Of a DNA stretch of 64,000 bases, positions 1 through 64,000 are shown piece after piece (within the stretch, counting starts at the first letter, position 1; every line of letters begins with the position of its first letter). Source of the stretch: an uncultured Caulobacterales bacterium (GTDB taxonomy: Bacteria; Pseudomonadota; Alphaproteobacteria; Caulobacterales; CAYPOX01). The notes below the pieces were generated by a model. It saw only the letters and a program-made list of their open reading frames with translations, ran no database searches and was not told the origin of the DNA. The DNA lies in NCBI GenBank assembly GCA_964412525.1, contig CAYPOX010000001.1, forward strand, positions 11,356 to 75,355, written 5' to 3'. The translations under genes were made by a program, and so were the position numbers.

Positions 1-1
1 C

Positions 2-895
2 CCGACGGCGCGGAACTTTACGCTTGGCGCGGCGGCCGACGCTCAAGCGGTCGCCGACGAATTGGCGGCCCAGGGATTTCGAGCCGGCGTCGACTTTTTT
101 TATGATCCAACCGGGGTGGCGCTGCCAGCCAACCAAATCGAGATCGACGTCGTCGCCGGCCGCTTGGAGGTCGACAATTCGATCAGCTTGCAGCGCAACG
201 TGAACGGCAATCCGGCCGTTCAAGACATCGCGGGCGCCGCGGGCGGTCCGCCAACACCGGAACCGACCCAGTCGGGCCTGTTCGTCGTGAATTTCGGCGG
301 CGTGTTTGATCCATTGGACACAGAGGGTGCGAATGCGAATTTCGGGCCCGATGCGGGAGCGTTGCAGCTGCGGGGTTTGGCCGGCTCCATCGCCGTAAAC
401 CTTCCCCAAATCGACCCGGATGCTGGCGGGAATTTTGAGAACATCCGCAATGGCGTTCAGGCGGACGGGGCGGTTGCGCCTTTCCTGGATTCTCAGGACG
501 CCACCCAGTTGCAATTGTTCGCCGACGCTCTCACCGGCGGCGATGTGAACGGCGTCTTGGCCGATCTCGACTACACGATCGGCGGCACGCTTCAGATCGC
601 GCCGGCAGCGGGGCAAGGCTTCTTCGCCCGGAATTTGCCCGTCTCGGGGACAATGCTGGAATTGGCGGACTCCATCGTGAATGTGCAGCAACTGGAGCGG
701 ACGACCATCCAGGAGACCCAGTTCGAACAACAGGCCTTCGTCGACACGCTGCAGGAGCAGCGTCTGAATGAGAACGGCGTCAATGTGGACGTCGAACTCG
801 CCAATCTGATCGAAATCGAAGAGCTCTTCGCAGCCAATTCGCGCGTCATTCAGACGATCGCGCGTCTGCTCGACGAACTGCTCGCCATTCGCTGA
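2..895 (+). CDS. flgK: Flagellar hook-associated protein 1 (FlgK), C-terminal part; 5' end lies outside the window
   Basis: The frame is open from nt 2, with no stop before the track's TTG at 62. The C-terminus NVDVELANLIEIEELFAANSRVIQTIARLLDELLAI fits the conserved FlgK C-terminal helix. flgL follows directly. Confidence 0.8.
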   Translation, partial: PTARNFTLGAAADAQAVADELAAQGFRAGVDFFYDPTGVALPANQIEIDVVAGRLEVDNSISLQRNVNGNPAVQDIAGAAGGPPTPEPTQSGLFVVNFGGVFDPLDTEGANANFGPDAGALQLRGLAGSIAVNLPQIDPDAGGNFENIRNGVQADGAVAPFLDSQDATQLQLFADALTGGDVNGVLADLDYTIGGTLQIAPAAGQGFFARNLPVSGTMLELADSIVNVQQLERTTIQETQFEQQAFVDTLQEQRLNENGVNVDVELANLIEIEELFAANSRVIQTIARLLDELLAIR

Positions 896-906
896 GGGAC
901 TTGAAT

Positions 907-2802
907 ATGGTTATGAATGTCGCCTCGCTGGTTCTCGCTCAGACATCCCGATCCAACATTCTTGGGTTGCAGCGAGACTTGGTCGACGCCAGCCGAGAGG
1001 TCGCCACGGGCTTCCAATCCGATGTCGCCGACTCGCTTCGCGCCGGCCTCAGCGTGTCGCTGTCCTTGCGCGCCGAGTTTTCCCGCTTGGAGCAGCAACA
1101 GGCGAATATCGAGTTTTTCCAGCAGCGCGCCAACATCACCCAACAGGTGCTGACGGATGTTTCCGGTTCGATCACCGATCTGGCGGCCCTTCTGGCCCCG
1201 GCCGGCGCGGATCCGGACTCGCCTCAGGACGGCTTGTTGGCCGGCACGGCGCTCGACACCCTGAACCGCGTCATCAGCAGCTTGAACACGGGCTTCGCCG
1301 GAGATTTTCTGTTCTCCGGCACGACGACCAACATTCTTCCTTTCCAGAGCCCTCAGGTCGGCAATTCTGCGGCGGGCGGCAATTCACCCTTCAGCATCGT
1401 TGAACAACAGCTGAACGGTTTCATCGCCGATCTGGAAGCTGCGGCCGGCGTCGGGCCAGGTTATGTGTTTGGCAGCGCCTATGAGGTGGAGCGCCTGATC
1501 CAAGGCGACGCGTTCTTCAGCAATGGCGGAGCTGCGCCTTCGGCGGCCGGTTTGGAAGGCTTCAACGCCATTTTCAATGATACGTCGCAAAACGCGGATC
1601 GGCTCTATTCCAACGCGTTCTACAATGGCCGTGAGAGCGCACGCGCAGCCGACGTTCTGTTGGAGATCGAGCAATCAGAGGCTGGCTTGTTGGGCGCTAC
1701 GGCTCCAATCACGGGTCTGCTCGATACGAGCGGAGACGGCGCCGTCACGACGGCGGACGGCGCGGCGGCCACCTTTCCGCCGCTTGATTCGTCACCGACG
1801 GCGCGAAAATTCGCAATGGACACGGACAACATTCAATATGTCCGCGACATCCTCTTGGCGCGTGGATTTATTGAGGGCGTGGATTTTGTCGTGAATGGCG
1901 GTCTGACGGAGATCGACGTTGACTTGAATGCCGAGGCCGCCCGACTCACGACCCGACTGAACGACACGGAAGTGCTGGAATACGGCATTGACGGAGCGGA
2001 ACAGGCGTTTCGCGACATCATGCAAGGCCTCTACATGCTGTCCGTTTATGACCTCAGCCTGTTCACCAATCCGGACGGGACAACCAATGACGCGGCGCGG
2101 CAGCGTTATCTGCTTGGCGAGGCGGCGTCTCCGGCGGGCATTCTTGACGCGATCGGAACAATCGATCCGGCCTTGGACACGAATGGCGACGGACGCCTTC
2201 GCCTTGATGACGCGGGCGTCGCTGAGGTGGGCGCTGACGTCCTCACCTTCGATATCGATACGGGCGGCGGCGCCAACGCGGCGGCGATCGCCGCGCAACT
2301 TCGCGCGCTCGGTTTCATCGAGGGTGACACGGGCGCTGGTTTGGGGGATTTGCCGCCGGGAAGTCCGGGGGTTCCCGCGGGCGGCGTTCGCGCCGATTTT
2401 GAAGCACAAGACGTGAGCTTTGTGCGGAACCCGGATGGTACCGGCGCGACGGCCAACCTTATCCGCGTCAGCGTGCGCGCCGAGGCGGCCCCAGAGGGGA
2501 CAGGTCTCGATCTTGCAAACTCGATCAGTTCACCATTGCCGGGTGCGCTTGGATTTTTAGAACGCGGTCTCGATGCGCTGCTGAACCTGCAAACGACCTT
2601 AGGGTCCCGTCAGGTCCAAGTTCAGGATGAGCTCGACACCAACATTCTCCGGCAGGATCTGATCAACACGACAATTTTGCGTGTGGAAGGCGTTGATCAG
2701 GCCGAGGCCGCGACCCGGCTCAATCTGCTGGAAGCCCAGTTGGAAGCCACCTTTGCGATCACGTCGCGGCTTCAAAGCCTTAGCCTGAGCGATTTCCTCT
2801 AA
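907..2802 (+). CDS. flgL: Flagellar hook-associated protein 3 (FlgL), unusually long at about 631 aa
   Basis: GAGGGA lies 7 nt before the ATG at 907. The N-terminus has a flagellin-like helix (LGLQRDLVDASREVATGFQSDV) and the C-terminus has RLNLLEAQLEATFAITSRLQSLSLSDFL. The gene sits after flgK. Confidence 0.8.
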   Translation: MVMNVASLVLAQTSRSNILGLQRDLVDASREVATGFQSDVADSLRAGLSVSLSLRAEFSRLEQQQANIEFFQQRANITQQVLTDVSGSITDLAALLAPAGADPDSPQDGLLAGTALDTLNRVISSLNTGFAGDFLFSGTTTNILPFQSPQVGNSAAGGNSPFSIVEQQLNGFIADLEAAAGVGPGYVFGSAYEVERLIQGDAFFSNGGAAPSAAGLEGFNAIFNDTSQNADRLYSNAFYNGRESARAADVLLEIEQSEAGLLGATAPITGLLDTSGDGAVTTADGAAATFPPLDSSPTARKFAMDTDNIQYVRDILLARGFIEGVDFVVNGGLTEIDVDLNAEAARLTTRLNDTEVLEYGIDGAEQAFRDIMQGLYMLSVYDLSLFTNPDGTTNDAARQRYLLGEAASPAGILDAIGTIDPALDTNGDGRLRLDDAGVAEVGADVLTFDIDTGGGANAAAIAAQLRALGFIEGDTGAGLGDLPPGSPGVPAGGVRADFEAQDVSFVRNPDGTGATANLIRVSVRAEAAPEGTGLDLANSISSPLPGALGFLERGLDALLNLQTTLGSRQVQVQDELDTNILRQDLINTTILRVEGVDQAEAATRLNLLEAQLEATFAITSRLQSLSLSDFL

Positions 2803-2814
2803 GTGAAAAGACAG

Positions 2815-2847
2815 GGGCCGCGCGGCAATCGTGCGCGGTCCTTTCTT
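2815..2847 (+). terminator. Rho-independent terminator after flgL
   Basis: The stem is GGGCCGCGC / GCGCGGTCC (9 bp, one G-U pair) with a 9-nt loop, followed by TTTCTT. Confidence 0.6.
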
Positions 2848-2864
2848 CACTCCGTTAGAGCTTG

Positions 2865-3596
2865 CTAAGCGGCTGTCGCGTCGGCGATATCGTCTGACGC
2901 GCCGTCGGACGTGGCCTCAACCGGCTCATCGAGCTTGTACCCGCGACCATATACGGTCTCAATATACTGGGCGCCCGCGGTGGCATTGGCGATCTTTTTG
3001 CGAAGCTTGCAGATGTAAACGTCAATTACCTTGTCGAAGGGTTGCGAATCCATCATGCCGTAAACGGCTTCATACACGGAATTCTTCGACACGACCTTGC
3101 CCGCTTGCAACGCCAAATGGGTGAAAATGGCGTGCTCGCGGTGAGAGAGTTTCAGGCGCCGGCCATCCACCTCCGGATCGCGACCGTCGAAATAGACCGT
3201 GAGGCGACCGATCCGCAGACTGGCCGTCACATGGCCGTGGCCGCGGCGGCGAATGGCCTGGATCCGGGCGACCGCTTCGCCAGGATTGATCGGTTTGACC
3301 AAAGCGTCGTCAGCCCCGGAACCCAGAAGCCGGATCACGTCGTCCGAAGACCGAAGATCCAAAAGAGCCAAAATCGGACCACGGAACTCCTCGCCGCGCA
3401 GTCGCTCCACGAATCGCGATTGATCCGCCACGCCGCCGACCAGCACCGCGCATTCTCCACCCGCTTCGCTCTGGCGCGACAACACCGCATCAATGTCCGC
3501 CTCGGACAGCGGCTCGCAACGAACCTTGCTCCGGGCGAGGGCCTTAGAAAGCGCGTCAAAGACGCTGTCTCGCGGTTCGGCCAATAAAACACGCAT
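2865..3596 (-). CDS. OmpR-family, CtrA/FtcR-like winged-helix regulator with a degenerate receiver domain
   Basis: The C-terminus KVIDVYICKLRKKI...IETVYGRGYKL resembles the CtrA DNA-binding domain as I recall it. The N-terminus MRVLLAEPRDS and the strand CAVLVGGVADQ lack the usual acidic pair and phospho-Asp. The gene is divergent from flgI. Confidence 0.75.
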   Translation of the reverse strand: MRVLLAEPRDSVFDALSKALARSKVRCEPLSEADIDAVLSRQSEAGGECAVLVGGVADQSRFVERLRGEEFRGPILALLDLRSSDDVIRLLGSGADDALVKPINPGEAVARIQAIRRRGHGHVTASLRIGRLTVYFDGRDPEVDGRRLKLSHREHAIFTHLALQAGKVVSKNSVYEAVYGMMDSQPFDKVIDVYICKLRKKIANATAGAQYIETVYGRGYKLDEPVEATSDGASDDIADATAA

Positions 3597-3615
3597 GAAG
3601 ACCCCCAGCGGTTTT

Positions 3616-3678
3616 GATTTTACGACAATACGACTGAACGCGAAAACGGTTGCCGATCCGTTACGATTTTACGACAAT
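3616..3678. promoter_or_regulatory. Two perfect 14-bp direct repeats, GATTTTACGACAAT, in the regulator/flgI divergent intergenic region
   Basis: The copies are at 3616-3629 and 3665-3678, spaced 49 bp start to start. They are AT-rich within GC-rich DNA. Confidence 0.6.
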
Positions 3679-3697
3679 CTGACGACGGCGCGCTGTG

Positions 3698-3744
3698 GCG
3701 TAGACACCTCTGTAAAGTCACCTTAACCTCGAATGCGTAGACAC
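3698..3744. promoter_or_regulatory. Two perfect 10-bp direct repeats, GCGTAGACAC, just upstream of flgI
   Basis: The copies are at 3698-3707 and 3735-3744, spaced 37 bp. The second ends 25 nt before the flgI ATG. Confidence 0.5.
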
Positions 3745-3769
3745 GCAAAACGCAAGCTTGAGGGTTTTC

Positions 3770-4888
3770 ATGGCGCGACACCTATTGGTCCTCCTCGCAT
3801 TCGCGGCCTTCTGCTTCGGGTCGCAAGCGCAGGCGCAGGCGCGCATCAAGGATTTGGTCTCGGTCGAAGGCGTCCGCGGCAACATCCTTGTGGGCTACGG
3901 TCTCGTTGTGGGCTTGAATGGCACGGGCGACCGTTTGAACAACGTCCAGTTCACCGAGGAAAGCATTCAATCCGCGTTGGATCGACTCGGCGTCACCTAT
4001 CGCGACAACGTCCAGCTCCGGACCCGGAACGCGGCCGCGGTCATGGTCACCGCCACGCTGCCGCCTTTCGCGCGCTCCGGCGAAACCATCGACGTCAATG
4101 TCGGCGCGCTTGGCGACGCGCGCGATCTTCGTGGCGGGCAACTTTTGGCGACGTCGTTGGTCGGGGCCAATCAACAGACCTACGCCGTCGCCCAGGGCAG
4201 CCTCGTCACGGGCGCTTTCGCGGCCCAGGGCCAAGGAGCCAGCGTCACCCAGGGCGTACCGACCGCCGGCCGAATCCCGAACGGCGCCATCATAGAACGT
4301 GAGGTGGATTTCGAGTTGGACGAACTGCCGATCATTCAGTTGAGCCTGCGGAACGCTGATTTCACAACCGCCGTTCGGATTGAGGACGCCATCAATGCGC
4401 GGATGGGGCGCGGGGTGGCCGTGGCGATTGATCCGGGAACCGTCGAAACCGTCGTGCCGGACGATTATCGCCGCCGTGGCGGCGCTGTCCGGTTTCTGGC
4501 TCAAGTCGAGAACATCGAAGTTCTGCCGGACGGCGTGGCGCGCGTGGTGATTGACGAGCGCACGGGCACGATCGTGATCGGCGAGGCCGTGCGCGTGAGC
4601 CGCGTGGCGGTGGCGCAGGGCAACATTACAATCCAGGTGACGGAGACGCCGCAAGTTTCTCAACCGGGCCCCTTCGCTCAGCAGGGTCAGACGGTTGTCG
4701 TTCCGCGCACGGACGTGCAAGTCGATGAGGGCGAGGACGGACGGTTCCAAATCATCGGCGACGCGGTCACGCTTCAGGAATTGATCAACGGCTTGAACGC
4801 CTTGGGCGTCGGGCCGCGGGACATCATTTCGATCCTTGACGCCGTGAAAAGTTCCGGCGCGCTGCACGCGGAGCTCGTGATTCAATGA
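3770..4888 (+). CDS. flgI: Flagellar P-ring protein FlgI
   Basis: A signal peptide (ARHLLVLLAFAAFCFGSQAQA) is followed by RIKDLVSVEGVRGNILVGYGLVVGLNGTGD. GAGGG lies 5 nt before the ATG at 3770. Confidence 0.95.
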   Translation: MARHLLVLLAFAAFCFGSQAQAQARIKDLVSVEGVRGNILVGYGLVVGLNGTGDRLNNVQFTEESIQSALDRLGVTYRDNVQLRTRNAAAVMVTATLPPFARSGETIDVNVGALGDARDLRGGQLLATSLVGANQQTYAVAQGSLVTGAFAAQGQGASVTQGVPTAGRIPNGAIIEREVDFELDELPIIQLSLRNADFTTAVRIEDAINARMGRGVAVAIDPGTVETVVPDDYRRRGGAVRFLAQVENIEVLPDGVARVVIDERTGTIVIGEAVRVSRVAVAQGNITIQVTETPQVSQPGPFAQQGQTVVVPRTDVQVDEGEDGRFQIIGDAVTLQELINGLNALGVGPRDIISILDAVKSSGALHAELVIQ

Positions 4889-5247
4889 ATGACGCCGCAC
4901 TTCCGTCTGAAGCGGTTCGTCTTTTGGATGTGGCGACACGCATCGACCGGCTCGAGAGAATGAAACGGCTCGAGGCGTTGAACGGACCCGATCGCGCCCA
5001 AGCGGCCCGCGACGCCGCGCGCGACTTTGAAGCGATGTTCGCCAATCAGATGTTGCAAGGCATGTTCCATGGCGTGGGCGAGGACGCCCTGTTCGGCGGC
5101 GGGCACGCTGCGGAGATCTGGAAAGACTTCTTGATCGAGCAGTACGCCGAAGCGATCGCCGAACGCGAAGCGTTCGGCGTGGCGGACATGATTTATGAGG
5201 GTGCGTTGTCGGCCTATGCGCAGACGGCGAACGGCGCAGTGGAGTGA
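4885..5247 (+). CDS. Rod-binding protein (FlgJ N-terminal-domain-like / CheL-like)
   Basis: It carries ARDFEAMFANQMLQGMF and FGGGHAAEIWKDFLIEQYAEAIA, which fit the rod-binding domain. Its start overlaps the flgI stop as ATGA. Confidence 0.75.
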   Translation: MNDAALPSEAVRLLDVATRIDRLERMKRLEALNGPDRAQAARDAARDFEAMFANQMLQGMFHGVGEDALFGGGHAAEIWKDFLIEQYAEAIAEREAFGVADMIYEGALSAYAQTANGAVE

Positions 5248-5696
5248 TGGCTTCGGACAGCTCGCCGCTCTATGATGACGGCGAAGCGGCCTCCGCTTTC
5301 GTCGAACTGCTGGACGCGCTCGACGCGCTCAGCGAAGCCTTCGAACTCGAAAACGCGACCATACCAACCGCGGACGTCGCAGCGCTCCAAGAGGCTGCGG
5401 CGTTGAAACAGGAACGCGTCTTTGCGCTGGAGCGCGCACGGGAGGCTTTCCACGCGATGTCGGAGCGCTTGTCCGAAGACGAACGCGGATTGATTGCGGC
5501 GAGAGCGCGCCGCCTCCAAGACGTGCTGGAACGCAATGTTCGCCTGACCCGCGGCGCGCAACGGGCCGTGACCTCGATCACCTCCGTCATCCGGCGCGCG
5601 ATCCAGCGAGACGAATCGGCCGGCCTGTACAGCCGAGACGGCGAGACGGAGCCGCCCGTCGGCGGCGGCGCGCCGAGAGTCGACGCCAAGCTTTGA
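5244..5696 (+). CDS. Hypothetical helical protein, possibly a FlgN-like flagellar export chaperone
   Basis: It is 150 aa, acidic and helical (FVELLDALDALSEAFELENATI...LKQERVFALERAREAF). It overlaps the upstream gene by 4 nt. Assignment is by position and composition only. Confidence 0.4.
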   Translation: MMASDSSPLYDDGEAASAFVELLDALDALSEAFELENATIPTADVAALQEAAALKQERVFALERAREAFHAMSERLSEDERGLIAARARRLQDVLERNVRLTRGAQRAVTSITSVIRRAIQRDESAGLYSRDGETEPPVGGGAPRVDAKL

Positions 5697-5733
5697 TTTC
5701 TTAATATTGCCCACTTCGCGAGGGGACTGATCC

Positions 5734-7293
5734 ATGGGCCAGTGGACAGGCGATTACGTCGTCGACATCGATTATTCAGCGAGCATGTATGAGTGGGTCA
5801 CGCCGCTTCGCATGCATACCCAGTTTCGGCTGGCATACTCCCAGAACGCGCCGGACCCGTTTCGGCCTGGACTTCAAATCGCGGACCTCGCATGCGGGAT
5901 GGGCGTCCACGCATGCATGCTCGCCGCGTGCTATCCGAACGCGCGCGTCTTCGCGTGCGACATCAACCCGCTCCATGTGGCCAACGCGATCGAACTCGCA
6001 CGGGACGCGGAGCTGACCAATATTGATATTGAGCTCGCAAGTTTCGCGGAGATCGCCAATAGAAAAGAAGATTTCCAGAGGCGTTTTGATTATACTTTTT
6101 TGCACGGAGTCTACTCATGGGTCAAAGATAGCATTCGAGAAGATCTTCACAATTTTATAGATTTTGCAATAGCGCCTGGAGGTCTTGTCTATCTTAATTA
6201 TGAATGCTTGCCTGGCGCCGCGGAAGTTGGCGTTTTGAACCGACTATACTCAGAGATCGTGGCCCAGTCGCGTATCGACGCTGGGGCTGATTTGGGCCAA
6301 GACAACGACTTGCTCGATCAATTGGTGGAAACTGGGGCCGGTTACTTTAACAGACTGAAAACCTCAGGCTCGTTCAACGGTTTTAAGAAGGCGACGCCAA
6401 ACTACAGGCTTCATGCGTTTGCGTCGGGCGAAGGGCTGCCGCTTTACTCCTCAAGCGTTATCCGACGGTTCGCGGCGAACGGACTGGCCTATATCGGCGG
6501 CGCAGAGCCCTTGCATGTTCTTGGAGAGTCTTACATCCCGCCGGCGCTCTCTGGCTTGTTGAAGCGGATCCGCGATCGCGCGGCGCGTGAAACCTTCTAC
6601 GACGCTATGACCAATTATGGGGGACGCGGCGACATTTTTGCATTGGGTTCGCGGCCGCTGAACAAAAACCGGATTCGTACGTGGTTCGGCCAACAACGAT
6701 TTATGGCGCGTATGGATACGATCCCCGACCCGCTCACGATCCGGTCGCCATTTGGTGCGCTGAACGTTCAAAACGAACTGTCCGTCACCCTCCATCGAAT
6801 TCTCCGAAACGGTCCGGCGCGGGTCCATGATTTGGCCCAAGCGCTCAACCTGTCCACCAACGATCCGAAACTTCTCAATGCGGTTCGCGTCGGCTATGCG
6901 TCTGGAATCATTGAGGCGGCGGCGGACGAGAAACATGTCGACGCCGCGACGGAGCCGGTCCGTCGGTTCAACCGCGTGCTGGCGGATCGTGTGGCGAACG
7001 GCCATCCGGTGTCCAGTCTCGCAAGCCCTGTGACTGCGACGGCGTCGCCGATGACGCTCGGCGACGTGACAGCGATCGTTTTGGACAGCAGTCACACGCC
7101 ATTGTCGGACAAAACGGTGACGCACGGCTTGCGCCAATTGATTAAGCGGGGCGGCCGAGATCCCGACCAGGTCTTTGACGGCTTTTCTGAAATGGTGCGC
7201 AACAGCGTGGAACGCTATGTGACCGACGGCCATGCGACGCGCTTGACGCGCCTCGGAGTCCTCGCGCCAAATTCGATTTCAACGAACGGATGA
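5734..7293 (+). CDS. Class I SAM-dependent methyltransferase with a long C-terminal (regulatory-type) domain
   Basis: It has the SAM motif I IADLACGMGVHACMLAACYPNARVFACDINP, then FDYTFLHGVYSWV and GGLVYLNYE. The remaining 300-odd residues are uncharacterised. It is the last gene before flagellin. Confidence 0.7.
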   Translation: MGQWTGDYVVDIDYSASMYEWVTPLRMHTQFRLAYSQNAPDPFRPGLQIADLACGMGVHACMLAACYPNARVFACDINPLHVANAIELARDAELTNIDIELASFAEIANRKEDFQRRFDYTFLHGVYSWVKDSIREDLHNFIDFAIAPGGLVYLNYECLPGAAEVGVLNRLYSEIVAQSRIDAGADLGQDNDLLDQLVETGAGYFNRLKTSGSFNGFKKATPNYRLHAFASGEGLPLYSSSVIRRFAANGLAYIGGAEPLHVLGESYIPPALSGLLKRIRDRAARETFYDAMTNYGGRGDIFALGSRPLNKNRIRTWFGQQRFMARMDTIPDPLTIRSPFGALNVQNELSVTLHRILRNGPARVHDLAQALNLSTNDPKLLNAVRVGYASGIIEAAADEKHVDAATEPVRRFNRVLADRVANGHPVSSLASPVTATASPMTLGDVTAIVLDSSHTPLSDKTVTHGLRQLIKRGGRDPDQVFDGFSEMVRNSVERYVTDGHATRLTRLGVLAPNSISTNG

Positions 7294-7299
7294 AAGAAT

Positions 7300-7311
7300 C
7301 GCTTTTACGCG
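7300..7311 (+). promoter_or_regulatory. 12-mer CGCTTTTACGCG upstream of the flagellin gene; shared with the fliI/flgB intergenic region
   Basis: The identical 12-mer occurs as its reverse complement at 11828-11839. The TTTTACG core also appears in the 14-bp repeats at 3616 and 3665. Confidence 0.45.
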
Positions 7312-7422
7312 GTTTTAAGTCGACCATGAGACCTTCCGCCAGCGTTTTCCAGGGTAAGCTTGGGGACGCGCGGCGTCAGAAGGCGCTTGTTCAACTCACC
7401 CAGAATCAAGGGAGCACGACAC

Positions 7423-8982
7423 ATGTCGAGCATCATCACCAACGAAAATGCGATCGTCGCGCTGCAAACGCTGCGCTCGGTCACGGCCAACCTTCAAGAG
7501 ACGCAAGACCGCATCTCCACGGGCCTGGAAGTTCGCCAAGCTTCTGACAACCCGGCCTTCTTCCTGGTCGCGAACCAGGTCGGCGGCGACCTCGCGGTCA
7601 TCACCGGCATCCGGGACAACCTGGAGCTGACGATCCAAGCGACGGCGACGGCGCAAAATGCGGCCAGCGACATCTTTGACGAGTTGGAAGCGATCCAGAC
7701 GACGAACGTGACCGCCGACTCCGGCGTTGCGCGCGACGAACTGGCCTTCTCGCTGCAAAACACGGTGTCCTTCATCGAAGGCGTCATCAACACGGCCAAC
7801 TTCGCGGGCAACAACCTGCTGGCGGGCTCCGACACGTTCACGGTCACCACGGCCGTCACGCGCGTCGGCGGCGAGTTCACGCTGTCCACCTTCACGTTGC
7901 AGCGTCAAAACCTCGACGACATCTCCATCGGCGGCGACCAGTTCCTGTCCGCCGGTGCGGGCTCGGACTTTGACTTCATGGTCGGCGCCAATGACGGCAC
8001 GCGTCAAGCGGACGAGCAGTTCTCTGCTCTGTCGCGTGCGTTCCGCGGCGAAGGCTTGGCCACGCAGTTCGACCGCAACAACAATGGCGCGGTTGAATTT
8101 ACGTCCGCTGGCGTCGCCAATGGCGGCGACTTCTTCACCTCCGCGGACGGCATCGCCGGCCTGATGGCGGGCGATCTTGCCTTTGAAGGCTCCCGCGCCG
8201 ATGCGGCGTTCCTTCTTTCGGTCGGCATTCAAGCGACCTTCATCGCGGGCGGTGCGACGGATGAAACGGGCGAAACGATCGACATCGTTTCCTTCGCTCG
8301 TTCCGGTTTGTCGGATCTCAACACACGCACGAATGGTCAAGGCGTCGCCACGTCTGAAGAGTTTGCGTCCGCTCTGGTCGACGCGAACGTCTTCACGACG
8401 GAAGTGTTTGATGCGGCGAACCGTGAAATCCTGAACGCCGACCAAGAGACGCTGTCCTTCCTGGAAATGGCGGGCTTCACGATGGCGGTCCTGACGGGCA
8501 CGACCATCACGCTCGTCTCGGAAGAGTCGCTGTTGACGCCGGCCACGATCGACTTCGCGGGTCAGACGGCGACGGCGTTTGAAACGGCCGCGCAAACCGT
8601 TCTCGAGAACTTCGTTCTCGACAGCGGCCGTTTGCTTGAGCAGGCGGACGCGTCCGGCTTCTCTGGCGTCCTGCGTCAGATCGACATCACGGCCGAAACG
8701 GGCAATGTCGGCTCCGCGATCACGATCTCGGCCAGCCTCGTTGACCGCGCCAACTTGGTCGCGTCGAATGTCGGCACGCTGCAATCCACGCTCGAAGCGC
8801 GTCAGAACTTCCTGTCTGACCTTGCTGACTCGCTCGACGTCGGCATCGCGGCGCTGATCGAAGCCAACCTGGACGAAGAGTCCACCCGTCTGCAGGCCCA
8901 GCAGGTCCAGCAGCAGTTGGCCATTCAGTCGCTCACGATCGCCAACGCTCAGCCGCAGGTTCTCCTGCAGCTGTTCGCGTAA
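7423..8982 (+). CDS. fliC: Flagellin (519 aa)
   Basis: AAGGGAG lies about 8 nt before the ATG at 7423. The N-terminus is MSSIITNENAIVALQTLRSVTANLQETQDRISTGL and the C-terminus is LDEESTRLQAQQVQQQLAIQSLTIANAQPQVLLQLF. The track's start at 7360 is rejected. Confidence 0.95.
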   Translation: MSSIITNENAIVALQTLRSVTANLQETQDRISTGLEVRQASDNPAFFLVANQVGGDLAVITGIRDNLELTIQATATAQNAASDIFDELEAIQTTNVTADSGVARDELAFSLQNTVSFIEGVINTANFAGNNLLAGSDTFTVTTAVTRVGGEFTLSTFTLQRQNLDDISIGGDQFLSAGAGSDFDFMVGANDGTRQADEQFSALSRAFRGEGLATQFDRNNNGAVEFTSAGVANGGDFFTSADGIAGLMAGDLAFEGSRADAAFLLSVGIQATFIAGGATDETGETIDIVSFARSGLSDLNTRTNGQGVATSEEFASALVDANVFTTEVFDAANREILNADQETLSFLEMAGFTMAVLTGTTITLVSEESLLTPATIDFAGQTATAFETAAQTVLENFVLDSGRLLEQADASGFSGVLRQIDITAETGNVGSAITISASLVDRANLVASNVGTLQSTLEARQNFLSDLADSLDVGIAALIEANLDEESTRLQAQQVQQQLAIQSLTIANAQPQVLLQLFA

Positions 8983-8998
8983 GATCGCTGAACAGGAT

Positions 8999-9031
8999 CG
9001 GGGCCGGCGAATGCCGGCCCCGATTTCTTTT
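8999..9031 (+). terminator. Rho-independent terminator after flagellin
   Basis: The stem is CGGGGCCGGC / GCCGGCCCCG (perfect 10 bp) with loop GAAT, followed by ATTTCTTTT. Confidence 0.85.
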
Positions 9032-9081
9032 GAACTCGGCGCAACCAATCGTTAAAATCTTTTCTTTAAGGATGGGTCATT

Positions 9082-9471
9082 ATGAGTGAAGCTTACAGCG
9101 TCGATGCGTATCGCCAGACCATCCGTGAGACCGAAGAACCGCGTAAGGCGGAACGTCGCGTCTTCTCCACCGTCACTGGACAGTTGGAGCGGTACAAGGA
9201 TGCCTTCGCAGGCCGCGATCTTGAAGCGCAAGGCCATCTTCGCGAGGCTTTGGCGAAAAACCGCACGCTCTGGAGCTTGTTGCTCAACGATGTGACCCAC
9301 AATGAGAACGCTCTGCCAAATGATTTGAAGGCGCGGATCATCTCGATCGCCATGTTCGTCGATCGGCACACGGTGAACGTGCTCAAAGGCGAAGGCGACG
9401 TTCACGTTCTCGTCGACGTCAACCGTTCCGTGATGGACGGATTGAAGGCCGCGCAGCCCTCTGAAGACTGA
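9082..9471 (+). CDS. flaF: Flagellar biosynthesis regulator FlaF
   Basis: The sequence AYRQTIRETEEPRKAERRVFSTVTGQL...NRTLWSLLLNDV is typical of FlaF. flbT is adjacent. Confidence 0.85.
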   Translation: MSEAYSVDAYRQTIRETEEPRKAERRVFSTVTGQLERYKDAFAGRDLEAQGHLREALAKNRTLWSLLLNDVTHNENALPNDLKARIISIAMFVDRHTVNVLKGEGDVHVLVDVNRSVMDGLKAAQPSED

Positions 9472-9495
9472 TTTCAAAGCCACCCGCGCGCCGGC

Positions 9496-9954
9496 ATGGG
9501 ACTGAAAATTCGGCTGCGGCCGCATGAAAAAGTCATCATCAACGGATGCGTGGTCGAAAACGGCAATCGCCGCGTCACCCTCAACGTCTACAATTACGCC
9601 CAGATCTTGCGTAGCCGTGACATCATGGCGGAGGCGGACGCCACCACCCCGCTCCGGCAATGCTATTTTCTCCTTCAACTAGTTCTCATTGATCCACGGA
9701 CCCATGACCGATGTTTGAAATGGGTCAGCGGCGTCATCTCACGCGCCTATGGCCTGTTGCGTGATGAGAGCCTGAGACGCCGATTGATCGCGACGATCGA
9801 ACGGGCTCGAGCGCATGATTACTACAAGGCGTTGACCGAACTCAAAGCCGTGATACGCTTTGAAGATGACGAAGGAGTGATTCCGGCTGGCGGCCTGGAA
9901 GCGTTTGCAAGCGTGCTTCAGTCTCTTGGTTCGCCGGCGTTAAATGAGCGGTAG
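9496..9954 (+). CDS. flbT: Flagellin synthesis repressor FlbT
   Basis: The N-terminus MGLKIRLRPHEKVIINGCVVENGNRRVTLNV is the FlbT signature. Confidence 0.85.
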   Translation: MGLKIRLRPHEKVIINGCVVENGNRRVTLNVYNYAQILRSRDIMAEADATTPLRQCYFLLQLVLIDPRTHDRCLKWVSGVISRAYGLLRDESLRRRLIATIERARAHDYYKALTELKAVIRFEDDEGVIPAGGLEAFASVLQSLGSPALNER

Positions 9955-10294
9955 AACCATGGAACCAATGTTGGGCGTAAATTCTGAGGTCACCACCCCA
10001 CAACTGTCGCCAGGCGATCGGTCTGTGGCCACCGGCGCGACGTCTTCGGAACCTTCCACCCTTGCAGGCGCCGGTGTGGTCGCCTTTGACGAGGAAATCA
10101 CAGCGGTCGATGCGGAGCTTGATCGGCCCGATCGGTTCAATCTTCAATTCGAACCGGGCTCGATCCGCATATTTACGGAAGTCTTGGATCGTGACGGCGA
10201 CATCGTCACCCGTATTCCGCCCGCATCGCTGCGGACGGCGCTCGCCGCATTCGGACTGAGCGACGGGCCGTTCAGCGTTCAATCCTTCGTTTAG
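9944..10294 (+). CDS. flaG: FlaG-like flagellar protein
   Basis: The C-terminal segment FNLQFEPGSIRIFTEVLDRDGDIVTRIPP fits the FlaG family pattern (..D..tGevirqIP). It overlaps the flbT end by 11 nt. Confidence 0.6.
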   Translation: MSGRTMEPMLGVNSEVTTPQLSPGDRSVATGATSSEPSTLAGAGVVAFDEEITAVDAELDRPDRFNLQFEPGSIRIFTEVLDRDGDIVTRIPPASLRTALAAFGLSDGPFSVQSFV

Positions 10295-11757
10295 ACCGAC
10301 GCGCCGCCGACCGGCTGGCGGATATCGATCGCTGAAGGGGACGCATCGCCGCCCTGGTCGCCGAAGACGGATTGCACGTCCGCAGTTTCATCAACCGCGC
10401 GTGGCGAGGCTTGAGCAACGCCGTCCGACCCGACGATCTGCGCAAGACGGCGAAACGCCTCGGCCGTGTCGCCGCGTTCCTCCCGGCGTTGGTCGATCAA
10501 TTGCTCCAATCCATCAAAAATTTCGATCGCCCGGTCCGTCTCCGGGTCCGATCCGCGTTTGTACGCGCCGATCCGGATGATCTCTTGCATGTTTTCGTAC
10601 AACGCTTGCGCGCGAATGGCTTTTTCCCGCGCCGCGTTCTCGGCGGGCGAATGGCATTGGGGCAAAGAGCGAGAGATGCTCTTGAGAATGTCGATGGCTG
10701 GAAAGCGACCGCGCTCGGCGATCGACCGACTCATCGCCACATGCCCGTCCAGAATGCCGCGCACCGCGTCCGAAATCGGTTCGTTCATGTCGTCGCCTTC
10801 GACCAAAACGGTGAACACGCCCGTGATGTCGCCTTCATCACCAAACCCCGGACCGGCCCGTTCCAAAAGCCGCGGCAATTCGGAGAAGACGGTCGGGGGA
10901 TAGCCCTTGGCGGTCGGCGGTTCGCCAGCGGTCAATCCAATTTCACGCTGCGCCATCGCGAAGCGCGTGATCGAGTCGATCAGGCATAGGACATGCTTGC
11001 CCAAATGCCGCTGATGCTCGGCAAGGGCAAGGGTGAGGTACGCCGCTTGGCGGCGCATGAGCGGCGGCTGATCGCCCGTGGCCACGACGACGATCGCGCG
11101 CGCGAGCCCTTCTTCACCCAAATCGTCCTGCAAAAACTCTTGAACCTCGCGACCGCGTTCGCCGATGAGGCCGATGATGATCACGTCGGCGTCCGCGTAG
11201 CGCGCGAACATGGAGAGCATCGTCGACTTGCCCACGCCCGAGCCCGAGAACACGCCCATGCGCTGGCCGCGACAGATCGGTGAAAAAAGATCAACGCCCC
11301 GAACGCCGGAACTCATACGAGGGCCGACGGGTCGGCGGTCATAGGCGTTGGGAGGCCGCGATTTCAGCGGCGTCAGATGTTCGCCCTCGGGAAGCGGGCC
11401 TTTGCCGTCGATCGGGCGGCCGAGGCCGTCAATCACGCGGCCGATCCAACGCTCGGACGACCGAATCGTGAAGCTCGTGCCGTCGTAAATCACCGGGCTG
11501 CCGACCGAGACGCCTTCGATCTCGTCCAGGGCCATGAGCAATGTGCGTCCGTTGCGCACGCCGACGGCCTCGCAGAGCACGTGGGTGCCGTCCCGCCGGA
11601 CCGCATAACACTTGTCGCCCATGGCCAGGCGACGCTCCAGCCCGCGGGCCTCAATCGTCATGCCCATGAAGCCGGCCACTTCGCCGCGCCAGCGCGGTCC
11701 TGGCACGGCGGCGACTTCGGCCGCCGCCTCTTCGAAAATGCGGTCCATCGCTGACAT
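10291..11757 (-). CDS. fliI: Flagellum-specific ATPase FliI (488 aa)
   Basis: It has Walker A GVFSGSGVGKST and Walker B DVIIIGLIGERGREV. The start is taken at MSAMDRIF (ATG at 11757). The 804-aa track ORF is an upstream run-on across flgB and flgC. Confidence 0.93.
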   Translation of the reverse strand: MSAMDRIFEEAAAEVAAVPGPRWRGEVAGFMGMTIEARGLERRLAMGDKCYAVRRDGTHVLCEAVGVRNGRTLLMALDEIEGVSVGSPVIYDGTSFTIRSSERWIGRVIDGLGRPIDGKGPLPEGEHLTPLKSRPPNAYDRRPVGPRMSSGVRGVDLFSPICRGQRMGVFSGSGVGKSTMLSMFARYADADVIIIGLIGERGREVQEFLQDDLGEEGLARAIVVVATGDQPPLMRRQAAYLTLALAEHQRHLGKHVLCLIDSITRFAMAQREIGLTAGEPPTAKGYPPTVFSELPRLLERAGPGFGDEGDITGVFTVLVEGDDMNEPISDAVRGILDGHVAMSRSIAERGRFPAIDILKSISRSLPQCHSPAENAAREKAIRAQALYENMQEIIRIGAYKRGSDPETDRAIEIFDGLEQLIDQRREERGDTAEAFRRLAQIVGSDGVAQASPRAVDETADVQSVFGDQGGDASPSAIDIRQPVGGASV

Positions 11758-11827
11758 GTGCGCCCCGTCCCCTGTTGTCCGCGTCACCAAGCCCGACGGC
11801 GACCGCCGAAGCAACCCTTTCGCCCCG

Positions 11828-11839
11828 CGCGTAAAAGCG
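11828..11839 (-). promoter_or_regulatory. Second copy of the 12-mer CGCTTTTACGCG, read on the minus strand, in the fliI/flgB divergent region
   Basis: It is a perfect match to 7300-7311. It lies 71 nt upstream of the fliI start and 60 nt upstream of the flgB start. Confidence 0.45.
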
Positions 11840-11898
11840 TGTTTAAACCATGGCGTGCCATCACGCTGATCAAACACGGGTAAGGGTCGATCGCAAGC

Positions 11899-12294
11899 AT
11901 GTTCATTCCAGGTGTTGAGGTGCTGGGGCTCGGGCGTGAATACATGCGCTATCTCGGGGTGCGCCAAAAAATTCTGGCGGAAAATGTGGCGAATGCGGAC
12001 ACGCCGCAGGCCACGCGGAAGGACTTGGTCAGTTTCACGGACGCATTGCGGACGGTGGCGACGAGTCGTCCGGCCACGACGCATCCAGCGCATTTCGCAT
12101 CCTTGCCGGGCACGCCGGAGTTTCGGGAGAATCGGCGCGCCGAGGGATATGCGCTGGAAATTTCCGAAAACGACATCGTGCTGGAACAGGAAATGGTGGC
12201 GGCGAGCGAAGTGCGCCAGGCTTACGCCATGGCGGCGCGTGTGATGCGCTCCATGACGGATATGATGGGCCGCGCATTCTCGACGCGGTCCTGA
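11899..12294 (+). CDS. flgB: Flagellar basal-body rod protein FlgB
   Basis: It carries RQKILAENVANADTPQ (the rod-protein N-terminal motif) and precedes flgC. Confidence 0.9.
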   Translation: MFIPGVEVLGLGREYMRYLGVRQKILAENVANADTPQATRKDLVSFTDALRTVATSRPATTHPAHFASLPGTPEFRENRRAEGYALEISENDIVLEQEMVAASEVRQAYAMAARVMRSMTDMMGRAFSTRS

Positions 12295-12312
12295 CGGGGA
12301 AGGTGAGCGGTT

Positions 12313-12732
12313 ATGGCGGGCTCTATCGAAGCGGTGATGCAAATCGCGGTCTCCGGGCTTGAAACTCAAAGCTCCCGGATCCGGGTGATCGCGCAAAACA
12401 TCGCGAATGCGGAATCCACCTCGCTGATCCCGGGCGGTGAGCCCTATCGGCGGCAGACCATCTCCTTCGGTGAGGAGTTTGACCGGTCTTTGAACGCGTC
12501 GCTCTCGGTCGTGGACCGGATCGGGCGAGATCAAAGCGATTACACGATCAAATATGAGCCGAGCCATCCGGCGGCCAATGAAGACGGCTATGTCCTCTAT
12601 CCGAATGTGAACCGTCTGATCGAAACGACCGACATGTCTGAAGCGACGCGGTCCTATGAGGCGAACCTTGCGATGGTGGAGAACGCGCGCGATCTCTTCA
12701 CGCAAACTTTGGACCTCATCAGCCGCTTCTAG
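12313..12732 (+). CDS. flgC: Flagellar basal-body rod protein FlgC
   Basis: It has SGLETQSSRIRVIAQNIANAEST and the C-terminal YEANLAMVENARDLFTQTLDL. Confidence 0.93.
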   Translation: MAGSIEAVMQIAVSGLETQSSRIRVIAQNIANAESTSLIPGGEPYRRQTISFGEEFDRSLNASLSVVDRIGRDQSDYTIKYEPSHPAANEDGYVLYPNVNRLIETTDMSEATRSYEANLAMVENARDLFTQTLDLISRF

Positions 12733-12752
12733 GAACTTAGGGTGACGACATC

Positions 12753-13079
12753 ATGAGCATGCTGGCCGCGCCAATTGGAGACGTTGCGAAGCTTTACCGC
12801 TCGTCGCAGGGCCTGGGCTATGACGGCCCGGGCGAGGCCGCCTTCATCGGCCGTGAGCCCACCCAGAAGTTTTCCGAGTTTCTTGCGGAGGGTGCCCAGG
12901 AAGTTCGCACGAATTTCCAGACGGCGGAGCACGCTTATGCGGCGGGCATCCGCGGCGAAGCGGGCATCCAAGAGGTGGTGACCGCGGTGATGTCGGCGAA
13001 GATGACGCTTGATGCGGTCGTGGCCGTCCGGAACCGCCTCATCGACGCCTATCAAGACATCATGCGCATGCCGATCTGA
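12753..13079 (+). CDS. fliE: Flagellar hook-basal body complex protein FliE
   Basis: The C-terminus EVVTAVMSAKMTLDAVVAVRNRLIDAYQDIMRMPI matches FliE. Confidence 0.88.
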   Translation: MSMLAAPIGDVAKLYRSSQGLGYDGPGEAAFIGREPTQKFSEFLAEGAQEVRTNFQTAEHAYAAGIRGEAGIQEVVTAVMSAKMTLDAVVAVRNRLIDAYQDIMRMPI

Positions 13080-13367
13080 TTGCAGGCGCGCGTGAACGAA
13101 GCCGACACCATCACCATCATCCGCACCGCGCTTTTCGTGACGCTGGTGATCATCGGGCCGGTTTTGCTTGCAGCCATCGTGGTCGGATTGACGATCGCCT
13201 TGTTCCAGGCGGTGACGCAGATCCAAGTAATCACGCTGACCTTCGTGCCCAAAATCGTGGTCGTGATCGTGTCGCTCTATGCGGCGGGACCGTTCATGTA
13301 TGAGCGATTGTCCACCTTTGTGGATTTGTTGGCCGACCGCATACTTTTGGCCGGAACCGCAGGCTGA
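13080..13367 (+). CDS. fliQ: Flagellar export apparatus protein FliQ
   Basis: It is a small protein with two hydrophobic helices and ALFQAVTQIQVITLTFVPKI. The start is uncertain: TTG at 13080 or GTG at 13091. Confidence 0.85.
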   Translation: MQARVNEADTITIIRTALFVTLVIIGPVLLAAIVVGLTIALFQAVTQIQVITLTFVPKIVVVIVSLYAAGPFMYERLSTFVDLLADRILLAGTAG

Positions 13368-13369
13368 GC

Positions 13370-14047
13370 GTGCCGGGCGCGGGCCTTGTCGCGTTGACGG
13401 CCGCCCTATGGGCGTCGCCGTCGCTGATATCCGATCCTCCCGAAATCGCCTGCGCGCGCGCGGCCGAACGCGCCGCTCGCGTAACGTCCGTGAATGAGGA
13501 GCTTTTGATCAGCATCGGTCTGACGGAGGCGGGGCGGTCCGTGAATGGGGCGCGCGCCGTGATTTGGCCGTGGACCGTGACAACCATCGAGGGCGGCGCC
13601 TATTTCTCGAGCCGGCGCGCGGCTCTGAACGAAGCGATAAGGCTTCGCGACGCCGGCGTCCGTTCCTTTGACCTTGGTTGCATGCAGATCAATTATCGCT
13701 GGCACGGGGACGCGTTTGACGGGCGCCTTGAACGCATGCTCGATCCCGACGCCAATGTTCGGTATGCGGCGCGCCATCTCCACAGCTTAAAAGGCGAGCA
13801 GGCCACCTGGGAAAGCGCCGTTGCGCTTTATCACACGCGCGATGCGGATCGCGGGGCCGCCTACGCTGCGCGCGTCGCGCAGAACCGCGCCTTCGTGGCG
13901 GGGGTGATGAATCCACCTCTCCAACCGGGCGGACACAATCTCTTCGCCAACATATCCCAAGCGGAACCCTTGTTGGAGCCTGCGGGTTTCCTTATGACCA
14001 AGGAATTGAAGCCTTGGCTGCCGGAGTTGGAAAGCCGCGATCTATAA
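13370..14047 (+). CDS. Lytic transglycosylase (SLT-domain) within a flagellar operon
   Basis: It has LISIGLTEAGR (candidate catalytic Glu), FDLGCMQINYRWH and VALYHT. The position is analogous to flagellum-dedicated transglycosylases. Confidence 0.7.
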   Translation: MPGAGLVALTAALWASPSLISDPPEIACARAAERAARVTSVNEELLISIGLTEAGRSVNGARAVIWPWTVTTIEGGAYFSSRRAALNEAIRLRDAGVRSFDLGCMQINYRWHGDAFDGRLERMLDPDANVRYAARHLHSLKGEQATWESAVALYHTRDADRGAAYAARVAQNRAFVAGVMNPPLQPGGHNLFANISQAEPLLEPAGFLMTKELKPWLPELESRDL

Positions 14048-14110
14048 GCGGTTTTCACGTTCGACCGCTATGCTTTCAGGTTCGAGGGGCGGACCTGCCG
14101 GAGATCATAA

Positions 14111-16186
14111 ATGTTTCGTTCGATCGATGTCCGTGAAGGCCTGAAGCACCGCGACGTCCTTTTTGCGGTCGCCATTTTGGCGATTCTCACGCTGCTGTTC
14201 GTGCCGATCGCGCCCTGGCTTCTGGACTTCGGCCTATCGATTTCGCTCGCCTTCTCCGCATTGATTCTCATGACGGCGCTGTGGGTGAACCGGCCGCTCG
14301 ATCTGTCGTCTTTCCCGACCATCCTCCTTGTGGCGACAGTTTTGCGTTTGGCGTTGAATGTCGCGTCCACCCGATTGATCCTGACGAACGGGCATGAGGG
14401 GTCAGCCGCGGCCGGCCGGGTCATCGAAGGCTTCGCCGAATTCCTCATGGGCGGCAATTTCGTCATCGGCATCGTCGTCTTCGCGATTTTGATCGTCGTC
14501 AATTTCGTCGTGATCACCCGCGGCGCAAGCCGGATCGCGGAAGTCGGCGCGCGTTTCACCTTGGACGCCATGCCCGGCAAGCAAATGGCGATCGATGCGG
14601 ATTTGTCGTCGGGCCTTATCAATGAGGAGCAAGCCCGTACGCGCCGGAAAGATCTGGAAGAGCAAAGCGCGTTTTACGGCGCGATGGACGGCGCCTCAAA
14701 GTTCGTGCGCGGGGACGCGATCGCGGGCCTGATCATCACCTTCATCAATGTCATCGGCGGTATGGTGATCGGCGTGGTCCAACAGGATCTCACCATCGGA
14801 GAGGCCGCGAACAATTACACCCTTCTGACCGTGGGCGACGGCCTCGCCACCCAGGTTCCGGCATTGATCGTTTCGCTCGCAGCCGGCTTGCTCGTCACCC
14901 GCGGCGAAAATGAAGGCGGCGCGGAACGCGCGGTCTTCGCCCAACTCGGAAACTACCCGAAAGCGCTGATACTCGTCGGCTTTATGCTTGCCGGCCTTGG
15001 CCTCCTTCCCGGTCTCCCGATTCTCGTTCTTCTCCCCTTGGCTGCTTTGGCTTTTGCGGCCGGTTACTTCCTCCCGCGTATGCGCGCGCGCGAGGCGGAG
15101 GAAGCGAAGGTCTCGGCAGCCGTGGCGAAGGAGCGCGACGCGCAGGCGCCGGCGGAGGAGAAAGTCGAAGACACCTTGCGGGTGGAGGACGTCAAGCTGG
15201 AAGTCGGCTCGCATCTGGTCACGTTGATCTCGGACCCGTCTCGCGGTCTGTCGCCAAAAGTGCGATCCCTGCGCAAGCGATTTGCGCGCGAATACGGTTT
15301 CCTGCTCCCGCCGGTGCGCATCCGTGACAACGTATATCTCAAGAACGACGAGTATGTGGTCTCGATCCAAGACGTTGAAATGGCGCGTGGGCGGGTGAAG
15401 CCCGGCATGATGCTTGTGATCAATCCCCAGGGCGGCACGGTCGACATGCCCGGCGAACAGACGAAGGAGCCCACCTTCGGCCTTCCCGCCTGTTGGATCG
15501 ACGCCAATTTGACGGAAGAAGCAGAGGCCAAATCCTATACGGTGGTGGATCCGGAAAGCGTGGTGACGACGCATTTGGCGGAGATCATCAAGGACAATCT
15601 GCCGACGCTCCTCACCTATTCCGCCCTGCAGCGGCTGCTTCAAAATCTGGATCCGGAATATTCCAAGCTTCTGGGCGATGTGGTGCCGAGCCAGATCAGC
15701 CATGTTGGGTTGCAACGCGTGCTTCAGGCGCTGTTGGGCGAGCGGATCTCCATTCGCAATCTGCCTGCGATCCTGGAAGCGGTGTCCGAGGCGGCCGGCT
15801 GGACCCGCAACGCCAGCCTGATCGCCGAACATGTGCGCTCACGCTTGGGGCCGCAAATCGTCGATCGCTTCAAAGGCCCTGACGGCTTCATTCCGGTGGT
15901 GTCGCTGACGCCGAAATGGGAGCAGGCCTTTTTGGAGAATATCGAAACGCGCGATCACAACCGGCATTTCGCCATGCCTCCAAGCCTGGTGAACGAGTTC
16001 GTTCAGACCGCGCGCCGAAAGCTCCAGCAATTCGCGGCCACCGGCACGACGCCGGCGGTCCTGGTCACGCCGGACGCGCGGCCCTTCGTCCGGTCCTTGC
16101 TTGAACGGGTCAGCCCGCAAACGCCCGTGATTTCCCACAACGAGCTTCACTCGAAAGTCCAGATTAAGTCCCTCGGTCAGATTTGA
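14111..16186 (+). CDS. flhA: Flagellar export apparatus protein FlhA
   Basis: At 691 aa it has FPTILLVATVLRLALNVASTRLIL, GASRIAEVGARFTLDAMPGKQMAIDADL and FVRGDAIAG. Confidence 0.97.
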   Translation: MFRSIDVREGLKHRDVLFAVAILAILTLLFVPIAPWLLDFGLSISLAFSALILMTALWVNRPLDLSSFPTILLVATVLRLALNVASTRLILTNGHEGSAAAGRVIEGFAEFLMGGNFVIGIVVFAILIVVNFVVITRGASRIAEVGARFTLDAMPGKQMAIDADLSSGLINEEQARTRRKDLEEQSAFYGAMDGASKFVRGDAIAGLIITFINVIGGMVIGVVQQDLTIGEAANNYTLLTVGDGLATQVPALIVSLAAGLLVTRGENEGGAERAVFAQLGNYPKALILVGFMLAGLGLLPGLPILVLLPLAALAFAAGYFLPRMRAREAEEAKVSAAVAKERDAQAPAEEKVEDTLRVEDVKLEVGSHLVTLISDPSRGLSPKVRSLRKRFAREYGFLLPPVRIRDNVYLKNDEYVVSIQDVEMARGRVKPGMMLVINPQGGTVDMPGEQTKEPTFGLPACWIDANLTEEAEAKSYTVVDPESVVTTHLAEIIKDNLPTLLTYSALQRLLQNLDPEYSKLLGDVVPSQISHVGLQRVLQALLGERISIRNLPAILEAVSEAAGWTRNASLIAEHVRSRLGPQIVDRFKGPDGFIPVVSLTPKWEQAFLENIETRDHNRHFAMPPSLVNEFVQTARRKLQQFAATGTTPAVLVTPDARPFVRSLLERVSPQTPVISHNELHSKVQIKSLGQI

Positions 16187-16199
16187 CGGTGAGGTCGCG

Positions 16200-16967
16200 A
16201 TGTATGTCGACCTCGAGACCTATCTCAACAGCGAGATTTATCGTTACTTTCTTGTTCTGACGCGCATTTCGGCGGCGCTGCTTTTCCTTCCCGCATTGGG
16301 CGAGCGCATTTTCTCCGCGCGCGTCAGGCTGGCTTTGGCGCTCGGTCTGACATGGATCTTAACGCCTCTGATCCCAAGTTTGCCCGCAACGGCGCCGTCC
16401 TCCTTCGTCGTGGTGGTCCAGGATCTGGCGTTCGAGGTCTTCGCAGGTTCGTTCTTTGGCTTGACCGCCCGCCTTTTGCACACGGCGCTCGCCATCGCGG
16501 GTCAAATGATCGGACGCGCGATCGTCCTTGCGAATATCTTCACCCTGCCGTTCAACGACAACGGCTCCGGATCGATCCTCGGCGCGTTTCTCACCCTTTC
16601 CGGGGTCATGCTCATTTTCGCGACGGACGTTCACCACCTCATGATCGCCGGCCTGATCCGAACCTATGACGTTTTGCCGTCCGCGACGCCGCCGGATGTC
16701 CGCGTCACCGGCCTCGTGATCGCGGAGTTGATGCATCGGAGCTATCGAATCGCCGCGGAGTTGTCCGCGCCGCTGCTCGTCTTGAATTTCGTTTTCTATG
16801 TCGGTCTTGGGATCATGACCCGGCTCATGCCGCGGCTTCCGATCTTTTTCATCGCCTTGCCGGCCGCCAATCTTGGCGGTCTCATCATTTTTCTCGTCGT
16901 TTCCGGCTTCATTCTCACCGGCTACGCCGAACCGCTGTCCGATTGGCTGACCACGTTGAGGCTCTGA
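16200..16967 (+). CDS. fliR: Flagellar export apparatus protein FliR
   Basis: It is a polytopic membrane protein of 255 aa (FLVLTRISAALLFLPALG) located between flhA and flhB. Confidence 0.88.
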   Translation: MYVDLETYLNSEIYRYFLVLTRISAALLFLPALGERIFSARVRLALALGLTWILTPLIPSLPATAPSSFVVVVQDLAFEVFAGSFFGLTARLLHTALAIAGQMIGRAIVLANIFTLPFNDNGSGSILGAFLTLSGVMLIFATDVHHLMIAGLIRTYDVLPSATPPDVRVTGLVIAELMHRSYRIAAELSAPLLVLNFVFYVGLGIMTRLMPRLPIFFIALPAANLGGLIIFLVVSGFILTGYAEPLSDWLTTLRL

Positions 16968-18049
16968 TGGCGGACGGACCCGAGGACTACGAAAAAACCG
17001 AAGAGCCGACGAGCCGAAAGCTCCAAAGGGCGCGGGAAGAAGGCAACCTGCCCCAATCCCAAGAAGTCGGCGTGGCCGCCATGGTCGTGATGATTCTCAT
17101 CATCCTCACCTTGTTCGCGCCGGCCGTCACGACGGAGGTCGTCGGCGCCTTGATGGTCTTGCAGACCAACGCCCATGACGTGCGAATCGGCGGCAATCAG
17201 TACGACGTCTTCGTCGGGCTGCGGGCGATCTTCTCTCAGGTCGTGGTGGTTGTCGGCGTGGTGTTCGTGCTTTTGATCGCGACGGCCATTTTCTCCGCTT
17301 TCGTCCAAGGCTCGGTAACGCTGTCGATCAAACGCATCCAACCGAAATTCTCCAAGCTGAACGTGATTGAGGGGTTCAAGCGGATCTACGGCGTCCAAGC
17401 TGTGGTCGAATTCGTGAAGGGCATCACGAAGATCGGCGTGATCAGCGTGATCGTGCTCATCATCGTCGCCAATCAATTGCAGAAGATCACGGCGGCGACG
17501 AGCTACGACATGGAGTCGATCCCGGAATTGATGCGGGATTTGGTCTTGCAACTTCTCTTAGCGAGCTTGTTCTTTCTCGTCATCGTGGCGTTTCTCGACG
17601 TGCTCTACGTCAATTGGAAGTGGCGTCGGGACCTGCGCATGACGCCGAAAGAAGTCAAAGACGAGTTTCGGCAAATGGAAGGCGATCCGCAGGTGAAGCG
17701 CCGGCTGGCTCAGCTTCGGGTCGAGCGCACCCGTCAACGCATGATGGCCAAAGTGCCCGACGCGACCGTCGTGATCACCAATCCCACGCACTTCGCCGTG
17801 GCGCTGAAGTATGAGCGTGACGAAATGGACGCGCCGGTCTGCGTGGCCAAGGGAATGGACTATGTCGCGCAACGCATTCGCGAGATCGCGGAGGAAAACG
17901 ACGTGCCGCTTGTGGAGAACGCGCCGCTCGCGCGGACGCTCTATCGTGCGGTGGAGGTCGATGAGGAAATCCCGGAAGAACACTACAAGGCTGTCGCCGA
18001 GATCATCATGTTCATCTATCGGGGCAAGGAAAAAGCGGACGCGTTCTAG
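16967..18049 (+). CDS. flhB: Flagellar export apparatus protein FlhB
   Basis: It has EKTEEPTSRKLQRAREEGNLPQS and the autocleavage region VVITNPTHFAVALKY. The ATG at 16967 overlaps the fliR TGA. Confidence 0.95.
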   Translation: MADGPEDYEKTEEPTSRKLQRAREEGNLPQSQEVGVAAMVVMILIILTLFAPAVTTEVVGALMVLQTNAHDVRIGGNQYDVFVGLRAIFSQVVVVVGVVFVLLIATAIFSAFVQGSVTLSIKRIQPKFSKLNVIEGFKRIYGVQAVVEFVKGITKIGVISVIVLIIVANQLQKITAATSYDMESIPELMRDLVLQLLLASLFFLVIVAFLDVLYVNWKWRRDLRMTPKEVKDEFRQMEGDPQVKRRLAQLRVERTRQRMMAKVPDATVVITNPTHFAVALKYERDEMDAPVCVAKGMDYVAQRIREIAEENDVPLVENAPLARTLYRAVEVDEEIPEEHYKAVAEIIMFIYRGKEKADAF

Positions 18050-18230
18050 ATTGGCCTGGAGTTGATCGACATAGATGGGCCGTCCACGTCGTGGGCCCAC
18101 CTTCGAGAGGTGAGGCGCGACGCGCATTCGGGCGACCAATTCATCAAATTATGAGGCGGCCAAACACGGGCGTCGGCCTGGTCCGGGCGGAATGGCGCGG
18201 CGAAGGGTTTCGCCGCCAGGCTGAACCTTC

Positions 18231-18923
18231 TTAGTTCATGTTCACGGCTTCCGCGGCCACGCGGCGACGCTCGCTGATGAAGAGCAGAACTTCGCGGGCC
18301 GTATCCGTGTCCATTTTGTCGATGATCTGGGCGATCTCCCGTTCCTGCATGCGGTCCAGGATGGTCACGATCAACGAGGTTTCCTGTTCGGAGAGAAGCT
18401 CGGCGGCGCGGGCCGGTTTCAGGTCGCTGTAGATTTCGACCAAGCGACGCATGTCGGCGCGCTCCATCTGCTCCAAGCTGTCGATCAAGGCCTGGATCTG
18501 GGCGCGGACATCCGAAAGGCGCTGAACCTCCGCCTGGGCCCGCAGGCGCACCGCCTCCAGCAAGGCTTCGGCGTTTTCAACCTCGGCGGCGCGCCGATCA
18601 ATGGACGCCATCTCGCGGCGGATCAAAGCGAGCGCTTGGGTCGCCTCTTTGTAATCCGTTTCGTCAAAATCGGCGGGCAAGGGCAAGACGCTGGCATCCA
18701 AGCGCTCCGGTGCGGAGGGCTCGCCCGCTTCATCCGTCCCCGAATTCGCGAGATCGCGGGCCCAAGGACGCGAATGGGGCCCAAAACCCGAGGTGTCGCG
18801 ATTGCCGGGCTCTTCGAGGACCGGACTTTGCGCCTGGGCCCGACCCGTGTTGAAGAGGTCCACGGCCTTGAGGGCGGAGGCCGCCACCAATGAGGCGATC
18901 GTCAAAGGAATGATGCGCAGCAT
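18231..18923 (-). CDS. motE: MotE-like / MgtE_N-type flagellar motility protein
   Basis: It has an N-terminal signal or anchor, a coiled coil, and the C-terminal PARAAELLSEQETSLIVTILDRMQEREIAQIIDKMDTDTAREVL. It lies downstream of fliM. Confidence 0.55.
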   Translation of the reverse strand: MLRIIPLTIASLVAASALKAVDLFNTGRAQAQSPVLEEPGNRDTSGFGPHSRPWARDLANSGTDEAGEPSAPERLDASVLPLPADFDETDYKEATQALALIRREMASIDRRAAEVENAEALLEAVRLRAQAEVQRLSDVRAQIQALIDSLEQMERADMRRLVEIYSDLKPARAAELLSEQETSLIVTILDRMQEREIAQIIDKMDTDTAREVLLFISERRRVAAEAVNMN

Positions 18924-18932
18924 GGGCCGATC

Positions 18933-19727
18933 CTATCCGCTTTGTTTCGCTCGCATGTCGGCGAGAAGTTTCTTCAACGCTTGACCTTGCTCCATGGGCG
19001 CCGCGCGCGGCGTTGCGTCAGCGGCGACCAGGGGCGCGCTTGGATCCGCACGTCGCCATTCCGGCGGACGGACAGCGGCGAGATCGGTTTCAGCTTGGAC
19101 CGGAACGGCGTCCGGTTCGGACGCTGGGAGCGCCGCGGCGGCCATCGGTACGACCTCGCGCGGGGCCGGCGCGGGCTCGGGCGCGCGCAAAGGTTCAGGC
19201 GCGCGTGCGGGCTCCTGCATGCGCGCCGGCGCTACGGACTGCGTTCGCGCCTGGGGCGGTCGGGAGCGAGCCGGGGCGGCCGGCTGTGGACGAGGCGTCG
19301 GAGCTGGGGCCGGCGCGGGCTCCGCGGTGCGGACCATGTTGCGCGCGGCGGTTTCCGCATGGCCCTGGGCGACCGCCAAACGCTCGCGTCCGTCGCTGCG
19401 CAAGGCCTCCATGCGCTTGGAGATCCCTTCGCACGCCTTCAACGCAAAGACGAGATCTTGGTGATAACGCTCGGCGGCCTCAATGTCCGCTCTCAGGGCC
19501 GCGCCGGCGGAATGGGCCACCGCCTGCAGGTCGTCCAACGCCTGACGCGAACGGTCGACTTGCTTGGTGAAGTCGTCGAGGAGCCCCTTCATTTCGGCGG
19601 AGCCGCGCTTAAGCGTCTTCAAACGTCCGTTCAATCGCCACAGATAAAACATCGCGCAAACGAGCGCGACGAGGATGACGATGTCCGCGACGCTTCCCGC
19701 GCTGATGTTAGGCGGCCAGATCGTCAT
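18933..19727 (-). CDS. Hypothetical membrane-anchored coiled-coil protein with a Pro/Ala-rich tract, in the flagellar operon
   Basis: It has one N-terminal TM helix (IVILVALVCAMFYLW), a helical region, and then PAPAPAPTPRPQPAAPARSRPP...EPARAPEPLRAPEPAPAP. It overlaps the fliM end by 20 nt. Confidence 0.55.
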   Translation of the reverse strand: MTIWPPNISAGSVADIVILVALVCAMFYLWRLNGRLKTLKRGSAEMKGLLDDFTKQVDRSRQALDDLQAVAHSAGAALRADIEAAERYHQDLVFALKACEGISKRMEALRSDGRERLAVAQGHAETAARNMVRTAEPAPAPAPTPRPQPAAPARSRPPQARTQSVAPARMQEPARAPEPLRAPEPAPAPREVVPMAAAALPASEPDAVPVQAETDLAAVRPPEWRRADPSAPLVAADATPRAAPMEQGQALKKLLADMRAKQSG

Positions 19728-20784
19728 CTTCGATGCTCATCGCCTCTTCGTCGGTCTCCATCTCTTCGAATGCGGTGTCCGTCACCCGGATCGCGATATT
19801 GCCGCGGCGCTGACCGATCTTGCCGTTGAACAAGGTGGTTTCGCCGGCGACCAATTTGGTGATGCTGTCCGGCGTGCAATCGAGTTGGATGAAGGTGCCC
19901 ACGCGCCAGTCCAAGGCCTCCGCCAGCGGAAGCTGGGTTTCGTGAAGGACCGCGTGCAAATCGATGTCGGTCCGCCGCAACTCGGTCGCGAAGTGGCTTT
20001 CCCAAATCGAGTCGCGGCCGAAGCGCTCGCCCATATACATCTGAACCAACAGGTTCCGCACCGGCTCCAGGGTCGAGTAGGGGATCAGCAATTCGATCGC
20101 GCCTTCGCGTCCCTCGACGTCGATATACATCTTGGTGCGCAAGCAAGCATTGGTTTCGCGGCTGATCGCCGCCAGGGCCGGATTGGTCTCAAGCCGTTCG
20201 ACCTCGAAGCGAACCTCGGTGAGCGGATTGAACGCTTCGCCGATATAGCGCGCCACGATCCCCATGACGCGCTCGGTCAGCCGCTGCTCAATGGAGGTGA
20301 ACGGACGTCCTTCGATCGGCGTCGCCGGGCTTTGTCGACCGCCCAACAAGATGTCGACGATCGCATAAATCAACTTCGAATCGATGACGGCGATCGCATT
20401 GGAGTCCCACTCGACCGCCCGCATGACCGCGATCAAGGACGGCAATGGAATGTTCGACATGAAATCGCCGAAGCGCACGGATGTGGCGTCGCGAATGCCG
20501 ACCTCCACATTGGCGGACATGAATTGGCGCAAATTTTCCGTCAGCAGACGCACCAGCCGGTCGAACACGACGTCGAGCATCGGCAGACGCTCGTAATTGA
20601 CGATCGTGGAGTTCGCGATCCGCTCCATGACGTTCTGTTGCCGGGTGCGATCGGCGTCCTCGCCGTTCATCAACCGGTCAATGTCGTCTTGGCTGAGCGT
20701 CGCTTTCGACGTGTCCACGCCAGCGGCGAGCGCGAGCGCTTCACCCCATTCGGAATCGCCGCTTGCGTCGTCCGTATCCGCCAT
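19708..20784 (-). CDS. fliM: Flagellar motor switch protein FliM
   Basis: It has LSQDDIDRLM, YERLPMLDVVFDRLVRLLTENLRQF and the C-terminal SpoA-like region. Confidence 0.92.
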   Translation of the reverse strand: MADTDDASGDSEWGEALALAAGVDTSKATLSQDDIDRLMNGEDADRTRQQNVMERIANSTIVNYERLPMLDVVFDRLVRLLTENLRQFMSANVEVGIRDATSVRFGDFMSNIPLPSLIAVMRAVEWDSNAIAVIDSKLIYAIVDILLGGRQSPATPIEGRPFTSIEQRLTERVMGIVARYIGEAFNPLTEVRFEVERLETNPALAAISRETNACLRTKMYIDVEGREGAIELLIPYSTLEPVRNLLVQMYMGERFGRDSIWESHFATELRRTDIDLHAVLHETQLPLAEALDWRVGTFIQLDCTPDSITKLVAGETTLFNGKIGQRRGNIAIRVTDTAFEEMETDEEAMSIEDDDLAA

Positions 20785-20817
20785 ATCTAAGCTCCGATCT
20801 CGCTGACCGCTCTTCGC

Positions 20818-21336
20818 TTACTGAATAAGCAATTCCGTGAAGAGTACATCTTGCACGTCTTCGCCGCCTTCCAAAAGGCGGATCCGACGCATCACTTCCG
20901 CGCGCACCCGAAAAATGCCCGCCGACCCCTCAAGGTCGTTCTCGTCGATCGTCATAAAGAAGTCGTTGATCTTGTCGACGATCGCCACTTCGATTCGTTG
21001 AATGTCCTCGACCGCATCGCTGGGGACCTGCACGGAAATTTGGGCGCGTGCGATCCGCGCGCCCGCTTCCCGGCGCAGAGGAACCGTGATCGCCGGAATG
21101 TCGACAAACACGGGTTGCAGGGATTGCGCACGCTGGTCCGGCCCGCTCGTCACGTTCGTCACGAGACGGACGGCCTCTTGCGGGCCGCCAAGCGACGCGG
21201 ACAACCCCACGAAAATCGCGATCATCAGGCCAAGAACGATGATGACGATGCGCGCCACCGTGTTCCGAAGAAGCTCGCCAAGAAGCGTACCGACGCCGCC
21301 CAGCAAGTTGCCCAGCATTCCGAAAAAGCCGCCCAC
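20818..21336 (-). CDS. fliL: Flagellar basal-body-associated protein FliL
   Basis: It has a single TM helix, then FVDIPAITVPL...AQISVQV...FRVRAEVMRRI...VQDVLFTELLIQ. GGGAGGGAG lies 6 nt before the GTG. Confidence 0.88.
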   Translation of the reverse strand: MGGFFGMLGNLLGGVGTLLGELLRNTVARIVIIVLGLMIAIFVGLSASLGGPQEAVRLVTNVTSGPDQRAQSLQPVFVDIPAITVPLRREAGARIARAQISVQVPSDAVEDIQRIEVAIVDKINDFFMTIDENDLEGSAGIFRVRAEVMRRIRLLEGGEDVQDVLFTELLIQ

Positions 21337-21410
21337 GCGTTTCTCCCTCCCGTCGCAAGCGACATGTCGCTCGCTTTGTCTCGCCGTCGCGGCTCAAGGT
21401 CCGCGCCGTT

Positions 21411-21498
21411 GACCGAGGTTTAAAATTTAACGTCTAAAGTTCCAACCGTCGACCGAGGCGTCGTCTAACGCGCACGCCTCTTCGCAAACGTTAAAATT
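21411..21498. promoter_or_regulatory. Repeat set in the fliL/fliF divergent region: GACCGAGG x2 and TTAAAATT x2
   Basis: GACCGAGG is at 21411-21418 and 21451-21458. TTAAAATT is at 21420-21427 and 21491-21498. A TTAAC half-site is at 21427-21431. Confidence 0.4.
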
Positions 21499-21550
21499 GA
21501 TCATAGGGTCGCGCCGCAGCGAGCACCAGCGCCGCGGATAGTGGGGGCAC

Positions 21551-23275
21551 GTGAACGAGATTCTTGAACGTCTCAGATCATTGGATCGGACGCGTTTGAT
21601 CGCGTTGGGCGGAATTTTTTTGGTCGTCCTCGCAGCGCTGATCTTATCGGCTTTCTATTTCACGCGCCCGAGCTACGAGGTGCTTTACGCCCAACTTGAG
21701 CCGGCGGAAGGCAGCCGGGTCGTCAACGCATTGGAGGAGATGGGCGTTTCGTCGCGCATTTCCGACGGCGGCGGAACCGTGCTCGTGCCCGCGGGCCGCG
21801 TCGCGCAGACGCGGATGGCGCTCGCCGCCCAGGGGCTGCCGAGTTCGGGAGGCCCCGGCTACAGCTTGTTCGACGACCAGGGCTCGCTGGGCATGACCAG
21901 CTTCATGCAGCAAATCAATCGCCTCCGGGCTCTCCAGGGCGAATTGGCGTCGACGATCGAGACTTTGGAAGGCGTTCGCGCCGCGCGCGTCATGTTGGTG
22001 CTTCCGGAGCGCGAAGCGTTCGCGCGGGAGGTCGCTCAGCCTTCCGGTTCCGTGGTCTTGCGCTTGGATGAGGGCGCAACCCTTGATCGTCAGCAAGCGC
22101 GCGCCATCCAGCATTTGGTGGCGTCATCAGTCGCCGAGTTGGAGCCGCGGCGCGTCACCGTCATGGATTCCACATTGCAGGCTTTGTTCACTGAGGAAAC
22201 CGGGGACAGCGCGCTTGCGGCCGCCGCAGGCGAGATGCGCAGCCAGGTGGAAGCGGACATCGTCCGGAAAATCGAGAGTCTTCTCTTCCCGCGTTTGGGT
22301 CGCCAAAACGTGCGCGTGCGGGTCACCGCGGAGTTGGATTTGGATCGCGAAGTCATCCGCGAGCAGCTCTTTGATCCGGACGAGCAAGTCGTGCGCTCGA
22401 GCCAAACCATTGAAGAGCGCGAATCGTCGACGGAACCGGCGGGCGGCGATGCGGTCACTGTTCAACAGAACCTTCCCGAAGAAGAGGTGGACGCGGCCGA
22501 GCAAGGTTTGGCCCTGTCGAACCTCACCCGTTCGGAAGAGGTCGTGAACTATGAAATCTCAAACGTCGCGCGGGAGACCACCCGCGAGCCTGGATCGATC
22601 GAACGCCTCACGGTCGCGGTCCTGGTCAACGGCACCTATGCGACGGACGAGGAAGGCAACCGGACCTATGTGCCGCGTCCGGACGACGAAATGAACCAAA
22701 TCTCCCAGTTGGTGCGCGCCGCCGCCGGCGTCGACGCGCGTCCCGTGGACGACGGCGGTCGCGGCGACGTCGTCACCGTCGCCAATCTGGAGTTCGTGGA
22801 ACAGGATCTCGACATCGCGCCCGTCGGTCCGACCGGCGTGACAAAGGTGTTGTCCGACAATTTGATGACGATCATCCAGTGGCTCGTGCTGCTCGCGATC
22901 GTCGCTTTGCTGGTCATTTTTGGTCTCCGCCCGGTTTTGGATCGGCTCTTGCCGCCGCCGCCGAGCATCGACGAGGCCGATGACGAGGAGCGCGCCGCCC
23001 TGGCCGCGTTGACCCAGCCGGCCTTGCAAGGTCCGGGCATTGAAGGCGGCATCCCTGGGGTGGCGCCGGCGCTCGGCGAAGGCATGCCGGGCATGGGCCC
23101 GCAAATCGTGCCTCGGGCCCCGATCGACGAGACGCTCGACCAGATGATCGAACTTCGCGCGGTGGAGGGCAAAGTGCGCGCCTCCTCGCTCCTGAAGCTC
23201 AGCCGGATCGTGGACGACAATCCGGACGAAGTGGTCGCGATTCTGCGCAGCTGGATTTATGAGGACGCCGCGTAA
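21551..23275 (+). CDS. fliF: Flagellar MS-ring protein FliF
   Basis: At 574 aa it has an N-terminal TM helix, the YscJ/FliF domain (LYAQLEPAEGSRVVNALEEMGV...) and a second TM helix near the C-terminus. Confidence 0.95.
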   Translation: MNEILERLRSLDRTRLIALGGIFLVVLAALILSAFYFTRPSYEVLYAQLEPAEGSRVVNALEEMGVSSRISDGGGTVLVPAGRVAQTRMALAAQGLPSSGGPGYSLFDDQGSLGMTSFMQQINRLRALQGELASTIETLEGVRAARVMLVLPEREAFAREVAQPSGSVVLRLDEGATLDRQQARAIQHLVASSVAELEPRRVTVMDSTLQALFTEETGDSALAAAAGEMRSQVEADIVRKIESLLFPRLGRQNVRVRVTAELDLDREVIREQLFDPDEQVVRSSQTIEERESSTEPAGGDAVTVQQNLPEEEVDAAEQGLALSNLTRSEEVVNYEISNVARETTREPGSIERLTVAVLVNGTYATDEEGNRTYVPRPDDEMNQISQLVRAAAGVDARPVDDGGRGDVVTVANLEFVEQDLDIAPVGPTGVTKVLSDNLMTIIQWLVLLAIVALLVIFGLRPVLDRLLPPPPSIDEADDEERAALAALTQPALQGPGIEGGIPGVAPALGEGMPGMGPQIVPRAPIDETLDQMIELRAVEGKVRASSLLKLSRIVDDNPDEVVAILRSWIYEDAA

Positions 23276-24108
23276 TGCACGTCCGCGCTTACGCCTTTGA
23301 CCGTCGTTTCGACGACGACGATACGACCCGAAAGGCGCCGCAGCGCGGGCGTTATGAGGCGTTCTCGGACGTGTTCGACGAGGAGGCGCCTCTGCCGGCC
23401 ATGGAGCCGGCGCCGCTGCGCGGGGACGTCGAACCGGCGCCCGCCGCGGTTGAGCCGCCCCCTGTCCCGGAAGATGATCCTGACGCCGAGGATTTGGGCT
23501 CGTTTTTCGACGATCTTCCGCCGAAATCCGAAACGGCGGTCGACGTAGAGGCGGTTCGCTCGGAGGGGTTTGAGGCCGGTCGGGACGCAGGTTACGCCCA
23601 AGGCTTCGCAGACGGCCGCCGCGAAGTGGCCGAGGGCCAAGAGGCGCGCGCCGTCGAAGCGATCGCCGCCATTGCGGAAGGGCTTCCGAGCGCCCAGTCC
23701 CAGTTGGACGCCTTGTTGGAGCGGGCGGAACGGCGCGCCACGCGTTTGGCGCTGGCGGTGATCCGTCGCGTCGCGCCCGCTTTGGATGAAGCGTTGGCGC
23801 AAGACCACGCCGCCGCCATTGTGAAAGAGGCGGTGCATGCGGGGCGTGCGGCTCCGGAACTGACGGTGCGCTTATCTCCGGAATTGGCTGCGGCACTGGA
23901 GCCGCGAATCGAATCCATACGCGACGCGGCGGCCGGCAAGACGGTTTTGCACGTCGAAGTGGAAGAGTCTGCGGGTCCTGGCGCCGTCAAGGTGTTGTGG
24001 GAGACCGGCGGTGTGGAGTACGACGTGTCCTCGGCGTCGAAAGCGATCGAAGACTTGATCGCGCACGCGGAGGAAGCGACCGCGCGTGCGGCCTGGGAAA
24101 CGCCCTAG
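23275..24108 (+). CDS. fliH: FliH-like flagellar assembly protein
   Basis: It has EAVRSEGFEAGRDAGYAQGFADGRREV, the FliH/YscL-type motif, and sits between fliF and fliN. Its ATG overlaps the fliF TAA. Confidence 0.65.
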   Translation: MHVRAYAFDRRFDDDDTTRKAPQRGRYEAFSDVFDEEAPLPAMEPAPLRGDVEPAPAAVEPPPVPEDDPDAEDLGSFFDDLPPKSETAVDVEAVRSEGFEAGRDAGYAQGFADGRREVAEGQEARAVEAIAAIAEGLPSAQSQLDALLERAERRATRLALAVIRRVAPALDEALAQDHAAAIVKEAVHAGRAAPELTVRLSPELAAALEPRIESIRDAAAGKTVLHVEVEESAGPGAVKVLWETGGVEYDVSSASKAIEDLIAHAEEATARAAWETP

Positions 24109-24152
24109 GTCGTCGTCGCGAAGGGGATTGGTAAGGGGCTAGGAGCTGTCAG

Positions 24153-24506
24153 ATGAGCGACATGCGCGACGTTCCGCTTGAGGAACTGACGCCGGATCAA
24201 GCGGCGGACTACGGCGGTGCGGATCGGGGGCAAGCCGACGACGAAACGGTGATGGCGGATCGCATGGCCGCCCTCTACAACGTTCCCGTCGACATTCAGG
24301 TCGTGCTGGGGACGGCGTCTTTGCCGGTCAATCAGCTTTTGAAGTTGGGGCGGGGCGCCGTCGTCGAGATCGACCGCAAGGTCGGCGAGGCGGTCGACAT
24401 CCATATCAACAATCATTTGGTCGCGCGGGGCGAGGTCGTGATCGTCGAGGACAATCGGCTCGGCGTGACGCTCACGGAAATCGTGCGCGCCTTGCCGCCG
24501 ACCTGA
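24153..24506 (+). CDS. fliN: Flagellar motor switch protein FliN
   Basis: It carries the SpoA domain VPVDIQVVLGTASLPVNQLLKLGRGAVVEIDRKVGEAVDIHINNHLVARGEVV. Confidence 0.93.
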   Translation: MSDMRDVPLEELTPDQAADYGGADRGQADDETVMADRMAALYNVPVDIQVVLGTASLPVNQLLKLGRGAVVEIDRKVGEAVDIHINNHLVARGEVVIVEDNRLGVTLTEIVRALPPT

Positions 24507-24537
24507 GGGCTCGCGTCGCGGAGAAGGCCGCTTGACC

Positions 24538-25368
24538 ATGATCCGCCGCGCCATTCCAATTTGCGCCGCCCTTGTCGCCGCTGCGTTTTGGCTGCTGCCT
24601 GACGTCGCTTTTGCGCAATCCCTCTCGCTCGATTTGGGCGACGAGGCGACAGGGACGTTCTCGGCGCGTTTGATCCAGATCCTGGCGTTGATGACCGTCA
24701 TCAGCGTCGCGCCAGGGATCTTGTTGATGGGCACGTCCTTTCTTCGGATCGTGGTCGTGCTGTCCATGCTGCGCGTGGCGCTCGGTCTTCAGCAAACCCC
24801 GCCCAATATGGTCATTATCGGAATGTCGCTGTTCTTGACGGCATATGTGATGGGGCCGACCTTCGAGCGCGCGTGGGTCGAGGGCGTCTCGCCTTTGATC
24901 AACGAAACGGTGACGGAGGAACAGGCCGCGGCCCGCACGATCCGTCCGTTTAAAGACTTCATGTTAAGCCAGGTGCGTGAACAAGATTTGCGCCTCTTCC
25001 AAAATCTGTCGGACGAGCCGTCTCCGAATGCGGTCACGCCAGCGGCGCCCGTGCCCGGGATCGGCCCGCCCACGGCGACCGCGCTCTTGGGAGACGAAGC
25101 GGATGCGGATCGGATCGATCCTCCGCTTCAAGTCCTGGTGCCCGCCTTCATCATCTCGGAGCTTCGGCGCGCCTTCGAGATCGGTTTTTTGTTGTTTCTT
25201 CCGTTTCTCATCATCGATATGACCATCGCCTCCTTGCTGATGTCGATGGGCATGATGATGCTGCCGCCCGTCATCATTTCACTCCCGTTTAAGGTCATCT
25301 TTTTCGTTTTGATCGAAGGATGGTATCTGGTGTCGGGAAGTCTCGTGCGTTCGTTCGGTACCGTTTGA
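24538..25368 (+). CDS. fliP: Flagellar export apparatus protein FliP
   Basis: It has a signal peptide, then LMTVISVAPGILLMGTSFLRIVVVLSMLRVALGLQQTPPN and FLLFLPFLIIDM. A Pro-rich insert of about 30 aa is present. Confidence 0.93.
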   Translation: MIRRAIPICAALVAAAFWLLPDVAFAQSLSLDLGDEATGTFSARLIQILALMTVISVAPGILLMGTSFLRIVVVLSMLRVALGLQQTPPNMVIIGMSLFLTAYVMGPTFERAWVEGVSPLINETVTEEQAAARTIRPFKDFMLSQVREQDLRLFQNLSDEPSPNAVTPAAPVPGIGPPTATALLGDEADADRIDPPLQVLVPAFIISELRRAFEIGFLLFLPFLIIDMTIASLLMSMGMMMLPPVIISLPFKVIFFVLIEGWYLVSGSLVRSFGTV

Positions 25369-25395
25369 TCCGACTGTTGGGGAGCTCGAAGCGTT

Positions 25396-26427
25396 ATGGT
25401 CGCCTCGGTCAAAATTCGTGACAACTACAACGCCCTGTCCGGGCCGGAAAAAGCCGCCGTCATGATCCTGGCGCTCGGCGAACGGCGGGGTTCGGAAATC
25501 ATGAAGCGTCTCGACGACGATGAGATCCGCGTCGTGTCCCGCGCGATGGCGTCCCTCGGCAACATCACGTCGAGCCTCTTGGAGGATTTGATCAAGGCCT
25601 TCACCGAGCGCTTCGCCAAAGGCGGCTCTTTGGTGGGCTCCTACGAATCGACCGAGCGGGTCCTGCGTCAGTTCCTGCCCGGCGACAAGGTCAATGAACT
25701 GATCTCCTATGCGCGCGGCCCGGCCGGACGCACGACCTGGGAGAAAATGTCGTCGGTCAATGAGCAATTGCTGGCCAAATATCTGCAGCAGGAATATCCG
25801 CAGACGATCGCCGTGGTGCTTTCGAAGATCCGTCCGGAGCATGCGGCCAAGGTGTTGCCGCTGCTACCGGAGCACCTGGTGCAGGATGTTTTGCGGCGCA
25901 TGATCCGTATTGAGAGCGTCCAGCAAGACGTGCTCCAAGACGTGGAGGAAATGCTCCACAAGGAACTCATGATGAATTACGCGCGGACCTATGGCGCGGA
26001 CACCCATGAGCAGCTCGCGGAGATCTTCAACCGGACGGATCCGGAAATGCTCGATTGGATTTTCAAGGATCTGGAGCAGGACAATCCGGAGGCGGTTCAG
26101 CGCATCAAATCGCTGATGTTCACCTTCGACGATTTGGTCGATCTGGATCCGGTCTCGCTTCAAACCGTCATCCGCGCATGCGACACGGATCTGCTGGTCT
26201 ACGCCCTCAAAGGCGCGAACGAAGAGGCGCGCCAGGTGTTCATTTCGAACATGTCCGAGCGGGCGGGCGCGATTTTGCGCGATTCGATCGAGTCCATGGG
26301 GCCGGTGCTGATTCGCGACGTGGAAGCGGCGAAGAACGCCGTGGTCAAAAAGGCGAAGGATCTGGCGGAAGCCGGCTCGATCATCATCCAGCGCGGCGAA
26401 GACGGCGACGTGGGCGTCTTGTACTAG
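25396..26427 (+). CDS. fliG: Flagellar motor switch protein FliG
   Basis: It has LSGPEKAAVMILALGE, EYPQTIAVVLSKI and MFTFDDLVDLD. Confidence 0.95.
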   Translation: MVASVKIRDNYNALSGPEKAAVMILALGERRGSEIMKRLDDDEIRVVSRAMASLGNITSSLLEDLIKAFTERFAKGGSLVGSYESTERVLRQFLPGDKVNELISYARGPAGRTTWEKMSSVNEQLLAKYLQQEYPQTIAVVLSKIRPEHAAKVLPLLPEHLVQDVLRRMIRIESVQQDVLQDVEEMLHKELMMNYARTYGADTHEQLAEIFNRTDPEMLDWIFKDLEQDNPEAVQRIKSLMFTFDDLVDLDPVSLQTVIRACDTDLLVYALKGANEEARQVFISNMSERAGAILRDSIESMGPVLIRDVEAAKNAVVKKAKDLAEAGSIIIQRGEDGDVGVLY

Positions 26428-26457
26428 CGCAGGAGCGTTCTCGAGATCGTCGCGGCC

Positions 26458-28161
26458 TTACGCGCCGCGGCGGCCTAGGCGCACCAATTCATCCCGAAGG
26501 CGCGGAAACACGGCGTCCCAATCGCCCAGTCGGTCGGGATGCAAAACGGTATTCTTCGTGCCGTAGAATGGGATGGAATCGGCTTTACCGAGCATTGTCC
26601 AAATCTTAAGTGCGCTGACCCAAATTGTCGGCGTCCCGACGGCCGCGCTCAATGCGCCGGCGGCGGTGTTGGCGCTCGCGACCAAGTCTAGCGACGCGCA
26701 CAGCGCCGCATTGTTATCGATATCGTTCTTCAGATCGATCTCGCTCGAAAAATCGACGATATGAAATCCGCGTTCGCGCGCGGCCACCAATTCCGCCCGG
26801 CAATCATCATATTGAAGACTGACAAATGTCGCGTCGATGTCTTTGAGAGCGTCCGCCCATGTCCCAATGGACGCATAGTGGAAGTTTCGTTTGACGCTTC
26901 GCATGCCGCTTCGCCAACAGATCCCCACATAGGGTCCGGGCCCAACCTCTTTCAGCCGCGCGGACCAACGCTCCTTTTGGGCGGCGTCGACGACCAAACG
27001 GCGGGGTTCCGCGGGGAATGCGTCAACGCTCGGGCGCAATAAGGGTAGAAACGCACCAATGAAGGCGTGGACGTCTGGGGGCGGCAGCGTTCCATCCGGG
27101 TCGTCCGGCGACAACAGAACCACCGTGCCGCGTTTCGCGACGTGACGTGGACGTACGGCGACGTCTGGAAAGGTTCGCGCAAAAAGTGACGCCAGCCGAG
27201 GTTCGCAAATCAACACCAAGGACTTACATTTCGTTTTCAGGTCTTCGATAATCGGATAAAATAATATTTCGTCTCCAAGACCTTGCTCGGTGTAAACGTA
27301 AAGCGTCTTGTCGGAGAGATCTGTTTCGACCGTCCACTCGTCGCCAGCATCGACCAATTCCATGCCAAAAGAATAGCTGCGATTCAAACGAGAATGCAGA
27401 TATGCGGGCCACCCGCGTTCCAAATCGCCAAATCCAAGAAAACATAGGCCGGCGGTGAAGCAGACGTTATGCATGTCGTCTATGGACATCCCGCCAAGTT
27501 TCATGGCCTCGACGGCGTGAGTCGACGCGTCCTTAAATTGCGCAAGCCGAAACAGGCCATCCGCATACAGGTAACGAAAAGGACCGGCGGTCGGGTGCTC
27601 CGCCATCGCCTCTTGGGATGCGGCGAGACCCGTTTCGAGATCGCCAAGATAGTAATTGATGACGATATTCATGCGCTTCGCCACCACATTCTGCGGATGG
27701 CTTTCACGCACTTCACGAATGAGGTCTCGGGCAGCCGCATATTGATGGGCTTCGACCAGCGCGGTCGCGTAGTTGAGGCGATGTTCCGCCTTGTCCGGGT
27801 CAAGTGCGATCGATTGACGAAATGGGCGATGCATTTCGTCGTATTTTTTACATTCCTGAAAAAAGGTTCCGTACAAACCAAAGGCGTACGCCTTGTCCGG
27901 CGCCAGTTCGATCAATCTCTCAAAGCTGGTCCGGGCTTCTTTCGCCCGGCCTGTGTAAAAAAATGAGTTCGCAAGCAGCGCCACAAGGTCCGCATCGTGG
28001 GCGTACTTCACCAAATATGTTGTGAGGAACTTGCTGACGTCTTCAAGGCGGTTGTCCTCATAAGCGTCGACGGCCTCCGCGTAAGCCCTATGGTACTCCT
28101 TGTCAGGATGCGGATTGACGCCGGAAAAATATCTCTCTTTGAGGAGTTCTGCGGCGCGCAT
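26458..28161 (-). CDS. TPR-repeat protein with a C-terminal GT9-like (GT-B) glycosyltransferase domain
   Basis: The N-terminal half holds TPR-type helices. The C-terminal half has YTEQGLGDEILFYPIIEDLKTKCKSLVLICEPRLASLFARTFPDV and ...LVASANTAAGALSAAVGTPT, which resemble heptosyltransferase-family motifs. The gene is visibly lower in GC than its flanks. Confidence 0.6.
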   Translation of the reverse strand: MRAAELLKERYFSGVNPHPDKEYHRAYAEAVDAYEDNRLEDVSKFLTTYLVKYAHDADLVALLANSFFYTGRAKEARTSFERLIELAPDKAYAFGLYGTFFQECKKYDEMHRPFRQSIALDPDKAEHRLNYATALVEAHQYAAARDLIREVRESHPQNVVAKRMNIVINYYLGDLETGLAASQEAMAEHPTAGPFRYLYADGLFRLAQFKDASTHAVEAMKLGGMSIDDMHNVCFTAGLCFLGFGDLERGWPAYLHSRLNRSYSFGMELVDAGDEWTVETDLSDKTLYVYTEQGLGDEILFYPIIEDLKTKCKSLVLICEPRLASLFARTFPDVAVRPRHVAKRGTVVLLSPDDPDGTLPPPDVHAFIGAFLPLLRPSVDAFPAEPRRLVVDAAQKERWSARLKEVGPGPYVGICWRSGMRSVKRNFHYASIGTWADALKDIDATFVSLQYDDCRAELVAARERGFHIVDFSSEIDLKNDIDNNAALCASLDLVASANTAAGALSAAVGTPTIWVSALKIWTMLGKADSIPFYGTKNTVLHPDRLGDWDAVFPRLRDELVRLGRRGA

Positions 28162-28285
28162 GGCGGAATTGACTCATTGCGGGGACAGGCTTGGCTAACT
28201 ATCGCTCGGGTGTTCAAGCAGGTTTAACGACTCGTAAGGATCCAAGGCAGGCGCGCCGCTTCGGTTCGCCCCAGAGGAGCCCGAG

Positions 28286-31200
28286 ATGAACAGGTCCACC
28301 AATCAGAACCCGATCGTTGACCGCAGCGCTTTAAGGCTCGCCGCCGCGGCTTCGGAAAACGAGGTGCTGAAGGAGGCCCGCGACCGTGCGGCCGTCTCTG
28401 CTGCTCAAGCCTCACGCGACTCCGTACTTGCCCGTCGTCTTGCGGAAATGCTTCGGCGGACCGGCGCAAAGCGCAGCATGGCGGAGAGCTTTCTCCACAC
28501 CTACAATTTGTCGACCGAGGAAGGCGTCATTTTGATGTGTCTCGCGGAGGCGTTGCTCCGCATTCCCGATGCGCGCACCGCCGATCAGCTCATTGAGGAT
28601 AAGCTCGGCGCTGGAGATTGGTCGGTCCCGATGCAGAGGACGTCCGGCTTCGTGACCACGGCGTCTTCTTGGGCGTTGATCATGACCGGACGATTGCTGT
28701 CCAAAAGCGAGGAAAAGCGCACCTTCGCGCCGGATCAAATCCTGAAGGCCGTGGTGGCGCGCTTGGGCGAGCCCGTCGCCCGCCAGGCGCTGCGCAGCGC
28801 AATGGAGGTGCTGGCGCGCCAATTCGTCCTCGGCGAGACGATCGCGCGGGCGGCTCAACGGGCGCAGCCGGACGATGTACGGGGCGGGCGTTTCTCCTTT
28901 GACTTGTTGGGCGATGCGGCGCGCACGGAACGCGACGCGCGCCGGTATTTCGCCGCCTATCAAGGCGCACTGCAGACCGTGGCCCAACAGATCAAGCCGG
29001 ACCAAGCCATGGAGGCGCGCGCGTCCGTCTCGATCAAATTGTCGGCTCTTCATCCGCGTTTCGAATTCGCTCAAAGCGATCGCGTGCGGACGGAATTGGC
29101 GGAGCGCGCGATCGCCTTGGCGCGCGAAGCGCGGACGCTTGGCGTTCCGATCACGATCGACGCGGAGGAAACCGATCGCCTGGAGCCCATGCTGGATGTG
29201 GTCGAGCGCCTCGGGCTTGACGACGAGTTGCGCGATTGGAACGGGCTAGGGCTCGCCTTGCAGGCCTATCAAAAACGGGTGCTGGCCTGTGTGGACTGGA
29301 CGCGCGACCTCGCGGAGCGGCGTGGCGCCCGCATGATGGCGCGTCTCGTCAAAGGCGCTTATTGGGACACGGAAATCAAACGCGCGCAGGTCTTCGGCCT
29401 TGAGGACTATCCGGTGTTCACGCGCAAACGAAACACAGATCTTGGCTATCTCGCGGCGGCGAAGGCGATGCTGGATGCGGGAGACGCGATCTTCTCCGCA
29501 TTCGCGACGCATAATGCGTTCACGATCGCGGCAGTCCTCGGTTATGCGGACGACCGCGACGATTTCGAGTTTCAGCGCTTGCACGGCATGGGCGAGGCCC
29601 TCTACGCCGCGGCTGATGAAGCGGGCGTCGGCGTTCCGCACCGCGTCTACGCTCCCGTGGGCGCGCACAAAGATCTGCTGGCCTATTTGGTGCGGCGGCT
29701 CTTGGAGAATGGCGCCAACACCTCGTTCGTGCACCTGATCGCCGAGGAAACGACCTCCATCGAAGAACTGATCGCCGATCCACGTGCGGATGATGTCGCG
29801 CTGGACGGTCCCCACCCGAACCTCATTCGTCCGCGCGCCGTGTTCGGACCCGAAAGGCGCGACTTTCATGGTGTGGATTTGGCGGAGCCGCACGAGGTCG
29901 AACCGCTGCTCGCCGCCATGGCGGCGGTCGACGCCCCGGAGACCGCCTGCTCCATCGTTCAGGGACGTCTCTCCAAGACGGGCCCGACGGCGTCGATCGT
30001 CAATCCGGCGACTGGGCTCGCCATCGGCGAGGCGGTTCTTGCGACGGAGGCCATAGTGGAGACCGCGGTCGAACACGCGGCGGCGGCCTTTTCGGCGTGG
30101 AACGCCCAGGGCGGAGAAAAACGCGCGGCGATCCTCGAGAAGGCCGCTGACCTGCTGGAGCGCCGCATGGCCGACTTCATGGCGCTCGCCGTGCGGGAGG
30201 CGGGCAAGACCGTTCCCGACGCGCTGGCCGAGGTTCGTGAGGCGGTGGATTTCCTACGTTACTACGCCCTTGAGGCCCGACGCCGATTCACCGACTCGAC
30301 TCCCCTGGCCGGTCCGACGGGGGAGCGAAACGAACTGTTGCTGGAGGGACGCGGGGTTTTCGGCTGCATCAGCCCATGGAACTTTCCGTTGGCCATCTTC
30401 ATCGGCCAAGTCTCTGCGGCGTTGGCGGCCGGGAACAGCGTCGTCGCCAAACCCGCGGAGCAGACGCCGATGATCGCCATGGCGGCGGTCAAACTCCTGC
30501 ACGAGGCCGGCGTGCCTGGCGACGTTTTGCATTTGGTCTTGGGCGACGGCCCGACGGTCGGCGCGCCTTTGACGGCGGCGCGGCGGCTGAGCGGGGTCGC
30601 GTTCACGGGATCCACGGATACGGCGAAAGCGATCTATCGCGCTTTGGCGATGAAGGACGGCCCAATACCAAGCCTCATTGCTGAAACGGGGGGCGCGAAT
30701 GCGATGATCGTCGACTCGTCCGCCTTGCCGGAACAGGTCGCACGTGACGTCTTGGCGTCGGCCTTTCAATCGGCGGGGCAACGGTGCTCGGCGCTTCGGA
30801 TCCTGTTTTTGCAGCAAGAGGTCGCGGACGAGATATTGGAGATGATCGCCGGCGCGGCGGCGGAACTTCGAATCGGCGATCCGGGTCGTTTGTCCACGGA
30901 TGTGGGCCCGGTGATCGATCCCGAGGCGCAGGCCTTGCTCGAGGCCCACGCCGCCGACATGACCGCGCACGCCCGTTTGGCGTTCCAAGCCGAACTCGGC
31001 GACGCGGATCCGAACGGCTATTTCGTGGCCCCGCGGATCTTCGAGCTAAAGCCGAGCGATTCATTACCGGAAGAAAAATTCGGCCCAATCCTGCATGTGG
31101 TCCGCTATGACGCGCGGCGGCTCGATGCGGTCATCGATCAAATCAACGCCACCGAATTCGGATTGACCCTCGGCGTGCACAGCCGAGTCGACGCGGTCAC

Positions 31201-31420
31201 CCGTCACATCGCGGCCCGCGCGAAGGTTGGGAACGTCTATGTCAACCGCAATCAGATCGGAGCGGTGGTTGGGTCGCAACCCTTTGGCGGGCGGGGGTTG
31301 TCCGGGACGGGACCGAAAGCGGGCGGGCCGAATTACCTGCCGCGTTTCGCCGCCGAGAAAGCAATCTGCACCGACACGACGGCGGCCGGGGGCAACGCCT
31401 CGCTGATGACGATGGGCTAA
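28286..31420 (+). CDS. putA: Bifunctional proline dehydrogenase / L-glutamate-gamma-semialdehyde dehydrogenase PutA
   Basis: At 1044 aa it has the PRODH barrel region (LVKGAYWD, FATHNA) and an aldehyde dehydrogenase half (FTGSTDTAK, ETGGANAMIVD, GQRCSALR). Confidence 0.93.
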   Translation: MNRSTNQNPIVDRSALRLAAAASENEVLKEARDRAAVSAAQASRDSVLARRLAEMLRRTGAKRSMAESFLHTYNLSTEEGVILMCLAEALLRIPDARTADQLIEDKLGAGDWSVPMQRTSGFVTTASSWALIMTGRLLSKSEEKRTFAPDQILKAVVARLGEPVARQALRSAMEVLARQFVLGETIARAAQRAQPDDVRGGRFSFDLLGDAARTERDARRYFAAYQGALQTVAQQIKPDQAMEARASVSIKLSALHPRFEFAQSDRVRTELAERAIALAREARTLGVPITIDAEETDRLEPMLDVVERLGLDDELRDWNGLGLALQAYQKRVLACVDWTRDLAERRGARMMARLVKGAYWDTEIKRAQVFGLEDYPVFTRKRNTDLGYLAAAKAMLDAGDAIFSAFATHNAFTIAAVLGYADDRDDFEFQRLHGMGEALYAAADEAGVGVPHRVYAPVGAHKDLLAYLVRRLLENGANTSFVHLIAEETTSIEELIADPRADDVALDGPHPNLIRPRAVFGPERRDFHGVDLAEPHEVEPLLAAMAAVDAPETACSIVQGRLSKTGPTASIVNPATGLAIGEAVLATEAIVETAVEHAAAAFSAWNAQGGEKRAAILEKAADLLERRMADFMALAVREAGKTVPDALAEVREAVDFLRYYALEARRRFTDSTPLAGPTGERNELLLEGRGVFGCISPWNFPLAIFIGQVSAALAAGNSVVAKPAEQTPMIAMAAVKLLHEAGVPGDVLHLVLGDGPTVGAPLTAARRLSGVAFTGSTDTAKAIYRALAMKDGPIPSLIAETGGANAMIVDSSALPEQVARDVLASAFQSAGQRCSALRILFLQQEVADEILEMIAGAAAELRIGDPGRLSTDVGPVIDPEAQALLEAHAADMTAHARLAFQAELGDADPNGYFVAPRIFELKPSDSLPEEKFGPILHVVRYDARRLDAVIDQINATEFGLTLGVHSRVDAVTRHIAARAKVGNVYVNRNQIGAVVGSQPFGGRGLSGTGPKAGGPNYLPRFAAEKAICTDTTAAGGNASLMTMG

Positions 31421-32292
31421 CCCGCAAGTCGGTCGAAGAACTGCAGGATCGCGGCACGCGCTTCGGGCTCATCGAGCGTCGGCGCATGGCCGACCCGCGG
31501 CAGAACGACCGCCTCGACCGTGTCGGTCTCCAACATCCTTTCGAGCGTGTCTTGGGACAGTATGTCGGACAGCCCGCCGCGCACGACCAGCACCGGTTTT
31601 TGAGCTAAGACGGCGAAGGGATCCCAGAGGTCCGGGGCCGCCTCGCTTTGCGCTTCACGAACCACGTCGCCGATCGTCGGATCATAGGCGGGCGTGGGTT
31701 TGCCGTCCTTGTCGAAAAAGAGCCGGTGCGCCAGCCGGCTCCAGTCCGAGTCGCTGAAATCCGGATAGGCGACGCCGTTGAGGTCCTTCGCCGCCTGGAT
31801 CGCATCCGCCCAGCTTTCCATCGAGGCGACGCGCCGACCCACGTCCCCGGCGATTCGTTCGACCCCGAGGGGATCAATGGCGGCGCCGATGTCATTGAGC
31901 ACACAGCCTGACCAAATCCCCGGGCGCATCGCTGCGGCGATCATCGCCACGATGCCGCCAAGCGACGTGCCGACAGGCGCGATCGGTCCGATGTCGAGCG
32001 AATCGACCAGCCCGAGAACGTCTGAAACATAGGTCGCGGGCGTGTAGCGATCCGGGATCGGATCCCAGTCCGATCGACCGCGACCGCGAAAGTCCAAAGA
32101 CAGCGCCGGCCGCCCTTGCCCTGCCAAGGCAGGGGCCAAGTCTTCGAAATCGCGCGCATTGCGGGTCAGCCCAGGCAGGAAAAGCGCCGCCGGCCGACGG
32201 ACGCCGCCGTCATAATACCGGTAACGCAGCGTCAAGCCGTCGGTCGTGCGGTGTTCGCGCCATTGGAATGCTGTCGCGCGATCTGAACTCAC
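31417..32292 (-). CDS. Alpha/beta-fold hydrolase
   Basis: It has FLPGLTRNARDFEDL and the nucleophile elbow VGTSLGG, with His near the C-terminus (VGHAP). Confidence 0.75.
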   Translation of the reverse strand: MSSDRATAFQWREHRTTDGLTLRYRYYDGGVRRPAALFLPGLTRNARDFEDLAPALAGQGRPALSLDFRGRGRSDWDPIPDRYTPATYVSDVLGLVDSLDIGPIAPVGTSLGGIVAMIAAAMRPGIWSGCVLNDIGAAIDPLGVERIAGDVGRRVASMESWADAIQAAKDLNGVAYPDFSDSDWSRLAHRLFFDKDGKPTPAYDPTIGDVVREAQSEAAPDLWDPFAVLAQKPVLVVRGGLSDILSQDTLERMLETDTVEAVVLPRVGHAPTLDEPEARAAILQFFDRLAG

Positions 32293-32951
32293 GCTGAGCG
32301 CTCCACCCGGATCGTTCGTCCAATATTCTCAAGCGTCATCCGATAACCGCCCATAAAATTTCGTTTGATGGTCACATCGAACGGAGCGTCCCCCGGATAG
32401 ACCTTGTCGCCCCCATTCTGCCGCCAAACCTGGTCGTTATCTAGGGTGACGACCACATGTCCGTAGGCGTCTCGTCGATAGGCGGTCACGGTGGCCGTCA
32501 AGCGATCCGCGCGTTCCGATTCTTCGGTGCGGCGCCGGTTTTCGCGAATATCTTCCGCGCCAAATTCGTCCTCGCGATCCGTGTCCGCTTCCGAGTCGTC
32601 GGCTTTGGTTTCCGCCTCGTCAGATCTCGCCTCTGATTCGTCGGGTCCGCTCGCCGCTTCAGCGCCATCGCTCGGCGGCGGAGAGGCGTTCGCGGCAATG
32701 CGCGGCGGTTGGCCGAGCGGCGCCGACCAAGTCGCGTCTTCTCCCATGGCGTCGGCGACCGCGCGCGCGGCGGCGTCGAAACAGGCGAGTCGCGGCCCGG
32801 CGGTCTGGAGCGATCCGCATGCGACAAGGTCGTCCAACAGCGCTTTCGGCACGGATGCGCGGCGCGCGTCTTGGGCGTTGACGGAAAACGACACGCCAGC
32901 TGCGAATAAAATAAAAACAAATTTTGAGAAAATTTTAGACAGAAATTGCAC
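32289..32951 (-). CDS. Hypothetical secreted protein with an acidic low-complexity centre
   Basis: GGAGG lies 4 nt before the GTG at 32951. The signal peptide is FLSKIFSKFVFILFAAGVSFSVNAQ. The middle is DE-rich (SDEAETKADDSEADTDREDEFGAED). The 632-aa track ORF is an upstream run-on antisense to the next gene. Confidence 0.5.
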   Translation of the reverse strand: MQFLSKIFSKFVFILFAAGVSFSVNAQDARRASVPKALLDDLVACGSLQTAGPRLACFDAAARAVADAMGEDATWSAPLGQPPRIAANASPPPSDGAEAASGPDESEARSDEAETKADDSEADTDREDEFGAEDIRENRRRTEESERADRLTATVTAYRRDAYGHVVVTLDNDQVWRQNGGDKVYPGDAPFDVTIKRNFMGGYRMTLENIGRTIRVERSA

Positions 32952-32976
32952 GCGACCTCCCCGAACTTCACAATCG

Positions 32977-33044
32977 CTTGATTTGCAAGCCTTTCGCATA
33001 ATATACAAGAGGTTAAGGAACTTGTGCGGCGCCTGCAAATCAAG
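32977..33044. promoter_or_regulatory. 11-bp perfect inverted repeat CTTGATTTGCA / TGCAAATCAAG flanking an AT-rich divergent promoter region
   Basis: The arms are at 32977-32987 and 33034-33044, separated by 46 bp. Confidence 0.4.
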
Positions 33045-33086
33045 GATGCGTGTCGGAACCATAAACAAATGCAGATAGGGCGGGTT

Positions 33087-34715
33087 ATGGCGGGAATTTC
33101 GATGCGCGTGATGGCGCTGTTTTCGGTAATCATGTTGGTGTGCGCGCCTTTGGACGCGGCGGCAGACGTTTTGCGCCGCGGCAACGAAGCGGAGCCAGGC
33201 ACTCTCGATCCGCAATTGGCGACCGCCGTTCGCGAAGCACGCATTTTGGGCGATATGTATGTCGGCTTGATGACAGAGGATGCGCGCGGCGAAGCGATTT
33301 ACGGGGCCGCCGCCAGCCATGAACTGTCGCGCGACCGAACCGAGTACACCTTCACGCTTCGCGACGACGGACGCTGGTCCGACGGGGAGCCAGTCACGGC
33401 GCAAGACTTTGTTCTCGCCTTTCGCCGCCTGATGTCGCCCGCCTTCAACGCGCCCTACGCCAGTCTTGGCGACGTGATTCGCAACGGACGTGCGGTCCGC
33501 AACGGCGATCTGCCGGTGGAGGAGCTTGGCGTCCGCGCCACAGCAGACGACACCTTGGTCGTCGCGCTGGAACAGCCGGCGGCCTATCTGCTCGAACTTC
33601 TCACCAATCCGGCCTTTTTTCCGCTTCCCGCCCATGTGGTCGCCGAACGCGACACGCCGATGGAGCCGGAACCGGGCAACGTGTCGAACGGACCGTTCGT
33701 TTTGGCGTCGTGGGATCGCAACGACCGCGTGGTCTTGGAAAAGAACCCGGAGTTTTTTGACGCTGACGCCGTGACCTTGGACGCCGTCGAATATGTCGTC
33801 ACGCAAAATGTCGGCGACGCATTCAATCGCTTTAAGGGCGGCGATTTGGACGTGAATGTCGGCTATCCGGTCAATCAAGCGGAGTGGCTGGACGACGAGT
33901 TGCCGGGCGCGCGACGCACCTCGCCGTCGCTGACGCTCACCTATGTGGCGTTCAATACGCGGCGTCCGCCTTTCGACGATGCGCGGGTGCGCAACGCCGT
34001 ATCGCTGATGATCGATCGTGAAACCCTGGTGACCAACATCCTCCAGGGCGACGCGGCCGCCGCGTGGACCGTCGTGCCCCCCGGCGTCGCCGGCTATCAG
34101 AACTTGCCCGATCCGCCCCAAGCCGATTGGAGCGACGCCCAGCGCGGAGAAGAGGCTCGGCGCCTTTTGAGCGAAGCGGGCTATCAAATCGGCGAGGTCG
34201 GCGCGAGCCTACTCACATTCAACCTTCGTCACATCATCGCCGGCGACGATCGGCGACGCGCCATGGCCTTGCGCGCCATGTGGCGGGCGAATTCGCACTC
34301 TGTGGCGCGCCCGCGATTGGAAGGCGGCGACGTCTCCGAGCACTACGCCCGGGTCGGCGAGGGCGATTTCGACGCGGCGGTCGCCCGCTGGCTGGCGGAT
34401 TACAACGAAGCGTCGAGCTTCCTGTTTCTTTTCCGCGCAGAGGCGGGGCAACTGAATTTCAGCGGCTATGACAGCCCCGCCTATGAGCAGGCGATGTCCG
34501 CCGCCGACGCCGCGGCCGACGTGGAGGCGCGCGCGGCGCTGCTTGCGGAGGCGGAACGCATCGTGCTTCTCGACGCGCCGATTGCGCCCCTGTCTTTTAA
34601 CAAAAGACGGGCTTTGGTGGGCGCGCATGTGGATGGATGGGTCGACAACGTCAAAGGCATCCAGCGGTCCCGTTGGCTGTCTTTGCAGCCGCGTTTGGCC
34701 GCCGGCGGCGAGTGA
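33087..34715 (+). CDS. ABC transporter substrate-binding protein, peptide/nickel (family 5) type
   Basis: It has a signal peptide (MRVMALFSVIMLVCAPLDAAA) and GNEAEPGTLDPQLAT...ILGDMYVGLM, typical of OppA/DppA-family binding proteins. The start is uncertain: 33069 or 33087. Confidence 0.8.
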   Translation: MAGISMRVMALFSVIMLVCAPLDAAADVLRRGNEAEPGTLDPQLATAVREARILGDMYVGLMTEDARGEAIYGAAASHELSRDRTEYTFTLRDDGRWSDGEPVTAQDFVLAFRRLMSPAFNAPYASLGDVIRNGRAVRNGDLPVEELGVRATADDTLVVALEQPAAYLLELLTNPAFFPLPAHVVAERDTPMEPEPGNVSNGPFVLASWDRNDRVVLEKNPEFFDADAVTLDAVEYVVTQNVGDAFNRFKGGDLDVNVGYPVNQAEWLDDELPGARRTSPSLTLTYVAFNTRRPPFDDARVRNAVSLMIDRETLVTNILQGDAAAAWTVVPPGVAGYQNLPDPPQADWSDAQRGEEARRLLSEAGYQIGEVGASLLTFNLRHIIAGDDRRRAMALRAMWRANSHSVARPRLEGGDVSEHYARVGEGDFDAAVARWLADYNEASSFLFLFRAEAGQLNFSGYDSPAYEQAMSAADAAADVEARAALLAEAERIVLLDAPIAPLSFNKRRALVGAHVDGWVDNVKGIQRSRWLSLQPRLAAGGE

Positions 34716-34871
34716 CGTCGCGCTCCGTGCGGGCGGAAATTGCGGCTTTTTCGCAACACCAAATTCGTTTCGCGTTCGTCAAAAAATTGTGACGGATTGA
34801 CGGCGATTTTGCGGCGAACCTAAGCTTGGCCCCGATAAGTCGTCTTGCGCTCGAAAAAGACGGCGAGTCGT

Positions 34872-34966
34872 GAAGGGGTCACATCGCCGCCAACCCATGC
34901 GTCACCAGGTGGACGCGTGGGTTGTCATGCGCCCCTTCGTGCAAATGGTCATTGAAGGGGGTCACA
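34872..34966 (+). promoter_or_regulatory. Structured leader of the TonB-dependent receptor gene, with a possible SD-sequestering switch
   Basis: There is a 12-bp hairpin at 34892-34903/34912-34923. CCCCTTC (34932-34938) is complementary to both GAAGGGG copies, at 34872-34878 and at 34954-34960. The second copy is the Shine-Dalgarno sequence for the ATG at 34969. Confidence 0.4.
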
Positions 34967-34968
34967 AC

Positions 34969-37900
34969 ATGACGCAACAACAAACGTTTCGCCGAGCTTT
35001 GCTGCGCACGACGGCTTTGGCCGGCGTCGCGGCGGTCGGCGTGGGGGCTGGCTTCGCGCAGCCCGCGGAAGGCGACGGCGACGTCGAACAAATCGTCGTC
35101 ACGGGCACGCGCCTGACGACCAACCCAAATCTCGGCTCTCCGAGCCCCGTTCTCGGCATCGATTCGGAAGAGATCGCCCTGCGCGGCACCGTCCGGGTCG
35201 AGGATTTGACGAACATCCTGCCGCAAGTCTTCGCCGGCCAGGCGACGGAAGTCTCCAACGGCGCCACCGGCACGTCGACATTGAACCTGCGCGGTCTGGG
35301 CGCAACGCGGACCTTGGTCCTGATCGACGGCCGCCGCATGCCCTATGGTTCGTCGCAGTCGTCACCCGCCAACGTTGACATGGTGCCGGCGCGGTTGATT
35401 GAGCGGATTGACATTGTGACCGGCGGCGCCTCCGCTGTGTACGGGTCGGACGCCGTTGGCGGCGTCGCCAACTTCATTTTGAAAAACGACTTCGAAGGCG
35501 TCGAATTCAACTTCCAGGGCGGCTTCAATACGGACACGAGCGGCGACGACTTCCTTGGGAACTTGCTGGACGTCAGCAACGTTCCGCAGCCGGATGGCGG
35601 GTTCGACGGTCGGGAACTGTTCGGCTCGATCTTGCTTGGCGCCAACTCGCCGGACGGTCGCGGCAACGTCACGCTGTTTGCGAGCTATCAAAATCTGAAC
35701 GCGATCACCCAAGACAATCGGGATTTCAGCGCCTGTTCGCTGGCTCCGGGTTCGGGAGAGTTCAGCGTCGAGGGTCTGCAGTGCCAAGGCTCCGCAAATT
35801 TCCGCCTGTTCGGCGGACCGGGCGGCTTCTTCTTCCAGGAAGAGGACGGCACGATCGTTCCGTTTCAGGGCGGACCTTTCCAATCGTACAATTTCGGCCC
35901 GCTCAACTACTTCCAACGTCCGACGGAGCGTTTCAACATCTATGCACGTTCGCGGTATGAGTTGACGGACGATATCGAGGTCTATCTCGACGCAAGCTTC
36001 TTCAACAACAACACCGACGCCCAGATCGCCGAAACGGCGTCCTTCGGCATCGGCGCCTACAGCATCAACTGCGACAACCCGCTCATCCAGGGTAACGGAA
36101 CCGGACCGGACGGCACTGGCGAATCATTCGCCAACATTTTCGGTTGTAATGTTCCGGACGCCGACGGAGTTCTGCCCCTTGAGGTGAGCGGCATCACGGC
36201 CTCGCACAGGAACGTGGAAGGCGGCCCGCGGAACTCCAACATCGACGTGTCGACCTGGCGCTTCGTCGGCGGTTTCCGCGGCACCTTGTTCGACAATGTC
36301 GACTGGGAACTGTTCGGCCAATACTCTCAGTTGATCGACACCAATATTGGCACGAATGATTTCGTGATCGACAACCTGCAAGACGCGTTTTTTGCGGTTG
36401 ATGACGGCGCCGGCAATGTTGTGTGCCGCTCGGGCAATTCCGGCTGCGTGCCCTACAACATCTTCCAGCGCGGTCCGAACGGCGAATCGCTTGTGACATC
36501 TGATCAGACCGACTTCATTCAAGGTGTCGGCATCACGGTCGGTGAAGTGAAGCAGCTCGTGTTCGGCGGCACTGCGCAGTCCGACCTCGGCGAGTACGGG
36601 ATCAAATCGCCCTTTGCGGAATCCGGCATCGGCTTCTTGGCCGGCTGGGAGTATCGCGAAGACGTCCTGGAATCCAATCCGGACGAGATCACGCAGGTGC
36701 CGGGCGGTGGTTTCACCGGCGTCGGCGGTGCAAACCTTCCGATTGAAGGTGAAATTCGTGTCACGGAGTTTTTCTTCGAAACGCAAATTCCGCTCGTCGA
36801 AGATCAATTCTTGGTTGAAGAATTGGCCATCGGCGGCGCATACCGCTATTCGGACTACACGACGGACGGCAACGGCCTAGAAAGCACCTTCACCACCGAC
36901 ACGTATTACGCTTATGCGACTTGGCGGCCGACTGAGGATGTCTCCTTCCGAGGACAATTCCAGCGTTCAGTCCGCGCGCCGAACGTCATTGGTCTGTTCA
37001 CAGCGCAAGACTTTGGCCTGACGGGCTTGTCTCCGGGCGACAATGGTTTCTTTGATCCATGCGCAGGGCCGACGCCGGCCGCAACGTTGGAGCAATGCGC
37101 GGGTTCTGGGGTGACGGCCGATCAGTACGGCAACATTCTGGATGCAGTCTCCGGCCAGGCAGGCACCATCACCGGCGGCAATCCGGAGCTGCAACCCGAA
37201 AGCTCCGATACGATCACCTTCGGCGCGATCTTCACGCCACGTTGGATTGACGGGTTGTCGATCTCGATCGACTATTTCGACATTGAGATCGAGGACGCCA
37301 TCGCAGGCGGCGTGCCCGCCCAAACGATCCTCGACGAGTGTGTCTTTGGCGGCAACGATCAGTTCTGCGGCTTCATCACGCGGGACGCGGGCCAATCACT
37401 CAACTCGGGCACCGGCACTGGGTTCCTCCAAACGAATGTCAATATTGCAACCCTGGCGACTGACGGCTTGGACTTCCAGGTGATCTACAATCTGGATCTG
37501 GCTCAAGTTGGATTGAGCGACTTTGGCAACATCAATTTCGATTACGCGTCCACATGGCTCCGTTCCTTGGACACCACGCCTTTCCCGGGTGGAGACGTCA
37601 TTGAATGTGCGGGGCTTTATGCGGGCTCGTGCGGCACGCCAAACCCGACCTATCGTCACCGCTTCCTTGCGACTTGGGCGACGCCCTGGCAGGTCAACGT
37701 CTCGGCCACGTGGCGTTACTTCAGCGGCACCGACTTTGACGGCAATGCCCCGACGGCGACAGACGAGCGCCTGGAAACCGTCAACTACCTTGACTTGTCG
37801 ATCGATTACCAAGTGACGGAAAATCTGAACATTCGCGGTGGTGCTTTGAACCTGCTGGGCGCGGCCCCGCCGATCTCCACGGCGACCTCGCCGCCGCTGG

Positions 37901-37974
37901 GCAACGGCAACGTGTACCCGTCGGTTTATGATATCAGCCGCTTCGTGTTCTTCGGCATTCGCGTCGACATCTGA
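34969..37974 (+). CDS. TonB-dependent outer-membrane receptor
   Basis: It has a signal peptide and a plug domain (IVVTGTRL, LIDGRRMPYG, ERIDIVTGGASAVYGSDAVGGVANFI), followed by a long beta-barrel region. Confidence 0.92.
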   Translation: MTQQQTFRRALLRTTALAGVAAVGVGAGFAQPAEGDGDVEQIVVTGTRLTTNPNLGSPSPVLGIDSEEIALRGTVRVEDLTNILPQVFAGQATEVSNGATGTSTLNLRGLGATRTLVLIDGRRMPYGSSQSSPANVDMVPARLIERIDIVTGGASAVYGSDAVGGVANFILKNDFEGVEFNFQGGFNTDTSGDDFLGNLLDVSNVPQPDGGFDGRELFGSILLGANSPDGRGNVTLFASYQNLNAITQDNRDFSACSLAPGSGEFSVEGLQCQGSANFRLFGGPGGFFFQEEDGTIVPFQGGPFQSYNFGPLNYFQRPTERFNIYARSRYELTDDIEVYLDASFFNNNTDAQIAETASFGIGAYSINCDNPLIQGNGTGPDGTGESFANIFGCNVPDADGVLPLEVSGITASHRNVEGGPRNSNIDVSTWRFVGGFRGTLFDNVDWELFGQYSQLIDTNIGTNDFVIDNLQDAFFAVDDGAGNVVCRSGNSGCVPYNIFQRGPNGESLVTSDQTDFIQGVGITVGEVKQLVFGGTAQSDLGEYGIKSPFAESGIGFLAGWEYREDVLESNPDEITQVPGGGFTGVGGANLPIEGEIRVTEFFFETQIPLVEDQFLVEELAIGGAYRYSDYTTDGNGLESTFTTDTYYAYATWRPTEDVSFRGQFQRSVRAPNVIGLFTAQDFGLTGLSPGDNGFFDPCAGPTPAATLEQCAGSGVTADQYGNILDAVSGQAGTITGGNPELQPESSDTITFGAIFTPRWIDGLSISIDYFDIEIEDAIAGGVPAQTILDECVFGGNDQFCGFITRDAGQSLNSGTGTGFLQTNVNIATLATDGLDFQVIYNLDLAQVGLSDFGNINFDYASTWLRSLDTTPFPGGDVIECAGLYAGSCGTPNPTYRHRFLATWATPWQVNVSATWRYFSGTDFDGNAPTATDERLETVNYLDLSIDYQVTENLNIRGGALNLLGAAPPISTATSPPLGNGNVYPSVYDISRFVFFGIRVDI

Positions 37975-37995
37975 CGAAGCAAGCGGCCCAAGGAT

Positions 37996-38025
37996 CGCCG
38001 CGGCGTTCTTGAGAACGTCGCGGCG
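37996..38025 (+). other. GC-rich hairpin downstream of the receptor gene
   Basis: The stem is CGCCGCGGCGTTC / GAACGTCGCGGCG (13 bp, one G-U pair) with loop TTGA. There is no U-tract. Confidence 0.5.
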
Positions 38026-38060
38026 CTTCGAGGCCAGACCAACCTTCAAGATCCAACTTG

Positions 38061-38093
38061 CCGCCGGCTTCTTCGGAAGTCGGCGGTTTTCTT
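38061..38093 (+). terminator. Rho-independent terminator of the receptor gene
   Basis: The stem is CCGCCGGCTTC / GAAGTCGGCGG (11 bp, one G-U pair) with a TTCG tetraloop, followed by TTTTCTT. Confidence 0.8.
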
Positions 38094-39234
38094 ATGGGTA
38101 GCTGGAGATGAGTTGGAACGTTCGCGCCAGGAAGGCGCGATCTCGATCGTTCAGCTCGGGGCGCCAAATGTCGAACAACAGCACGATGCGCGGCTCGTCG
38201 CTCATATTCTCCGCCTCGTGCTCAATGCTGTCGTCGAACACCGTCAATTCGCCTCGACGCCAGACATGGCGCTGATTTCCGACGCGCAGGACGCAGGCCC
38301 CGGGAACGATAAGCGGCAAATGGCAAATCAACCGCGTATTGAGCATGCCGTGATGCGGATCGATTCGCGTTTTCGGTCGCAGCATCGAGAACAGAACAGA
38401 CGGGTTTTTACCCGGCACGGTGCAGAGCGGCACGTCCTCCAGCGCCGCCATGGCGTGCGGGCAGTGTTTGGCGACGGCCTCGTTCACCGTCCCGCTCTTG
38501 ATGAGATAGGCCGCGCTCCAATCGGTATTGTCCTGAAGATGGGATTCGCGCGTCTTTGGTCCGCTCTGGACGTGGAGATATGCCTGAAACCCGTCCTCCA
38601 GCGCCATCACCGCGCGCGCCTCTTCGGCAATGGCGTCGGTCTGCGCCTCCAAGGCCGAGGCCCAGGTGAACTCGGATCGGTCGTAAAATTGCCTTTGGGG
38701 TAGGCCTGGCCAAAAAAATTGCTCCGGCTCCTGGGCGTAGATCTTGCGGCGGCCGAAGAGAATGTCGAGCGCTTCGCTGGCGGCGCCGGGCCCGTCCGGC
38801 GCGACCTCGAAGCCTTCCTCTCCCAAAGCCTTTCGAAGAAACGCTTCATACCCAGCCATCAACTCGCGTCCAAGGCGATGCGCGCGTTCCAAATGGGCTT
38901 GTATGTGCGCCGGGCGACGGTCCGGCGGCGGCGCCACAGTGATTGCGGCGTTGAAGAAGGACGCCGCTTCCGCCTTGCGGCCGAGCTTGAGCGCCGCATC
39001 GCCGCGCATCACCAGTGCGAGGAAATTGCGCGGTTGGATCTCAAGGACTCGTTCGAGCTCCGCCACCTCACCCACATGGTCGCCCGTGTCGCGGCACGCG
39101 AAAGCAAGCCCCATGCGGATCGCGGGATCGTTCGGACGCTCCGTCGCTTCCTCAGACAACAGTTCAAACGCCGCGCGAGGGTTTCCGGCCTGCAGCGCTT
39201 CAAAGCCCTCCCGGGCCCGTTGGCTCATTTCCAT
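38092..39234 (-). CDS. TPR-containing aspartyl/asparaginyl beta-hydroxylase-family protein
   Basis: It has N-terminal TPR helices. The C-terminus IDPHHGMLNTRLICHLPLIVP...VFDDSIEHEAEN fits the 2-oxoglutarate/Fe(II) Asp/Asn hydroxylase fold. Confidence 0.75.
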   Translation of the reverse strand: MEMSQRAREGFEALQAGNPRAAFELLSEEATERPNDPAIRMGLAFACRDTGDHVGEVAELERVLEIQPRNFLALVMRGDAALKLGRKAEAASFFNAAITVAPPPDRRPAHIQAHLERAHRLGRELMAGYEAFLRKALGEEGFEVAPDGPGAASEALDILFGRRKIYAQEPEQFFWPGLPQRQFYDRSEFTWASALEAQTDAIAEEARAVMALEDGFQAYLHVQSGPKTRESHLQDNTDWSAAYLIKSGTVNEAVAKHCPHAMAALEDVPLCTVPGKNPSVLFSMLRPKTRIDPHHGMLNTRLICHLPLIVPGACVLRVGNQRHVWRRGELTVFDDSIEHEAENMSDEPRIVLLFDIWRPELNDRDRAFLARTFQLISSYP

Positions 39235-39262
39235 GAAGGGATCTTTCGAGTGGGAACTTGAA

Positions 39263-41638
39263 TCAATAAGGGTCGGCGCGGCGCCGGCGGCCTTCGGCCG
39301 ACCAATGGTCCACCGTCGCGAACACCTTTTTCGGGTCGAGCGGTTTGGTGACGTAATCGTCCATCCCTTCCGCGAGAAAGCGTTCCCGGTCGCCGCGCAT
39401 GGCGTTGGCGGTGACCGCGATGATCGGCGGGGACCGCTCGCCCATCACGTCTTTGATCGTGCGCGCGGCTGTGGCCCCGTCCATGACCGGCATCTGCACG
39501 TCCATCAACACGATGTCGTATTCGCCCTGGGTGGCGCTGTCGACGGCCTGCGCCCCGTCACCGACGATGTCGATCCGATGACCTCGCTTGGCCAGGAGGG
39601 TTCGGATCAACAATTGGTTCGCCGGATTGTCCTCGGCGACGAGGATCCGCGCCGCCTCGCCATGGGACGCTTCCCGGGCGGCCGTGGTGTCCGCCGCCTG
39701 TTCGTCCGCTTCCATCGCGTCGTCGAAGGGCGTCTCGAACCAGAACAGGCTGCCCTGGCCGATTTCGCTTTCCACACCGATCTCGCCGCCCATCAGATCG
39801 ACGATCCGCTTGCAAATGGCGAGGCCGAGGCCCGTGCCGCCAAAACGGCGCGTCGTGGAGGCGTCCGCCTGATTGAACTCGCGGAAGAGCTTGTCGATGG
39901 CCGACGGGTCGATGCCGATGCCCGTGTCCTCCACTTCAAACCGCCAGACGGAGCGCCCCATGGCGTCGTCGCGATCCAATTCGATGGCCCGCACGGTGAC
40001 GCCGCCCGATTCGGTGAATTTGATGGCGTTCGAAATCAGATTGAATAGAACCTGACGTATGCGGCCGTCGTCGCCCAGAATGCGCCGGCCGGCGGCGTCC
40101 GGCGTGTCGACATTGAGCGTGATGGATTTGCTCTCGGCGTTCGGCCGAAGGATCCGGCTGACCGCCTCGATCTCGTCGCTGAGGCGGATCGGACGGCGTT
40201 CGAACTCCACCTTGCCGGATTCGAGCTTCGTCAGGTCCAAAATGTCGTTGAGCAACCGCATCAAATGCTTGCCGGAGGTTCGCGAGACCTCCACATAGCG
40301 CCGCTGCTCGTCGGTCAAATCGGTGTCCAGCAGCAATTCCGACATGCCCAAAACGGCGTTCATCGGCGTGCGGATTTCATGGCTCATCGTCGCCAAGAAG
40401 GACGACTTGGCGCGGGCGGCGGCGATGGCCTCCTCGCGCGCGCGCATCAGATCGTTCTCGCGCGCCACTTCGGCCGTCACGTCGATGCAGGTCATGAAGA
40501 CCGCCTCGTCGTCGTCCCATTCCACCAGGCGGCTGAAAACGTCCACAAAGACGGCCGATCCGTCCCGGCGCCGGTGCGCCACCCGCTTTTTGCCCTCGCC
40601 GCCATGGCCATAGACCTGCCGCCGCCAGGCGCCGTCGGGATCCGAGCGGACGGCCTCGGGCATGAGAGGCAGAAGATCCGGCAAGGCGAGCAATTCCTCC
40701 ACGCCGCTATAGCCGTGGATCTCGGCGAAGGCGTCATTCAGCAGGATGGGACGAAAGCGGCGATGGATGCAGTGGCCGGCATAGGCGCCGTGGAACAAAT
40801 CTCGAAAGCGCCGTTCGCTTTCCACCAAGCGCGATTCGCTGCGCTTGCGCTCGGTGACATCTGAATAAGTGCCCACCACGCGGATCGGCGCGCCCCGATC
40901 GTCGCGGGCCACCGCCTGGCCCCGGGCCAAAAGCCACCGCCATCCGCGACGGCCGCGCACCCGCACCTCCATCATGAAGGTGTCGATCGCGCCGCTCAGA
41001 TGGGCTTCGATTTCCGCGCTGGCCAAATCCCGGTCGTCCGGGTGGATCAGTCGGAATAGATCGCTGCGCGCGATTTCAAGCGATTTGGCGCGCGTCGCAG
41101 GGAAGTCGAGGATCGCCGCCCAGTGATGGCTGATATGAACGAGGCCCGCGCCCGCGCGCCAATCCCAATAGCCCTCGCGCGCGCCGGAAAAGACGAACTC
41201 CAACTGCGTCTGAAGCTTGAGGAGCTCCGCTTCGGCGATCTGCGCCTTCGCCGCGTCGTCGCCTTCCGGCGCATCTTTGGCGCGTTGGCGGCGCGGCGGG
41301 CGCAAATGGAGCACGGCCCCGCCGCCAGGCAGCGACTCGCCGATTCCCATCACCGTGTGGTTGCGGTCGTCCGCGCGCACCAATGGCAGGCCGGGCGCGC
41401 GCAAATCGTCGTCGAACAACGCGGTGATCGAGCGCCCGTCCGCGGTTTTGACGACCTCGACAAGCAAAAGGCCGCCCAAACTGCTCTCCGCCAAGTCCAA
41501 CAGAAGGCCGGCCCCGCCCGACGCCTCGACAATGCGCGCGGTATCGTCCGCGCCGTCCAACAGCAGCATGCATAGCTGCTGCGACCGGGCGAGGGCGCCG
41601 AGACCGACCTCCAACGGTTGCAGAACCGCGCTCACCAT
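39263..41638 (-). CDS. Hybrid sensor histidine kinase / response regulator with PAS domains
   Basis: It has the H-box [18 protein letters not shown], ATPase motifs ([14 protein letters not shown]) and a C-terminal receiver ([11 protein letters not shown]...[13 protein letters not shown]...KP). Confidence 0.92.
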
Positions 41639-41713
41639 AGACCCAATGTCTGCTCCTCGCCTTTGGAAGACGATACCGACACGGGGCGCAAGCGTGCAAG
41701 CGACGCGCCGAAA

Positions 41714-42250
41714 TCAGGCGGGTTGGAGCGCGCTTTCTCCGTCCAGAATGCTCGCGGCGGCATGCACGACGCTCGCGATCCGAACCGCCGCCTGAATCTG
41801 CTCGGCGCGAAGCCCGCCTTTGCGCAAAACCGCTTCGTGGCTGTCGATGCACATGCCGCATCCGTTCACGGCGGACACGGCGAGCGACCAGAGTTCAAAG
41901 TCGAGTTTGTCCACGCCTGGATTGGCGATCACGTTCATACGCAGCTTCGCCGGCAACGTCTTGTATTCGGAAGCGGAGGCGAGGTGCACGAAGCGATAAT
42001 AGATGTTGTTCATGCCCATAATGCCTGCCGCGGCCTTCGCCGCATTGGCCGCGTCCGGGCTCAGTTTCGCCTCAGCCTCGGCGTTGGCGGCCCGAATCAC
42101 GTCCGAATTCCGCGACGCGAGCGCGCAAGCGAGCAAGCAGCCGAAGCGCTGTTGTTCCGTCAGCGTCTCGTCGGATAGCACCGACGAGAGGTTGAGTTTG
42201 ATGTCTTTGGCGTAGTCCGGCAACGTCGCCCGAAGGCTTTCAATGCTCAT
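41714..42250 (-). CDS. ahpD: Alkyl hydroperoxide reductase AhpD
   Basis: It has the CxxC motif in [11 protein letters not shown] and lies immediately downstream of ahpC. Confidence 0.9.
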
Positions 42251-42326
42251 GCGTCTCTCCCCGTCGGTTCGTTAAAGCATTGAGGAAGCGACGAAAACGC
42301 CGCCTCCCCAATCGTCGCGTGCGCGA

Positions 42327-42878
42327 TCAAACCGCCAGCGTTTCGCCGCCGACTTCGCGGTTGCAGGGGCACAATTCGTCGGTTTGCAGACCGTCGAGGA
42401 TGCGGAGCGTTTCACGCGGGCTGCGGCCCACATTCAGCCCGTTGACCGACACGTGCTGGATCGTGTTGTCGGGATCGATGATGAAGGTCGCGCGGAGCGC
42501 CACGCCATCGCCGGACCGCACGCCCAATCCGTCCACCAGCTCGCCGGTCGGGTCCGCAAAGGACCAGTGGTTGAGCTTGTCGAGATCCGGGTGGCTGCGA
42601 CGCCAGGCGAGCTTGCAGAATTCGTTGTCCGTCGAACCGCCTAACACCACCGCGTCGCGATCGTCGAATTCCGCGTTCAGCGCCGCAAACTCCGCAATCT
42701 CGGTGGGGCAAACGAAGGTGAAGTCCTTGGGGTAGAAATAAATGACCTTCCACTTGCCCTTAAAGCTGTCTTGAGAAACGTCTTCAAAGGCGCTCTGGCC
42801 ATTTTCTTCGTGATTGTTGAAACCCGGCTTCACGCCGATGACTTTGAATTCTGGAAGTTTGTCGCCGATGCCCAGCAT
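42327..42878 (-). CDS. ahpC: Peroxiredoxin AhpC
   Basis: It has YFYPKDFTFVCPTEI (peroxidatic Cys). GAAGGAG lies before the ATG at 42878. The track's start at 42920 is rejected. Confidence 0.93.
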   Translation of the reverse strand: MLGIGDKLPEFKVIGVKPGFNNHEENGQSAFEDVSQDSFKGKWKVIYFYPKDFTFVCPTEIAEFAALNAEFDDRDAVVLGGSTDNEFCKLAWRRSHPDLDKLNHWSFADPTGELVDGLGVRSGDGVALRATFIIDPDNTIQHVSVNGLNVGRSPRETLRILDGLQTDELCPCNREVGGETLAV

Positions 42879-42966
42879 GTCGTGCTCCTTCAAATGTGAA
42901 TGATGCGCCACCCAGCGCAATGCGGTCGGACCTTGGCGACCCCGCCGCCAACGATCAAGTGAATAA

Positions 42967-42978
42967 AATCCATGGATT
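42967..42978. promoter_or_regulatory. Perfect 12-bp palindrome AATCCATGGATT in the ahpC/oxyR divergent region; candidate OxyR/LysR operator
   Basis: The palindrome is flanked by further ATC/GAT elements (GATCAAGTGAAT..., GATTGAATC, AAATCGAT). Confidence 0.4.
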
Positions 42979-42993
42979 GAATCGGTAAAATCG

Positions 42994-43935
42994 ATGACCG
43001 CCGCTTTGCCCAGCCTTCGCCAGCTCAGCTATTTGTGCGCTCTAGAGGAGACCGGCTCGTTCACGGCCGCCGCCGAGCGCACGAACGTTTCGCAGTCCAC
43101 GCTCAGCAGCGGATTGCGGGAATTGGAACGTCGGCTCGGCATCGATTTGATTGATCGCACGCGCCGCGATTTCGCGCTCACGGCCGCAGGACGTGAGACG
43201 GTCGCGCGCGCCCGTGAAATTCTGGTGCGTGCGCGCGATCTCACAGAGGCGGTCCGTTCTGTGGGCGAGCCCTTGTCCGGTCCGTTCTCCCTCGGCGTCA
43301 TTCCAACCATTGCGCCCTTTCTCCTGCCGCGGTGGGCGCCCGTTTTGGCGCAGTCCCATCCGAGATTGGAGTTGAAGCTGCAGGAGGACGTGTCTTCCGC
43401 GCTCGTGCGCCGTCTGCGGGACGGCGCGTTGGACGCTGCGGTGTTGGCGTTTCCCTATCACGCGCCCGGTTTGGAGACGGCGATGATCGGTTTCGATCGA
43501 TTTTACTGTCTCATGCCGGCGAATGATCCTCTCGCGAATCAAGCCTCGGTGGATGAAGCCGCCTTGTCGGACCGCACGGTTCTTCTGCTCGAGGACGGAC
43601 ACTGTCTGCGGGACCATGCGTTGGACGCATGCCGTTCGCTGCGGAGCCGCGATCCCAGCGACTTCACGGCGAAGAGCCTTCACACGCTCGCCCAAATGGT
43701 CGCCACAGGAGCCGGCGTGACCTTGGCTCCGGCTCTCGCCCTAGAGGCGGGCCTCCATCGCGATCCCAATCTTGCGGTGCGCCCCTTGGAAGAGGAAAGC
43801 GTGGGGCGTCATATCGGTCTCGCCTGGCGGCGCGGCGCGCCCCAGGAGCGTCACATTCCGCCGCTCCTTTCGAGTCTACACGCCGCCTTAGGGAATGTGG
43901 TATCGTCGAATGCGTCTAAAGGCCGCTCGGCGTAA
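42994..43935 (+). CDS. oxyR: LysR-family hydrogen peroxide sensor OxyR
   Basis: It has the HTH region LRQLSYLCALEETGSFTAAAERTNVSQSTLS and the redox motif LLLEDGHCLRDHALDAC. It is divergent from ahpCD. Confidence 0.88.
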   Translation: MTAALPSLRQLSYLCALEETGSFTAAAERTNVSQSTLSSGLRELERRLGIDLIDRTRRDFALTAAGRETVARAREILVRARDLTEAVRSVGEPLSGPFSLGVIPTIAPFLLPRWAPVLAQSHPRLELKLQEDVSSALVRRLRDGALDAAVLAFPYHAPGLETAMIGFDRFYCLMPANDPLANQASVDEAALSDRTVLLLEDGHCLRDHALDACRSLRSRDPSDFTAKSLHTLAQMVATGAGVTLAPALALEAGLHRDPNLAVRPLEEESVGRHIGLAWRRGAPQERHIPPLLSSLHAALGNVVSSNASKGRSA

Positions 43936-43976
43936 GAATTTGCGCCGCGGACGGACGTTTGGCGACGGAGGCGTTC

Positions 43977-44099
43977 TTGGGAATATTGCTGACCTTAACC
44001 GTTTTGCTGCTGGTTATTGTCGTCGGCAGCCTTCTGCTTGGCTTTTCCAGCATTATCTTCGCGCGCCGGCGCCAATCGCATCGGGACGGCGGCGACTGA
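43977..44099 (+). CDS. Possible small hydrophobic protein (40 aa), not in the ORF track
   Basis: GGAGG lies 7 nt before the TTG at 43977. The translation is (M)GILLTLTVLLLVIVVGSLLLGFSSIIFARRRQSHRDGGD, one TM helix plus a basic tail. Codon usage is atypical for this window. Confidence 0.3.
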   Translation: MGILLTLTVLLLVIVVGSLLLGFSSIIFARRRQSHRDGGD

Positions 44100-44207
44100 C
44101 GGCGCGCACAAGGCCCGACCTGAGCCAATTCGGCCGCTCTTGAGCTTGCGCGACCGCCGAAAAACAGACATCCTTACGGAACCGAAACAGTTGCGCTCGG
44201 ATGGACT

Positions 44208-44564
44208 ATGGAGGGGTTGTCGCCACGGCGCGCGTTGGAGCTCTGGCGCGACGCTTTGATCGAGTCCGTCCGAAGAGACGCGCCGGACCTTTCGGCGCGG
44301 CAAATGGCCATTCTGATGATCGTGTACACCGAAGCGCCGCCGCACACCGTGCGCGGGCTGGCCGCCAAGCTCAACATCGCCAAGCCCGCCGTGACCCGCG
44401 CCCTCGACACGATGAGCGTTCTCGGTCTTTTGAAACGCAAGCGGGACGAGAACGACAAACGCAGCGTCTTGGTGCAACGCACGGTCAAGGGATCCGTGTT
44501 TCTGCGCGAGTTCGGCGACATCATCGCCGACAAAAGCCGCGTGACGGCGCTCGACGTCGCGTGA
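44208..44564 (+). CDS. MarR-family transcriptional regulator
   Basis: The winged-helix region is LSARQMAILMIVYTEAPPHTVRGLAAKLNIAKPAVTRALDTMSVLGLLKRKRDENDKRSVLV. Confidence 0.8.
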   Translation: MEGLSPRRALELWRDALIESVRRDAPDLSARQMAILMIVYTEAPPHTVRGLAAKLNIAKPAVTRALDTMSVLGLLKRKRDENDKRSVLVQRTVKGSVFLREFGDIIADKSRVTALDVA

Positions 44565-45337
44565 GCGACCGCCTTCAAGTGACGGCGTGGGTGACGGCGG
44601 TGCGCCGAACCCCCGAGCCCGACGGGCCCATGGACACTCAAGCTCTTTATGGCGAGGCCTTCGCCGCCGAGGAGGAGCGAAACGGTTGGATTCGCGGCCG
44701 GACGGAGATCGACGGTTATCCAGGCTGGATCGACGCGGAGACGGCGGCGCAGCCCGTGCGGCCTGTCACGCATCGGGTCTCCGTCTTGCGGACCTATGCG
44801 TTTTCCGCACCAGACGTGAAGTCGGCGCCGGTCGCGCTGCTGTCGCGGAACGCGAAGCTGTCTCTGTGCGAGGATCGCGACGGGCGCTTTCGTCGCGAGG
44901 CGCGACTGGGCTGGTTCGTCGATCGTCATGTCGCGCCGCTCGCCGCGGCGGCGCCGGATTGGGTGGCGGTGGCGGAGGAATTCTTGCATGCGCCCTATCT
45001 GTGGGGCGGCAAGGAAAGCCTCGGTCTTGATTGTTCCGGCTTGATCCAGACGGCGCTTGAGGCGGCGGGCGTCGCGTCGCCGCGAGACTCCGAAGACCAG
45101 GAACAGGCTTTGGGCCGACCCCTATCCGATCAGGAACGCCTTGAACTCAAGCGTGGCGATCTCGTGTTTTGGCGGGGCCATGTGGGCGTCATGACCGATG
45201 CGACGAATCTGCTCCACGCCAATGCGCGCGCCATGGCGGTCACGAAGGAGCCGCTGGCCACATATGTGGACGCGATACGAGCCGACGCAGGTCCGATCAC
45301 GTCCATCCGTCGTCTGCCGGGCGGGTCAGCCCTGTGA
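44561..45337 (+). CDS. NlpC/P60 (C40) family peptidase with an N-terminal SH3-like region
   Basis: It has PYLWGGKESLGLDCSGLIQTAL (catalytic Cys) and GDLVFWRGHVGVM (His). The GTG at 44561 overlaps the marR stop. The earlier part of the track ORF is rejected. Confidence 0.8.
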   Translation: MSDRLQVTAWVTAVRRTPEPDGPMDTQALYGEAFAAEEERNGWIRGRTEIDGYPGWIDAETAAQPVRPVTHRVSVLRTYAFSAPDVKSAPVALLSRNAKLSLCEDRDGRFRREARLGWFVDRHVAPLAAAAPDWVAVAEEFLHAPYLWGGKESLGLDCSGLIQTALEAAGVASPRDSEDQEQALGRPLSDQERLELKRGDLVFWRGHVGVMTDATNLLHANARAMAVTKEPLATYVDAIRADAGPITSIRRLPGGSAL

Positions 45338-45898
45338 CGCCGTCTCCGGTTGAGGGTCCGGCAACGGCGCCGGCGCGTCGGAAAGCGACCGCAGATAGGC
45401 CAGAATGGCGATGCGGTCGTTGCGACGGTTCAGGCCGGCGAAGGCCATCTTCGTGCCTTCGAGATAGCTGCGCGGATTTTCGAGAAAGCGATAGAGCGCT
45501 TCATAGGTCCAGGGTTCGCCATAGGCGCCCATGGCGTTGGAATAGGGATAACCGTCGGCGACGCCGATGTCCCGGCCGACGATATCCCACAGATTGGGAC
45601 CTGTTTGATGGCGGCCGCCCTTGTTGAAGCTATGACAGGACGTGCATTTGCGAGCGACGCTTTCGCCGTCGGTCGGATCCGCGGAGGCGAGGACGATTCC
45701 GAAGTCCGGCAAGGGTTCTTCCACCGCGACCGAAGCTTCGGCGACTTGCGTGGTCTCTTCGGGAATCTCGATAAGATAGCCCGCGGTCTCCAGGGGCTCT
45801 TTGTGAAACACGAACGCGCCCAGCTCGCGGCACGCGAAGAGGATCAACAACGCCACCAGGGTCGCCCCCGCGATCTTGTTGAATTGGAAGGAATCCAT
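45326..45898 (-). CDS. Membrane-anchored c-type cytochrome
   Basis: It has an N-terminal TM helix, the heme motif CTSCHSF, GPNLWDIVGR and the distal Met region KMAFAGL. Confidence 0.88.
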   Translation of the reverse strand: MDSFQFNKIAGATLVALLILFACRELGAFVFHKEPLETAGYLIEIPEETTQVAEASVAVEEPLPDFGIVLASADPTDGESVARKCTSCHSFNKGGRHQTGPNLWDIVGRDIGVADGYPYSNAMGAYGEPWTYEALYRFLENPRSYLEGTKMAFAGLNRRNDRIAILAYLRSLSDAPAPLPDPQPETASQG

Positions 45899-46011
45899 GC
45901 GCGCCGCTCCGTCATTTCGCCGGTTCGATGTGGTTGGATTGGGAGATACGCGGTGACGCCCATGTGGACAAGGCGTGCGCGACAGGACGCGCGGTCGCGC
46001 TTGCGCAGGTC

Positions 46012-46380
46012 ATGAACCGACGCGCGCCGCCGACGGTTCTCATCGCAAGCCGGGATCCGGCCGCGTCCGAACGGCTGATGGTGAAAGCGGCCGGCGCCGG
46101 GATCCGGGCGCTTCGCATGTCTGAGTTCGGCGGCGCGGCGTTGAAGGAGGCCTTGGGCGGGATCGACGCCTGCGTCATTGACTTGGCCTTCGACGCGGGG
46201 GCGGGGCTCGGCCTGGCGGAGGCGGTGCGTAAGGCGGGTCCTCGCCCGCCGCCGGTCATTTTTGTCGGCTATGGATTTCTACGCACGCAGGATGAGCGTT
46301 GGCGCGCGGAGGCGCTGGGACGCATCCCGGCCGGCGATGATTTCACCACCGCGATGCCGCGTCTGAGCCGAAGGCGCTGA
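46012..46380 (+). CDS. Hypothetical protein with a receiver-domain-like pattern
   Basis: The pattern is TVLIASRD...IDACVIDLAFDAGAGLGLAEAVRKA...PPVIFVG. The start is uncertain and the call is weak. Confidence 0.35.
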   Translation: MNRRAPPTVLIASRDPAASERLMVKAAGAGIRALRMSEFGGAALKEALGGIDACVIDLAFDAGAGLGLAEAVRKAGPRPPPVIFVGYGFLRTQDERWRAEALGRIPAGDDFTTAMPRLSRRR

Positions 46381-46482
46381 TCGACGTCTTTCCACGCCTT
46401 GAATTTCGACGTAAAGTTTTGCTGCGGTTGCCGGATGCGCGCGCGTGTTCGGCAAGCCCGAGATGCGAACACGGAGGGGCGC

Positions 46483-47142
46483 ATGTCGAACATCGCGGGC
46501 AAAGCCTATGCGATGAATGTATTGACCCCCGTCAAGCCATGGCGGACCGGGATCAACCGCTTGATCTTCATGGTGTCGCGCGCATGGCCGGCCACCCTTT
46601 ACGGCCTTCTCGGCCTTCGGCTGATCCATTTCGCGCGTTGGGTCATCATCAAGCGCGACGCCTGGCCCGATTTCGGCCAAGGGCGGGAGACGCTGCGCAA
46701 TGATTACGTGCTGTTCTGCTCCAATTTCAACGGCACATGGGACCAATATATCGACGCGTTTTCGGACGGGATCCCGAACGGCCTGAACCTGTTCTGGTAC
46801 TCCAGCACCAAATATCCGCAATCGATTCCGATCACGCCGTTCAAACGATACATCACCCACAACCAAATCGAGACCGACTATTACTACAACGCCACGCCCG
46901 GCGCGGCCCAACGGGGCGTCAAAAACGCCATCGCGGTGCGAGAGGGCCTGGCGGTTTTGGCGAAGGCGCACCGCACCGAGGAGCCCGAGGCGTTCGCCAA
47001 GACCTACGCGAAAGTCCTGACTCAACTGCAAAACAAGCTCGGACGTCAGGGTTTCGCGCCCGCAGCGAGCAACGCCACGCTGCGCGCCGAAGCCCTGACC
47101 CAATCCAAGATCGATGCTCGATGGAGCGGCGGCGATGCCTAA
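46483..47142 (+). CDS. Uncharacterised protein A (219 aa); paralogue of the N-terminal domain of the next gene
   Basis: GGAGGGG lies 3 nt before the ATG at 46483. Motifs are AYAMNVLTPV, IHFARWVII and YVLFCSNFNGTWDQYIDAF. I can name no family. Confidence 0.7.
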   Translation: MSNIAGKAYAMNVLTPVKPWRTGINRLIFMVSRAWPATLYGLLGLRLIHFARWVIIKRDAWPDFGQGRETLRNDYVLFCSNFNGTWDQYIDAFSDGIPNGLNLFWYSSTKYPQSIPITPFKRYITHNQIETDYYYNATPGAAQRGVKNAIAVREGLAVLAKAHRTEEPEAFAKTYAKVLTQLQNKLGRQGFAPAASNATLRAEALTQSKIDARWSGGDA

Positions 47143-48325
47143 CTTCGACGGCGGCCAATACTTTTTGACGGCGCTCTTTCCAATTCGTGACGGCGTCGTC
47201 GCCGAGGAAGGCGGACCACCACGCTCTCACTTGCAGGCCTTGCGCGAAGAGCTCGACCTTCTGCCCAAGGCGCGGCAATCGGAAGCGACGGTCGGCGCCA
47301 AGGTCGCCAGTCCGTTCGCGCGTTCCAACCGAACGCATTTCGCCCGCTTCGTCATCATCGACGACACGATCTTCAACGGTCGCGATTCCCAGGACGCTCT
47401 GGTGAACGCCGCGCGCGCAACGCCTCTCACCGAGCCCCGGCCGGTGGACCATCTTCGCCGTCCCTATCTCGCCTTTGTCGCCGACTTCGACGCGCCGGAC
47501 GGCGCGCCGACCAATCTGGACGCTTATTTGAAGCACCTTTGGGAGGTGATGGAGCCGGAGCTGCGCGCCGTGTTCCGCCATTGTTTGGGCTTCGTGGACG
47601 TGGCGAACGCGGCAAGCTTCGCGGCCTTCGTCCGCCGCGGCCAGATTGAAACCACCATGTCCTACAATGACTATTGGACTGGGACGCCGCCGCTCAAACC
47701 GGCTCCGATCCCCATGGCGGCGGCGCCCGTCGCGCTGTTTGGGTTGGGGTTTCTCGTGGGGCTCGTGGCTCTGTTCGGCCGCGTCTTGGGAGATGCGGCG
47801 GCCGCCGCGCCCTGGGGCCTGATCACGCCCCTGGGCTTGGGCGCGGTGGCGGGCGGTCTGGCGCCTTGGGCCCTCAAAGCCATCATGGCGAAACCGGCCA
47901 TGGCTGAACCGGATTGGGACCCCGCCCCGCCTTGGCTCACCAGGGCGCGCCCCTTCCTGTTGATCGGCGGGGGCCTCGCCGTGACGCTGGCCATCCTGTG
48001 GCGGTGGAAGGCCGACGCGCCCTGGCTCGCCATCACGCTGTGGATGCTATTTTTAACGGTCGCCGCGCTTGCAGGCTTTGTGGCCTTCGTCACTTGGCGC
48101 GGTCGGCGCCCCTTTCCGCGGGCCCCCGGTTCAGATTTGCCGAGCGTTTTGAAGGCGCTTTATCTGCAGCGGACATTTGGCGACTTCGCCGTGGCCCACC
48201 AAGGCGCCTCGCCTGAGGCGTTGCACGCCGCCTTCGGCGCTTTCCTCGAAACGCACAAGCCGGACAATGTCGGCGAGCCGACCCAGCCGCCGGGCGTCGT
48301 GCCGCAGGAAGGCGTTTCGTCATGA
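47135..48325 (+). CDS. Uncharacterised protein B (396 aa): an A-like soluble domain plus about four hydrophobic helices
   Basis: The ATG at 47135 overlaps the end of gene A by 8 nt. Motifs are QYFLTALFPI, THFARFVII and YLAFVADFD...LDAYLKHLW. The hydrophobic stretch spans about 47710-48100. Confidence 0.7.
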   Translation: MPNFDGGQYFLTALFPIRDGVVAEEGGPPRSHLQALREELDLLPKARQSEATVGAKVASPFARSNRTHFARFVIIDDTIFNGRDSQDALVNAARATPLTEPRPVDHLRRPYLAFVADFDAPDGAPTNLDAYLKHLWEVMEPELRAVFRHCLGFVDVANAASFAAFVRRGQIETTMSYNDYWTGTPPLKPAPIPMAAAPVALFGLGFLVGLVALFGRVLGDAAAAAPWGLITPLGLGAVAGGLAPWALKAIMAKPAMAEPDWDPAPPWLTRARPFLLIGGGLAVTLAILWRWKADAPWLAITLWMLFLTVAALAGFVAFVTWRGRRPFPRAPGSDLPSVLKALYLQRTFGDFAVAHQGASPEALHAAFGAFLETHKPDNVGEPTQPPGVVPQEGVSS

Positions 48326-49962
48326 CCGTGCGGCTCGATCTGGACGACATTCAGGGCAATGTGGTTCGGGCCTATTCGGCCTACAACTATCCCTACGCCC
48401 GATATCTTTGTCTCAACATCGCTGAGGCGGACGCCGGACGCGCCTTTGTGGAGACCGTTCGCCTAGAGGTCACGGACGCCCAGCGTTGGGCGCGGGGCTC
48501 AAAAAATCTCTTCGGCGAGCAGGCGATCCCGCGCCCGCCGGCGTCGGTCAACATGGCCTTCACGTTTCGGGGCTTGGTGCGGCTCGGCCTGCCCACGCGG
48601 ACGTTACGCGCCATGCCGGACGCGTTCATCGACGGTATGGCGCGGCGCGCCCACCTCTTGGGCGATACGGGCGTCAGCGCTCCCTCCGCATGGGACCCGG
48701 TGTGGCGTCGCGGATCGACCGGCGATCTGACCGCCGACGCGCCTGGCTCCGAGGATGACGTGCACATCCTCATCCTGATCAATGGGGAGGCGGACGCCGA
48801 TGGCCATCCGGTCGACGCCCTGGAGGATCGCACCCAGTGGATCCGCGAGGCCTGCGACCGGCTGCAAGGCGGGGTCCGTCTTCTCAGCGGCCATGGCGCC
48901 GGAGGCGCGGATTTCCAACCCGCCGGCGCCTTGCTTGCGCATGGACCGAACGGTTGGCGGATCACCGGCAAGGAACATTTTGGCTTCACCGACGGGATCG
49001 GCAATCCCGTGTTCGAAGGCCAGTACGCGCCGGAAGTTGAGGCCCGGCGGGTCATCGGGCGCGGCAAACTCACGCCGGACGGCCGATGGGCGCCCCTGGC
49101 CGCCGGCGAGTTCATCCTTGGGCTTCCCGATGAATCGCAAGAACTGCCGCCGGCGGCGCCGCCATGGAGCTTCTCCCGGAACGGTTCGTTCCTGGTGTTT
49201 CGAAAACTCCATCAAAACGTGCGCCGTTTCCGCACCTTCATCGACGAGACCGCGGAGACCTATGCGCACGCCATGGGTCTTCAACCGGATGTCGCGCGCG
49301 AGACCCTGATGGCGAAAATCGTCGGGCGATGGCCCGACGGTACGCCTTTGATGGCCGCGCCGGACTATGCGGCGCTCCAGGCGTTCCGCGCGAAGCACGC
49401 GGACGCGGCGAACGACGCGGCGGCGCGGGCCGCCTTGATGCGCGAATTGTCCGATTTCGCCTTTCGGGACGATCCGGAGGGCGTGAAATGCCCGCTAGGG
49501 GCGCATTTGCGACGCGCCAACACCCGCGACATGCTCGATCCCTCCGTGCTCAACCCGGACGCGCCGCGATCCGGCTCCGCGTTGAACAAGCGGCGGCGCA
49601 TTCTTCGCCGCGGTCTTCCCTATGGCGCCTTCGACGACGACGCGAAGGATGATTCGAATGAGCACGGGATCATCTTCATGGCGCTTTGCGCGGACATTTT
49701 TCGCCAGTTTGAATTCGTTCAGCAGCAATGGATGGAATACGGCATGGATTTCGAGGCCGGCAATGAGGCCTGTCCTTTGGTGGGAATCCACGAAGACCGC
49801 CGTGCGCGCCACGTCATCCCGTCCGACCCTCGGTCGGGGAAACCACCTTTTTTCTGTTCTGATCTTCCGCAATTCGTCGAGACGCGGGGCGGGGATTACT
49901 TTTTCTTGCCGAGCTTGACGGCGCTGCGCGCCCTGGCGGAAGGCGCCGTCGACCCGACCTGA
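48322..49962 (+). CDS. DyP-type heme peroxidase, long form (546 aa)
   Basis: It has LDDIQGNVVRAY, GKEHFGFTDGIGNPVFEG, GAHLRRANTRD (proximal His region), RRGLPYG and GIIFMALCADIFRQFEFVQQQW. It overlaps gene B as ATGA. No signal peptide is visible. Confidence 0.85.
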   Translation: MTVRLDLDDIQGNVVRAYSAYNYPYARYLCLNIAEADAGRAFVETVRLEVTDAQRWARGSKNLFGEQAIPRPPASVNMAFTFRGLVRLGLPTRTLRAMPDAFIDGMARRAHLLGDTGVSAPSAWDPVWRRGSTGDLTADAPGSEDDVHILILINGEADADGHPVDALEDRTQWIREACDRLQGGVRLLSGHGAGGADFQPAGALLAHGPNGWRITGKEHFGFTDGIGNPVFEGQYAPEVEARRVIGRGKLTPDGRWAPLAAGEFILGLPDESQELPPAAPPWSFSRNGSFLVFRKLHQNVRRFRTFIDETAETYAHAMGLQPDVARETLMAKIVGRWPDGTPLMAAPDYAALQAFRAKHADAANDAAARAALMRELSDFAFRDDPEGVKCPLGAHLRRANTRDMLDPSVLNPDAPRSGSALNKRRRILRRGLPYGAFDDDAKDDSNEHGIIFMALCADIFRQFEFVQQQWMEYGMDFEAGNEACPLVGIHEDRRARHVIPSDPRSGKPPFFCSDLPQFVETRGGDYFFLPSLTALRALAEGAVDPT

Positions 49963-49997
49963 ACGATGCGTCTGTCCGGCGCGATAGAGGAGACGTC

Positions 49998-51374
49998 GTG
50001 AACACCGCATTCAGCTTGGCCATGGGCTTGCCCCGGCGCATATTCGCGCTCGTCGTGGCGATTTGGCGTGTTCTTCTGGAAATCGGCGACGCCCAGATGG
50101 GCCTTTGGCGGCTGTTCTCCATGTGGCGGCGATCGCGCAAGGGCGATCCGATCGATCCGCTCTCCGCCGACGTGATGCGGCCAGCTTTCGCGGTCGCGCG
50201 AGTCTTCGCGCCGGTCGTCGAAATCCCGCGCGTCTTTGTGAAAGCCTACACCAACGACGCCACCGCCTTGGTCACCCGGTACGACGACGTGGTCGACATT
50301 TTGAGCCGGGACGCTGAGTTTGAATCCGTTTACGGCCCGCGCATGCGCGAATTGACCGACGGCCCGGACTTCATATTGGCCCTGCCGAACAATGCGCAAT
50401 ATGCCCGCGACATGGCCAACTCCGGGGCCGCCATGCGTCGAACCGATGTGGCCGAACGGATCGCGCCCCTCGTCGCCCGGGAGAGCGAGTCCGTGACGGC
50501 CGGATTCCCCGATGGCCTCGACGTGCCCGCAGATTTGACGACGCGCGTGCCTGCACGGCTCGCCAAAGCTTATTTCGGGCTGACGGCGGACGTGTCCGAA
50601 GATTTCCTCATCCGCATCGCCACCGATTGTTTTTGGTACATCTTTTTCGATCTGGGCGCGGACCCGGAGGTGCGCGCCCGCGCGACGTCCGCGTCGTCGG
50701 AGTTTCGGGCCTTTCTCGATCGGGAGATCGCGGCGGCGCATGAAAGGCCGCCCAATGACGAGACGGTTCTGGATCGCTTCATCGCGCTGCAACGCGCCGG
50801 CGTGCCGGGCAATGACGACGCGATGATCCGCACCAATCTCCTCGGCTTCATTTCCGCGACGATCCCGACCATGTCCCGCTTGGCCGTTTTGGCCTTGGAC
50901 GAGTTGATGCGGCGGCCGGACATGCTGGCGGGCGTCCAAGCCGCGGCCCGGGCGGGCGACGACGGGCGTTACGCCCAGGGCGTGTTCGAGGCGTCCCGGT
51001 TCAACACTTTCACCCCGATGGTCTACCGACGCGCCACGCGGGACGCCGTGGTCGGGCGCAGCACCTTGCGCGCGCGGACGATCAAAAAGGGCGCGCTCGT
51101 GTTTTGCGCCACCCAATCCGCCATGTTCGACCGGCGCGAGATCGCGGCGCCGACGCAATTCCGGTTCGATCGCCCCTGGCGGCACTACATGCTTTGGGGC
51201 GAGGGTTTTCATGTCTGCATCGGGGAGCACATCAACAGAGCGGTGGTTCCCGCCATGCTGAAGCCATTGATGAAGAAACGAAATCTGCGACGAGCCGAGG
51301 GCGAGGCTGGACAAATCGACGATGCGGGTTCGCCGTTTCCGCGCCATTGGCGCGTGCTTTACGATCCGGATTGA
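49998..51374 (+). CDS. Cytochrome P450
   Basis: It has the Cys-ligand loop WGEGFHVCIGEH and an ExxR in FEASRF. AGAGGAG lies 5 nt before the GTG at 49998. Confidence 0.85.
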   Translation: MNTAFSLAMGLPRRIFALVVAIWRVLLEIGDAQMGLWRLFSMWRRSRKGDPIDPLSADVMRPAFAVARVFAPVVEIPRVFVKAYTNDATALVTRYDDVVDILSRDAEFESVYGPRMRELTDGPDFILALPNNAQYARDMANSGAAMRRTDVAERIAPLVARESESVTAGFPDGLDVPADLTTRVPARLAKAYFGLTADVSEDFLIRIATDCFWYIFFDLGADPEVRARATSASSEFRAFLDREIAAAHERPPNDETVLDRFIALQRAGVPGNDDAMIRTNLLGFISATIPTMSRLAVLALDELMRRPDMLAGVQAAARAGDDGRYAQGVFEASRFNTFTPMVYRRATRDAVVGRSTLRARTIKKGALVFCATQSAMFDRREIAAPTQFRFDRPWRHYMLWGEGFHVCIGEHINRAVVPAMLKPLMKKRNLRRAEGEAGQIDDAGSPFPRHWRVLYDPD

Positions 51375-51378
51375 CCGG

Positions 51379-51972
51379 TTACGTCAAGGCGTATCGAAAA
51401 GCATTGCGGGCGATCATAACCAAGAGGACGCCCCCGAGCAGCAGTGCGGCCGACAGCAAACGGTCGGCCCCAAGCACCGCTCGAAGCGCCCGCCAGCGGG
51501 CGTAGATCGCTAAAGCAAGCGCCGCCAGGAAACCCGCGAGGGCCGCTTCCAACGGCGCGGCGTCCATCAAGTACAAGCCAAACGGGATGGCCTGAAGGAC
51601 GTTCAGCAACAATACGGTCCAATTGTGTATGATGATGTAGGAAAACTCGCGCCCTGCGGTTCGAAAAACGTCCGCAAAGGCGATGATCACCCCCACATAA
51701 AGAAAAAATCCGACGAAGAAGCTTGCATAGGTGACTTGAAGCGCCTGCGCCAGCGGTTCGATCGCGTCGGCGCCGCCCATTCGCGAGGCGTTGTCCGACA
51801 TGACTCGGTGATAACCCGCCAAGCTGACCGCGATCGCGGGCGTGGCGAGGATCGGCGCGAGAAACGAGGCGCGCAGTTCCGATCGGGTGATGCGTAAATC
51901 GTCCGCCCAATCGGAACGCCCGGCGATCAAGCGGGCGGCCGCCTTCAATCCGGTGAAGTTCGCCGCGGTCAT
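51379..51972 (-). CDS. Hypothetical integral membrane protein
   Basis: It has four to five hydrophobic helices. It overlaps the dapE stop by 4 nt, so it is probably co-transcribed with dapDE. Confidence 0.6.
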   Translation of the reverse strand: MTAANFTGLKAAARLIAGRSDWADDLRITRSELRASFLAPILATPAIAVSLAGYHRVMSDNASRMGGADAIEPLAQALQVTYASFFVGFFLYVGVIIAFADVFRTAGREFSYIIIHNWTVLLLNVLQAIPFGLYLMDAAPLEAALAGFLAALALAIYARWRALRAVLGADRLLSAALLLGGVLLVMIARNAFRYALT

Positions 51973-53141
51973 CGTCCGCGCGTCAAATAGGCGCGAAGCA
52001 CCCGTGCATAAATCGCGGACAACGACCGAATATCGGAGACGGCGGCCCGTTCGTCGACCTTATGCATGGTCGCCCCAACCAAGCCGAATTCAAGCGTCGG
52101 CGCGAGGCGGGAGACGAACCGCGCGTCGGACGAGCCGCCGCTGGTCGAAACCTCCGGCACGAGGCCGATCTCCGCCTCGACCGCCTCCATGACCAAATCC
52201 ACGAACCAATCCGGCTCCGAATAATACGGCTCCGCAGGCGTGCGGGCGTCGACCGCAATCTCGACGTTCCAATCGTCGGACACGGCGTTCGCCTCGCGGC
52301 GCACCCAAGCCTCCAAGCTTTCGCCGTCATGGCGAATGTTGAAGCGCACATTGAGCATGACCCGCGCCGTACGCGGGATCACGTTGTGGGACGGGTTGCC
52401 CACATCAATGGACGTGATCTCCAAGTTGGAAGGCTGGAATGGTCCGATTCCTTCGTCCAGGGGGCGGGCGCGGAGCCTTTGCAGAAGATCGAGCAACGGC
52501 GGGAGCGGATTGCGCGCCAGATGAGGATAGGCGACGTGGCCTTCTTGGCAGATCACGTCGCTCTTGCAGTTGAAGCTGCCGCGGCGACCGACTTTCAGGG
52601 CTTCGCCCATGCGCTGTGGATTGGTGGGCTCGCCGACAAGGGCGTGATCGATCCGCACGCCCTCTCGCTCCAGGGTTTCGACGACCTTACGCACGCCGTT
52701 CACGGCGTCGCCCTCTTCATCGTCGGTCAAAATCACCATGACCGATCCACCGCGCAGCCCGCCGTCCAGGATCACGGCGTCGACAGCGGCCATGAAGGCG
52801 GCGACCGCGCCCTTCATGTCGGCGACGCCGCGCCCGACGACCTCCCCGTCCTGGATCTCGGCGCCGAACGGCGTCGCGCGCCAGGCGTCTTCATCCACCA
52901 CGGGCACCACGTCGACATGTCCGACGAAAGCGAGGCGCGGCCCGCCATCCCCAAGGACGCCGACCAGATTGTCGGCCGGTTGTCCGGCCGGGTCGTCATA
53001 ACGCAGGCGGCGGCACGAAAAGCCGAGCTCGACCAGGCGTTCCTGGCACCAATCCAAGGCTTCGACCGCGTCGCCGACCACCGACGGAATGCGCACCAGC
53101 GCTTGGGTCAATTCGAGCGGATCCAAACGGTCGCTCATCAA
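51969..53141 (-). CDS. dapE: Succinyl-diaminopimelate desuccinylase DapE
   Basis: It has M20 peptidase motifs ([24 protein letters not shown]) and lies downstream of dapD with an ATGA overlap. Confidence 0.9.
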
Positions 53142-53980
53142 TCCGCCTCCCGAAGCAATTCATTGATCGCGGTCTTCGCGCGCGTCCGCTCGTCGACGCG
53201 TTTCACGATGACCGCGCAGGCCAGCGACGGCTCGCCGTCCCGGCGCGGGGGCAACGCGCCCGGCGCCACCACCGCATAGGGCGGCACCTCGCCGCGCCAT
53301 ATCTCGCCCGTATCCCGATCGACGATCTTCGTCGATGCGCCTAGATACACGCCCATCGCAATGACCGCGCCGCGACGGATGATCATGCCCTCCGCGACCT
53401 CGGCGCGCGCGCCGATGAAGCAATCGTCTTCGATCACCACCGGGCGCGCCTGTAGCGGCTCCAGCACGCCGCCAACGCCGGCCCCGCCGGAGATGTGGCA
53501 ACGCGCGCCGATTTGGGCGCAAGAGCCCACCGTCGCCCAGGTGTCGATCATCGTGTTCTCGCCCACATAGGCCCCGACATTCACGAAGCTGGGCATCAGG
53601 ACCGCGCTCGGCGCCACGAATGCGGAACGGCGGACGATCGCGCCCGGCGCCATGCGAAAGCCGGCTTCGATGAACGGCTCCTCCGTCCACCCTTCCGTCT
53701 TCAAAGGAATCTTGTCCCACCAGCGCGCGTCGTCCGCCCCGCCCTTCATGACGCGGTTCTGGGACAGGCGAAAACTCAACAGCACCGCCTGTTTGGCGAA
53801 TGCGTTGACCCGCCAGCCGGTCTCGTCCTCCGGATCCGGTTCGCAGACGCGCAGGCGTCCGGCGTCCATGAGCTCCAAAGCGCGCCGAACCGGAGGCGCG
53901 TCGTCGCCTGGTTTGAGGCTCGACCGCTTGGACCAAAGCAATTCGATTTCTGCGGCGATCTTCTCGATTTCGTCGTTCAT
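53138..53980 (-). CDS. dapD: 2,3,4,5-tetrahydropyridine-2,6-dicarboxylate N-succinyltransferase DapD
   Basis: It has a hexapeptide-repeat region ([40 protein letters not shown]) and a DapD-type N-terminus. Confidence 0.9.
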
Positions 53981-54017
53981 GGGCGGTCCCGTAGCACAGT
54001 CATTGGGAAAGGGCTTT

Positions 54018-54701
54018 TCAATCGTCCGCCGCCAAGGCCTCGGCGACGCGATGCAGCATCAGCCGCACATTTTCGGCCGCATGGCCGATATGGTCGGCGC
54101 GCGCCTCGCCGCCGCCGATCAATGCGGTCGCCATGCCGAGGGCGTGCGGTTCGCGCAGATTGTCCGGCTTGTCTTCGAACATCATCGCCGCGGCGGGGTC
54201 CACCGCCATGGCGTCGAGAAACCGAGCATAGGCGGGAGCCTGCGGTTTCGGCGTCCAGGCCGCGTCTTCAATGCCGAAAAAGGCGTCAAAGAGGTGGCTG
54301 ACCCCCAAGGCGTCCGTGACTCGTTCGGCGTGGCGTCGCGAGCCGTTGGTGAACACGCATTTGCGTCCGGGCAGCTCGGCGATCAACGAGGCCAGCAGGG
54401 CGTCGCGGGTGAGCGCATCGAGCGGAATATCGTGGACGAAGTCGGTGAAGGCGTGGGGATCGACGTCGTGTTCTAGGATCAGGCCGCTCAAGGTGGCTCC
54501 ATAGCGGTGATAGTAAAGCTTCTGAATCCGATAGGCCTCCTCGGCTCCGACGCCGAGGGCCTCAGATATGAACGCCTTCATCCGGCGATCGACATGACGG
54601 AACACATGGGTGTCCGCGTCATAGAGGGTGTTGTCCAAGTCGAAAACACAGACAAGGGTGAGGCGGGCGTCTAAGGCTAGCGAGGGCTCTGTCCGCGTCA
54701 T
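54018..54701 (-). CDS. HAD-superfamily pyrimidine 5'-nucleotidase-like hydrolase
   Basis: It has motif [10 protein letters not shown] and FTNGSRRHA. The ATG at 54701 forms an ATGA overlap with the upstream gene's stop. The track's start at 54818 is rejected. Confidence 0.75.
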
Positions 54702-55732
54702 CCGGCCGCCTCCGCCGTCTGAAAGTCTTGATCGCGAAGCCTGATGACCAATCCTTCGCCGTCCTCCGGCGGCGGGAGGCTCCGAAACGCCGCCGTGCGA
54801 CGCCCGCGCGCGGCGCAATCGACGGAGGCTTCGTCGAACGCCAACACGTCAAGACAGAAGATCGCCGCGTCCTCACGCGCCACTAGGATCTGAACGCCCT
54901 CCGGCGCGCGCGTCTCCGCATGCAGATGGCGGCTCACGGCTGGATCCAGCGGACCGGCCTCGACCACCCGGCAGGCCCCGGGCGGGATCCGCCACCAGCC
55001 GCGCGACCGCCGAAGGACCTCTCCATCGTCGGTCTGGGTTTCCCCAAGCGCGGCCCAAATCGTCGGACCCGCGTCATTGCAGACGGACAAGCCGATCGCC
55101 GTCGCCCGCGCCGTCGACGCCTCCAAAAGCGTTCGGAGCAAGGGCTCGTCGATATCCGCGGACCAGCGATCCACGTCTAGGAATGCGGCCACTGCGTCTC
55201 GGGTTTGGCCGCCCACGAGACCATCCGCGCCGCCTTCTAAAAATCCCAATTCGATCAGAAGCCGCTGAGCCCCCGCGGCGCGCGCTTGGGGGCGATTGAA
55301 TTCGGCGGGTTCGGTGAACGCCACGGTGCGCGGCCCCCCCGGACCGGATCGCGGCTTGACCGGCGCGAACCCGCGCATCTCGTCGGTGTCGTCTTGGCAG
55401 CTTCGCGCGTCCTCCATGGCGAACGCGCCCTCATGGGCGACGCAGAGGTCGGTCTGGCCGCCCCAAATCCGTCGCCCTTCGCCATAGGCCGGACGCGACT
55501 CCGCGAAGGCGTAGAGCGCGGCCCGGCGCGGCGTCTCGGGCAGCGCTTCGGCGCAGGCGCCCGGCAGCAGGTCAAACCAGCCGCGCGTCTCGATTTCGCC
55601 GCGCCGCGTCACCGCGGCGGCCGCCCGAACGGCGTAGCTGGTGAGATTGCACAACGCCAAAGGGGGTTCGGCCGCATGCGCCGTCGCGCCGCCGATTCCG
55701 ACCACAAGCATGATGAGCAGATGGATGCGCAT
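54698..55732 (-). CDS. Secreted protein with two DUF1036-like modules flanking a peptidoglycan-binding-like segment
   Basis: It has a signal peptide and LALCNLTSYAVRAA...RGWFDLLPGAC. The middle is GADGLVGGQTRDAVAAFL. The second module is LSVCNDAGP...RGWWRIPPGAC. Confidence 0.6.
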   Translation of the reverse strand: MRIHLLIMLVVGIGGATAHAAEPPLALCNLTSYAVRAAAAVTRRGEIETRGWFDLLPGACAEALPETPRRAALYAFAESRPAYGEGRRIWGGQTDLCVAHEGAFAMEDARSCQDDTDEMRGFAPVKPRSGPGGPRTVAFTEPAEFNRPQARAAGAQRLLIELGFLEGGADGLVGGQTRDAVAAFLDVDRWSADIDEPLLRTLLEASTARATAIGLSVCNDAGPTIWAALGETQTDDGEVLRRSRGWWRIPPGACRVVEAGPLDPAVSRHLHAETRAPEGVQILVAREDAAIFCLDVLAFDEASVDCAARGRRTAAFRSLPPPEDGEGLVIRLRDQDFQTAEAAG

Positions 55733-55759
55733 GTCGCCTCCCAGCCTATAGAGGTTGCA

Positions 55760-56410
55760 TCAGCCGACCGCCAGCGCGGCGAGGTCGGCGCGCAGCTCCG
55801 CCACCCCTTCGCGCGCATTGGCGGAGGTGGCGCGCACCGTCGGGTGCGCCGCAGGACGACGATGGAGCGCCTCAGCGGTGGCGTCGGCGACCGTCTGAAG
55901 ATCCGCGGCGCTGATCTTGTCGATTTTGGTGAGCACCGCTTGGTAGGAGACCGCGGCGGAATCGAGTTCGTCGGCGATCTCCAAATCCGAAGGTTTGAGC
56001 CCATGGCGAGAGTCGACCAGGAGCAACACGCGGCGCAAATTGGGGCGGCCGCGCAGATAGGCCCGCGTGGCCTTCGTCCAACGGGCGATGTCCGTCTTCG
56101 GCGCGCGGGCGTAGCCATAGCCGGGCAGGTCCACCAGATAGAGCGCCTCCCCAAGCAGGAAGAAATTCAGCAAACGGGTTCGTCCTGGCGTGCCCGACGT
56201 CTTGGCGAGAGTTTTTCGGCCCGTGAGCGCATTGACGAGGCTGGACTTTCCCACATTCGACCGGCCGGCGAACGCCACTTCCGGTCGATCCGCGGGCGGA
56301 ACCGTCTCCAGACCCGCCGCCGATATTAAGAACTGGCACTCCTGCGCGAATAGGAGACGGCCGCGCTCCCGCGCGTGCGCCTCCTCCTCGTCGTCTTCGG
56401 CGTGGCTCAC
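55760..56410 (-). CDS. yihA: Ribosome-biogenesis GTPase YihA/EngB
   Basis: It has G1 GRSNVGKSSLVNAL, G3 DLPGYGY and G4 TKIDK. The GTG at 56410 overlaps the yidC TGA. The longer track ORF is rejected. Confidence 0.9.
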   Translation of the reverse strand: MSHAEDDEEEAHARERGRLLFAQECQFLISAAGLETVPPADRPEVAFAGRSNVGKSSLVNALTGRKTLAKTSGTPGRTRLLNFFLLGEALYLVDLPGYGYARAPKTDIARWTKATRAYLRGRPNLRRVLLLVDSRHGLKPSDLEIADELDSAAVSYQAVLTKIDKISAADLQTVADATAEALHRRPAAHPTVRATSANAREGVAELRADLAALAVG

Positions 56411-58197
56411 TCCTGATTCGGCTTGAGCCGCTTCAGCAAGGGAATATTGCTGAAAATCTGCGGCTTCACGCCCATCCGGCGCATGATGACATATTGCTGA
56501 AGGATGGTGAGCGCGTTGGTCCACGTCCAATAGATCACCAGACCCGCCGAAAAGCCCGCCAGGATGATCGTGAACATGAAGGGCAGGATCGCGAAAATCC
56601 GTTGCTGCATGGGATCGGTCGGCGGCGGGTTCAGGGACTGCTGAAGCCACATGGTGACGCCCATGATCATCGGCCAAGCGCCGATCGCGAAGACCTGGCC
56701 GACCAGCGGGATCGAGGTCATGGCGTCGACTGAGAAGGGCAGCAGCCCGAAGAGGTTCACCCAAGCGGTCGGATCCGGAGCCGACAAATCGCGGATCCAA
56801 CCGAAAAACGGCGCGTGGCGCATTTCGATCGTGACGAAGAGAACCTTGTAAAATGCGAAAAAGACCGGAATTTGCGGCAGTATAAGTAAACAGCCCGCGA
56901 GCGGATTGACTTTTTCTTTCTTGTAAAGCGCCATCAGCTCTTGCTGCATCTTCATTCGGTCGTCTTTGAAGCGCTCTTGGAGCTTTTGCATCTCCGGCTG
57001 CACTTTGCGCATCTTCGCCATGGACTCGAAGGATTTGTGCGCGAGAGGGAAAAAGACGGCCCGCACCATCAATGTGACGATCAGGATCGCCAGGCCGAAA
57101 TTGCCGACCAGGGATTCGGATTTCTGCAGCAGAAAGAAGAAGGTCCGCGTCAGCGGAAACAGATGCCCCCAATCGATCGCCTGGTCGAAATTGGCCACCT
57201 CCAGCTCGCGTTCATACCGATCAAGCAGCACCTTTCGCTTCGCGCCGGCGAAGAGACGTTGGGTGATTTCCGTCGCCTGTCCCGGCGCCAGCTCAAGCGC
57301 GTTCGCCACATACTCCGCGCGAAAGACGGGGGCGCCTTCCTCGCCGAGATCTTGAAAGCTGGCGTCGAAGGCGCCGGCGCCCGCCGGGATCACTGCGGCG
57401 AGCCAATACTTGTCCGTGATGCCCAGCCATCCGTCTTGGGCGGTCATGGCGAAGGGCCCGTCTTTGATGACTTTTTTGTATTTTCGCTGGGTGAGGGCCC
57501 CGTCGAACACGCCGAGCGGACCGGTGAACAGGGGGCCGATCATGCCGTTTCGCTCCGGCATGCCGTAACGCTGCACAAAGCCATAGGGGTTCAAGGCGAC
57601 GGTTTCGCCGGTTTGGTTCTCGACCCGATCGGTGATCGTGAACATGTAGTCGTCGTCCACGCTGATCGTGCGGGTGATCCGGATGCCGTCGTCGGTCTCG
57701 GCTTGGAGCGTCACCGGCGCGTTCGCCGATAGGCTCTCGCCGGAGATGACGCGCCATTCGGTTCGTGGTCCAGGAAGGCTTTCGCGCAGATCGAGGTCCG
57801 CGGACGTCCATCCGAACAGAGCGAAAAACGCGTTCCTCTCCCGGCGCGGTCGCAGCAACGTCACCGTCGGACTGTTCGGATCCAAAGTCTCGCGATAGCC
57901 GGTCAAATGGAGATCGTCGATCCGCGCCCCGCGGAGCGAAATCGACCCGGTGATGCTGCCCGTCTCGATCGGAATGCGCGGCGCGTCCTCCGCACGCGGC
58001 GCGTCGCGATCCGATGCGACCGCCGCCGCCGGCGCGGACGGCGCGCGCTCATCGACGATCCGCTCCGCTTGCGCGGCTTCAGAGGGGCGGCCGTCGGACT
58101 GCGCCGGCAGGAAACGCGGCGCGATGACGCCATAATAGACAAGGATGATGGCGGCGATCAAAAGACCGGCCACCAGGGCGCGTTGGTTGTCGCTCAT
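56407..58197 (-). CDS. yidC: Membrane protein insertase YidC
   Basis: At 596 aa it has an N-terminal TM helix, a large periplasmic domain and the conserved core (NFGLAILIVTLMVRAVFFPL, KVNPLAGCLLILPQIPVFFAFY). Confidence 0.95.
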   Translation of the reverse strand: MSDNQRALVAGLLIAAIILVYYGVIAPRFLPAQSDGRPSEAAQAERIVDERAPSAPAAAVASDRDAPRAEDAPRIPIETGSITGSISLRGARIDDLHLTGYRETLDPNSPTVTLLRPRRERNAFFALFGWTSADLDLRESLPGPRTEWRVISGESLSANAPVTLQAETDDGIRITRTISVDDDYMFTITDRVENQTGETVALNPYGFVQRYGMPERNGMIGPLFTGPLGVFDGALTQRKYKKVIKDGPFAMTAQDGWLGITDKYWLAAVIPAGAGAFDASFQDLGEEGAPVFRAEYVANALELAPGQATEITQRLFAGAKRKVLLDRYERELEVANFDQAIDWGHLFPLTRTFFFLLQKSESLVGNFGLAILIVTLMVRAVFFPLAHKSFESMAKMRKVQPEMQKLQERFKDDRMKMQQELMALYKKEKVNPLAGCLLILPQIPVFFAFYKVLFVTIEMRHAPFFGWIRDLSAPDPTAWVNLFGLLPFSVDAMTSIPLVGQVFAIGAWPMIMGVTMWLQQSLNPPPTDPMQQRIFAILPFMFTIILAGFSAGLVIYWTWTNALTILQQYVIMRRMGVKPQIFSNIPLLKRLKPNQE

Positions 58198-58556
58198 GAA
58201 TCTCGCTTTCCGCGGCGTGCGGGAGTTGGACGTCGGGCCCCTGCAGCGCTGTGGAGGGATAGAAGCGCGGCCTCCAAATCGTCAAGCAAGGCGGCGAAGG
58301 GGCGGGTCAAGCCGTCGCGCCGACCGACCAGGACATAGCGCCACCCGGCCGCGCCGCACCGCGCCACGACGTCTCGCGCCACCGCGCGCAACCGGCGCTT
58401 CAACCGGTTGCGGACCACGGCGCCGCCGATCTTTTTGGTGACGGTGAAGCCGACGGCGATGTCGTCGGCGTCCGCCTGGCGAAATCCTTCAAGCGCGAAG
58501 CCAGGCCTGCCGACCCGGTGTCGTCGCGCGGCCAAAAAGTCGCGTCGCTTCGTCAG
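58194..58556 (-). CDS. rnpA: RNase P protein component RnpA; start codon uncertain
   Basis: It has LTKRRDFLAARR...GFTVTKKIGGAVVRNRLKRRLR (the RNR motif). No in-frame ATG or GTG lies between the rpmH stop and the conserved region, so CTG at 58556 is the nearest candidate. Confidence 0.75.
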   Translation of the reverse strand: MTKRRDFLAARRHRVGRPGFALEGFRQADADDIAVGFTVTKKIGGAVVRNRLKRRLRAVARDVVARCGAAGWRYVLVGRRDGLTRPFAALLDDLEAALLSLHSAAGARRPTPARRGKRDS

Positions 58557-58576
58557 CGTCCGAAGACGCGGACGGC

Positions 58577-58711
58577 TTACGCCGACAGCCTTTTCCGCCC
58601 GCGGGCGCGCCGCGCATTCAGAATTTTCCGCCCATTTTTCGTCGCCATGCGCGCACGGAAGCCGTGCCGGCGCTTGCGCACGAGATTGCTTGGTTGATAA
58701 GTCCGCTTCAC
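58577..58711 (-). CDS. rpmH: 50S ribosomal protein L34; absent from the ORF track because it is under 60 aa
   Basis: My own translation gives (M)[43 protein letters not shown]. It starts at a GTG, with GAGGAG 7 nt upstream. Confidence 0.95.
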
Positions 58712-58868
58712 GAGCCACTCCTCGCCTCGACCAATGCGGCGGCCCGCGCCCCGCCGGTGAGGCGCGGGCGTTAGCGCAAGCAGGGGGCCCCGTCAAGCGG
58801 GGACACGCGCTTTGCGCGCCGGCGCGGGCTTGCGGCGGGGGGCCGGGCAAGGCGGAAAGGGCGCAGGG

Positions 58869-59618
58869 GTGGCGACCGAAAAAAAAGAGAAAAAGGGGCC
58901 GTTGGCGCGCCTGTTTCCAATTTTGGTGGTGGCGGCCCTGTTGGCCGGATTTTATCTCGCAGGCCTCCACCGCTATTTCACCCTCGACTCCATCCAAGAC
59001 AACCATGAGGCGATCGACTCGTTCTGCCGAACCCATTTCGGCGCGACGCTTTTCGTTTTCGTGGCCGCCTACGCCGCCGCCGTGGCGATCTCGTTTCCAG
59101 GCGCGTCCATCATGACGATTTTGGGCGGCTATCTGTTCGGCGTCGTGATCGGCTCCGTCGCGGTGGTGATCGCCGCGACGACGGGCGCGGTGATCGTCTT
59201 CTTGGTGGCGCGTTCGGCGGCTGGCGACAATTTGAGCCGCCGCCTTGGCGGTTTCGCCGCGAAGTTGGAGGACGGCTTTCGGAAGGACGCCTTCTCTTAC
59301 CTACTCACGCTTCGTTTGATCCCCCTCGTGCCGTTCTGGGCGCTGAACATCGCGCCCGCTTTGTTCGGGACGCCGCTTCGTTCATTCGCCGTCGCTACGG
59401 CGATCGGCATCATTCCTGGCACGATCGTGTTCGTCAGCATCGGCAATGGTCTCGGCGCGGCGATCGAAGCGGGCGAGGATCTCGCCTTGGACGGCATTTT
59501 GACGAAGCCCGAGATCCTGTTGCCGATCGTCGGACTCGCGGCGCTCTCCCTGTTGCCGGTGCTCTACAAAAGGTTCGTTCGGAAGTCGGACGGGTCCGCG
59601 GCCGAGTCCCAGGCTTGA
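58869..59618 (+). CDS. TVP38/TMEM64 (DedA-related) family membrane protein
   Basis: It has SFPGASIMTILGGYLFG and LRLIPLVPFWALNIAPALFG across five to six TM segments. The GTG at 58869 is preferred over the track's start. Confidence 0.75.
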   Translation: MATEKKEKKGPLARLFPILVVAALLAGFYLAGLHRYFTLDSIQDNHEAIDSFCRTHFGATLFVFVAAYAAAVAISFPGASIMTILGGYLFGVVIGSVAVVIAATTGAVIVFLVARSAAGDNLSRRLGGFAAKLEDGFRKDAFSYLLTLRLIPLVPFWALNIAPALFGTPLRSFAVATAIGIIPGTIVFVSIGNGLGAAIEAGEDLALDGILTKPEILLPIVGLAALSLLPVLYKRFVRKSDGSAAESQA

Positions 59619-59620
59619 AC

Positions 59621-61057
59621 ATGGCGGACAAGAAACTTCTGACGCCGGATTTGTGCGTGATCGGGGCCGGCTCGGCGGGACTGACCGTCACGTCAGGCGC
59701 CGCTCAACTGGGCTTGAACGTGGTTTTGATCGAAGCTGGCGAGATGGGCGGCGATTGCCTCAATGTGGGCTGCGTGCCGTCAAAGGCGCTTCTGCACGCC
59801 GCGTCGCTCGCCCATACGCGCCGCGCTGCGCCGGGCGCCGGCGCGTCGTCCTCCGACGTGGCGGTCGATTTCAAGCGCGTGATGGACCACGTCCGCGGGG
59901 CCATCGCCGCAATCGCGCCCCATGACAGCCAAGAACGCTTTGAGGGGCTTGGGGCGACCGTGCTGCGCGAGCGGGCCGAGTTCGTGGATCCGAAGACGGT
60001 GGAAACGCCAAGCACCCGCGTCCGCGCCCGCAAATTCATCCTTGCGACCGGGTCCCGCCCCGCCGTCCCAGGGATTCAAGGGCTTTCCGACGGACCTTAT
60101 CTCACAAGCGACACGATCTGGGCGTTGGACACGCTTCCGCGTCGCCTTCTTGTGCTGGGCGGCGGCGCGATCGGGGTCGAGCTGGCGCAAGCGTTCCGGC
60201 GGCTGGGGGCGGAAGTCGTGATCGTGGAGGCTGCGGGCTTGCTCGGCCGGGAGGACCCGGACGCCGTGGCCTTGCTGCGCGCTCGGCTGAAGGCGGAGGG
60301 CGTGGTCGTCCATGAACGGGCCAAGGCCATGTCCGTGGCCCATGGCAAGGATGAAGTTTCGTTGACCCTCGACACGGACGATGCGCCGGCGTCGGTGTCG
60401 GGCAGTCACCTGCTCGTCGCCGTCGGGCGCGCGCCGACCGTCTCCGGTTTGGGGTTGGAGGCGGCGGGCGTCCGATATGAGACCCGCGGGGTGGTGACGG
60501 ACGCGCGGCTCCGCACCAGCAACAAACGGGTGCTCGCGATCGGGGACGTGCGCGGCATGCCCATGTTCACGCATAAGGCGGGCGACGACGGCGCGGTCGC
60601 CATCCGCAATCTGCTTTTCAAGGCGCCGGCCAAGGCTCGCGACGCCCTTGTGCCGCGCGCGACCTACACCGATCCTGAGATCGCCAGCGTCGGGCTCACC
60701 ATGCAGGAAGCGCGCGATCGCCATGGCGACAAAGCGCGCATCCTGATGGTGGAGACGAAAGGGAATGACCGCGCCATCGCCGAAGACGACCGCGACGGAT
60801 TTCTGTCGGTCGCGGTCGACCCGAAGGGCGACATTCTCGGCGCCGTCTGCGTCGGAACGGGCGCGGGCGACATGATCTTCCCCTGGTGCTTCGCCATCGC
60901 GAACAAGTTGAAGATCCGCGCCTTCACCAATGTGCTGGCGGCCTATCCGACACGCAGCGAAATGTCGAAACGGGCGGCGAGCGCGTATTACGAGCCGATC
61001 GTGTTCAATGAACGGACGCGCGCCTTGGTGCGGGTCCTGTTCAATCTGCCCTTCTAG
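59621..61057 (+). CDS. FAD-dependent pyridine nucleotide-disulfide oxidoreductase (dihydrolipoamide dehydrogenase / mercuric reductase-like)
   Basis: It has GAGSAGL, the redox-active GGDCLNVGCVPSK, an NAD site VLGGGAIGVELA, and a C-terminal dimerisation domain. Confidence 0.85.
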   Translation: MADKKLLTPDLCVIGAGSAGLTVTSGAAQLGLNVVLIEAGEMGGDCLNVGCVPSKALLHAASLAHTRRAAPGAGASSSDVAVDFKRVMDHVRGAIAAIAPHDSQERFEGLGATVLRERAEFVDPKTVETPSTRVRARKFILATGSRPAVPGIQGLSDGPYLTSDTIWALDTLPRRLLVLGGGAIGVELAQAFRRLGAEVVIVEAAGLLGREDPDAVALLRARLKAEGVVVHERAKAMSVAHGKDEVSLTLDTDDAPASVSGSHLLVAVGRAPTVSGLGLEAAGVRYETRGVVTDARLRTSNKRVLAIGDVRGMPMFTHKAGDDGAVAIRNLLFKAPAKARDALVPRATYTDPEIASVGLTMQEARDRHGDKARILMVETKGNDRAIAEDDRDGFLSVAVDPKGDILGAVCVGTGAGDMIFPWCFAIANKLKIRAFTNVLAAYPTRSEMSKRAASAYYEPIVFNERTRALVRVLFNLPF

Positions 61058-61088
61058 CGGCGGGCTCTAGGGGAATGGAGCGCTGACG

Positions 61089-62558
61089 ATGCCGCGCCTT
61101 CTTCGCGGATTGTCCGCCCGGCTGCTGCTGCTGACCGTGGCCTTCGTGCTGATCGCGGAAGCTTTCATCTTCGTGCCGTCGGCGGCGAACGCCTATCGGC
61201 GTTGGGTGCGCGCACGCCTTGATCAGGCGGAGATCGCGGCTCTGGCGGCCTTGGCGGCCCCGGATCGGATCGTTGAGTTTGGCCTGGAGCAAGATTTGAC
61301 CGCGGCCGCCGGCGTTTTGGCGATCGAATACGATTTGAACCAAGGCGGGATGTTGGCGCTGCAGGCCCAGAACGTGGAAGGACCGCCGCGCATCGTCCAC
61401 GATCTCCGCATTGACGGCGCCGCGCATTGGATCGCCGCGGCGTCGCGGGCGATGTGGCCGGGACCCGAGCGCCTGATCGAGGCGCGCGGCGCGCCGCGGT
61501 TCGACGCGGGTTTCCAGATCATGGTGGTGGCCCGGGAGTCCGAGGCGCGGCGGGTTCTCTACGCCTATTCCCGCAACATCCTTTCTCTGTCCCTGGTGAT
61601 CTCTCTGTTCACGGGCGGCTTGGTCTATGCGACTCTCCGGGCGGCCTTCGTGCGGCCGCTGACCCGGCTGGCGGCCTCCATGTCGTCCTTTAAGGAGAAT
61701 CCGCGCGATCCGAGCCGGATCGTCGAGTCCACGGGGCGGGTCGACGAGATCGGCGCCCTCGAAGCGAGCCTCAATGAGATGCAGACGGCGCTGCAACGCG
61801 GCATCGAACAGCGCGAGCGTTTGGCGCAACTCGGCGAGGCGGTCGCCAAGATCAATCATGATCTCCGCAACATTCTCGCCAGCGCGCAATTGATATCCGA
61901 TCGATTGCGTCGCAGCGACGACCCTCTGGTGCGCCGGCTGGCCCCCAAACTGTTCGCGTCCATCGATCGCGCGCAACGGCTCTGCGAAGACACTTTGCGC
62001 TACGGACGTCCGCGCGCCGAGCAGGTTCGCCCGACCGCGACGCCGCTCCGCGCCGTCGCGGATGACGCCGCGGAGACGGCGCGTTTGGGGGCGGCGGGGT
62101 CCTATCCGGTCGAAGTGGCTTTGGCCCCGGATCTCGTCGTCCATGCGGACCCTGACCAACTGAACCGCATACTTTTGAACCTGATCCGCAACGCCATCCA
62201 GGCCTTGGAGCGAAGCGGCAAGCAAGCAGGGCGGGTGCGGGTGACCGCATCCCGCTTGGACGAGCCGCCGCGCATCGCCATTGACGTGGAGGATGACGGC
62301 CCCGGCGTGCCCGTCGACGCCCAAGCGAACTTGTTTGAAGTCTACGCTTCCGGCGCGCGTGGGTCCGGCCTCGGCTTGGCCATCGCCCGGGACCTGGCGC
62401 GGGGCCATGGCGGCGACGTGGTCCTATGGCGCTCCGATGAGCACGGCGCGGTGTTCCGCACTGTGCTTCCGGACGCCCTTGCGGACGACGTTCAGCCCCC
62501 CTCGACGTCCCCCGTCAACGAGACGCCTTCGCGCCGCGGATCCGCCGCGGCTTCATAG
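61089..62558 (+). CDS. Membrane sensor histidine kinase
   Basis: It has an N-terminal TM helix, a HAMP-like region, the H-box AKINHDLRNILASAQLISD and ATPase motifs (DDGPGVP, GSGLGLAIARDL). Confidence 0.9.
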   Translation: MPRLLRGLSARLLLLTVAFVLIAEAFIFVPSAANAYRRWVRARLDQAEIAALAALAAPDRIVEFGLEQDLTAAAGVLAIEYDLNQGGMLALQAQNVEGPPRIVHDLRIDGAAHWIAAASRAMWPGPERLIEARGAPRFDAGFQIMVVARESEARRVLYAYSRNILSLSLVISLFTGGLVYATLRAAFVRPLTRLAASMSSFKENPRDPSRIVESTGRVDEIGALEASLNEMQTALQRGIEQRERLAQLGEAVAKINHDLRNILASAQLISDRLRRSDDPLVRRLAPKLFASIDRAQRLCEDTLRYGRPRAEQVRPTATPLRAVADDAAETARLGAAGSYPVEVALAPDLVVHADPDQLNRILLNLIRNAIQALERSGKQAGRVRVTASRLDEPPRIAIDVEDDGPGVPVDAQANLFEVYASGARGSGLGLAIARDLARGHGGDVVLWRSDEHGAVFRTVLPDALADDVQPPSTSPVNETPSRRGSAAAS

Positions 62559-64000
62559 CCCGCCTCCGTACGGCCGACCGCATGCACGCCGCTGGTGAGC
62601 GCCCGCTCGCGCACGGCGTGCCCGCGCGCGGACATCGCCGCGCGCATCGGTTCGGGAAATCGCCCCTCCTCCAGGACCAGCGCCCCGCCGCGGGCGTAGA
62701 CATTGGGCGCGGCGATCGCCTCGGCGAGGCTGTCGCCCCATTCCAAATGGGCCAGCAGCACCTTCGCGACATAGTCGATGATCGCCGTGCCGCCGGGCGA
62801 GCCGAGCGCGGCGACCATTTCGCCCTTCGCGTCGAAGACGAGAACGGGGCTCATGGAGGACCGCGGCTTCTTCCCGGGCGCGACCGCGTTGGCGACCGGC
62901 TGGCCGCCGATCTCCGGGCGGAAGGAGAAATCGGTCAGCTGATTGTTGAGGATGAATCCGCCCGCCATGACATGGCTTCCGAACGGAAACTCGACGGTGG
63001 TCGTCATGGTCACCACATCGCCGCGGCCGTCCACGATGGTGAAATGGCTGGTCGAGGGCGGTTTATCCGCAGCGTCCGGGGCGAGTCGCGCCTCGCCGGG
63101 CGGGTCGCCGGGGCCGACGGAGGGCGCCGCACGGTCGCCGATCTCGCTCGCCCGCGCGTCGAGATAGCTTGGATCGATCAATCCCTCCACCGGAACAGGA
63201 ACGACGCGATCATCCGCCATGAACCCGTCGCGATCCGCATAGGCGCGGCGAGAGGCCTCTGCGAAGAGGTGGAGCGCGCGTTCGGTCCAGCCCTGCTCGG
63301 CGCGCAGGTCCAGCCGCTCGAGCAAGCCCATCAATTGAAGCATGATGACGCCGGAAGAGGGCGGCGGCGCGGCGCAAAGACGGTAGGTTCGGAACGGCGC
63401 GCAAACCGGCGCGTTGCGTCGCGCCTCATAGCCGGCCAGATCTTCCGGCGTCATGGTGGATGGAAAGGTGGTCGTCTCCGTGGCGGCTGCGACGATCGCT
63501 TCGGCCAGCGATCCCTCGTAAAAACTCTCCGGCCCTTCCGCCGCCAATACGCGCAAGGACGCGCCGAGCTTCGGATTGCGCAGCGTCGCGCCAACGGGCA
63601 AGGGTGCGCCGTCTTCAGTGAAAAACATGCTGCGCGTATCCGGCATGTCGTCAAGGCGCGGGATCCGCGTGATCATCCGATGCAGCCGCGGCGTGACTTG
63701 AAAGCCGTCCTCTGCATGGCGGATGGCGTCGACGAACAGATCCGACCATGGCAGAGCGCCGTGATCCGCATGGGCCGCGGCCAAGGCCGCCACCACCCCC
63801 GGCACGCCGATGGAGTGGCCGCCGACCACGGCGTCGAGCAAGCCGAGCGGCTCGCCGTCCTCACGCAAAAACAGGTCCGGACCGACCGCGGCGGGCGCGG
63901 TCTCGCGCCCGTCATAATGGTGCACCTGCCCCGTCTTTGCGTCGAGATGCAAAAGAAAGGCGCCGCCGCCGATCCCCGAGGACTGAGGCTCCACCAAGGT
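62492..64000 (-). CDS. ggt: Gamma-glutamyltransferase; N-terminus lies outside the window
   Basis: It has GIGGGAFLL, TSHFTIVD (autocleavage Thr region), PGKKPRSSMSP and AAADPRREG. The ORF runs off the window edge. Confidence 0.9.
   Translation of the reverse strand, partial: TLVEPQSSGIGGGAFLLHLDAKTGQVHHYDGRETAPAAVGPDLFLREDGEPLGLLDAVVGGHSIGVPGVVAALAAAHADHGALPWSDLFVDAIRHAEDGFQVTPRLHRMITRIPRLDDMPDTRSMFFTEDGAPLPVGATLRNPKLGASLRVLAAEGPESFYEGSLAEAIVAAATETTTFPSTMTPEDLAGYEARRNAPVCAPFRTYRLCAAPPPSSGVIMLQLMGLLERLDLRAEQGWTERALHLFAEASRRAYADRDGFMADDRVVPVPVEGLIDPSYLDARASEIGDRAAPSVGPGDPPGEARLAPDAADKPPSTSHFTIVDGRGDVVTMTTTVEFPFGSHVMAGGFILNNQLTDFSFRPEIGGQPVANAVAPGKKPRSSMSPVLVFDAKGEMVAALGSPGGTAIIDYVAKVLLAHLEWGDSLAEAIAAPNVYARGGALVLEEGRFPEPMRAAMSARGHAVRERALTSGVHAVGRTEAGYEAAADPRREGVSLTGDVEGG

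Follow-up and report, generated by a model that had tools for sequence, protein, structure and literature searches.

The axial proteins of flagella have variable outer domains with a growing list of functions, such as adhesion, enzymatic activity and filament stiffening. The junction proteins are far less studied than the flagellins. FlgL consists of a constant domain D1 and a variable, exposed domain D2, which resembles D2 of FlgK and has been proposed to reinforce the junction (PMC6155364).

Loops of the Dx[DN]xDG type are Ca2+ sites in no fewer than 16 folds, whatever secondary structure flanks them (PMC3123361). Serine can replace the second D and is reported to ligate Ca2+ there, and an additional acidic ligand is always found later in the sequence. 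New motifs of this type become fixed mostly in extracellular proteins, and some motifs cannot take up the binding conformation (PMC3123361). In the locus described below, an oversized FlgL carries a repeated module, and both main copies of this module contain a candidate loop of this type.

The flgL gene and its two insertions

In the list of open reading frames of the window (the whole analysed stretch of 64 kb), flgL occupies positions 907..2802 of the forward strand. The frame is opened by TTG at 901, from which 633 aa are encoded; counted from ATG at 907 the product has 631 aa and is identical to database protein P0001. Residues are numbered from this TTG. Directly ahead of flgL lies flgK, whose C-terminus ends at nt 895, and the genes downstream are flgI, flgN, a flagellin gene, fliI, flhA, fliR, flhB, fliF and fliG.

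Both flagellin-type helical termini (D0/D1) are present, as Pfam domains Flagellin_N and Flagellin_C match residues 9-143 (47 bits, cut-off 26.6) and 557-631 (34.5 bits, cut-off 23), respectively. The best NCBIfam match is PRK06008, the alpha-proteobacterial FlgL model of 348 positions (E 1.2e-37, 130 bits). This model ranks top together with another FlgL model, TIGR02550, and both score under their cut-offs (230 and 127 bits), since neither aligns with the middle of the protein. The product of 907-2802 (+) is a genuine FlgL (hook-associated protein 3) with intact conserved D0/D1 helices. An artefact of the gene model, that is, a fusion by frameshift, was ruled out: the two termini share one frame, and the codon-position GC of the insert (0.68/0.50/0.68) is consistent with coding in the frame of FlgL. 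Long antisense ORFs run across the flgL region, e.g. 1792-2409 on the reverse strand. They are Arg-rich and probably no more than what high GC content commonly gives rise to.

The nearest detectable FlgLs, six in the alignment, have 334-351 aa (the FlgL of Oleisolibacter albus has 349 aa). Thus this comparison of lengths agrees with the earlier note, which had put the protein at roughly twice the usual size. The extra sequence is real, but to call it a single insert, as was done there, is imprecise: in the alignment with the six FlgLs it falls into two separate insertions with a conserved core helix between them. The helix, EVLEYGIDGAEQAFRDIMQGLYMLSVYD (residues 357-384, nt 1969..2052, + strand), aligns with all six proteins of 334-351 aa, and it is the only part of the FlgL mid-region predicted with pLDDT of about 67. 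The single match obtained by tblastn against plasmids (E 0.01, a flagellin gene of Azospirillum) also falls on the core helix and not on the module described below. The insert has a composition rich in Ala, Gly, Asp and Thr and could be partly disordered. Residues 476-503 (nt 2326..2409, +) are a Gly/Pro-rich linker, as seen from the sequence, with predicted coil structure.

A repeated module in FlgL and FlgK

Two related segments had been proposed at nt 1723-1875 and 2176-2325, and the translations at both positions bear this out. The first segment is DTSGDGAVTTAD...LLARGFIE (residues 275-325, with the closing G encoded by nt 1876-1878), and the second is DTNGDGRLRLDD...LRALGFIEG (residues 426-475). 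The two halves of the insert are 35% identical across 77 aa (BLASTP, E 2e-6), and their Smith-Waterman score is 72, compared with 33.5 +/- 6 in shuffled sequences (0 of 2000 as high). When upstream sequence is included, residues 235-326 align with residues 387-475 with a score of 77 (z 7.6, 0 of 2000 shuffles). Since this upstream extension aligns, the unit of the module is about 90 aa long and begins some 40 residues ahead of the loops. Hence the duplication stands, but the length of about 50 aa given for it in the earlier note does not. Copy 1, LYSNAFYNGRESARAADVLLEIEQSEAGLLGATAPITGLLDTSGDGAVTTAD...NIQYVRDILLARGFIEG, spans nt 1603..1878, and copy 2, LFTNPDGTTNDAARQRYLLGEAASPAGILDAIGTIDPALDTNGDGRLRLDD...AAAIAAQLRALGFIEG, spans nt 2059..2325, both on the + strand.

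The duplication is old, since in the DNA of the two copies 94 of 211 aligned columns (about 45%) are invariant. Despite the divergence, both copies keep the loop, GFIEG and the pattern of hydrophobic residues. Residues 504-546 (nt 2410..2538, +) are a truncated third copy, identified by comparison with copy 2 (Smith-Waterman score 50, z 4.1, 5 of 2000 shuffles); a 15-residue window of similarity is DLSLFTNPDGTTNDA / DVSFVRNPDGTGATA. This copy consists of the NPDGT turn and the first helix of the module, has no loop part, and continues into the C-terminal D1 helix, which opens with ALGFLERG. The motif A[RL]GF[IL]E is found three times in FlgL. Copy 1 is followed by a predicted beta-hairpin, VDFVVNGGLTEIDVDLNAE (residues 327-345, nt 1879..1935, +; low-confidence AF2 strands). 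This hairpin aligns with GVDFFYDPTGVALPANQIEIDV of FlgK, where it also follows a copy of the module.

The flgK gene is cut by the window start, and its C-terminal 297 codons occupy nt 2..895 (+), as recognized by Flg_bbr_C and the C-terminal part of the FlgK model TIGR02492. The first approximately 55 residues of this fragment, PTARNFTLGAAADAQAVADELAAQGFRAGVDFFYDP... (nt 2-~166, +), correspond to the second half of the module and the hairpin. The similarity to copy 1 of FlgL has Smith-Waterman z 4.9 (2 of 2000 shuffles), and an HMM constructed from the two FlgL copies alone matches the FlgK fragment with E 4.8e-6, whereas it matches no other ORF in the window. A second copy in FlgK (LDTEGANANFGPD, fragment residues 102-158) is not claimed, with HMM i-E 0.033 and pairwise z of just 1.9 and 0.7. 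The oversized flagellin encoded at 7360-8982 contains the strings DRNNNGAVEFTS and RTNGQG; it was rejected as a carrier of the module, with Smith-Waterman z of -0.5 and 1.2 and a negative HMM result.

Homologues and predicted structure of the insert

Full-length FlgL matched only itself among 5.8 billion clusters, and so did the 400-aa insert in a phmmer search of 1.84 billion representative proteins. The profile of the two module copies had no matches at E<=10 in a protein database search, and metagenomes scanned with either the module alignment or full-length FlgL as query gave none either. In the scan of GTDB genomes, only the FlgL of Oleisolibacter albus was found, matching at the C-terminal helix, and no relative of the insert was among the results. 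None of the collections searched contained orthologous inserts in which the loop residues could be compared.

The AF2 model of full FlgL, based on an alignment of 7 sequences, has a mean pLDDT of 48, and the model of the module, for which the two copies served as the alignment, has a mean pLDDT of 37.6. In both runs pLDDT is below 50 across the whole insert, with 27-47 at the loops. One possibility is that the insert is mostly a disordered, low-complexity spacer, in which the repeats arose by replication slippage in a tolerant region and which contains no functional domain. The low pLDDT throughout, the composition, the Gly/Pro-rich linker and the lack of homologues in the searches are what such a spacer would look like. 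However, low pLDDT is normal for an orphan sequence modelled without an alignment, and the two AF2 models, though of low confidence, agree on the helices and hairpins of the insert. Moreover, copies as old as these still keep the hydrophobic patterns, GFIEG and the loop, and the module is retained in a second protein, FlgK. We consider the spacer explanation very unlikely.

The loop motif

The loops of copy 1, DTSGDGAVTTAD (residues 275-286, nt 1723..1758, +), and of copy 2, DTNGDGRLRLDD (residues 426-437, nt 2176..2211, +), have the common pattern D-T-[SN]-G-D-G-x-[VL]-x-x-x-D. Thus the 12-residue loop of the earlier note, with D at position 1, S or N at 3, D at 5, G at 6, a hydrophobic residue (V or L) at 8 and an acidic residue (D) at 12, is seen in both copies. 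DTNGDG of loop 2 matches Dx[DN]xDG exactly, and DTSGDG of loop 1 is the variant whose second ligand is Ser. A candidate for the further acidic ligand is Asp 12 in both loops, and copy 2 has another Asp at position 11.

In six frames of the window, the only strict matches to the loop are the two in FlgL. For a protein with the composition of FlgL, the expected number of relaxed loop patterns is 0.011; of 20000 shuffled FlgL sequences, 216 contained one relaxed loop and three contained two or more. The two loops of FlgL are not independent, since they are copies of each other. A single chance loop, to be expected in about 1% of such proteins, followed by duplication would produce the same picture, and we count this against binding of Ca2+. 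Identity between the copies is 7/13 in the loop (positions -1 to 12) and 24/82, or about 29%, in the remaining module. This speaks for a Ca2+ site, although the apparent excess of conservation in the loop is small.

Copy 2 contains a degenerate second loop-like element, DIDTGGGANAAA (residues 451-462, nt 2251..2286, +), which HMMER places on the second loop of EF-hand pairs with sub-threshold scores. Because of Ala at position 12, it is predicted not to bind metal. Its counterpart in copy 1 (nt 1819-1845) is DTD with a deletion of 3 residues.

Comparison with EF-hands and dockerins

The PROSITE pattern PS00018, applied as a regular expression, has no matches in FlgL: loop 1 deviates at position 13 (G), and loop 2 at positions 9 (R) and 13 (A). 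At a limit as lenient as E<=10, neither module and no part of the 400-aa insert matched an EF-hand, dockerin or other Pfam family, though HMMER filters may conceal very weak matches. Residues that break helices are found on both sides of each loop, with Pro or Gly 3-7 residues ahead, Gly or Ala-Gly at +13/+14 and, in copy 1, Pro-Pro at +19/+20. The AF2 models (pLDDT <50) suggest a helix before the loop and a coil after it. Position 9 is occupied by Thr or Arg, and position 12 by Asp in place of the usual bidentate Glu. In copy 1 the spacing of the two loop-like elements is 32 residues, and in copy 2 it is 25, as against 36 for the paired EF-hand loops of calmodulin.

Dockerins of type I have a duplicated loop D-x-N-x-D-G-x-[IV]-[ND]-x-x-D followed by a helix. 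This type was not matched by the FlgL loops, which have Thr or Arg at position 9 and, in copy 1, Ser at position 3, again with no Pfam match at E<=10. Thus of the EF-hand or dockerin interpretation suggested in the earlier note, the relaxed pattern of ligands is retained, but PS00018, Pfam and the spacing of loops do not agree with it, and the flanks do not look like regular helices. Judged by sequence, the loop is neither a dockerin nor a canonical helix-loop-helix EF-hand, and there is no sign of a role in signalling. The loops had also been described as unusual for this protein. This is correct, since our literature search found no report of EF-hand loops tied to the outer domains of FlgL or flagellin.

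In the search of PDB with the two-copy module profile, EF-hand proteins account for 15 of the 18 best matches, which, although sub-threshold, also speaks for a Ca2+ site in the loop, and the alignments with polcalcin and CALML5 extend over both loop-like elements. Polcalcin-type EF-hands have recurrent DTNGDG[RK][LI] and LRxLG strings. The module could be a highly diverged EF-hand pair or a dockerin-like domain acquired by domain shuffling, Ca2+-responsive and involved in sensing or docking. However, all these matches are below threshold (E 0.08-3) and are driven by the loop itself. The negative results for Pfam and PS00018, the spacing of the loops, and the Pro and Gly residues in the would-be flanking helices also speak against such an origin. 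Positions 5 and 12 of the second loop are without ligands, and in the FlgK copy this loop is devoid of acidic residues (FTLGAAADAQAV). We regard this explanation as extremely improbable.

A different explanation is that the duplicated module is real, whereas the loops are ordinary turns rich in Gly and Asp that bind no metal. An EF-hand-like string would have arisen by chance in a variable domain rich in Asp and Gly, been copied by the duplication, and been kept since the geometry of the LDTxG turn aids folding. The expected frequency of the relaxed loop, the failure of PS00018, Pfam EF-hand and dockerin, the helix breakers on the flanks of both loops and the degenerate second element (Ala 12 in copy 2, the deletion in copy 1) are consistent with this, as is the fact that not all Dx[DN]xDG motifs can adopt the binding conformation (PMC3123361). 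On the other hand, ligand positions 1, 3, 5 and 12 together with Gly 6 are intact in both copies while the remaining module has diverged, and the domain would be extracellular, where loops of this type usually bind (PMC3123361). Turns of this kind without metal are a serious possibility, although we do not rate them as probable.

Possible function

The overall explanation that we prefer, with confidence evenly balanced for and against, is a FlgL with a lineage-specific, module-bearing outer decoration of the junction. The variable middle of FlgL, which would face outward, has been enlarged by two lineage-specific insertions around the core helix, each carrying one module of about 90 residues, of predicted mixed helix/strand structure, derived from an old internal duplication. 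The truncated third copy just ahead of the C-terminal D1 helix and at least one further copy in FlgK would belong to the same decoration. We infer that the modules are exposed on the surface and most likely form a folded collar outside the hook-filament junction. The modules of FlgK and FlgL could be in contact within the collar and so reinforce the junction, by analogy with the related D2 domains of FlgL in Xanthomonas and FlgK in Burkholderia.

Within such a collar, the D-T-[SN]-G-D-G...D12 loop would most plausibly be a generic structural Ca2+ site of the Dx[DN]xDG type. Ca2+ bound there might aid folding and rigidity once the unfolded protein has been exported to the outside, where calcium is abundant. 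This putative site in the FlgL module is plausible, if somewhat short of an even chance. It is unlikely that FlgK and FlgL of this lineage have a common calcium-dependent module that, having passed through the flagellar channel, folds only in the calcium-rich surroundings and locks the two proteins into a rigid outer collar.

If a module common to FlgK and FlgL with kept calcium-type loops does exist in this form, it would be a tractable example of metal-stabilised decoration, situated at the hook-filament junction, which of all flagellar joints bears the greatest mechanical stress. A calcium-dependent collar, if true, would be a new coupling of flagellar assembly to the ionic environment. The insertion described here is an orphan restricted to one lineage and lies where variation is expected, and the calcium claim depends on a motif of 12 residues. 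The module is relevant to those who study the flagellar junction and the evolution of the Dx[DN]xDG motif; it has no bearing on a major open question.

Comparison with known systems

The arrangement resembles D2 of Xanthomonas campestris FlgL (5yti), an accessory domain placed within the helical D1 region and exposed outside. As with Xanthomonas FlgL and Burkholderia pseudomallei FlgK (4UT1), a related domain is found in both FlgK and FlgL. 5yti is the best sequence match to FlgL in PDB, though restricted to the C-terminal helix. However, the insert has no sequence similarity to D2 of 5yti and 4UT1. It enters FlgL at two points and not at a single one, the duplicated module contains Dx[DN]xDG loops, and its predicted structure (of low confidence) is mixed helix/strand, whereas these D2 domains are beta-sandwiches.

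The large FlgLs represented by PRK08412 (827 positions), PRK14692 (749) and PRK12717 (524) are likewise expanded in the middle region and cover a wide range of lengths. The oversized FlgL thus has a precedent, as the length of FlgL varies widely through expansion of its middle region. In contrast to those proteins, which match on the terminal helices only (11-27 bits, cut-offs 407-878), the insert considered here is an unrelated orphan.

The EF-hand pairs of polcalcin Phl p 7, CaBP1, secretagogin and calmodulin-like proteins, which predominate among the weak PDB matches, fit the loop at positions 1, 3, 5, 6, 8 and 12. Unlike canonical pairs, the module has no apparent clean flanking helices, a short spacing between loops and a degenerate second loop. 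In flagellinolysins (PMC7643111), the metalloprotease domain is a folded metal-binding domain hosted by the hypervariable region of an axial protein, as suggested for the module; there, however, the protein is a flagellin and not FlgL, the fold is different, the metal is zinc and the role is catalytic.

The family of Dx[DN]xDG loops is defined by the metal-bound conformation observed in structures (PMC3123361), whereas the likeness of the FlgL loops is in the linear motif and its setting. Copy 2 has the exact motif and copy 1 the Ser variant, an acidic residue follows downstream, and the predicted location is extracellular; the flanking secondary structure is of no consequence for a motif of this kind.

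Identity of the flgL gene

The ORF at 901-2802 on the plus strand (633 aa from TTG at 901, from which residues are numbered here; 631 aa from ATG at 907) encodes a genuine FlgL, the hook-filament junction protein. The 631-aa form is identical to the database protein P0001. Residues 9-143 match Flagellin_N in Pfam, and residues 557-631 match Flagellin_C. The top NCBIfam matches are FlgL models, the first being the alpha-proteobacterial PRK06008 (E 1.2e-37). This match scores 130 bits against a cut-off of 230 because the middle of the protein does not align with the model, which has only 348 positions. The gene is immediately preceded by the 3' end of flgK (nt 2-895) and belongs to a large flagellar cluster of the alpha-proteobacterial type, with genes for an OmpR-type regulator, flgI, a rod-binding protein, flgN, a methyltransferase and flagellin, as well as fliI, flhA, fliR, flhB, fliF and fliG. 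A fusion artefact was rejected, since codon-position GC in the insert, the expanded middle region of FlgL, is coding-like in the flgL frame (0.68/0.50/0.68). The long Arg-rich ORFs antisense to flgL (1792-2409 and others, minus strand; 205 aa, 116 aa) are not regarded as genes but as what about 61% GC usually produces.

The closest FlgLs found are 334-351 aa long and 26-37% identical in the best local BLASTP segment. The sole GTDB match is the 349-aa FlgL of Oleisolibacter albus, encoded downstream of a 474-aa FlgK. Thus the protein is longer than its nearest relatives by about 280 residues, in line with the earlier note, which had put it at about twice the expected size. Alignment with six ordinary FlgLs bears out the extra length, but divides the single insert of that note into two insertions, at approximately residues 250-355 and 400-540. 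Between them lies a core helix, EVLEYGIDGAEQAFRDIMQGLYML (residues 357-384), which is conserved and is the sole middle segment with moderate AlphaFold confidence.

The repeated module

Each insertion contains one copy of a repeated module. The two segments quoted in the earlier note agree exactly with the translation, save that the first ends one codon later. The two halves of the insert are 35% identical over 77 residues by BLASTP (E 2e-6), with a Smith-Waterman score of 72 against 33.5 +/- 6 for shuffles. When upstream sequence is added, residues 235-326 (copy 1) align with residues 387-475 (copy 2) at a score of 77 (z 7.6, 0/2000 shuffles). Thus the duplication stands, but the unit comprises about 90 residues instead of about 50 and starts about 40 residues ahead of the loops described below. 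The DNA shows the duplication to be old, as only about 45% of aligned columns match between the copies.

A short second repeat, DLSLFTNPDGTTNDA / DVSFVRNPDGTGATA, pointed to a truncated third copy at FlgL residues 504-546, formed by an NPDGT turn and the first helix of the module (z 4.1 against copy 2, 5/2000 shuffles by Smith-Waterman). It has no loop part and continues directly into the C-terminal D1 helix, whose start, ALGFLERG, resembles the ends of copies 1 (ARGFIEG) and 2 (ALGFIEG).

The module also occurs in FlgK. The FlgK fragment (nt 2-895, plus strand) opens in the middle of a copy, PTARNF...AAQGFRAGVDFFYDP, and PTARNFTLGAAADAQAVADELAAQGFRAGVDFFYDP of FlgK aligns with PTARKFAMDTDNIQYVRDILLARGFIEGVDFVVNG of FlgL. 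The Smith-Waterman comparison with FlgL gives z 4.9 (2/2000 shuffles), and an HMM built from only the two FlgL copies matched FlgK with E 4.8e-6 and nothing else among 413 ORFs of the window. The loop-bearing half of this copy falls beyond the window edge. The FlgK fragment also includes a long non-conserved middle rich in Gly, Pro and Asp, followed by a conserved C-terminal helix.

The insert is an orphan. A phmmer search with its 400 residues against 1.84 billion representatives returned only the protein itself, as did word-indexed searches with full FlgL and the module profile. Two metagenome scans found no relatives of the insert, and the one tblastn match among plasmids, in a flagellin gene of Azospirillum (E 0.01), covered only the core helix. 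Proteins of this contig are singletons in a 15-billion-protein collection; of six window proteins found in cluster look-ups, one was not.

AlphaFold2 gave a mean pLDDT of 48 for full-length FlgL (7 sequences) and 37.6 for the module with both copies aligned. Values were below 50 across the whole insert in both runs, too low for coordination geometry to be read or for a fold search to have any meaning. A disordered spacer would look similar in this respect; this reading is improbable. Both runs produced the same order of elements: helices, the loop as coil, a short strand, a helix running to GFIEG and a hairpin. This agreement is only a hint. The modules very probably form a folded domain, specific to this lineage, that decorates the outside of the hook-filament junction.

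Candidate calcium-binding loops

Loops 1 (residues 275-286) and 2 (residues 426-437) share the pattern L-D-T-[SN]-G-D-G-x-[VL]-x-x-x-D and are the sole strict matches when the window is read in all six frames. For a protein of FlgL composition, 0.011 matches to a relaxed EF-hand loop pattern are expected; among 20000 shuffles, 216 had one match and 3 had two or more. Since the loops are copies of each other, these statistics describe one event and its retention. Identity between the copies is 7/13 in the loop (positions -1 to 12) against 24/82 in the remaining module, a difference that is suggestive but weak.

The earlier note described these loops as EF-hand-like and calcium-binding. The ligand pattern is indeed present, but several observations speak against a canonical EF-hand or dockerin. 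PROSITE PS00018 is unmatched (position 13 is Gly in loop 1; positions 9 and 13 are Arg and Ala in loop 2), and Pfam at E<=10 gave no EF-hand, dockerin or other family for the modules or the whole insert. Each loop has Pro or Gly 3-7 residues upstream and Gly or Ala-Gly downstream, with Pro-Pro further on in copy 1. Each module has another loop-like element (DIDTGGGANAAA, or, with 3 residues deleted, DTD), which follows the first after only 25-32 residues and lacks ligands. EF-hand proteins (secretagogin, CaBP1, polcalcins, CALML5) provided 15 of 18 matches of the two-sequence module profile to PDB sequences, all at E 0.08-3 and essentially loop matching loop. It is highly improbable that the module is a genuine EF-hand or dockerin domain that has diverged.

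The generic Dx[DN]xDG loop is a better reference. At least 16 unrelated folds use it to bind Ca2+, whatever the flanking secondary structure; it allows Ser at the second position and receives an additional acidic ligand from later residues of the chain (PMC3123361). Such loops arise easily de novo, chiefly in extracellular proteins, and some occurrences cannot take up the binding conformation (PMC3123361). On the best reading, each FlgL copy would carry a structural Ca2+ site; that the loops actually bind Ca2+ is quite possible, though short of even chances. The main rival, that they are merely turns, is about as likely. If calcium does govern folding or stiffness of the junction, this would be important; what points to it at present is a motif of 12 residues, and the sequence around it is an orphan. 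Such loops were found neither in ordinary FlgL relatives nor in FlgK and FlgL of O. albus. The literature searched contained no paper linking outer domains of FlgL or flagellin to EF-hand loops, and they are thus unusual in a junction protein, as had been suggested.

Other genes of the cluster

The flagellin gene (7360-8982, plus strand, probable start ATG at 7423) is also oversized, encoding 519-540 aa compared to 313 positions in PRK12687, its best NCBIfam model. The middle region has no Pfam match at E<=10. One EF-hand-like string, DRNNNGAVEFTS, occurs in this region at nt 8071. Flagellin was rejected as a carrier of the FlgL module, the similarity being not significant (z at most 1.2).

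Between flgN and the flagellin gene lies a SAM-dependent methyltransferase gene (5734-7293, plus strand, 519 aa, MethyTransf_Reg domain), whose product may modify flagellin. A protein at least 90% identical is encoded on a short Logan contig; this is the only non-singleton mentioned above. The OmpR-type regulator gene placed divergently between flgL and flgI (2865-3596, minus strand) has a Trans_reg_C match of 69 bits and a weak, partial receiver-domain match below the cut-off (18 bits). Its product may resemble FtcR-type atypical flagellar master regulators.

The fliI ORF (10291-12705, minus strand) encodes 804 aa, with the ATPase N-terminal barrel from about residue 360 and the nucleotide-binding domain from 466. 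The N-terminal ~330 residues match no family; they may be genuine, as an extension or fusion, or else the start codon was called too far upstream. Six poorly assigned ORFs (18231-18923, 18933-19727, 9052-9678 and 24105-24767, minus strand; 13370-14047 and 23275-24108, plus strand), with weak or no Pfam matches (MgtE_N-like, DUF6468 or none), may be lineage-specific flagellar components.

Comparison with known FlgL proteins

In crystal structures, the helical D1 of FlgL is constant; some species also have a D2, which is variable, resembles that of FlgK, lies on the outer face of the junction and has been proposed to reinforce it (PMC6155364). NCBIfam includes FlgL models with 524-827 positions. 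Enlarged FlgLs are therefore already known, and this one falls within the known phenomenon of variable outer domains of flagellar axial proteins. Particular to this case is a module that is new and has no homologues, was duplicated so that each of two insertion sites holds a copy and a third copy is truncated, is common to FlgL and FlgK, and keeps the full Dx[DN]xDG...D12 ligand set in both FlgL copies.

Follow-up and report, generated by a model that had tools for sequence, protein, structure and literature searches.

We describe a regulator gene that lies in a flagellar gene cluster at the start of a 64,000-nucleotide stretch of DNA from an uncultured Caulobacterales bacterium (the window). 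The cluster spans positions 1 to about 26.4 kb, and the gene is flanked by flgL, with which it converges, and by flgI, from which it diverges (Table 1). Its open reading frame is intact, and the position and every peptide quoted in the initial annotation were recovered exactly in our translation. The product is a CtrA-like DNA-binding regulator with a folded pseudo-receiver. On the far side of the intergenic region a divergent operon begins with flgI and continues with a flgJ-like rod-binding gene, flgN, a methyltransferase gene and a flagellin gene; on the near side the order flgK-flgL-regulator recurs in relatives. The absence of a neighbouring kinase gene, already noted from the sequence, extends to the whole flagellar cluster of the window (1 to about 26.4 kb). 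The two histidine kinases of the window are about 36 kb and 57 kb from the regulator, and the hybrid kinase at 39263-41638 reached no curated cut-off and is thus not assignable to CckA. A location within a flagellar cluster, with no kinase adjacent, is the setting that characterizes FtcR, Rem and LafR. No conserved partner gene was seen beside the regulator, either in the window or in the genomic loci of its relatives.

Table 1. Coordinates of the regulator gene, its domains and the flagellar features discussed in the text.
Feature	Position	Strand	Description
flgK (end)	895		
flgL	901..2802	+	633 aa; convergent with the regulator gene
Regulator gene	2865..3596	-	243 aa; ATG start, ORF intact
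DNA-binding domain	2922..3227	-	Residues about 124-225; OmpR/CtrA-type winged helix (Pfam, NCBIfam, AF2)
Receiver domain	3237..3596	-	Residues 1-120; no acceptor Asp (Pfam, NCBIfam, AF2 model)
Gly54 codon	3435..3437	-	Aligned with the phospho-acceptor Asp; last residue of beta3 (alignments, AF2 model)
Regulator/flgI intergenic region	3597..3769		Divergent; presumed site of both promoters
31-nt direct repeat, copy 1	3604..3634	+	Core GATTTTACGACAAT; 8-38 nt upstream of the regulator start codon
31-nt direct repeat, copy 2	3653..3683	+	77% identical to copy 1, 49 bp from it
10-nt direct repeat, first copy	3698..3707	+	GCGTAGACAC
CtrA-type box	3712..3726	+	One-mismatch TTAA-N7-TTAA, GTAAAGTCACCTTAA(C); flgI about 45 bp downstream
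10-nt direct repeat, second copy	3735..3744	+	GCGTAGACAC; 37 bp spacing
flgI (P-ring)	3758..4888	+	ORF from TTG 3758, ATG at 3770; FlgI, 4e-132
CtrA-type box	7304..7318	+	TTTACGCGGTTTTAA; one mismatch, upstream of the flagellin gene
Flagellin gene	7360..8982		
CtrA-type box	21409..21423	+	TTGACCGAGGTTTAA; one mismatch, divergent fliL/fliF intergenic region

The regulator gene is a fixed component of one type of alphaproteobacterial flagellar cluster. More than 7000 homologues are present in the databases, with 36 invariant residues in the alignment sampled from them, and a family member was found at 244 loci in species-representative genomes, where the closest match is 56% identical. Among the 78 genomic loci examined, 75 lie in a flagellar cluster and 51 have flgI adjacent and divergent. 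The family is found in Azospirillaceae, Parvularculaceae, Tepidicaulis/Parvibaculum, Iodidimonas, Inquilinus and the mobile fla2-type clusters of Rhodobacterales, where its member is labelled just "cheY"; the divergent arrangement with flgI also occurs on annotated flagellar chromids or plasmids of Marinovum (pMaD5), Sulfitobacter and Azospirillum. Gene position is thus maintained in several orders, and mobile flagellar plasmids keep it too. No gene of the family is present in the fla1 cluster of Phaeobacter, and the matches on Microvirga plasmids were non-flagellar. The window regulator has a paralogue (P0097) at a locus (L001) that lies outside the window and does not overlap it; the two genes are likely to be on one contig, and the genome apparently carries two sets of flagellar genes and a separate regulator for each.

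Database annotations of the family are limited to 'response regulator', 'CtrA' or 'cheY', and JGI labels assign its members to CtrA while labelling the real FtcR/Rem proteins FtcR. We found no functional study of the family in the literature; the papers on FtcR, ActR and aspartate-less receivers (ALR) give no description of it, and a survey of two-component systems in Azospirillum does not mention it.

A receiver domain without its phospho-acceptor

The C-terminal half of the regulator matches Trans_reg_C (PF00486) at residues 145-222 (E = 4.2e-19, Pfam), which identifies the winged helix of OmpR/PhoB-type regulators, and the protein ends in a disordered acidic tail. The N-terminal half is not recognized in the same way: Response_reg scores 18.4 bits against a Pfam cut-off of 30.2, the alignment is limited to residues 62-112, and the part that carries the acidic pocket and acceptor gives no match to the Pfam receiver HMM. 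The AlphaFold2 (AF2) model nevertheless has an overall pLDDT of 87.3, exceeding 90 over most of residues 1-120, and displays a receiver fold of five strands and five helices in the canonical (alpha/beta)5 order. Its fold matches are full-length OmpR/PhoB regulators, the best of them DNA-bound PmrA with a TM-score of 0.73 (0.72-0.73 for DNA-bound PmrA and CosR).

The initial annotation had read a glycine at the aligned acceptor position and a retained lysine, and both readings hold. Four alignments place Gly54 opposite the phosphorylated aspartate: MAFFT with CtrA, the alignment used for the tree, the hhalign comparison, and the family profile against the solved PrrA and PmrA, in which 'ailiG' stands opposite 'ivLD'. 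The model agrees, with strand beta3 (residues 49-54) ending at Gly54. Alignment with CtrA, with FtcR/Rem and with PrrA and PmrA thus fixes the acceptor position at Gly54, and a conserved aspartate is absent. A single-sequence phmmer alignment gave the sole register shift, by one residue to Val53; Val53 and Gly54 are both non-acidic. The acceptor column holds Gly in 103 of 120 database homologues and in 75 of 78 genomic copies, the remainder being Ala, Ser or Thr, and neither Asp nor Glu occurs there among about 200 relatives examined. A receiver fold with glycine at the end of beta3 corresponds to an aspartate-less receiver as defined by Maule et al. (2015). Sequence comparison and model together confirm that the receiver has permanently lost its phospho-acceptor, a trait common to the whole family.

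The loss extends to other parts of the pocket. The proposal that the usual acidic pair had been replaced applies to its second member, now Pro8; the first, Glu7, is kept and is nearly invariant across the family. The conserved Thr/Ser is replaced by Leu79, and Lys101-Pro102 is retained, with Lys101 present in 92 of 120 homologues. Because the acceptor aspartate, the second pocket acid and the Thr/Ser have all been lost, the regulator would not be switched by aspartyl phosphorylation. The phosphorylation-independent control suggested by the initial annotation is what we infer from this missing residue and from published work on Rem, FtcR and LafR. An acidic residue (Asp/Glu) is also conserved at position 80, beside the old pocket, and its retention together with that of Lys101 and Glu7 suggests that the pocket still has some role.

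Relationship to CtrA, FtcR, Rem and LafR

CtrA is a phosphorylated master regulator of the cell cycle and motility in Caulobacter and Rhodobacterales, and it provides the best NCBIfam match to the regulator. The resemblance of the DNA-binding half to CtrA, noted in the initial annotation, is borne out by an identity of 41-44% and by a near-identical recognition helix (KVIDVYICKLRKKI in the regulator, KIIDVFICKLRKKL in CtrA) and wing (YIETVYGRGY and HIETVWGRGY); boxes of the TTAA-N7-TTAA type also lie at promoters associated with the regulator. In the receiver, the identity is only 26-27%, and CtrA has Asp51 with a full acidic pocket and Thr/Ser, where the regulator has Gly54, Pro8 and Leu79 and keeps only Glu7 and Lys101. 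The CtrA equivalog model NF045991 aligns only with residues 61-225 and scores 151.9 bits against a cut-off of 350, while an annotated true CtrA scores 386.7 bits. The description of the gene as a pseudo-receiver CtrA paralogue divergent from flgI is therefore sound as regards the pseudo-receiver, the likeness to CtrA and the arrangement with flgI, but the regulator is not a close paralogue of CtrA.

The orphan regulators FtcR of Brucella melitensis and Rem of Sinorhizobium meliloti and Agrobacterium had been cited as precedent, and they prove to be homologues. As no NCBIfam model matches the real FtcR/Rem proteins, membership was assessed by profile comparison and a tree. Comparison of the families by hhalign gave a probability of 100% (E = 2.5e-42, 220 aligned columns), indicating homology over the full length, and the identity is 29-32% (32% over 205 aa). 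In a neighbour-joining tree with a single, unverified PhoB sequence as outgroup, the regulator family groups with FtcR/Rem and not with CtrA in 86% of bootstraps; FtcR/Rem is monophyletic without the regulator (93%), which places the regulator outside that clade, and the monophyly of the regulator family reaches only 66%. By these sequence comparisons the family is a large, uncharacterised sister group of FtcR/Rem, and so represents a known type of regulation in varied form, not a new system.

FtcR and Rem are class I flagellar activators of Rhizobiales; like the regulator, they are OmpR-type orphans encoded in a flagellar cluster, and they share with it derived features that CtrA lacks, namely Gly at the acceptor, Asp/Glu after beta4 (position 80), Val/Phe in place of the switch Tyr (98) and the motif F-x-DGRDPE-x-x-G. 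They differ in keeping an acidic pair (D-E/D), which is E-P in the regulator family, and in their recognition helix, VVESHISKLRKKL, where the regulator family keeps the helix of CtrA and has TTAA-N7-TTAA boxes nearby. The FtcR/Rem genes lie upstream of flgE, whereas the regulator family is divergent from flgI. Rem binds CAAG-N7-CAAG repeats (bioRxiv 10.1101/2021.06.24.449765); judged by its helix, the regulator would not share this mode of DNA recognition. Rem, FtcR and LafR have been published as phosphorylation-independent flagellar activators (bioRxiv 10.1101/2021.06.24.449765, PMC9812332, PMC13609056, PMC8429497), and no kinase is known for FtcR/Rem according to this work. The KEGG FtcR group is restricted to Rhizobiales and a few genera (PMC8639532).

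LafR, which controls the lateral flagellum of Bradyrhizobium diazoefficiens, is likewise an orphan homologue of Rem that serves one of two flagellar systems and does not need phosphorylation (PMC8429497), a situation that parallels this genome, with its two apparent flagellar sets and a regulator for each; lafR differs in lying at the end of its cluster and not by flgI (PMC6406911). HP1043, ChxR, CosR, RitR and GlnR have the same two-domain fold and are all among the structural matches of the regulator. They illustrate the general principle of DNA binding without phosphorylation of the receiver (PMC4395418), but belong to unrelated lineages that lost the aspartate independently and have other substituting residues and regulons.

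As a separate observation, the acceptor-equivalent residue of FtcR/Rem itself appears to be Gly55 and not the published Glu50, which would alter the interpretation of the E50 mutants.

TTAA-N7-TTAA boxes and a model for control of the cluster

Within the regulator/flgI intergenic region (3597-3769) we found no sigma-70 consensus promoter or terminator, and the region holds a CtrA-type box, bracketed by two exact 10-nt direct repeats, and a second set of longer repeats (Table 1). The window holds no perfect TTAA-N7-TTAA box, only copies with one mismatch, of which there are 7 where 1.7 are expected; four of these are inside flagellar genes or immediately before them, and a fifth precedes fliI. 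In relatives the boxes are strongly enriched. Perfect boxes occur upstream of the regulator in 17 of 54 loci (shuffle mean 0.6), an enrichment specific to this spacer, and boxes with at most one mismatch are present in the regulator/flgI intergenic region of 41 of 54 (shuffle mean 9.5). Of 41 perfect boxes in relatives, 25 are concentrated in 2% of the sequence, and half of the 16 that lie outside the upstream region of the regulator cluster on its flgI/flagellin side, at a distance of about 2.2 kb. The paralogue locus has no box in its regulator/flgI intergenic region but does have one that precedes its flagellin gene by about 100 bp. Phylogenetic footprinting of the intergenic region gave no result, as the sequences are too diverged, and a search for 7-mers common to the promoters of the window gave nothing convincing except GCGGTTTT near three of them.

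These data suggest a model in which the regulator is probably a transcription factor dedicated to its own flagellar cluster, blind to phosphorylation, that binds TTAA-N7-TTAA boxes and activates the adjoining operons; by analogy with Rem, FtcR and LafR, a phosphorylation-independent activator is the most likely role. The protein would have descended from a CtrA-like response regulator that lost its aspartyl-phosphorylation switch. Binding to the boxes at the flgI/own, flagellin and fliL/fliF promoters is predicted because recognition helix and wing differ so little from those of CtrA, and the bound regulator would activate the flgI, flagellin and fliL/fliF operons. All eight invariant residues of the receiver (G94, D96, D97, P102, E107, R111, R117 and R118) lie within beta5-alpha5 (positions 94-118), and FtcR/Rem, CtrA and PhoB share all eight without variation. 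This region forms the face of the active dimers of OmpR/PhoB proteins. The regulator may act as a constitutive dimer whose output would be set by the amount of protein made, possibly modulated by a protein partner in the way that the anti-activator MirA acts on Rem.

Several findings weigh against this model: every box of the window has a mismatch, the paralogue locus lacks a box between regulator and flgI, and the pocket has kept Lys101, Glu7 and the acid at position 80. Canonical CtrA, moreover, could just as well bind the same boxes, with the regulator gene placed under its control instead. Phosphorylatable CtrA would then switch on the regulator, flgI and flagellin genes, and the regulator would act one level lower through another site, such as the 31-nt or GCGTAGACAC repeats. 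We regard this as possible, though the less probable course. In Caulobacter and Rhodobacter/Cereibacter, CtrA is known to control flagellar promoters by way of such boxes (PMC6180460, PMC12363192), and boxes in the upstream region of the regulator itself are what a CtrA-controlled gene would be expected to have. The intergenic region of the window also offers two further sets of direct repeats. Direct repeats are typical targets of OmpR-type proteins. However, a different specificity is unexpected in a protein whose helix and wing are near-identical to those of CtrA, and the repeats are specific to the window: the 31-nt units are unconserved even in the closest relatives, and exact copies of their GATTTTACGACAAT core are confined to this intergenic region and occur nowhere else in the cluster. 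Their spacings, 8-9 bp within a unit and 37 and 49 bp between copies, also differ from the 10-11 bp of the OmpR family.

Whether the regulator is constitutive, as we propose, or responds to a signal turns on the use of its receiver. A degenerate receiver could still be a regulated input, through a protein partner, a small ligand or a non-canonical modification, with the conserved Asp/Glu80 by the old pocket or a MirA-like anti-activator as candidates. The domain has been retained, well folded, in thousands of homologues, with Glu7, Asp/Glu80, Lys101 and Pro102 conserved, and there is precedent in RitR, which is regulated through a redox-sensitive cysteine, and in Rem, through MirA (PMC4395418; bioRxiv 10.1101/2021.06.24.449765). 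We find this reading rather doubtful: a conserved partner gene beside the regulator is absent, the target of MirA on Rem is the DNA-binding domain and not the receiver, and the receiver, save for its dimer face, evolves quickly (family members share 36% identity over the receiver and 69% over the DNA-binding domain), which fits a scaffold better than a sensor.

Two further readings are contradicted by the data. That the protein is an ordinary phosphorylatable CtrA orthologue with Asp58 as its acceptor, an alternative alignment that the initial annotation had allowed for, draws on an aspartate four residues past Gly54 and on the one alignment that is off by a residue, but it is highly improbable, since in the model Asp58 lies after beta3, outside the strand, in the loop before helix alpha3 (the 'PDxxG' position), fewer than half of the homologues (52 of 120) have Asp there, the acceptor falls on Gly in four independent alignments, the pocket lacks its second acid and Thr/Ser as well, and the CtrA equivalog score is far below its cut-off. 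A decaying, non-functional remnant, which the sub-threshold Pfam receiver score might suggest, can be dismissed in view of the intact reading frame, the wide conservation of the protein and of its gene position, on mobile plasmids as well, and the confident model.

Significance for flagellar regulation in the Alphaproteobacteria

Orphan, aspartate-less flagellar activators were already known in Rhizobiales; what we report here is the other, widespread branch. This suggests that FtcR, Rem and LafR form a single branch within an alphaproteobacterial group of far greater extent. The family can be studied in tractable organisms, among them Azospirillum (orthologue WP_237908154 in A. brasilense), Marinovum (MALG_04537 on pMaD5 of M. 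algicola), Thioclava and Parvularcula.

A more speculative extension, which we put forward only tentatively, is that the regulator is a phosphorylation-blind copy of the DNA-reading head of CtrA that travels with the flagellar cluster and binds the boxes of CtrA, so that such clusters would be expressed independently of, or in competition with, the CckA-ChpT-CtrA system of the host; FtcR/Rem would then be a fast-evolving offshoot whose specificity changed after the aspartate was lost. If this is true, plasmid-borne fla2-type clusters that move between Rhodobacterales could bypass or compete with the CckA-ChpT-CtrA relay, and in genomes with two flagellar sets the two paralogues, with their identical recognition helices, must share out the boxes. 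With its CtrA-type DNA-reading surface kept, the regulator family could link flagellar clusters to the cell-cycle regulator CtrA or insulate them from it, and it may account for the way in which horizontally transferred flagellar clusters carry their own regulation.

Loss of the phospho-acceptor and conservation of the dimer face

The ORF of the CtrA-like regulator (N-terminus MRVLLAEPRDS) contains every peptide quoted in the initial annotation, which had described a receiver with glycine at the acceptor position. Pfam assigns residues 145-222 to an OmpR-type Trans_reg_C domain (E = 4e-19); the receiver HMM scores 18.4 bits against a cut-off of 30.2 bits and aligns only over residues 62-112, thus leaving unmatched the half expected to bear the acidic pocket and the acceptor. 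CtrA is the top NCBIfam model, yet the score is 151.9 bits where the cut-off is 350, and the match covers residues 61-225 only.

Four lines of evidence support Gly54 as the residue at the acceptor position. It pairs with CtrA Asp51 when CtrA and 120 homologues are aligned by MAFFT; the family profile aligned to solved structures pairs 'yaailiG' with 'pdaivLD' of PrrA and 'yslivLD' of PmrA, and 'liEPn' with 'vvDDd' and 'viEDd' of these proteins; the register is unchanged in hhalign and BLASTP comparisons with the flagellar activators FtcR and Rem; and the AlphaFold2 model (pLDDT 87.3, pTM 0.79) places beta3 at residues 49-54 and Gly54 therefore at the C-terminal end of the strand, the position of the aspartate in canonical receivers. 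In one single-sequence alignment the site falls one residue earlier, on Val53, which is as non-acidic as Gly54. Asp58, previously raised as an alternative acceptor, can be set aside, as its place is the loop that follows beta3 and only 52 of the 120 homologues have aspartate there.

Two of the five conserved receiver residues remain, Glu7 and Lys101, the latter retained as first described and accompanied by Pro102. The reported replacement of the acidic pair holds for the second acid, now Pro8, and not for Glu7; Gly54 replaces the acceptor, Leu79 the Thr/Ser, and Ala98 stands where the switch tyrosine is expected. The references were CtrA of Caulobacter and PhoB and CheY of E. coli, and two annotated CtrA genes from public plasmid records gave the same outcome. 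Residue 80, directly after beta4, is Asp or Glu in 25/30 family members and 21/21 FtcR/Rem proteins, Gly in CtrA and Ala in PhoB; this acidic residue, beside the former active site, could pair with Lys101.

A database search with the regulator returned 7308 proteins at E <= 1e-10; among the best 120 of these, which were aligned, Trans_reg_C is the sole Pfam domain in most, and the acceptor column holds 103 Gly, 8 Ala, 8 Ser and 1 Thr. The 78 genomic copies carry Gly (75), Ser (2) or Ala (1). Judged from these alignments, acceptor loss is a trait of the whole family. The phosphorylation site has been lost, with the fold and the dimer face conserved: the receiver has eight invariant residues (G94, D96, D97, P102, E107, R111, R117 and R118), all of them in beta5-alpha5 and likewise invariant in FtcR/Rem, CtrA and PhoB. 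They belong to the alpha4-beta5-alpha5 face by which OmpR/PhoB proteins form active dimers. Within the family, identity is 36% in the receiver and 69% in the DNA-binding domain.

Relationship to FtcR/Rem and CtrA

The parallel with FtcR and Rem drawn in the initial annotation proves to be one of homology, borne out by profile alignment, shared features and tree. Proteins that their sources name FtcR and Rem were obtained by a search in which an FtcR sequence served as bait only. The Brucella-type FtcR is 32% identical to the regulator over 205 residues, and an hhalign comparison of the two family profiles extends over 220 columns (probability 100%, E = 2.5e-42). Both groups, unlike CtrA, have Gly in the acceptor column (27/30 and 21/21), an acidic residue after beta4, Val or Phe for the switch tyrosine and the motif F-x-DGRDPE-x-x-G. 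In a neighbour-joining tree (PhoB root, 100 bootstraps) the regulator family groups with FtcR/Rem in 86% of replicates and with CtrA in 13%; CtrA is monophyletic in 97%, FtcR/Rem in 93% and the regulator family in 66%. The aspartate was probably lost before the regulator family and FtcR/Rem split, and FtcR/Rem may have arisen from inside the regulator family.

The DNA-binding half does resemble CtrA, as first noted, with 43% identity to CtrA across the family versus 30% to FtcR/Rem; the recognition helix reads KVIDVYICKLRKKI against KIIDVFICKLRKKL in CtrA, and the wing is kept too. The FtcR/Rem helix, VVESHISKLRKKL, is unlike this CtrA-type helix. The Rem target consists of CAAG-N7-CAAG repeats.

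Our alignments also bear on FtcR/Rem, in which Glu50 has been regarded as the acceptor-equivalent 'phosphomimic'. Over the stretch that matches regulator residues 49-58, BLASTP, hhalign and multiple alignment pair Gly55 of two such proteins (P0121, P0220), not Glu50, with CtrA Asp51. If Gly55 is the true acceptor equivalent, the lack of effect of the E50N mutation comes as no surprise. In the AF2 model of the Brucella-type FtcR (pLDDT 84.8), beta3 spans 51-54 and is followed by Gly55, with Glu50 at the opposite, N-terminal end of the strand.

Flagellar clusters in the window and in other genomes

The regulator is divergent from flgI, as originally described, with flgK-flgL convergent on its other side. 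flgI is followed by a rod-binding gene resembling flgJ, by flgN, by a gene for a methyltransferase and by flagellin, a putative flaF and flbT; fliI, flhA-fliR-flhB, fliM, fliL, fliF, fliP and fliG follow in the later part of the cluster, which ends at ~26.4 kb. The observation that no kinase adjoins the regulator extends to the whole cluster up to that point. Two histidine kinases lie ~36 kb and ~57 kb from the regulator; both fall below every NCBIfam curated family cut-off, so the hybrid kinase is not assignable to CckA, and no cognate regulator gene was noted adjoining either. The SAM-dependent methyltransferase, a candidate that could modify flagellin, is missing at the equivalent place in the Marinovum, Sulfitobacter and L001 clusters (L001 is a homologous locus described below). 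FlgL and flagellin are unusually long, large central regions separating their conserved N- and C-terminal helices.

Features of the regulator locus and the surrounding window
Feature	Position	Strand	Length	Remark
FlgL	901-2802	+	633 aa	
Regulator	2865-3596	-	243 aa	
Residue-80 codon	3357-3359			
31-nt direct repeat	3604-3634, 3653-3683			49 bp apart
GCGGTTTT word	3609-3616			upstream of regulator
GCGTAGACAC repeats	3698-3707, 3735-3744			flanking CtrA-type box
One-mismatch box	3712-3726			between the GCGTAGACAC repeats, ~45 bp upstream of flgI
Methyltransferase	5734-7293	+	519 aa	'methyltransferase regulatory domain'; between flgN and flagellin
One-mismatch box	7304-7318			upstream of flagellin
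GCGGTTTT word	7309-7316			upstream of flagellin
Flagellin	7360-8982	+	540 aa	
GCGGTTTT word	14049-14056			upstream of flhA
One-mismatch box	21409-21423			fliL/fliF intergenic region
One-mismatch box	25278-25292			~100 bp upstream of fliG
Hybrid kinase	39263-41638	-	791 aa	PAS-HisKA-HATPase-REC
Histidine kinase	61089-62558	+	489 aa	HAMP-HisKA-HATPase

A scan of species-representative genomes gave 244 related loci; 80 of these were kept, and 78 proved analysable. The regulator is adjacent to and divergent from flgI in 51/78 and lies elsewhere in the flagellar cluster in 24/78; three have no flagellar gene within 8 kb. Hosts include Azospirillaceae, Parvularculaceae, Tepidicaulis/Parvibaculum, Iodidimonas, Inquilinus, Hyphococcus and several Rhodobacterales. 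The arrangement flgE-flgK-flgL-regulator / flgI-flgJ-flgN-flagellin-flaF-flbT is also annotated on the Marinovum algicola flagellar chromid pMaD5 and on Sulfitobacter plasmids, clusters described as horizontally mobile and of the fla2 type of Rhodobacterales (PMC12363192); the sole paper found to mention the gene names it 'cheY (response regulator)' (PMC12843797).

Azospirillum genomes carry one or two copies, with paralogous pairs in several (L041/L043, L050/L056, L059/L061). In A. brasilense ATCC 49958 the members of the pair L041 and L043 share one contig (NZ_QOKV01000022.1) and lie ~40 kb apart, one copy adjoining flagellin-flaF-flbT and the other fliG-fliP-fliF; according to a review, rem is absent from A. 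brasilense (PMC8429497). One Azospirillum copy is followed by a gene for a sigma factor of the sigma-70 family. The locus L001 (GCA_964568975.1, CAZMSO010000013.1, 1-11110) holds a second flagellar gene set, distinct from that at 1-26400 of the window (identities: FlgI 57%, FlhA 52%, FlhB 40%, FliR 35%, flagellin 57-59%). Its aspartate-less regulator (P0097), divergent from flgI, is 50% identical to the window regulator and has the same recognition helix. The two loci probably belong to one contig, in which case the flagellar system would be dual, each set having its own regulator.

CtrA-type boxes and a model of regulation

In the 300 bp upstream of the regulator, 17 of 54 non-redundant loci have a perfect TTAA-N7-TTAA box (shuffle mean 0.6) and 41 have one with at most one mismatch (shuffle mean 9.5). 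With spacers of 3-5 or 9-11 the counts do not rise above background, and some Rhodobacterales loci carry five boxes at 11-bp phase. The loci as a whole contain 41 perfect boxes: 25 are in the regulator upstream region, which makes up 2% of the sequence, and the remaining 16 are all towards flgI and flagellin, eight of them near -2.2 kb, with none on the flgL/flgK side. The window has no perfect box and seven one-mismatch boxes, against 1.7 expected and a count reached in 0/100 shuffles. The closest relative carries a box between its regulator and flgI, and at the L001 locus a box precedes the flagellin gene.

The 161-bp regulator/flgI intergenic region also contains a 31-nt direct repeat, whose core GATTTTACGACAAT is exact in both copies and occurs exactly only there. 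Relatives do not conserve this repeat, and both it and the GCGTAGACAC set are window-specific. At three sites CGAC comes shortly after the word GCGGTTTT, a candidate component of a promoter element common to them.

The gene has a fixed place in flagellar clusters, its product is homologous to FtcR/Rem, and CtrA-type boxes are associated with it. We propose that the regulator would be a dimer, constitutively competent to activate the flagellar cluster in which it lies, that it would itself read the TTAA-N7-TTAA boxes, and that its activity would be set by its amount or by a partner protein. The main alternative, which the same sequence data would also fit, is that canonical CtrA would read these boxes and the regulator would act one level down.

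The literature searched, which may leave unindexed studies aside, yielded no functional study of the regulator family; a candidate relative, the second 'CtrA homolog' RC1_0209 of R. centenum, is mentioned solely as an expression change (PMC4340629). Rem is described as an aspartate-less response regulator active without phosphorylation (PMC9812332; bioRxiv 10.1101/2021.06.24.449765), FtcR has no canonical site and no partner kinase (PMC13609056), and LafR did not require phosphorylation (PMC8429497). The kind of system is already known from Rem, FtcR and LafR, and the regulator family is a sister branch.

Follow-up and report, generated by a model that had tools for sequence, protein, structure and literature searches.

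A gene for a SAM-dependent protein methyltransferase of the PKMT family (positions 5734-7293, forward strand; 519 aa, ATG start) is located between flgN and the flagellin promoter in a 64-kb stretch of DNA, the whole of which is referred to here as the window. The assignment draws on the ORF, matches to PDB sequences, an AlphaFold model, Foldseek comparisons and dN/dS. Our main reading, to which we give a probability of roughly 40%, is that the product is a cytoplasmic protein methyltransferase with the PKMT fold, encoded by an accessory gene of one rare alphaproteobacterial lineage, and that it methylates a flagellar export substrate. Methylation would take place in the cytoplasm before export, with flagellin as the most plausible substrate; the functional parallel would be FliB, and the relatives PKMT1, PKMT2 and KmtA act on secreted surface polymers. 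A link of the PKMT family with flagella and, via relatives, with type III and type VI loci was not reported in the literature that we searched.

The gene is the last of a same-strand run headed by flgI (P-ring protein; 3758-4888, forward strand, as are all genes of this paragraph; Pfam FlgI, E 4e-132). This overlaps by 4 nt a gene for a FlgJ-like rod-binding protein without a muramidase domain (4885-5247; Pfam Rod-binding, E 8.5e-12; NCBIfam match to the N-terminal part of FlgJ), and a gene for a FlgN-like export chaperone follows (5244-5696; Pfam FlgN, 36.4 bits versus a cut-off of 30.5). The methyltransferase begins 37 nt after flgN, with GAGGGG as ribosome-binding site, and ends 129 nt before the ATG of flagellin (7423-8982; 519 aa; Pfam Flagellin_N and Flagellin_C), which is preceded by AGGGAG. 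The flagellin synthesis regulators flaF and flbT lie beyond (9082-9954; Pfam, E 4.5e-29 and 1.1e-33). The original prediction had placed the gene at these coordinates, with these gaps and between flgI, flgJ-like, flgN-like and flagellin neighbours; the ORF list and Pfam agreed on every point, and Pfam recognized FlaF and FlbT as well. Co-transcription with flgI-flgJ-flgN is probable because of the 37-nt gap and the lack of a terminator-like site. The intergenic region 5' of flagellin (7294-7422, forward strand), a putative promoter and leader, is strongly conserved in the contig L006, which carries a 76% identical orthologue of the methyltransferase. It holds at 7373-7386 a conserved 14-nt motif, GCGTCAGAAGGCGC, which also precedes flagellin in L092, a distant relative. 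An Rfam search of the region gave no match, and an exact search for the leader shared with L006 also found none. Among named FlgI matches the best were from Azospirillaceae (62-63%), and the flagellins closest to that of the window were Parvularcula- and Iodidimonas-like.

Matches to PDB sequences identified PKMT2 (5doo, E 7e-18) and PKMT1 (5dnk, E 8e-17) as relatives of the methyltransferase, with sequence homology spanning aa 11-312. The AlphaFold model (pLDDT 87.7, pTM 0.89) matched PKMT1/2 in Foldseek over their full length (TM 0.64-0.68, E about 1e-20, 527-561 aligned columns), the runner-up being the Mycobacterium tuberculosis lysine methyltransferase Rv2067c, and the protein is predicted from this model to carry the complete four-domain PKMT fold. 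Its solved relatives are exclusively protein-lysine methyltransferases that act on surface proteins at many sites. The family is large (5578 representatives at E<=1e-3), with nearly all of the best 150 members having about 500-520 aa. No hydrophobic signal sequence was visible at the N-terminus. The class I SAM-binding motif DLACGMGVHA...VFACDINP noted in the original prediction is genuine and falls in a Rossmann-type core at aa 45-151 (5866-6186, forward strand; motif I DLACGMG, D76 and H124 in the phmmer alignment), recognized by Pfam Methyltransf_25/31 at aa 45-150. The suggested domain search for a methyltransferase regulatory domain found PF10119 at aa 224-302 (6403-6639, forward strand; 38.3 bits versus a cut-off of 25.5), which, on the domain map of PKMT1 (PMC11784438), covers the dimerization domain and the returning Rossmann strands. 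The PKMT fold accounts for the more than 300 residues to which no function had previously been given: they make up its dimerization, middle and C-terminal domains (Foldseek; PMC11784438). A lack of resemblance to FliB had been anticipated, and NCBIfam and Pfam indeed gave no FliB-type match, all assignments being to class I methyltransferases.

The residues of the SAM site (G55, G57, D76 and H124) are retained, and across the family the D76 and H124 columns show 98-100% conservation. In the phmmer alignment these two residues correspond to Asp102 and His146 of PKMT1, which form hydrogen bonds with AdoMet (PMC11784438). Other conserved positions have been replaced. The clade of the window protein carries E228A, N157E, W162A and F297G at positions that are otherwise almost invariant and are changed in this way in no other clade; alignments show that PKMT1/2 retain N157, W162, E/D228 and F297. 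Of the 238 other sequences, 235 have Glu and 3 have Asp at column 228, leaving this clade as the sole group without an acidic residue there (n=241). Column statistics place E228A and F297G, together with a clade-specific W234G, in the PF10119 region. The four replacements affect otherwise near-invariant features outside the SAM site, namely SYN..PGW following beta5, the HE/HD motif and the FR of beta7, and 18-19 of the 67 conserved columns are changed in the clade (family mean 5.9, 95th percentile 12). These replacements suggest a putative change in the substrate pocket.

The adjacent flagellin has no lysine among its 519 residues (R 20, Q 34, N 31), and lysines number 0 of 277 in FlgK (partial) and 1 of 633 in FlgL. 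As the flagellin lacks lysine, a +14 Da lysine series such as that of FliB cannot occur there. The proposal that the methyltransferase modifies flagellin is thus upheld only in part: family members do occur near flagellin in three Geobacteraceae loci, but lysine methylation of the FliB type does not fit a gene adjoining a flagellin without surface lysines. Since the neighbours are essentially lysine-free and the four family-wide residues are replaced, the acceptor is most likely not a flagellin lysine, and would more probably be an N-terminal amine, an arginine or an amide. The same composition weighs against our main reading, as the only demonstrated activity of the family finds no target in the obvious substrates, flagellin, FlgK and FlgL. 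Moreover, N157E and E228A together may simply relocate the carboxylate and so preserve amine methylation.

Alternatively, and somewhat unlikely in our estimation, the protein may be an ordinary lysine methyltransferase whose real, lysine-bearing substrate is encoded elsewhere, in which case the operon placement would provide co-expression only. Tentative candidates for such a substrate would be another flagellin, a protein of the hook or rod, or an adhesin that is secreted or sits in the outer membrane. All characterized relatives methylate lysine, the SAM site is intact, N157E could offset E228A, and the substrates of the rickettsial PKMTs are encoded away from the PKMT genes (PMC11784438); furthermore, only 64 kb of this genome is visible, containing a single flagellin gene. 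However, the four replacements are confined to this clade, the exported and surface proteins seen in the window are almost lysine-free (0.4% lysine in a TonB-dependent receptor), and the flagellin belongs to a group that is generally lysine-poor.

Relatives with the same gene order (L092, L093, L010 and L009) lack the methyltransferase at this position, which indicates a lineage-specific insertion. These relatives assemble the locus without the gene and have flagellins that are equally lysine-free or lysine-poor, which argues against our main reading in that the flagellum would not need the gene and lysine would have been lost independently of it. A scenario in which the methyltransferase had caused the loss of lysine from flagellin was rejected for the same reason. 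The whole gene, rather than a part of it, is foreign to the locus. Foreign origin had originally been proposed from an AT-rich patch, and this suggestion survives for the gene as a whole but not for the patch as an insert. The patch (6010-6218, forward strand; aa 92-161, beta3-beta5 of the catalytic core) has about 41% GC and a GC3 of about 0.39, falling to 0.36, in a GC scan, and the G+C counts given earlier, 23 of 60 at 6061-6120 and 22 of 60 at 6121-6180, are exact. With a window mean of 62.9%, the patch contains the lowest-GC 120-nt segment of the 64 kb, and just 0.07% of 120-nt segments are as low as that starting at 6061; its low GC is well beyond chance. However, it encodes the conserved beta4-beta5 core, aligns collinearly with all family members and persists in the 76% identical orthologue, which has the same GC dip despite a dS of about 1.26. 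Since the corresponding segment showed no GC3 dip in 80 other family genes, amino-acid composition as a family trait was rejected as an explanation, and the dip is specific to the clade of the window protein. A conserved embedded nucleotide element was likewise unsupported, as nucleotide identity to the orthologue in L006 reaches its minimum in the patch (0.67-0.73) and Rfam gave no match; neither promoter-like nor terminator-like sites were found in the patch.

An insertion of this kind could also have produced a mere passenger, a horizontally acquired methyltransferase that landed behind flgN, ahead of the flagellin promoter, and plays no part in the flagellum. Besides the absence from the four relatives, this would fit the GC3 of the gene (0.65), among the lowest of the flagellar cluster (0.70-0.83 in the other confirmed flagellar genes, 0.63 in a gene for a TPR protein), the mostly non-flagellar contexts of the family and the rarity of the clade, which consists only of the source genome and two Logan contigs (1698 nt each), with no close orthologue in 185,579 species genomes or in JGI metagenomes. 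We nevertheless regard it as unlikely. Comparison with the orthologue in L006 gave a dN/dS of 0.13, which shows purifying selection on a functional protein, and the same flagellin leader is still found downstream over the divergence between the two. The tight same-strand gap to flgN, an independent linkage to flagellin in Geobacteraceae and the linkage of other family members to type III and type VI machines also argue against a passenger.

Family loci were scanned with a 14-sequence alignment anchored on HGVYSWV, a 48-sequence family-wide alignment being too diverse. Synteny in related genomes does not bear out a general association with flagellar genes, as flagellin was within 10 kb in just 3 of the 80 sampled family loci, and this counts against our main reading. 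The three loci are from Geobacteraceae (L053, L059 and L090), in which the methyltransferase is followed by a TPR-glycosyltransferase and then by flagellin, FlbT and FlaF, and the family gene is inside a glycosylation island with other methyltransferases. The family gene and the Hrp type III secretin gene are in divergent orientation in L056 (Paracidovorax) and in L003, a metagenomic locus; of four further Paracidovorax loci, L052 had tblastn matches to a type III ATPase and ring protein, which were lacking in L054, L070 and L083. In fifteen Azospirillum-type loci the family gene is part of a type VI cluster, and it immediately follows tssG in the locus checked (L084); in L008 it adjoins an RTX/Ig-like secreted protein. 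Matches to FliI in Leisingera were rejected as flagellar FliI, as they look to be of ATP-synthase type (27-30% identity, two adjacent matches per locus). That family members sit in loci for secreted structures favours an exported protein as the target of modification.

A TPR protein of 567 aa is encoded where the flagellar cluster ends, far from the methyltransferase (26458-28161, reverse strand), in which Pfam recognized TPR repeats only (aa 57-190). In tblastn searches it matched the repeated TPR and GT9-like modules of the 2224-aa Geobacteraceae protein that sits between the family methyltransferase and flagellin, and by this analogy it is a possible partner in flagellin modification. The window gene itself is not in a glycosylation island, its neighbours being flgN and flagellin and the only candidate being this TPR protein, 18 kb away. 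We consider it improbable that the methyltransferase acts on a non-side-chain target such as a flagellin-attached glycan, or is a non-catalytic SAM-binding factor that binds or regulates flagellin: the loss of acidic residue 228 and of the aromatics W162, W234 and F297 may suggest a wider pocket, and both the TPR protein and the Geobacteraceae island would fit, but no sugar-biosynthesis genes were found near the methyltransferase within the window, no glycosyltransferase domain was recognized in the TPR protein C-terminal to its repeats, and purifying selection on the entire fold, SAM-binding residues included, argues against decay.

A bolder form of our main reading, which we offer as a long shot, is that a PKMT-fold enzyme has switched its acceptor to a non-lysine nucleophile (N-terminal amine, Arg, Gln or Asn) on the lysine-free flagellin or on FlgK/FlgL. 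If true, this would be a new modification of the flagellar filament and the first non-lysine member of the family. A wider version, drawn from the loci of relatives, is that PKMT-family proteins may be general accessory modifiers of flagellar, type III and type VI secreted polymers. The locus provides a natural test case, in which an enzyme of a lysine-methylase family with altered conserved residues lies beside a lysine-free filament protein. Either the chemistry of the family is broader than known or the gene neighbourhood is misleading here, and synteny alone should not earn such genes an annotation as flagellin lysine methylase.

To our knowledge, multi-site lysine methylation of surface proteins is known only for Salmonella flagellin (FliB), Rickettsia OmpB (PKMT1/2) and Acinetobacter AtaA (KmtA). 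The window gene resembles FliB in lying directly 5' of flagellin and in the proposed cytoplasmic modification before export. However, FliB is described as using a [4Fe-4S] cluster (PMC8598068), has no sequence relationship to this class I Rossmann protein and needs the surface lysines that the window flagellin lacks. PKMT1 and PKMT2 have the same four domains as the window protein along their entire length (TM about 0.66), and share with it the Asp and His that contact AdoMet and an association with a secreted surface polymer, but identity is about 16-25%, all four residues kept in PKMT1/2 (N157, W162, E/D228 and F297) are replaced, and the window gene is in a flagellar operon with a candidate substrate devoid of lysine. 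OmpB and AtaA are the published substrates of the PKMT family, and KmtA of Acinetobacter sp. Tol 5 methylates more than 130 lysines of AtaA, a trimeric autotransporter adhesin (PMC11784438). By description rather than direct sequence comparison, KmtA is of the same broad 'OM PKMT' family and of similar length, and it is an environmental, non-pathogen enzyme acting on a fibre-forming exported protein; in contrast to the window filament protein, with no lysine, AtaA has 234. Flagellin glycosylation islands differ in having glycosyltransferase and sugar-biosynthesis genes beside flagellin, which are absent next to the window flagellin and present in Geobacteraceae. The Geobacteraceae genes are 26-27% identical to the window protein and keep the canonical pocket residues, and 9-11 lysines occur among the 271-272 residues of their flagellins, whereas that of the window has none. 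Nevertheless, they too are on the same strand as flagellin, two genes 5' of it, with FlbT and FlaF downstream and a protein like the 567-aa TPR protein present.

The ORF at 5734-7293 is best read as an accessory protein methyltransferase with the fold of the Rickettsia protein-lysine methyltransferases PKMT1 and PKMT2, recruited to the flagellar operon and presumably acting on an export substrate inside the cytoplasm. The ORF (plus strand, 519 aa) is as originally described, as are the 37-nt spacer from the stop of the FlgN-family gene to its start and the 129-nt spacer from its end to the flagellin ATG at 7423. On its 5' side lie flgI (3758-4888), a FlgJ-like rod-binding gene (4885-5247) and flgN (5244-5696), while flaF and flbT lie 3' of flagellin. 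The flagellar cluster spans position 1 to ~28 kb of the window and includes FliI, FlgB/C, FliE, FliQ, FlhA, FliR, FlhB, FliM, FliL, FliF, a FliH-like protein, FliN, FliP and FliG. A CtrA-like response regulator gene (2865-3596, minus strand), divergent from flgI and also present at this place in the relatives L092 and L093, probably encodes a local flagellar regulator; its receiver-domain match is weak (18.4 bits, below cut-off).

Pfam assigns aa 45-150 to class I methyltransferase domains and aa 224-302 to PF10119, and the NCBIfam search returned only weak class I methyltransferase matches and none of the FliB type, in keeping with the original statement that the protein does not resemble FliB. 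A PDB sequence search matched PKMT2 (5doo, E 7e-18) and PKMT1 (5dnk, E 8e-17) in the range aa 11-312. An AlphaFold model built from 48 family sequences was confident (pLDDT 87.7, pTM 0.89), and in a Foldseek search of the PDB ranks 1-8 were all PKMT1/2 chains, aligned over 527-561 columns (TM 0.64-0.68, E ~1e-20), followed by the Mycobacterium tuberculosis lysine methyltransferase Rv2067c. Because of these sequence matches and full-length structural matches, the 300 extra residues to which no function had been assigned are now recognized as the PKMT fold's dimerization, middle and C-terminal domains, following the domain map of PKMT1 (PMC11784438). In the PDB-search alignment D76 and H124 correspond to Asp102 and His146 of PKMT1, which hydrogen-bond AdoMet (PMC11784438), and both columns are 98-100% conserved across the family. 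Exhaustive phmmer searching found 5578 cluster representatives at E<=1e-3, of which 275 reached E<=1e-30; nearly all of the best 150 matches were 500-520 aa long, and none exceeded 35% identity outside the query's own cluster.

Only two close relatives were found, 97% and 76% orthologues on 1698-nt Logan contigs; searches of 185,579 species genomes and of the JGI metagenomes found no orthologue. The 128 nt 3' of the 76% orthologue match the window flagellin leader almost base for base, which argues that the methyltransferase-flagellin pairing is common to both lineages. This leader (7294-7422; 1571-1698 in the 76% contig, L006) carries the motif GCGTCAGAAGGCGC at 7373-7386, ~40 nt 5' of the flagellin start codon, which is shared with the distant relative L092 (corresponding region 7659-7841); a TTTTAC-N-TTAA-like element lies further 5' in both. 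These may be a FlbT/FlaF-regulated leader element and a promoter.

For the wider family, a scan anchored on the motif HGVYSWV yielded 80 loci from named genomes. Only 3/80 sampled loci were flagellar. In all three, which are from Geobacteraceae (L053, L059, L090), a 2224-aa protein with TPR and GT9-like parts, a 271-aa flagellin, FlbT and FlaF are encoded 3' of the family gene in the same orientation; 5' of it come more methyltransferases and a TPR-GT41 protein. In Paracidovorax cattleyae (L056, 7611-11317) and a metagenomic contig (L003, 2337-5943) it is oriented divergently to the gene of the Hrp type III secretin HrcC, alongside HrpB1, HrpB2, HrcJ and HrcN of the core hrp cluster; tblastn matched a type III ATPase and ring protein in Paracidovorax L052, with no such match in the other Paracidovorax loci L054, L070 and L083. 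Fifteen of the 80 loci lie inside type VI secretion clusters of Azospirillum, Rhodospirillaceae and Acidoferrum (L030, L032, L034, L036, L044, L045, L049, L064, L067, L078, L084, L085, L018, L020 and L075; family gene at ~10001-11300 in most), with conserved neighbours in the order TssC, TssE, ImpE, TssF, TssG, methyltransferase, DotU/TssL; in L084 the methyltransferase starts directly 3' of tssG. An RTX/Ig-like secreted protein adjoins the gene in one of the closest non-orthologues, and some loci have no evident link. The family therefore recurs within gene clusters for secreted polymers.

The flagellin (7423-8982) contains no lysine among its 519 residues, and a canonical lysine acceptor is excluded for this adjacent protein. 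Lysine is similarly scarce in FlgK (0/277, partial), FlgL (1/633) and FlgI (2/376). The window flagellin falls into a lysine-poor Parvularcula- and Iodidimonas-like group with 0 to 10 lysines in 413-623 residues (4/46 members lysine-free); Geobacteraceae flagellins beside family genes have 9-11 in 271-272 residues. A less likely reading is that of a conventional lysine methylase whose substrate lies elsewhere. Cytoplasmic proteins of the window contain 2-5% lysine. Exported and surface proteins of the window are almost without lysine (62-2802, 7423-8982, 34870-37974; 0.4% in a TonB-dependent receptor), and acidic residues make up ~13% of the flagellin.

A passenger gene is another less likely explanation. 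L092 (FlgI 63%, flagellin 47% identical) has the window's order of flgK, flgL, regulator, flgI, flgJ, flgN, flagellin, flaF and flbT, with a flgN-flagellin spacer of only 183 nt, no methyltransferase and a lysine-free flagellin of 623 aa. The gene is likewise absent from this position in Iodidimonas muriae (L093), L010 (74% FlgI relative) and L009 (63% FlgI relative), and is thus a lineage-specific insertion. Its GC3 is 0.65 vs 0.70-0.83 in other confirmed flagellar genes; the sole lower value (0.63) is that of the TPR gene at the cluster's far end. The gene is nonetheless maintained, with dN/dS against the 76% orthologue of 0.13 at dS 1.26 and <0.2 in each gene segment. Between flagellin and flgI, L009 (1654-7446) carries a TPR protein, two OGT-like genes of the TPR-GT41 type and a short Methyltransf_11 gene, a different set of candidate flagellin modifiers.

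The G+C counts originally given for the low-GC patch were exact (23/60 at 6061-6120, 22/60 at 6121-6180). Of all 120-nt stretches in the 64 kb (mean 62.9%), the one with the lowest GC lies in the segment 6010-6218 (GC3 0.36; aa 92-161, mid catalytic core), which is collinear with all homologues. The dip is also present in the 76% orthologue (GC 0.41, GC3 0.33-0.37), with 61% of synonymous sites in the patch differing between the two. None of 80 other family genes has a GC3 dip in the aligned segment (mean difference -0.02, maximum 0.17, vs 0.30 in the window gene), and no promoter-like, terminator-like or Rfam feature was found in the patch. Something in the window clade, comprising the protein and its close orthologues, maintains this AT-richness. 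The second and third low-GC stretches of the window lie at 27181-27331, inside the TPR gene 26458-28161, and at 32869-33034, intergenic and 5' of a family-5 solute-binding protein gene.

Two other window genes may concern protein modification. The TPR gene (26458-28161, minus strand), which closes the flagellar cluster, encodes 567 aa with repeats only at aa 57-190 and 370 C-terminal residues without annotation; it matches repeated modules of the Geobacteraceae 2224-aa protein and may be a flagellin glycosyltransferase. The gene at 38092-39234 (minus strand), beside a hybrid histidine kinase, encodes a possible protein-modifying enzyme in which TPR repeats are joined to an aspartyl/asparaginyl beta-hydroxylase domain. 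Elsewhere in the window, a same-strand run (46399-51374, plus strand) has two genes without Pfam match (247 and 403 aa), then weak DyP-type peroxidase-like and P450-like proteins.

In an alignment of 241 family sequences, the window clade deviates at 18-19 of 67 columns that are >=80% conserved (family mean 5.9, SD 4.0, 95th percentile 12). It is the only group without an acidic residue at column 228, with Ala vs Glu (n=235) or Asp (n=3), and further carries N157E, W162A, W234G, F297G and R299G. N157 (PKMT1 Asn179, last residue of beta5), W162, E/D228 and F297 are kept in PKMT1/2 and in the flagellin-linked Geobacteraceae and Hrp-linked enzymes. From strand-end position in the Rossmann sheet and conservation, we infer that the replaced residues would shape the substrate pocket; a change of acceptor or substrate is plausible but unproven. 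A glycan-directed or non-catalytic protein is the least likely of the rival readings.

None of the papers searched connects the PKMT family with flagella or with type III or type VI loci; they ascribe flagellin methylation to FliB or, for Shewanella, to a methyltransferase described as putative and not further identified there. Known family members methylate many lysines on secreted surface proteins, namely Rickettsia OmpB and the Acinetobacter adhesin AtaA (PMC11784438).
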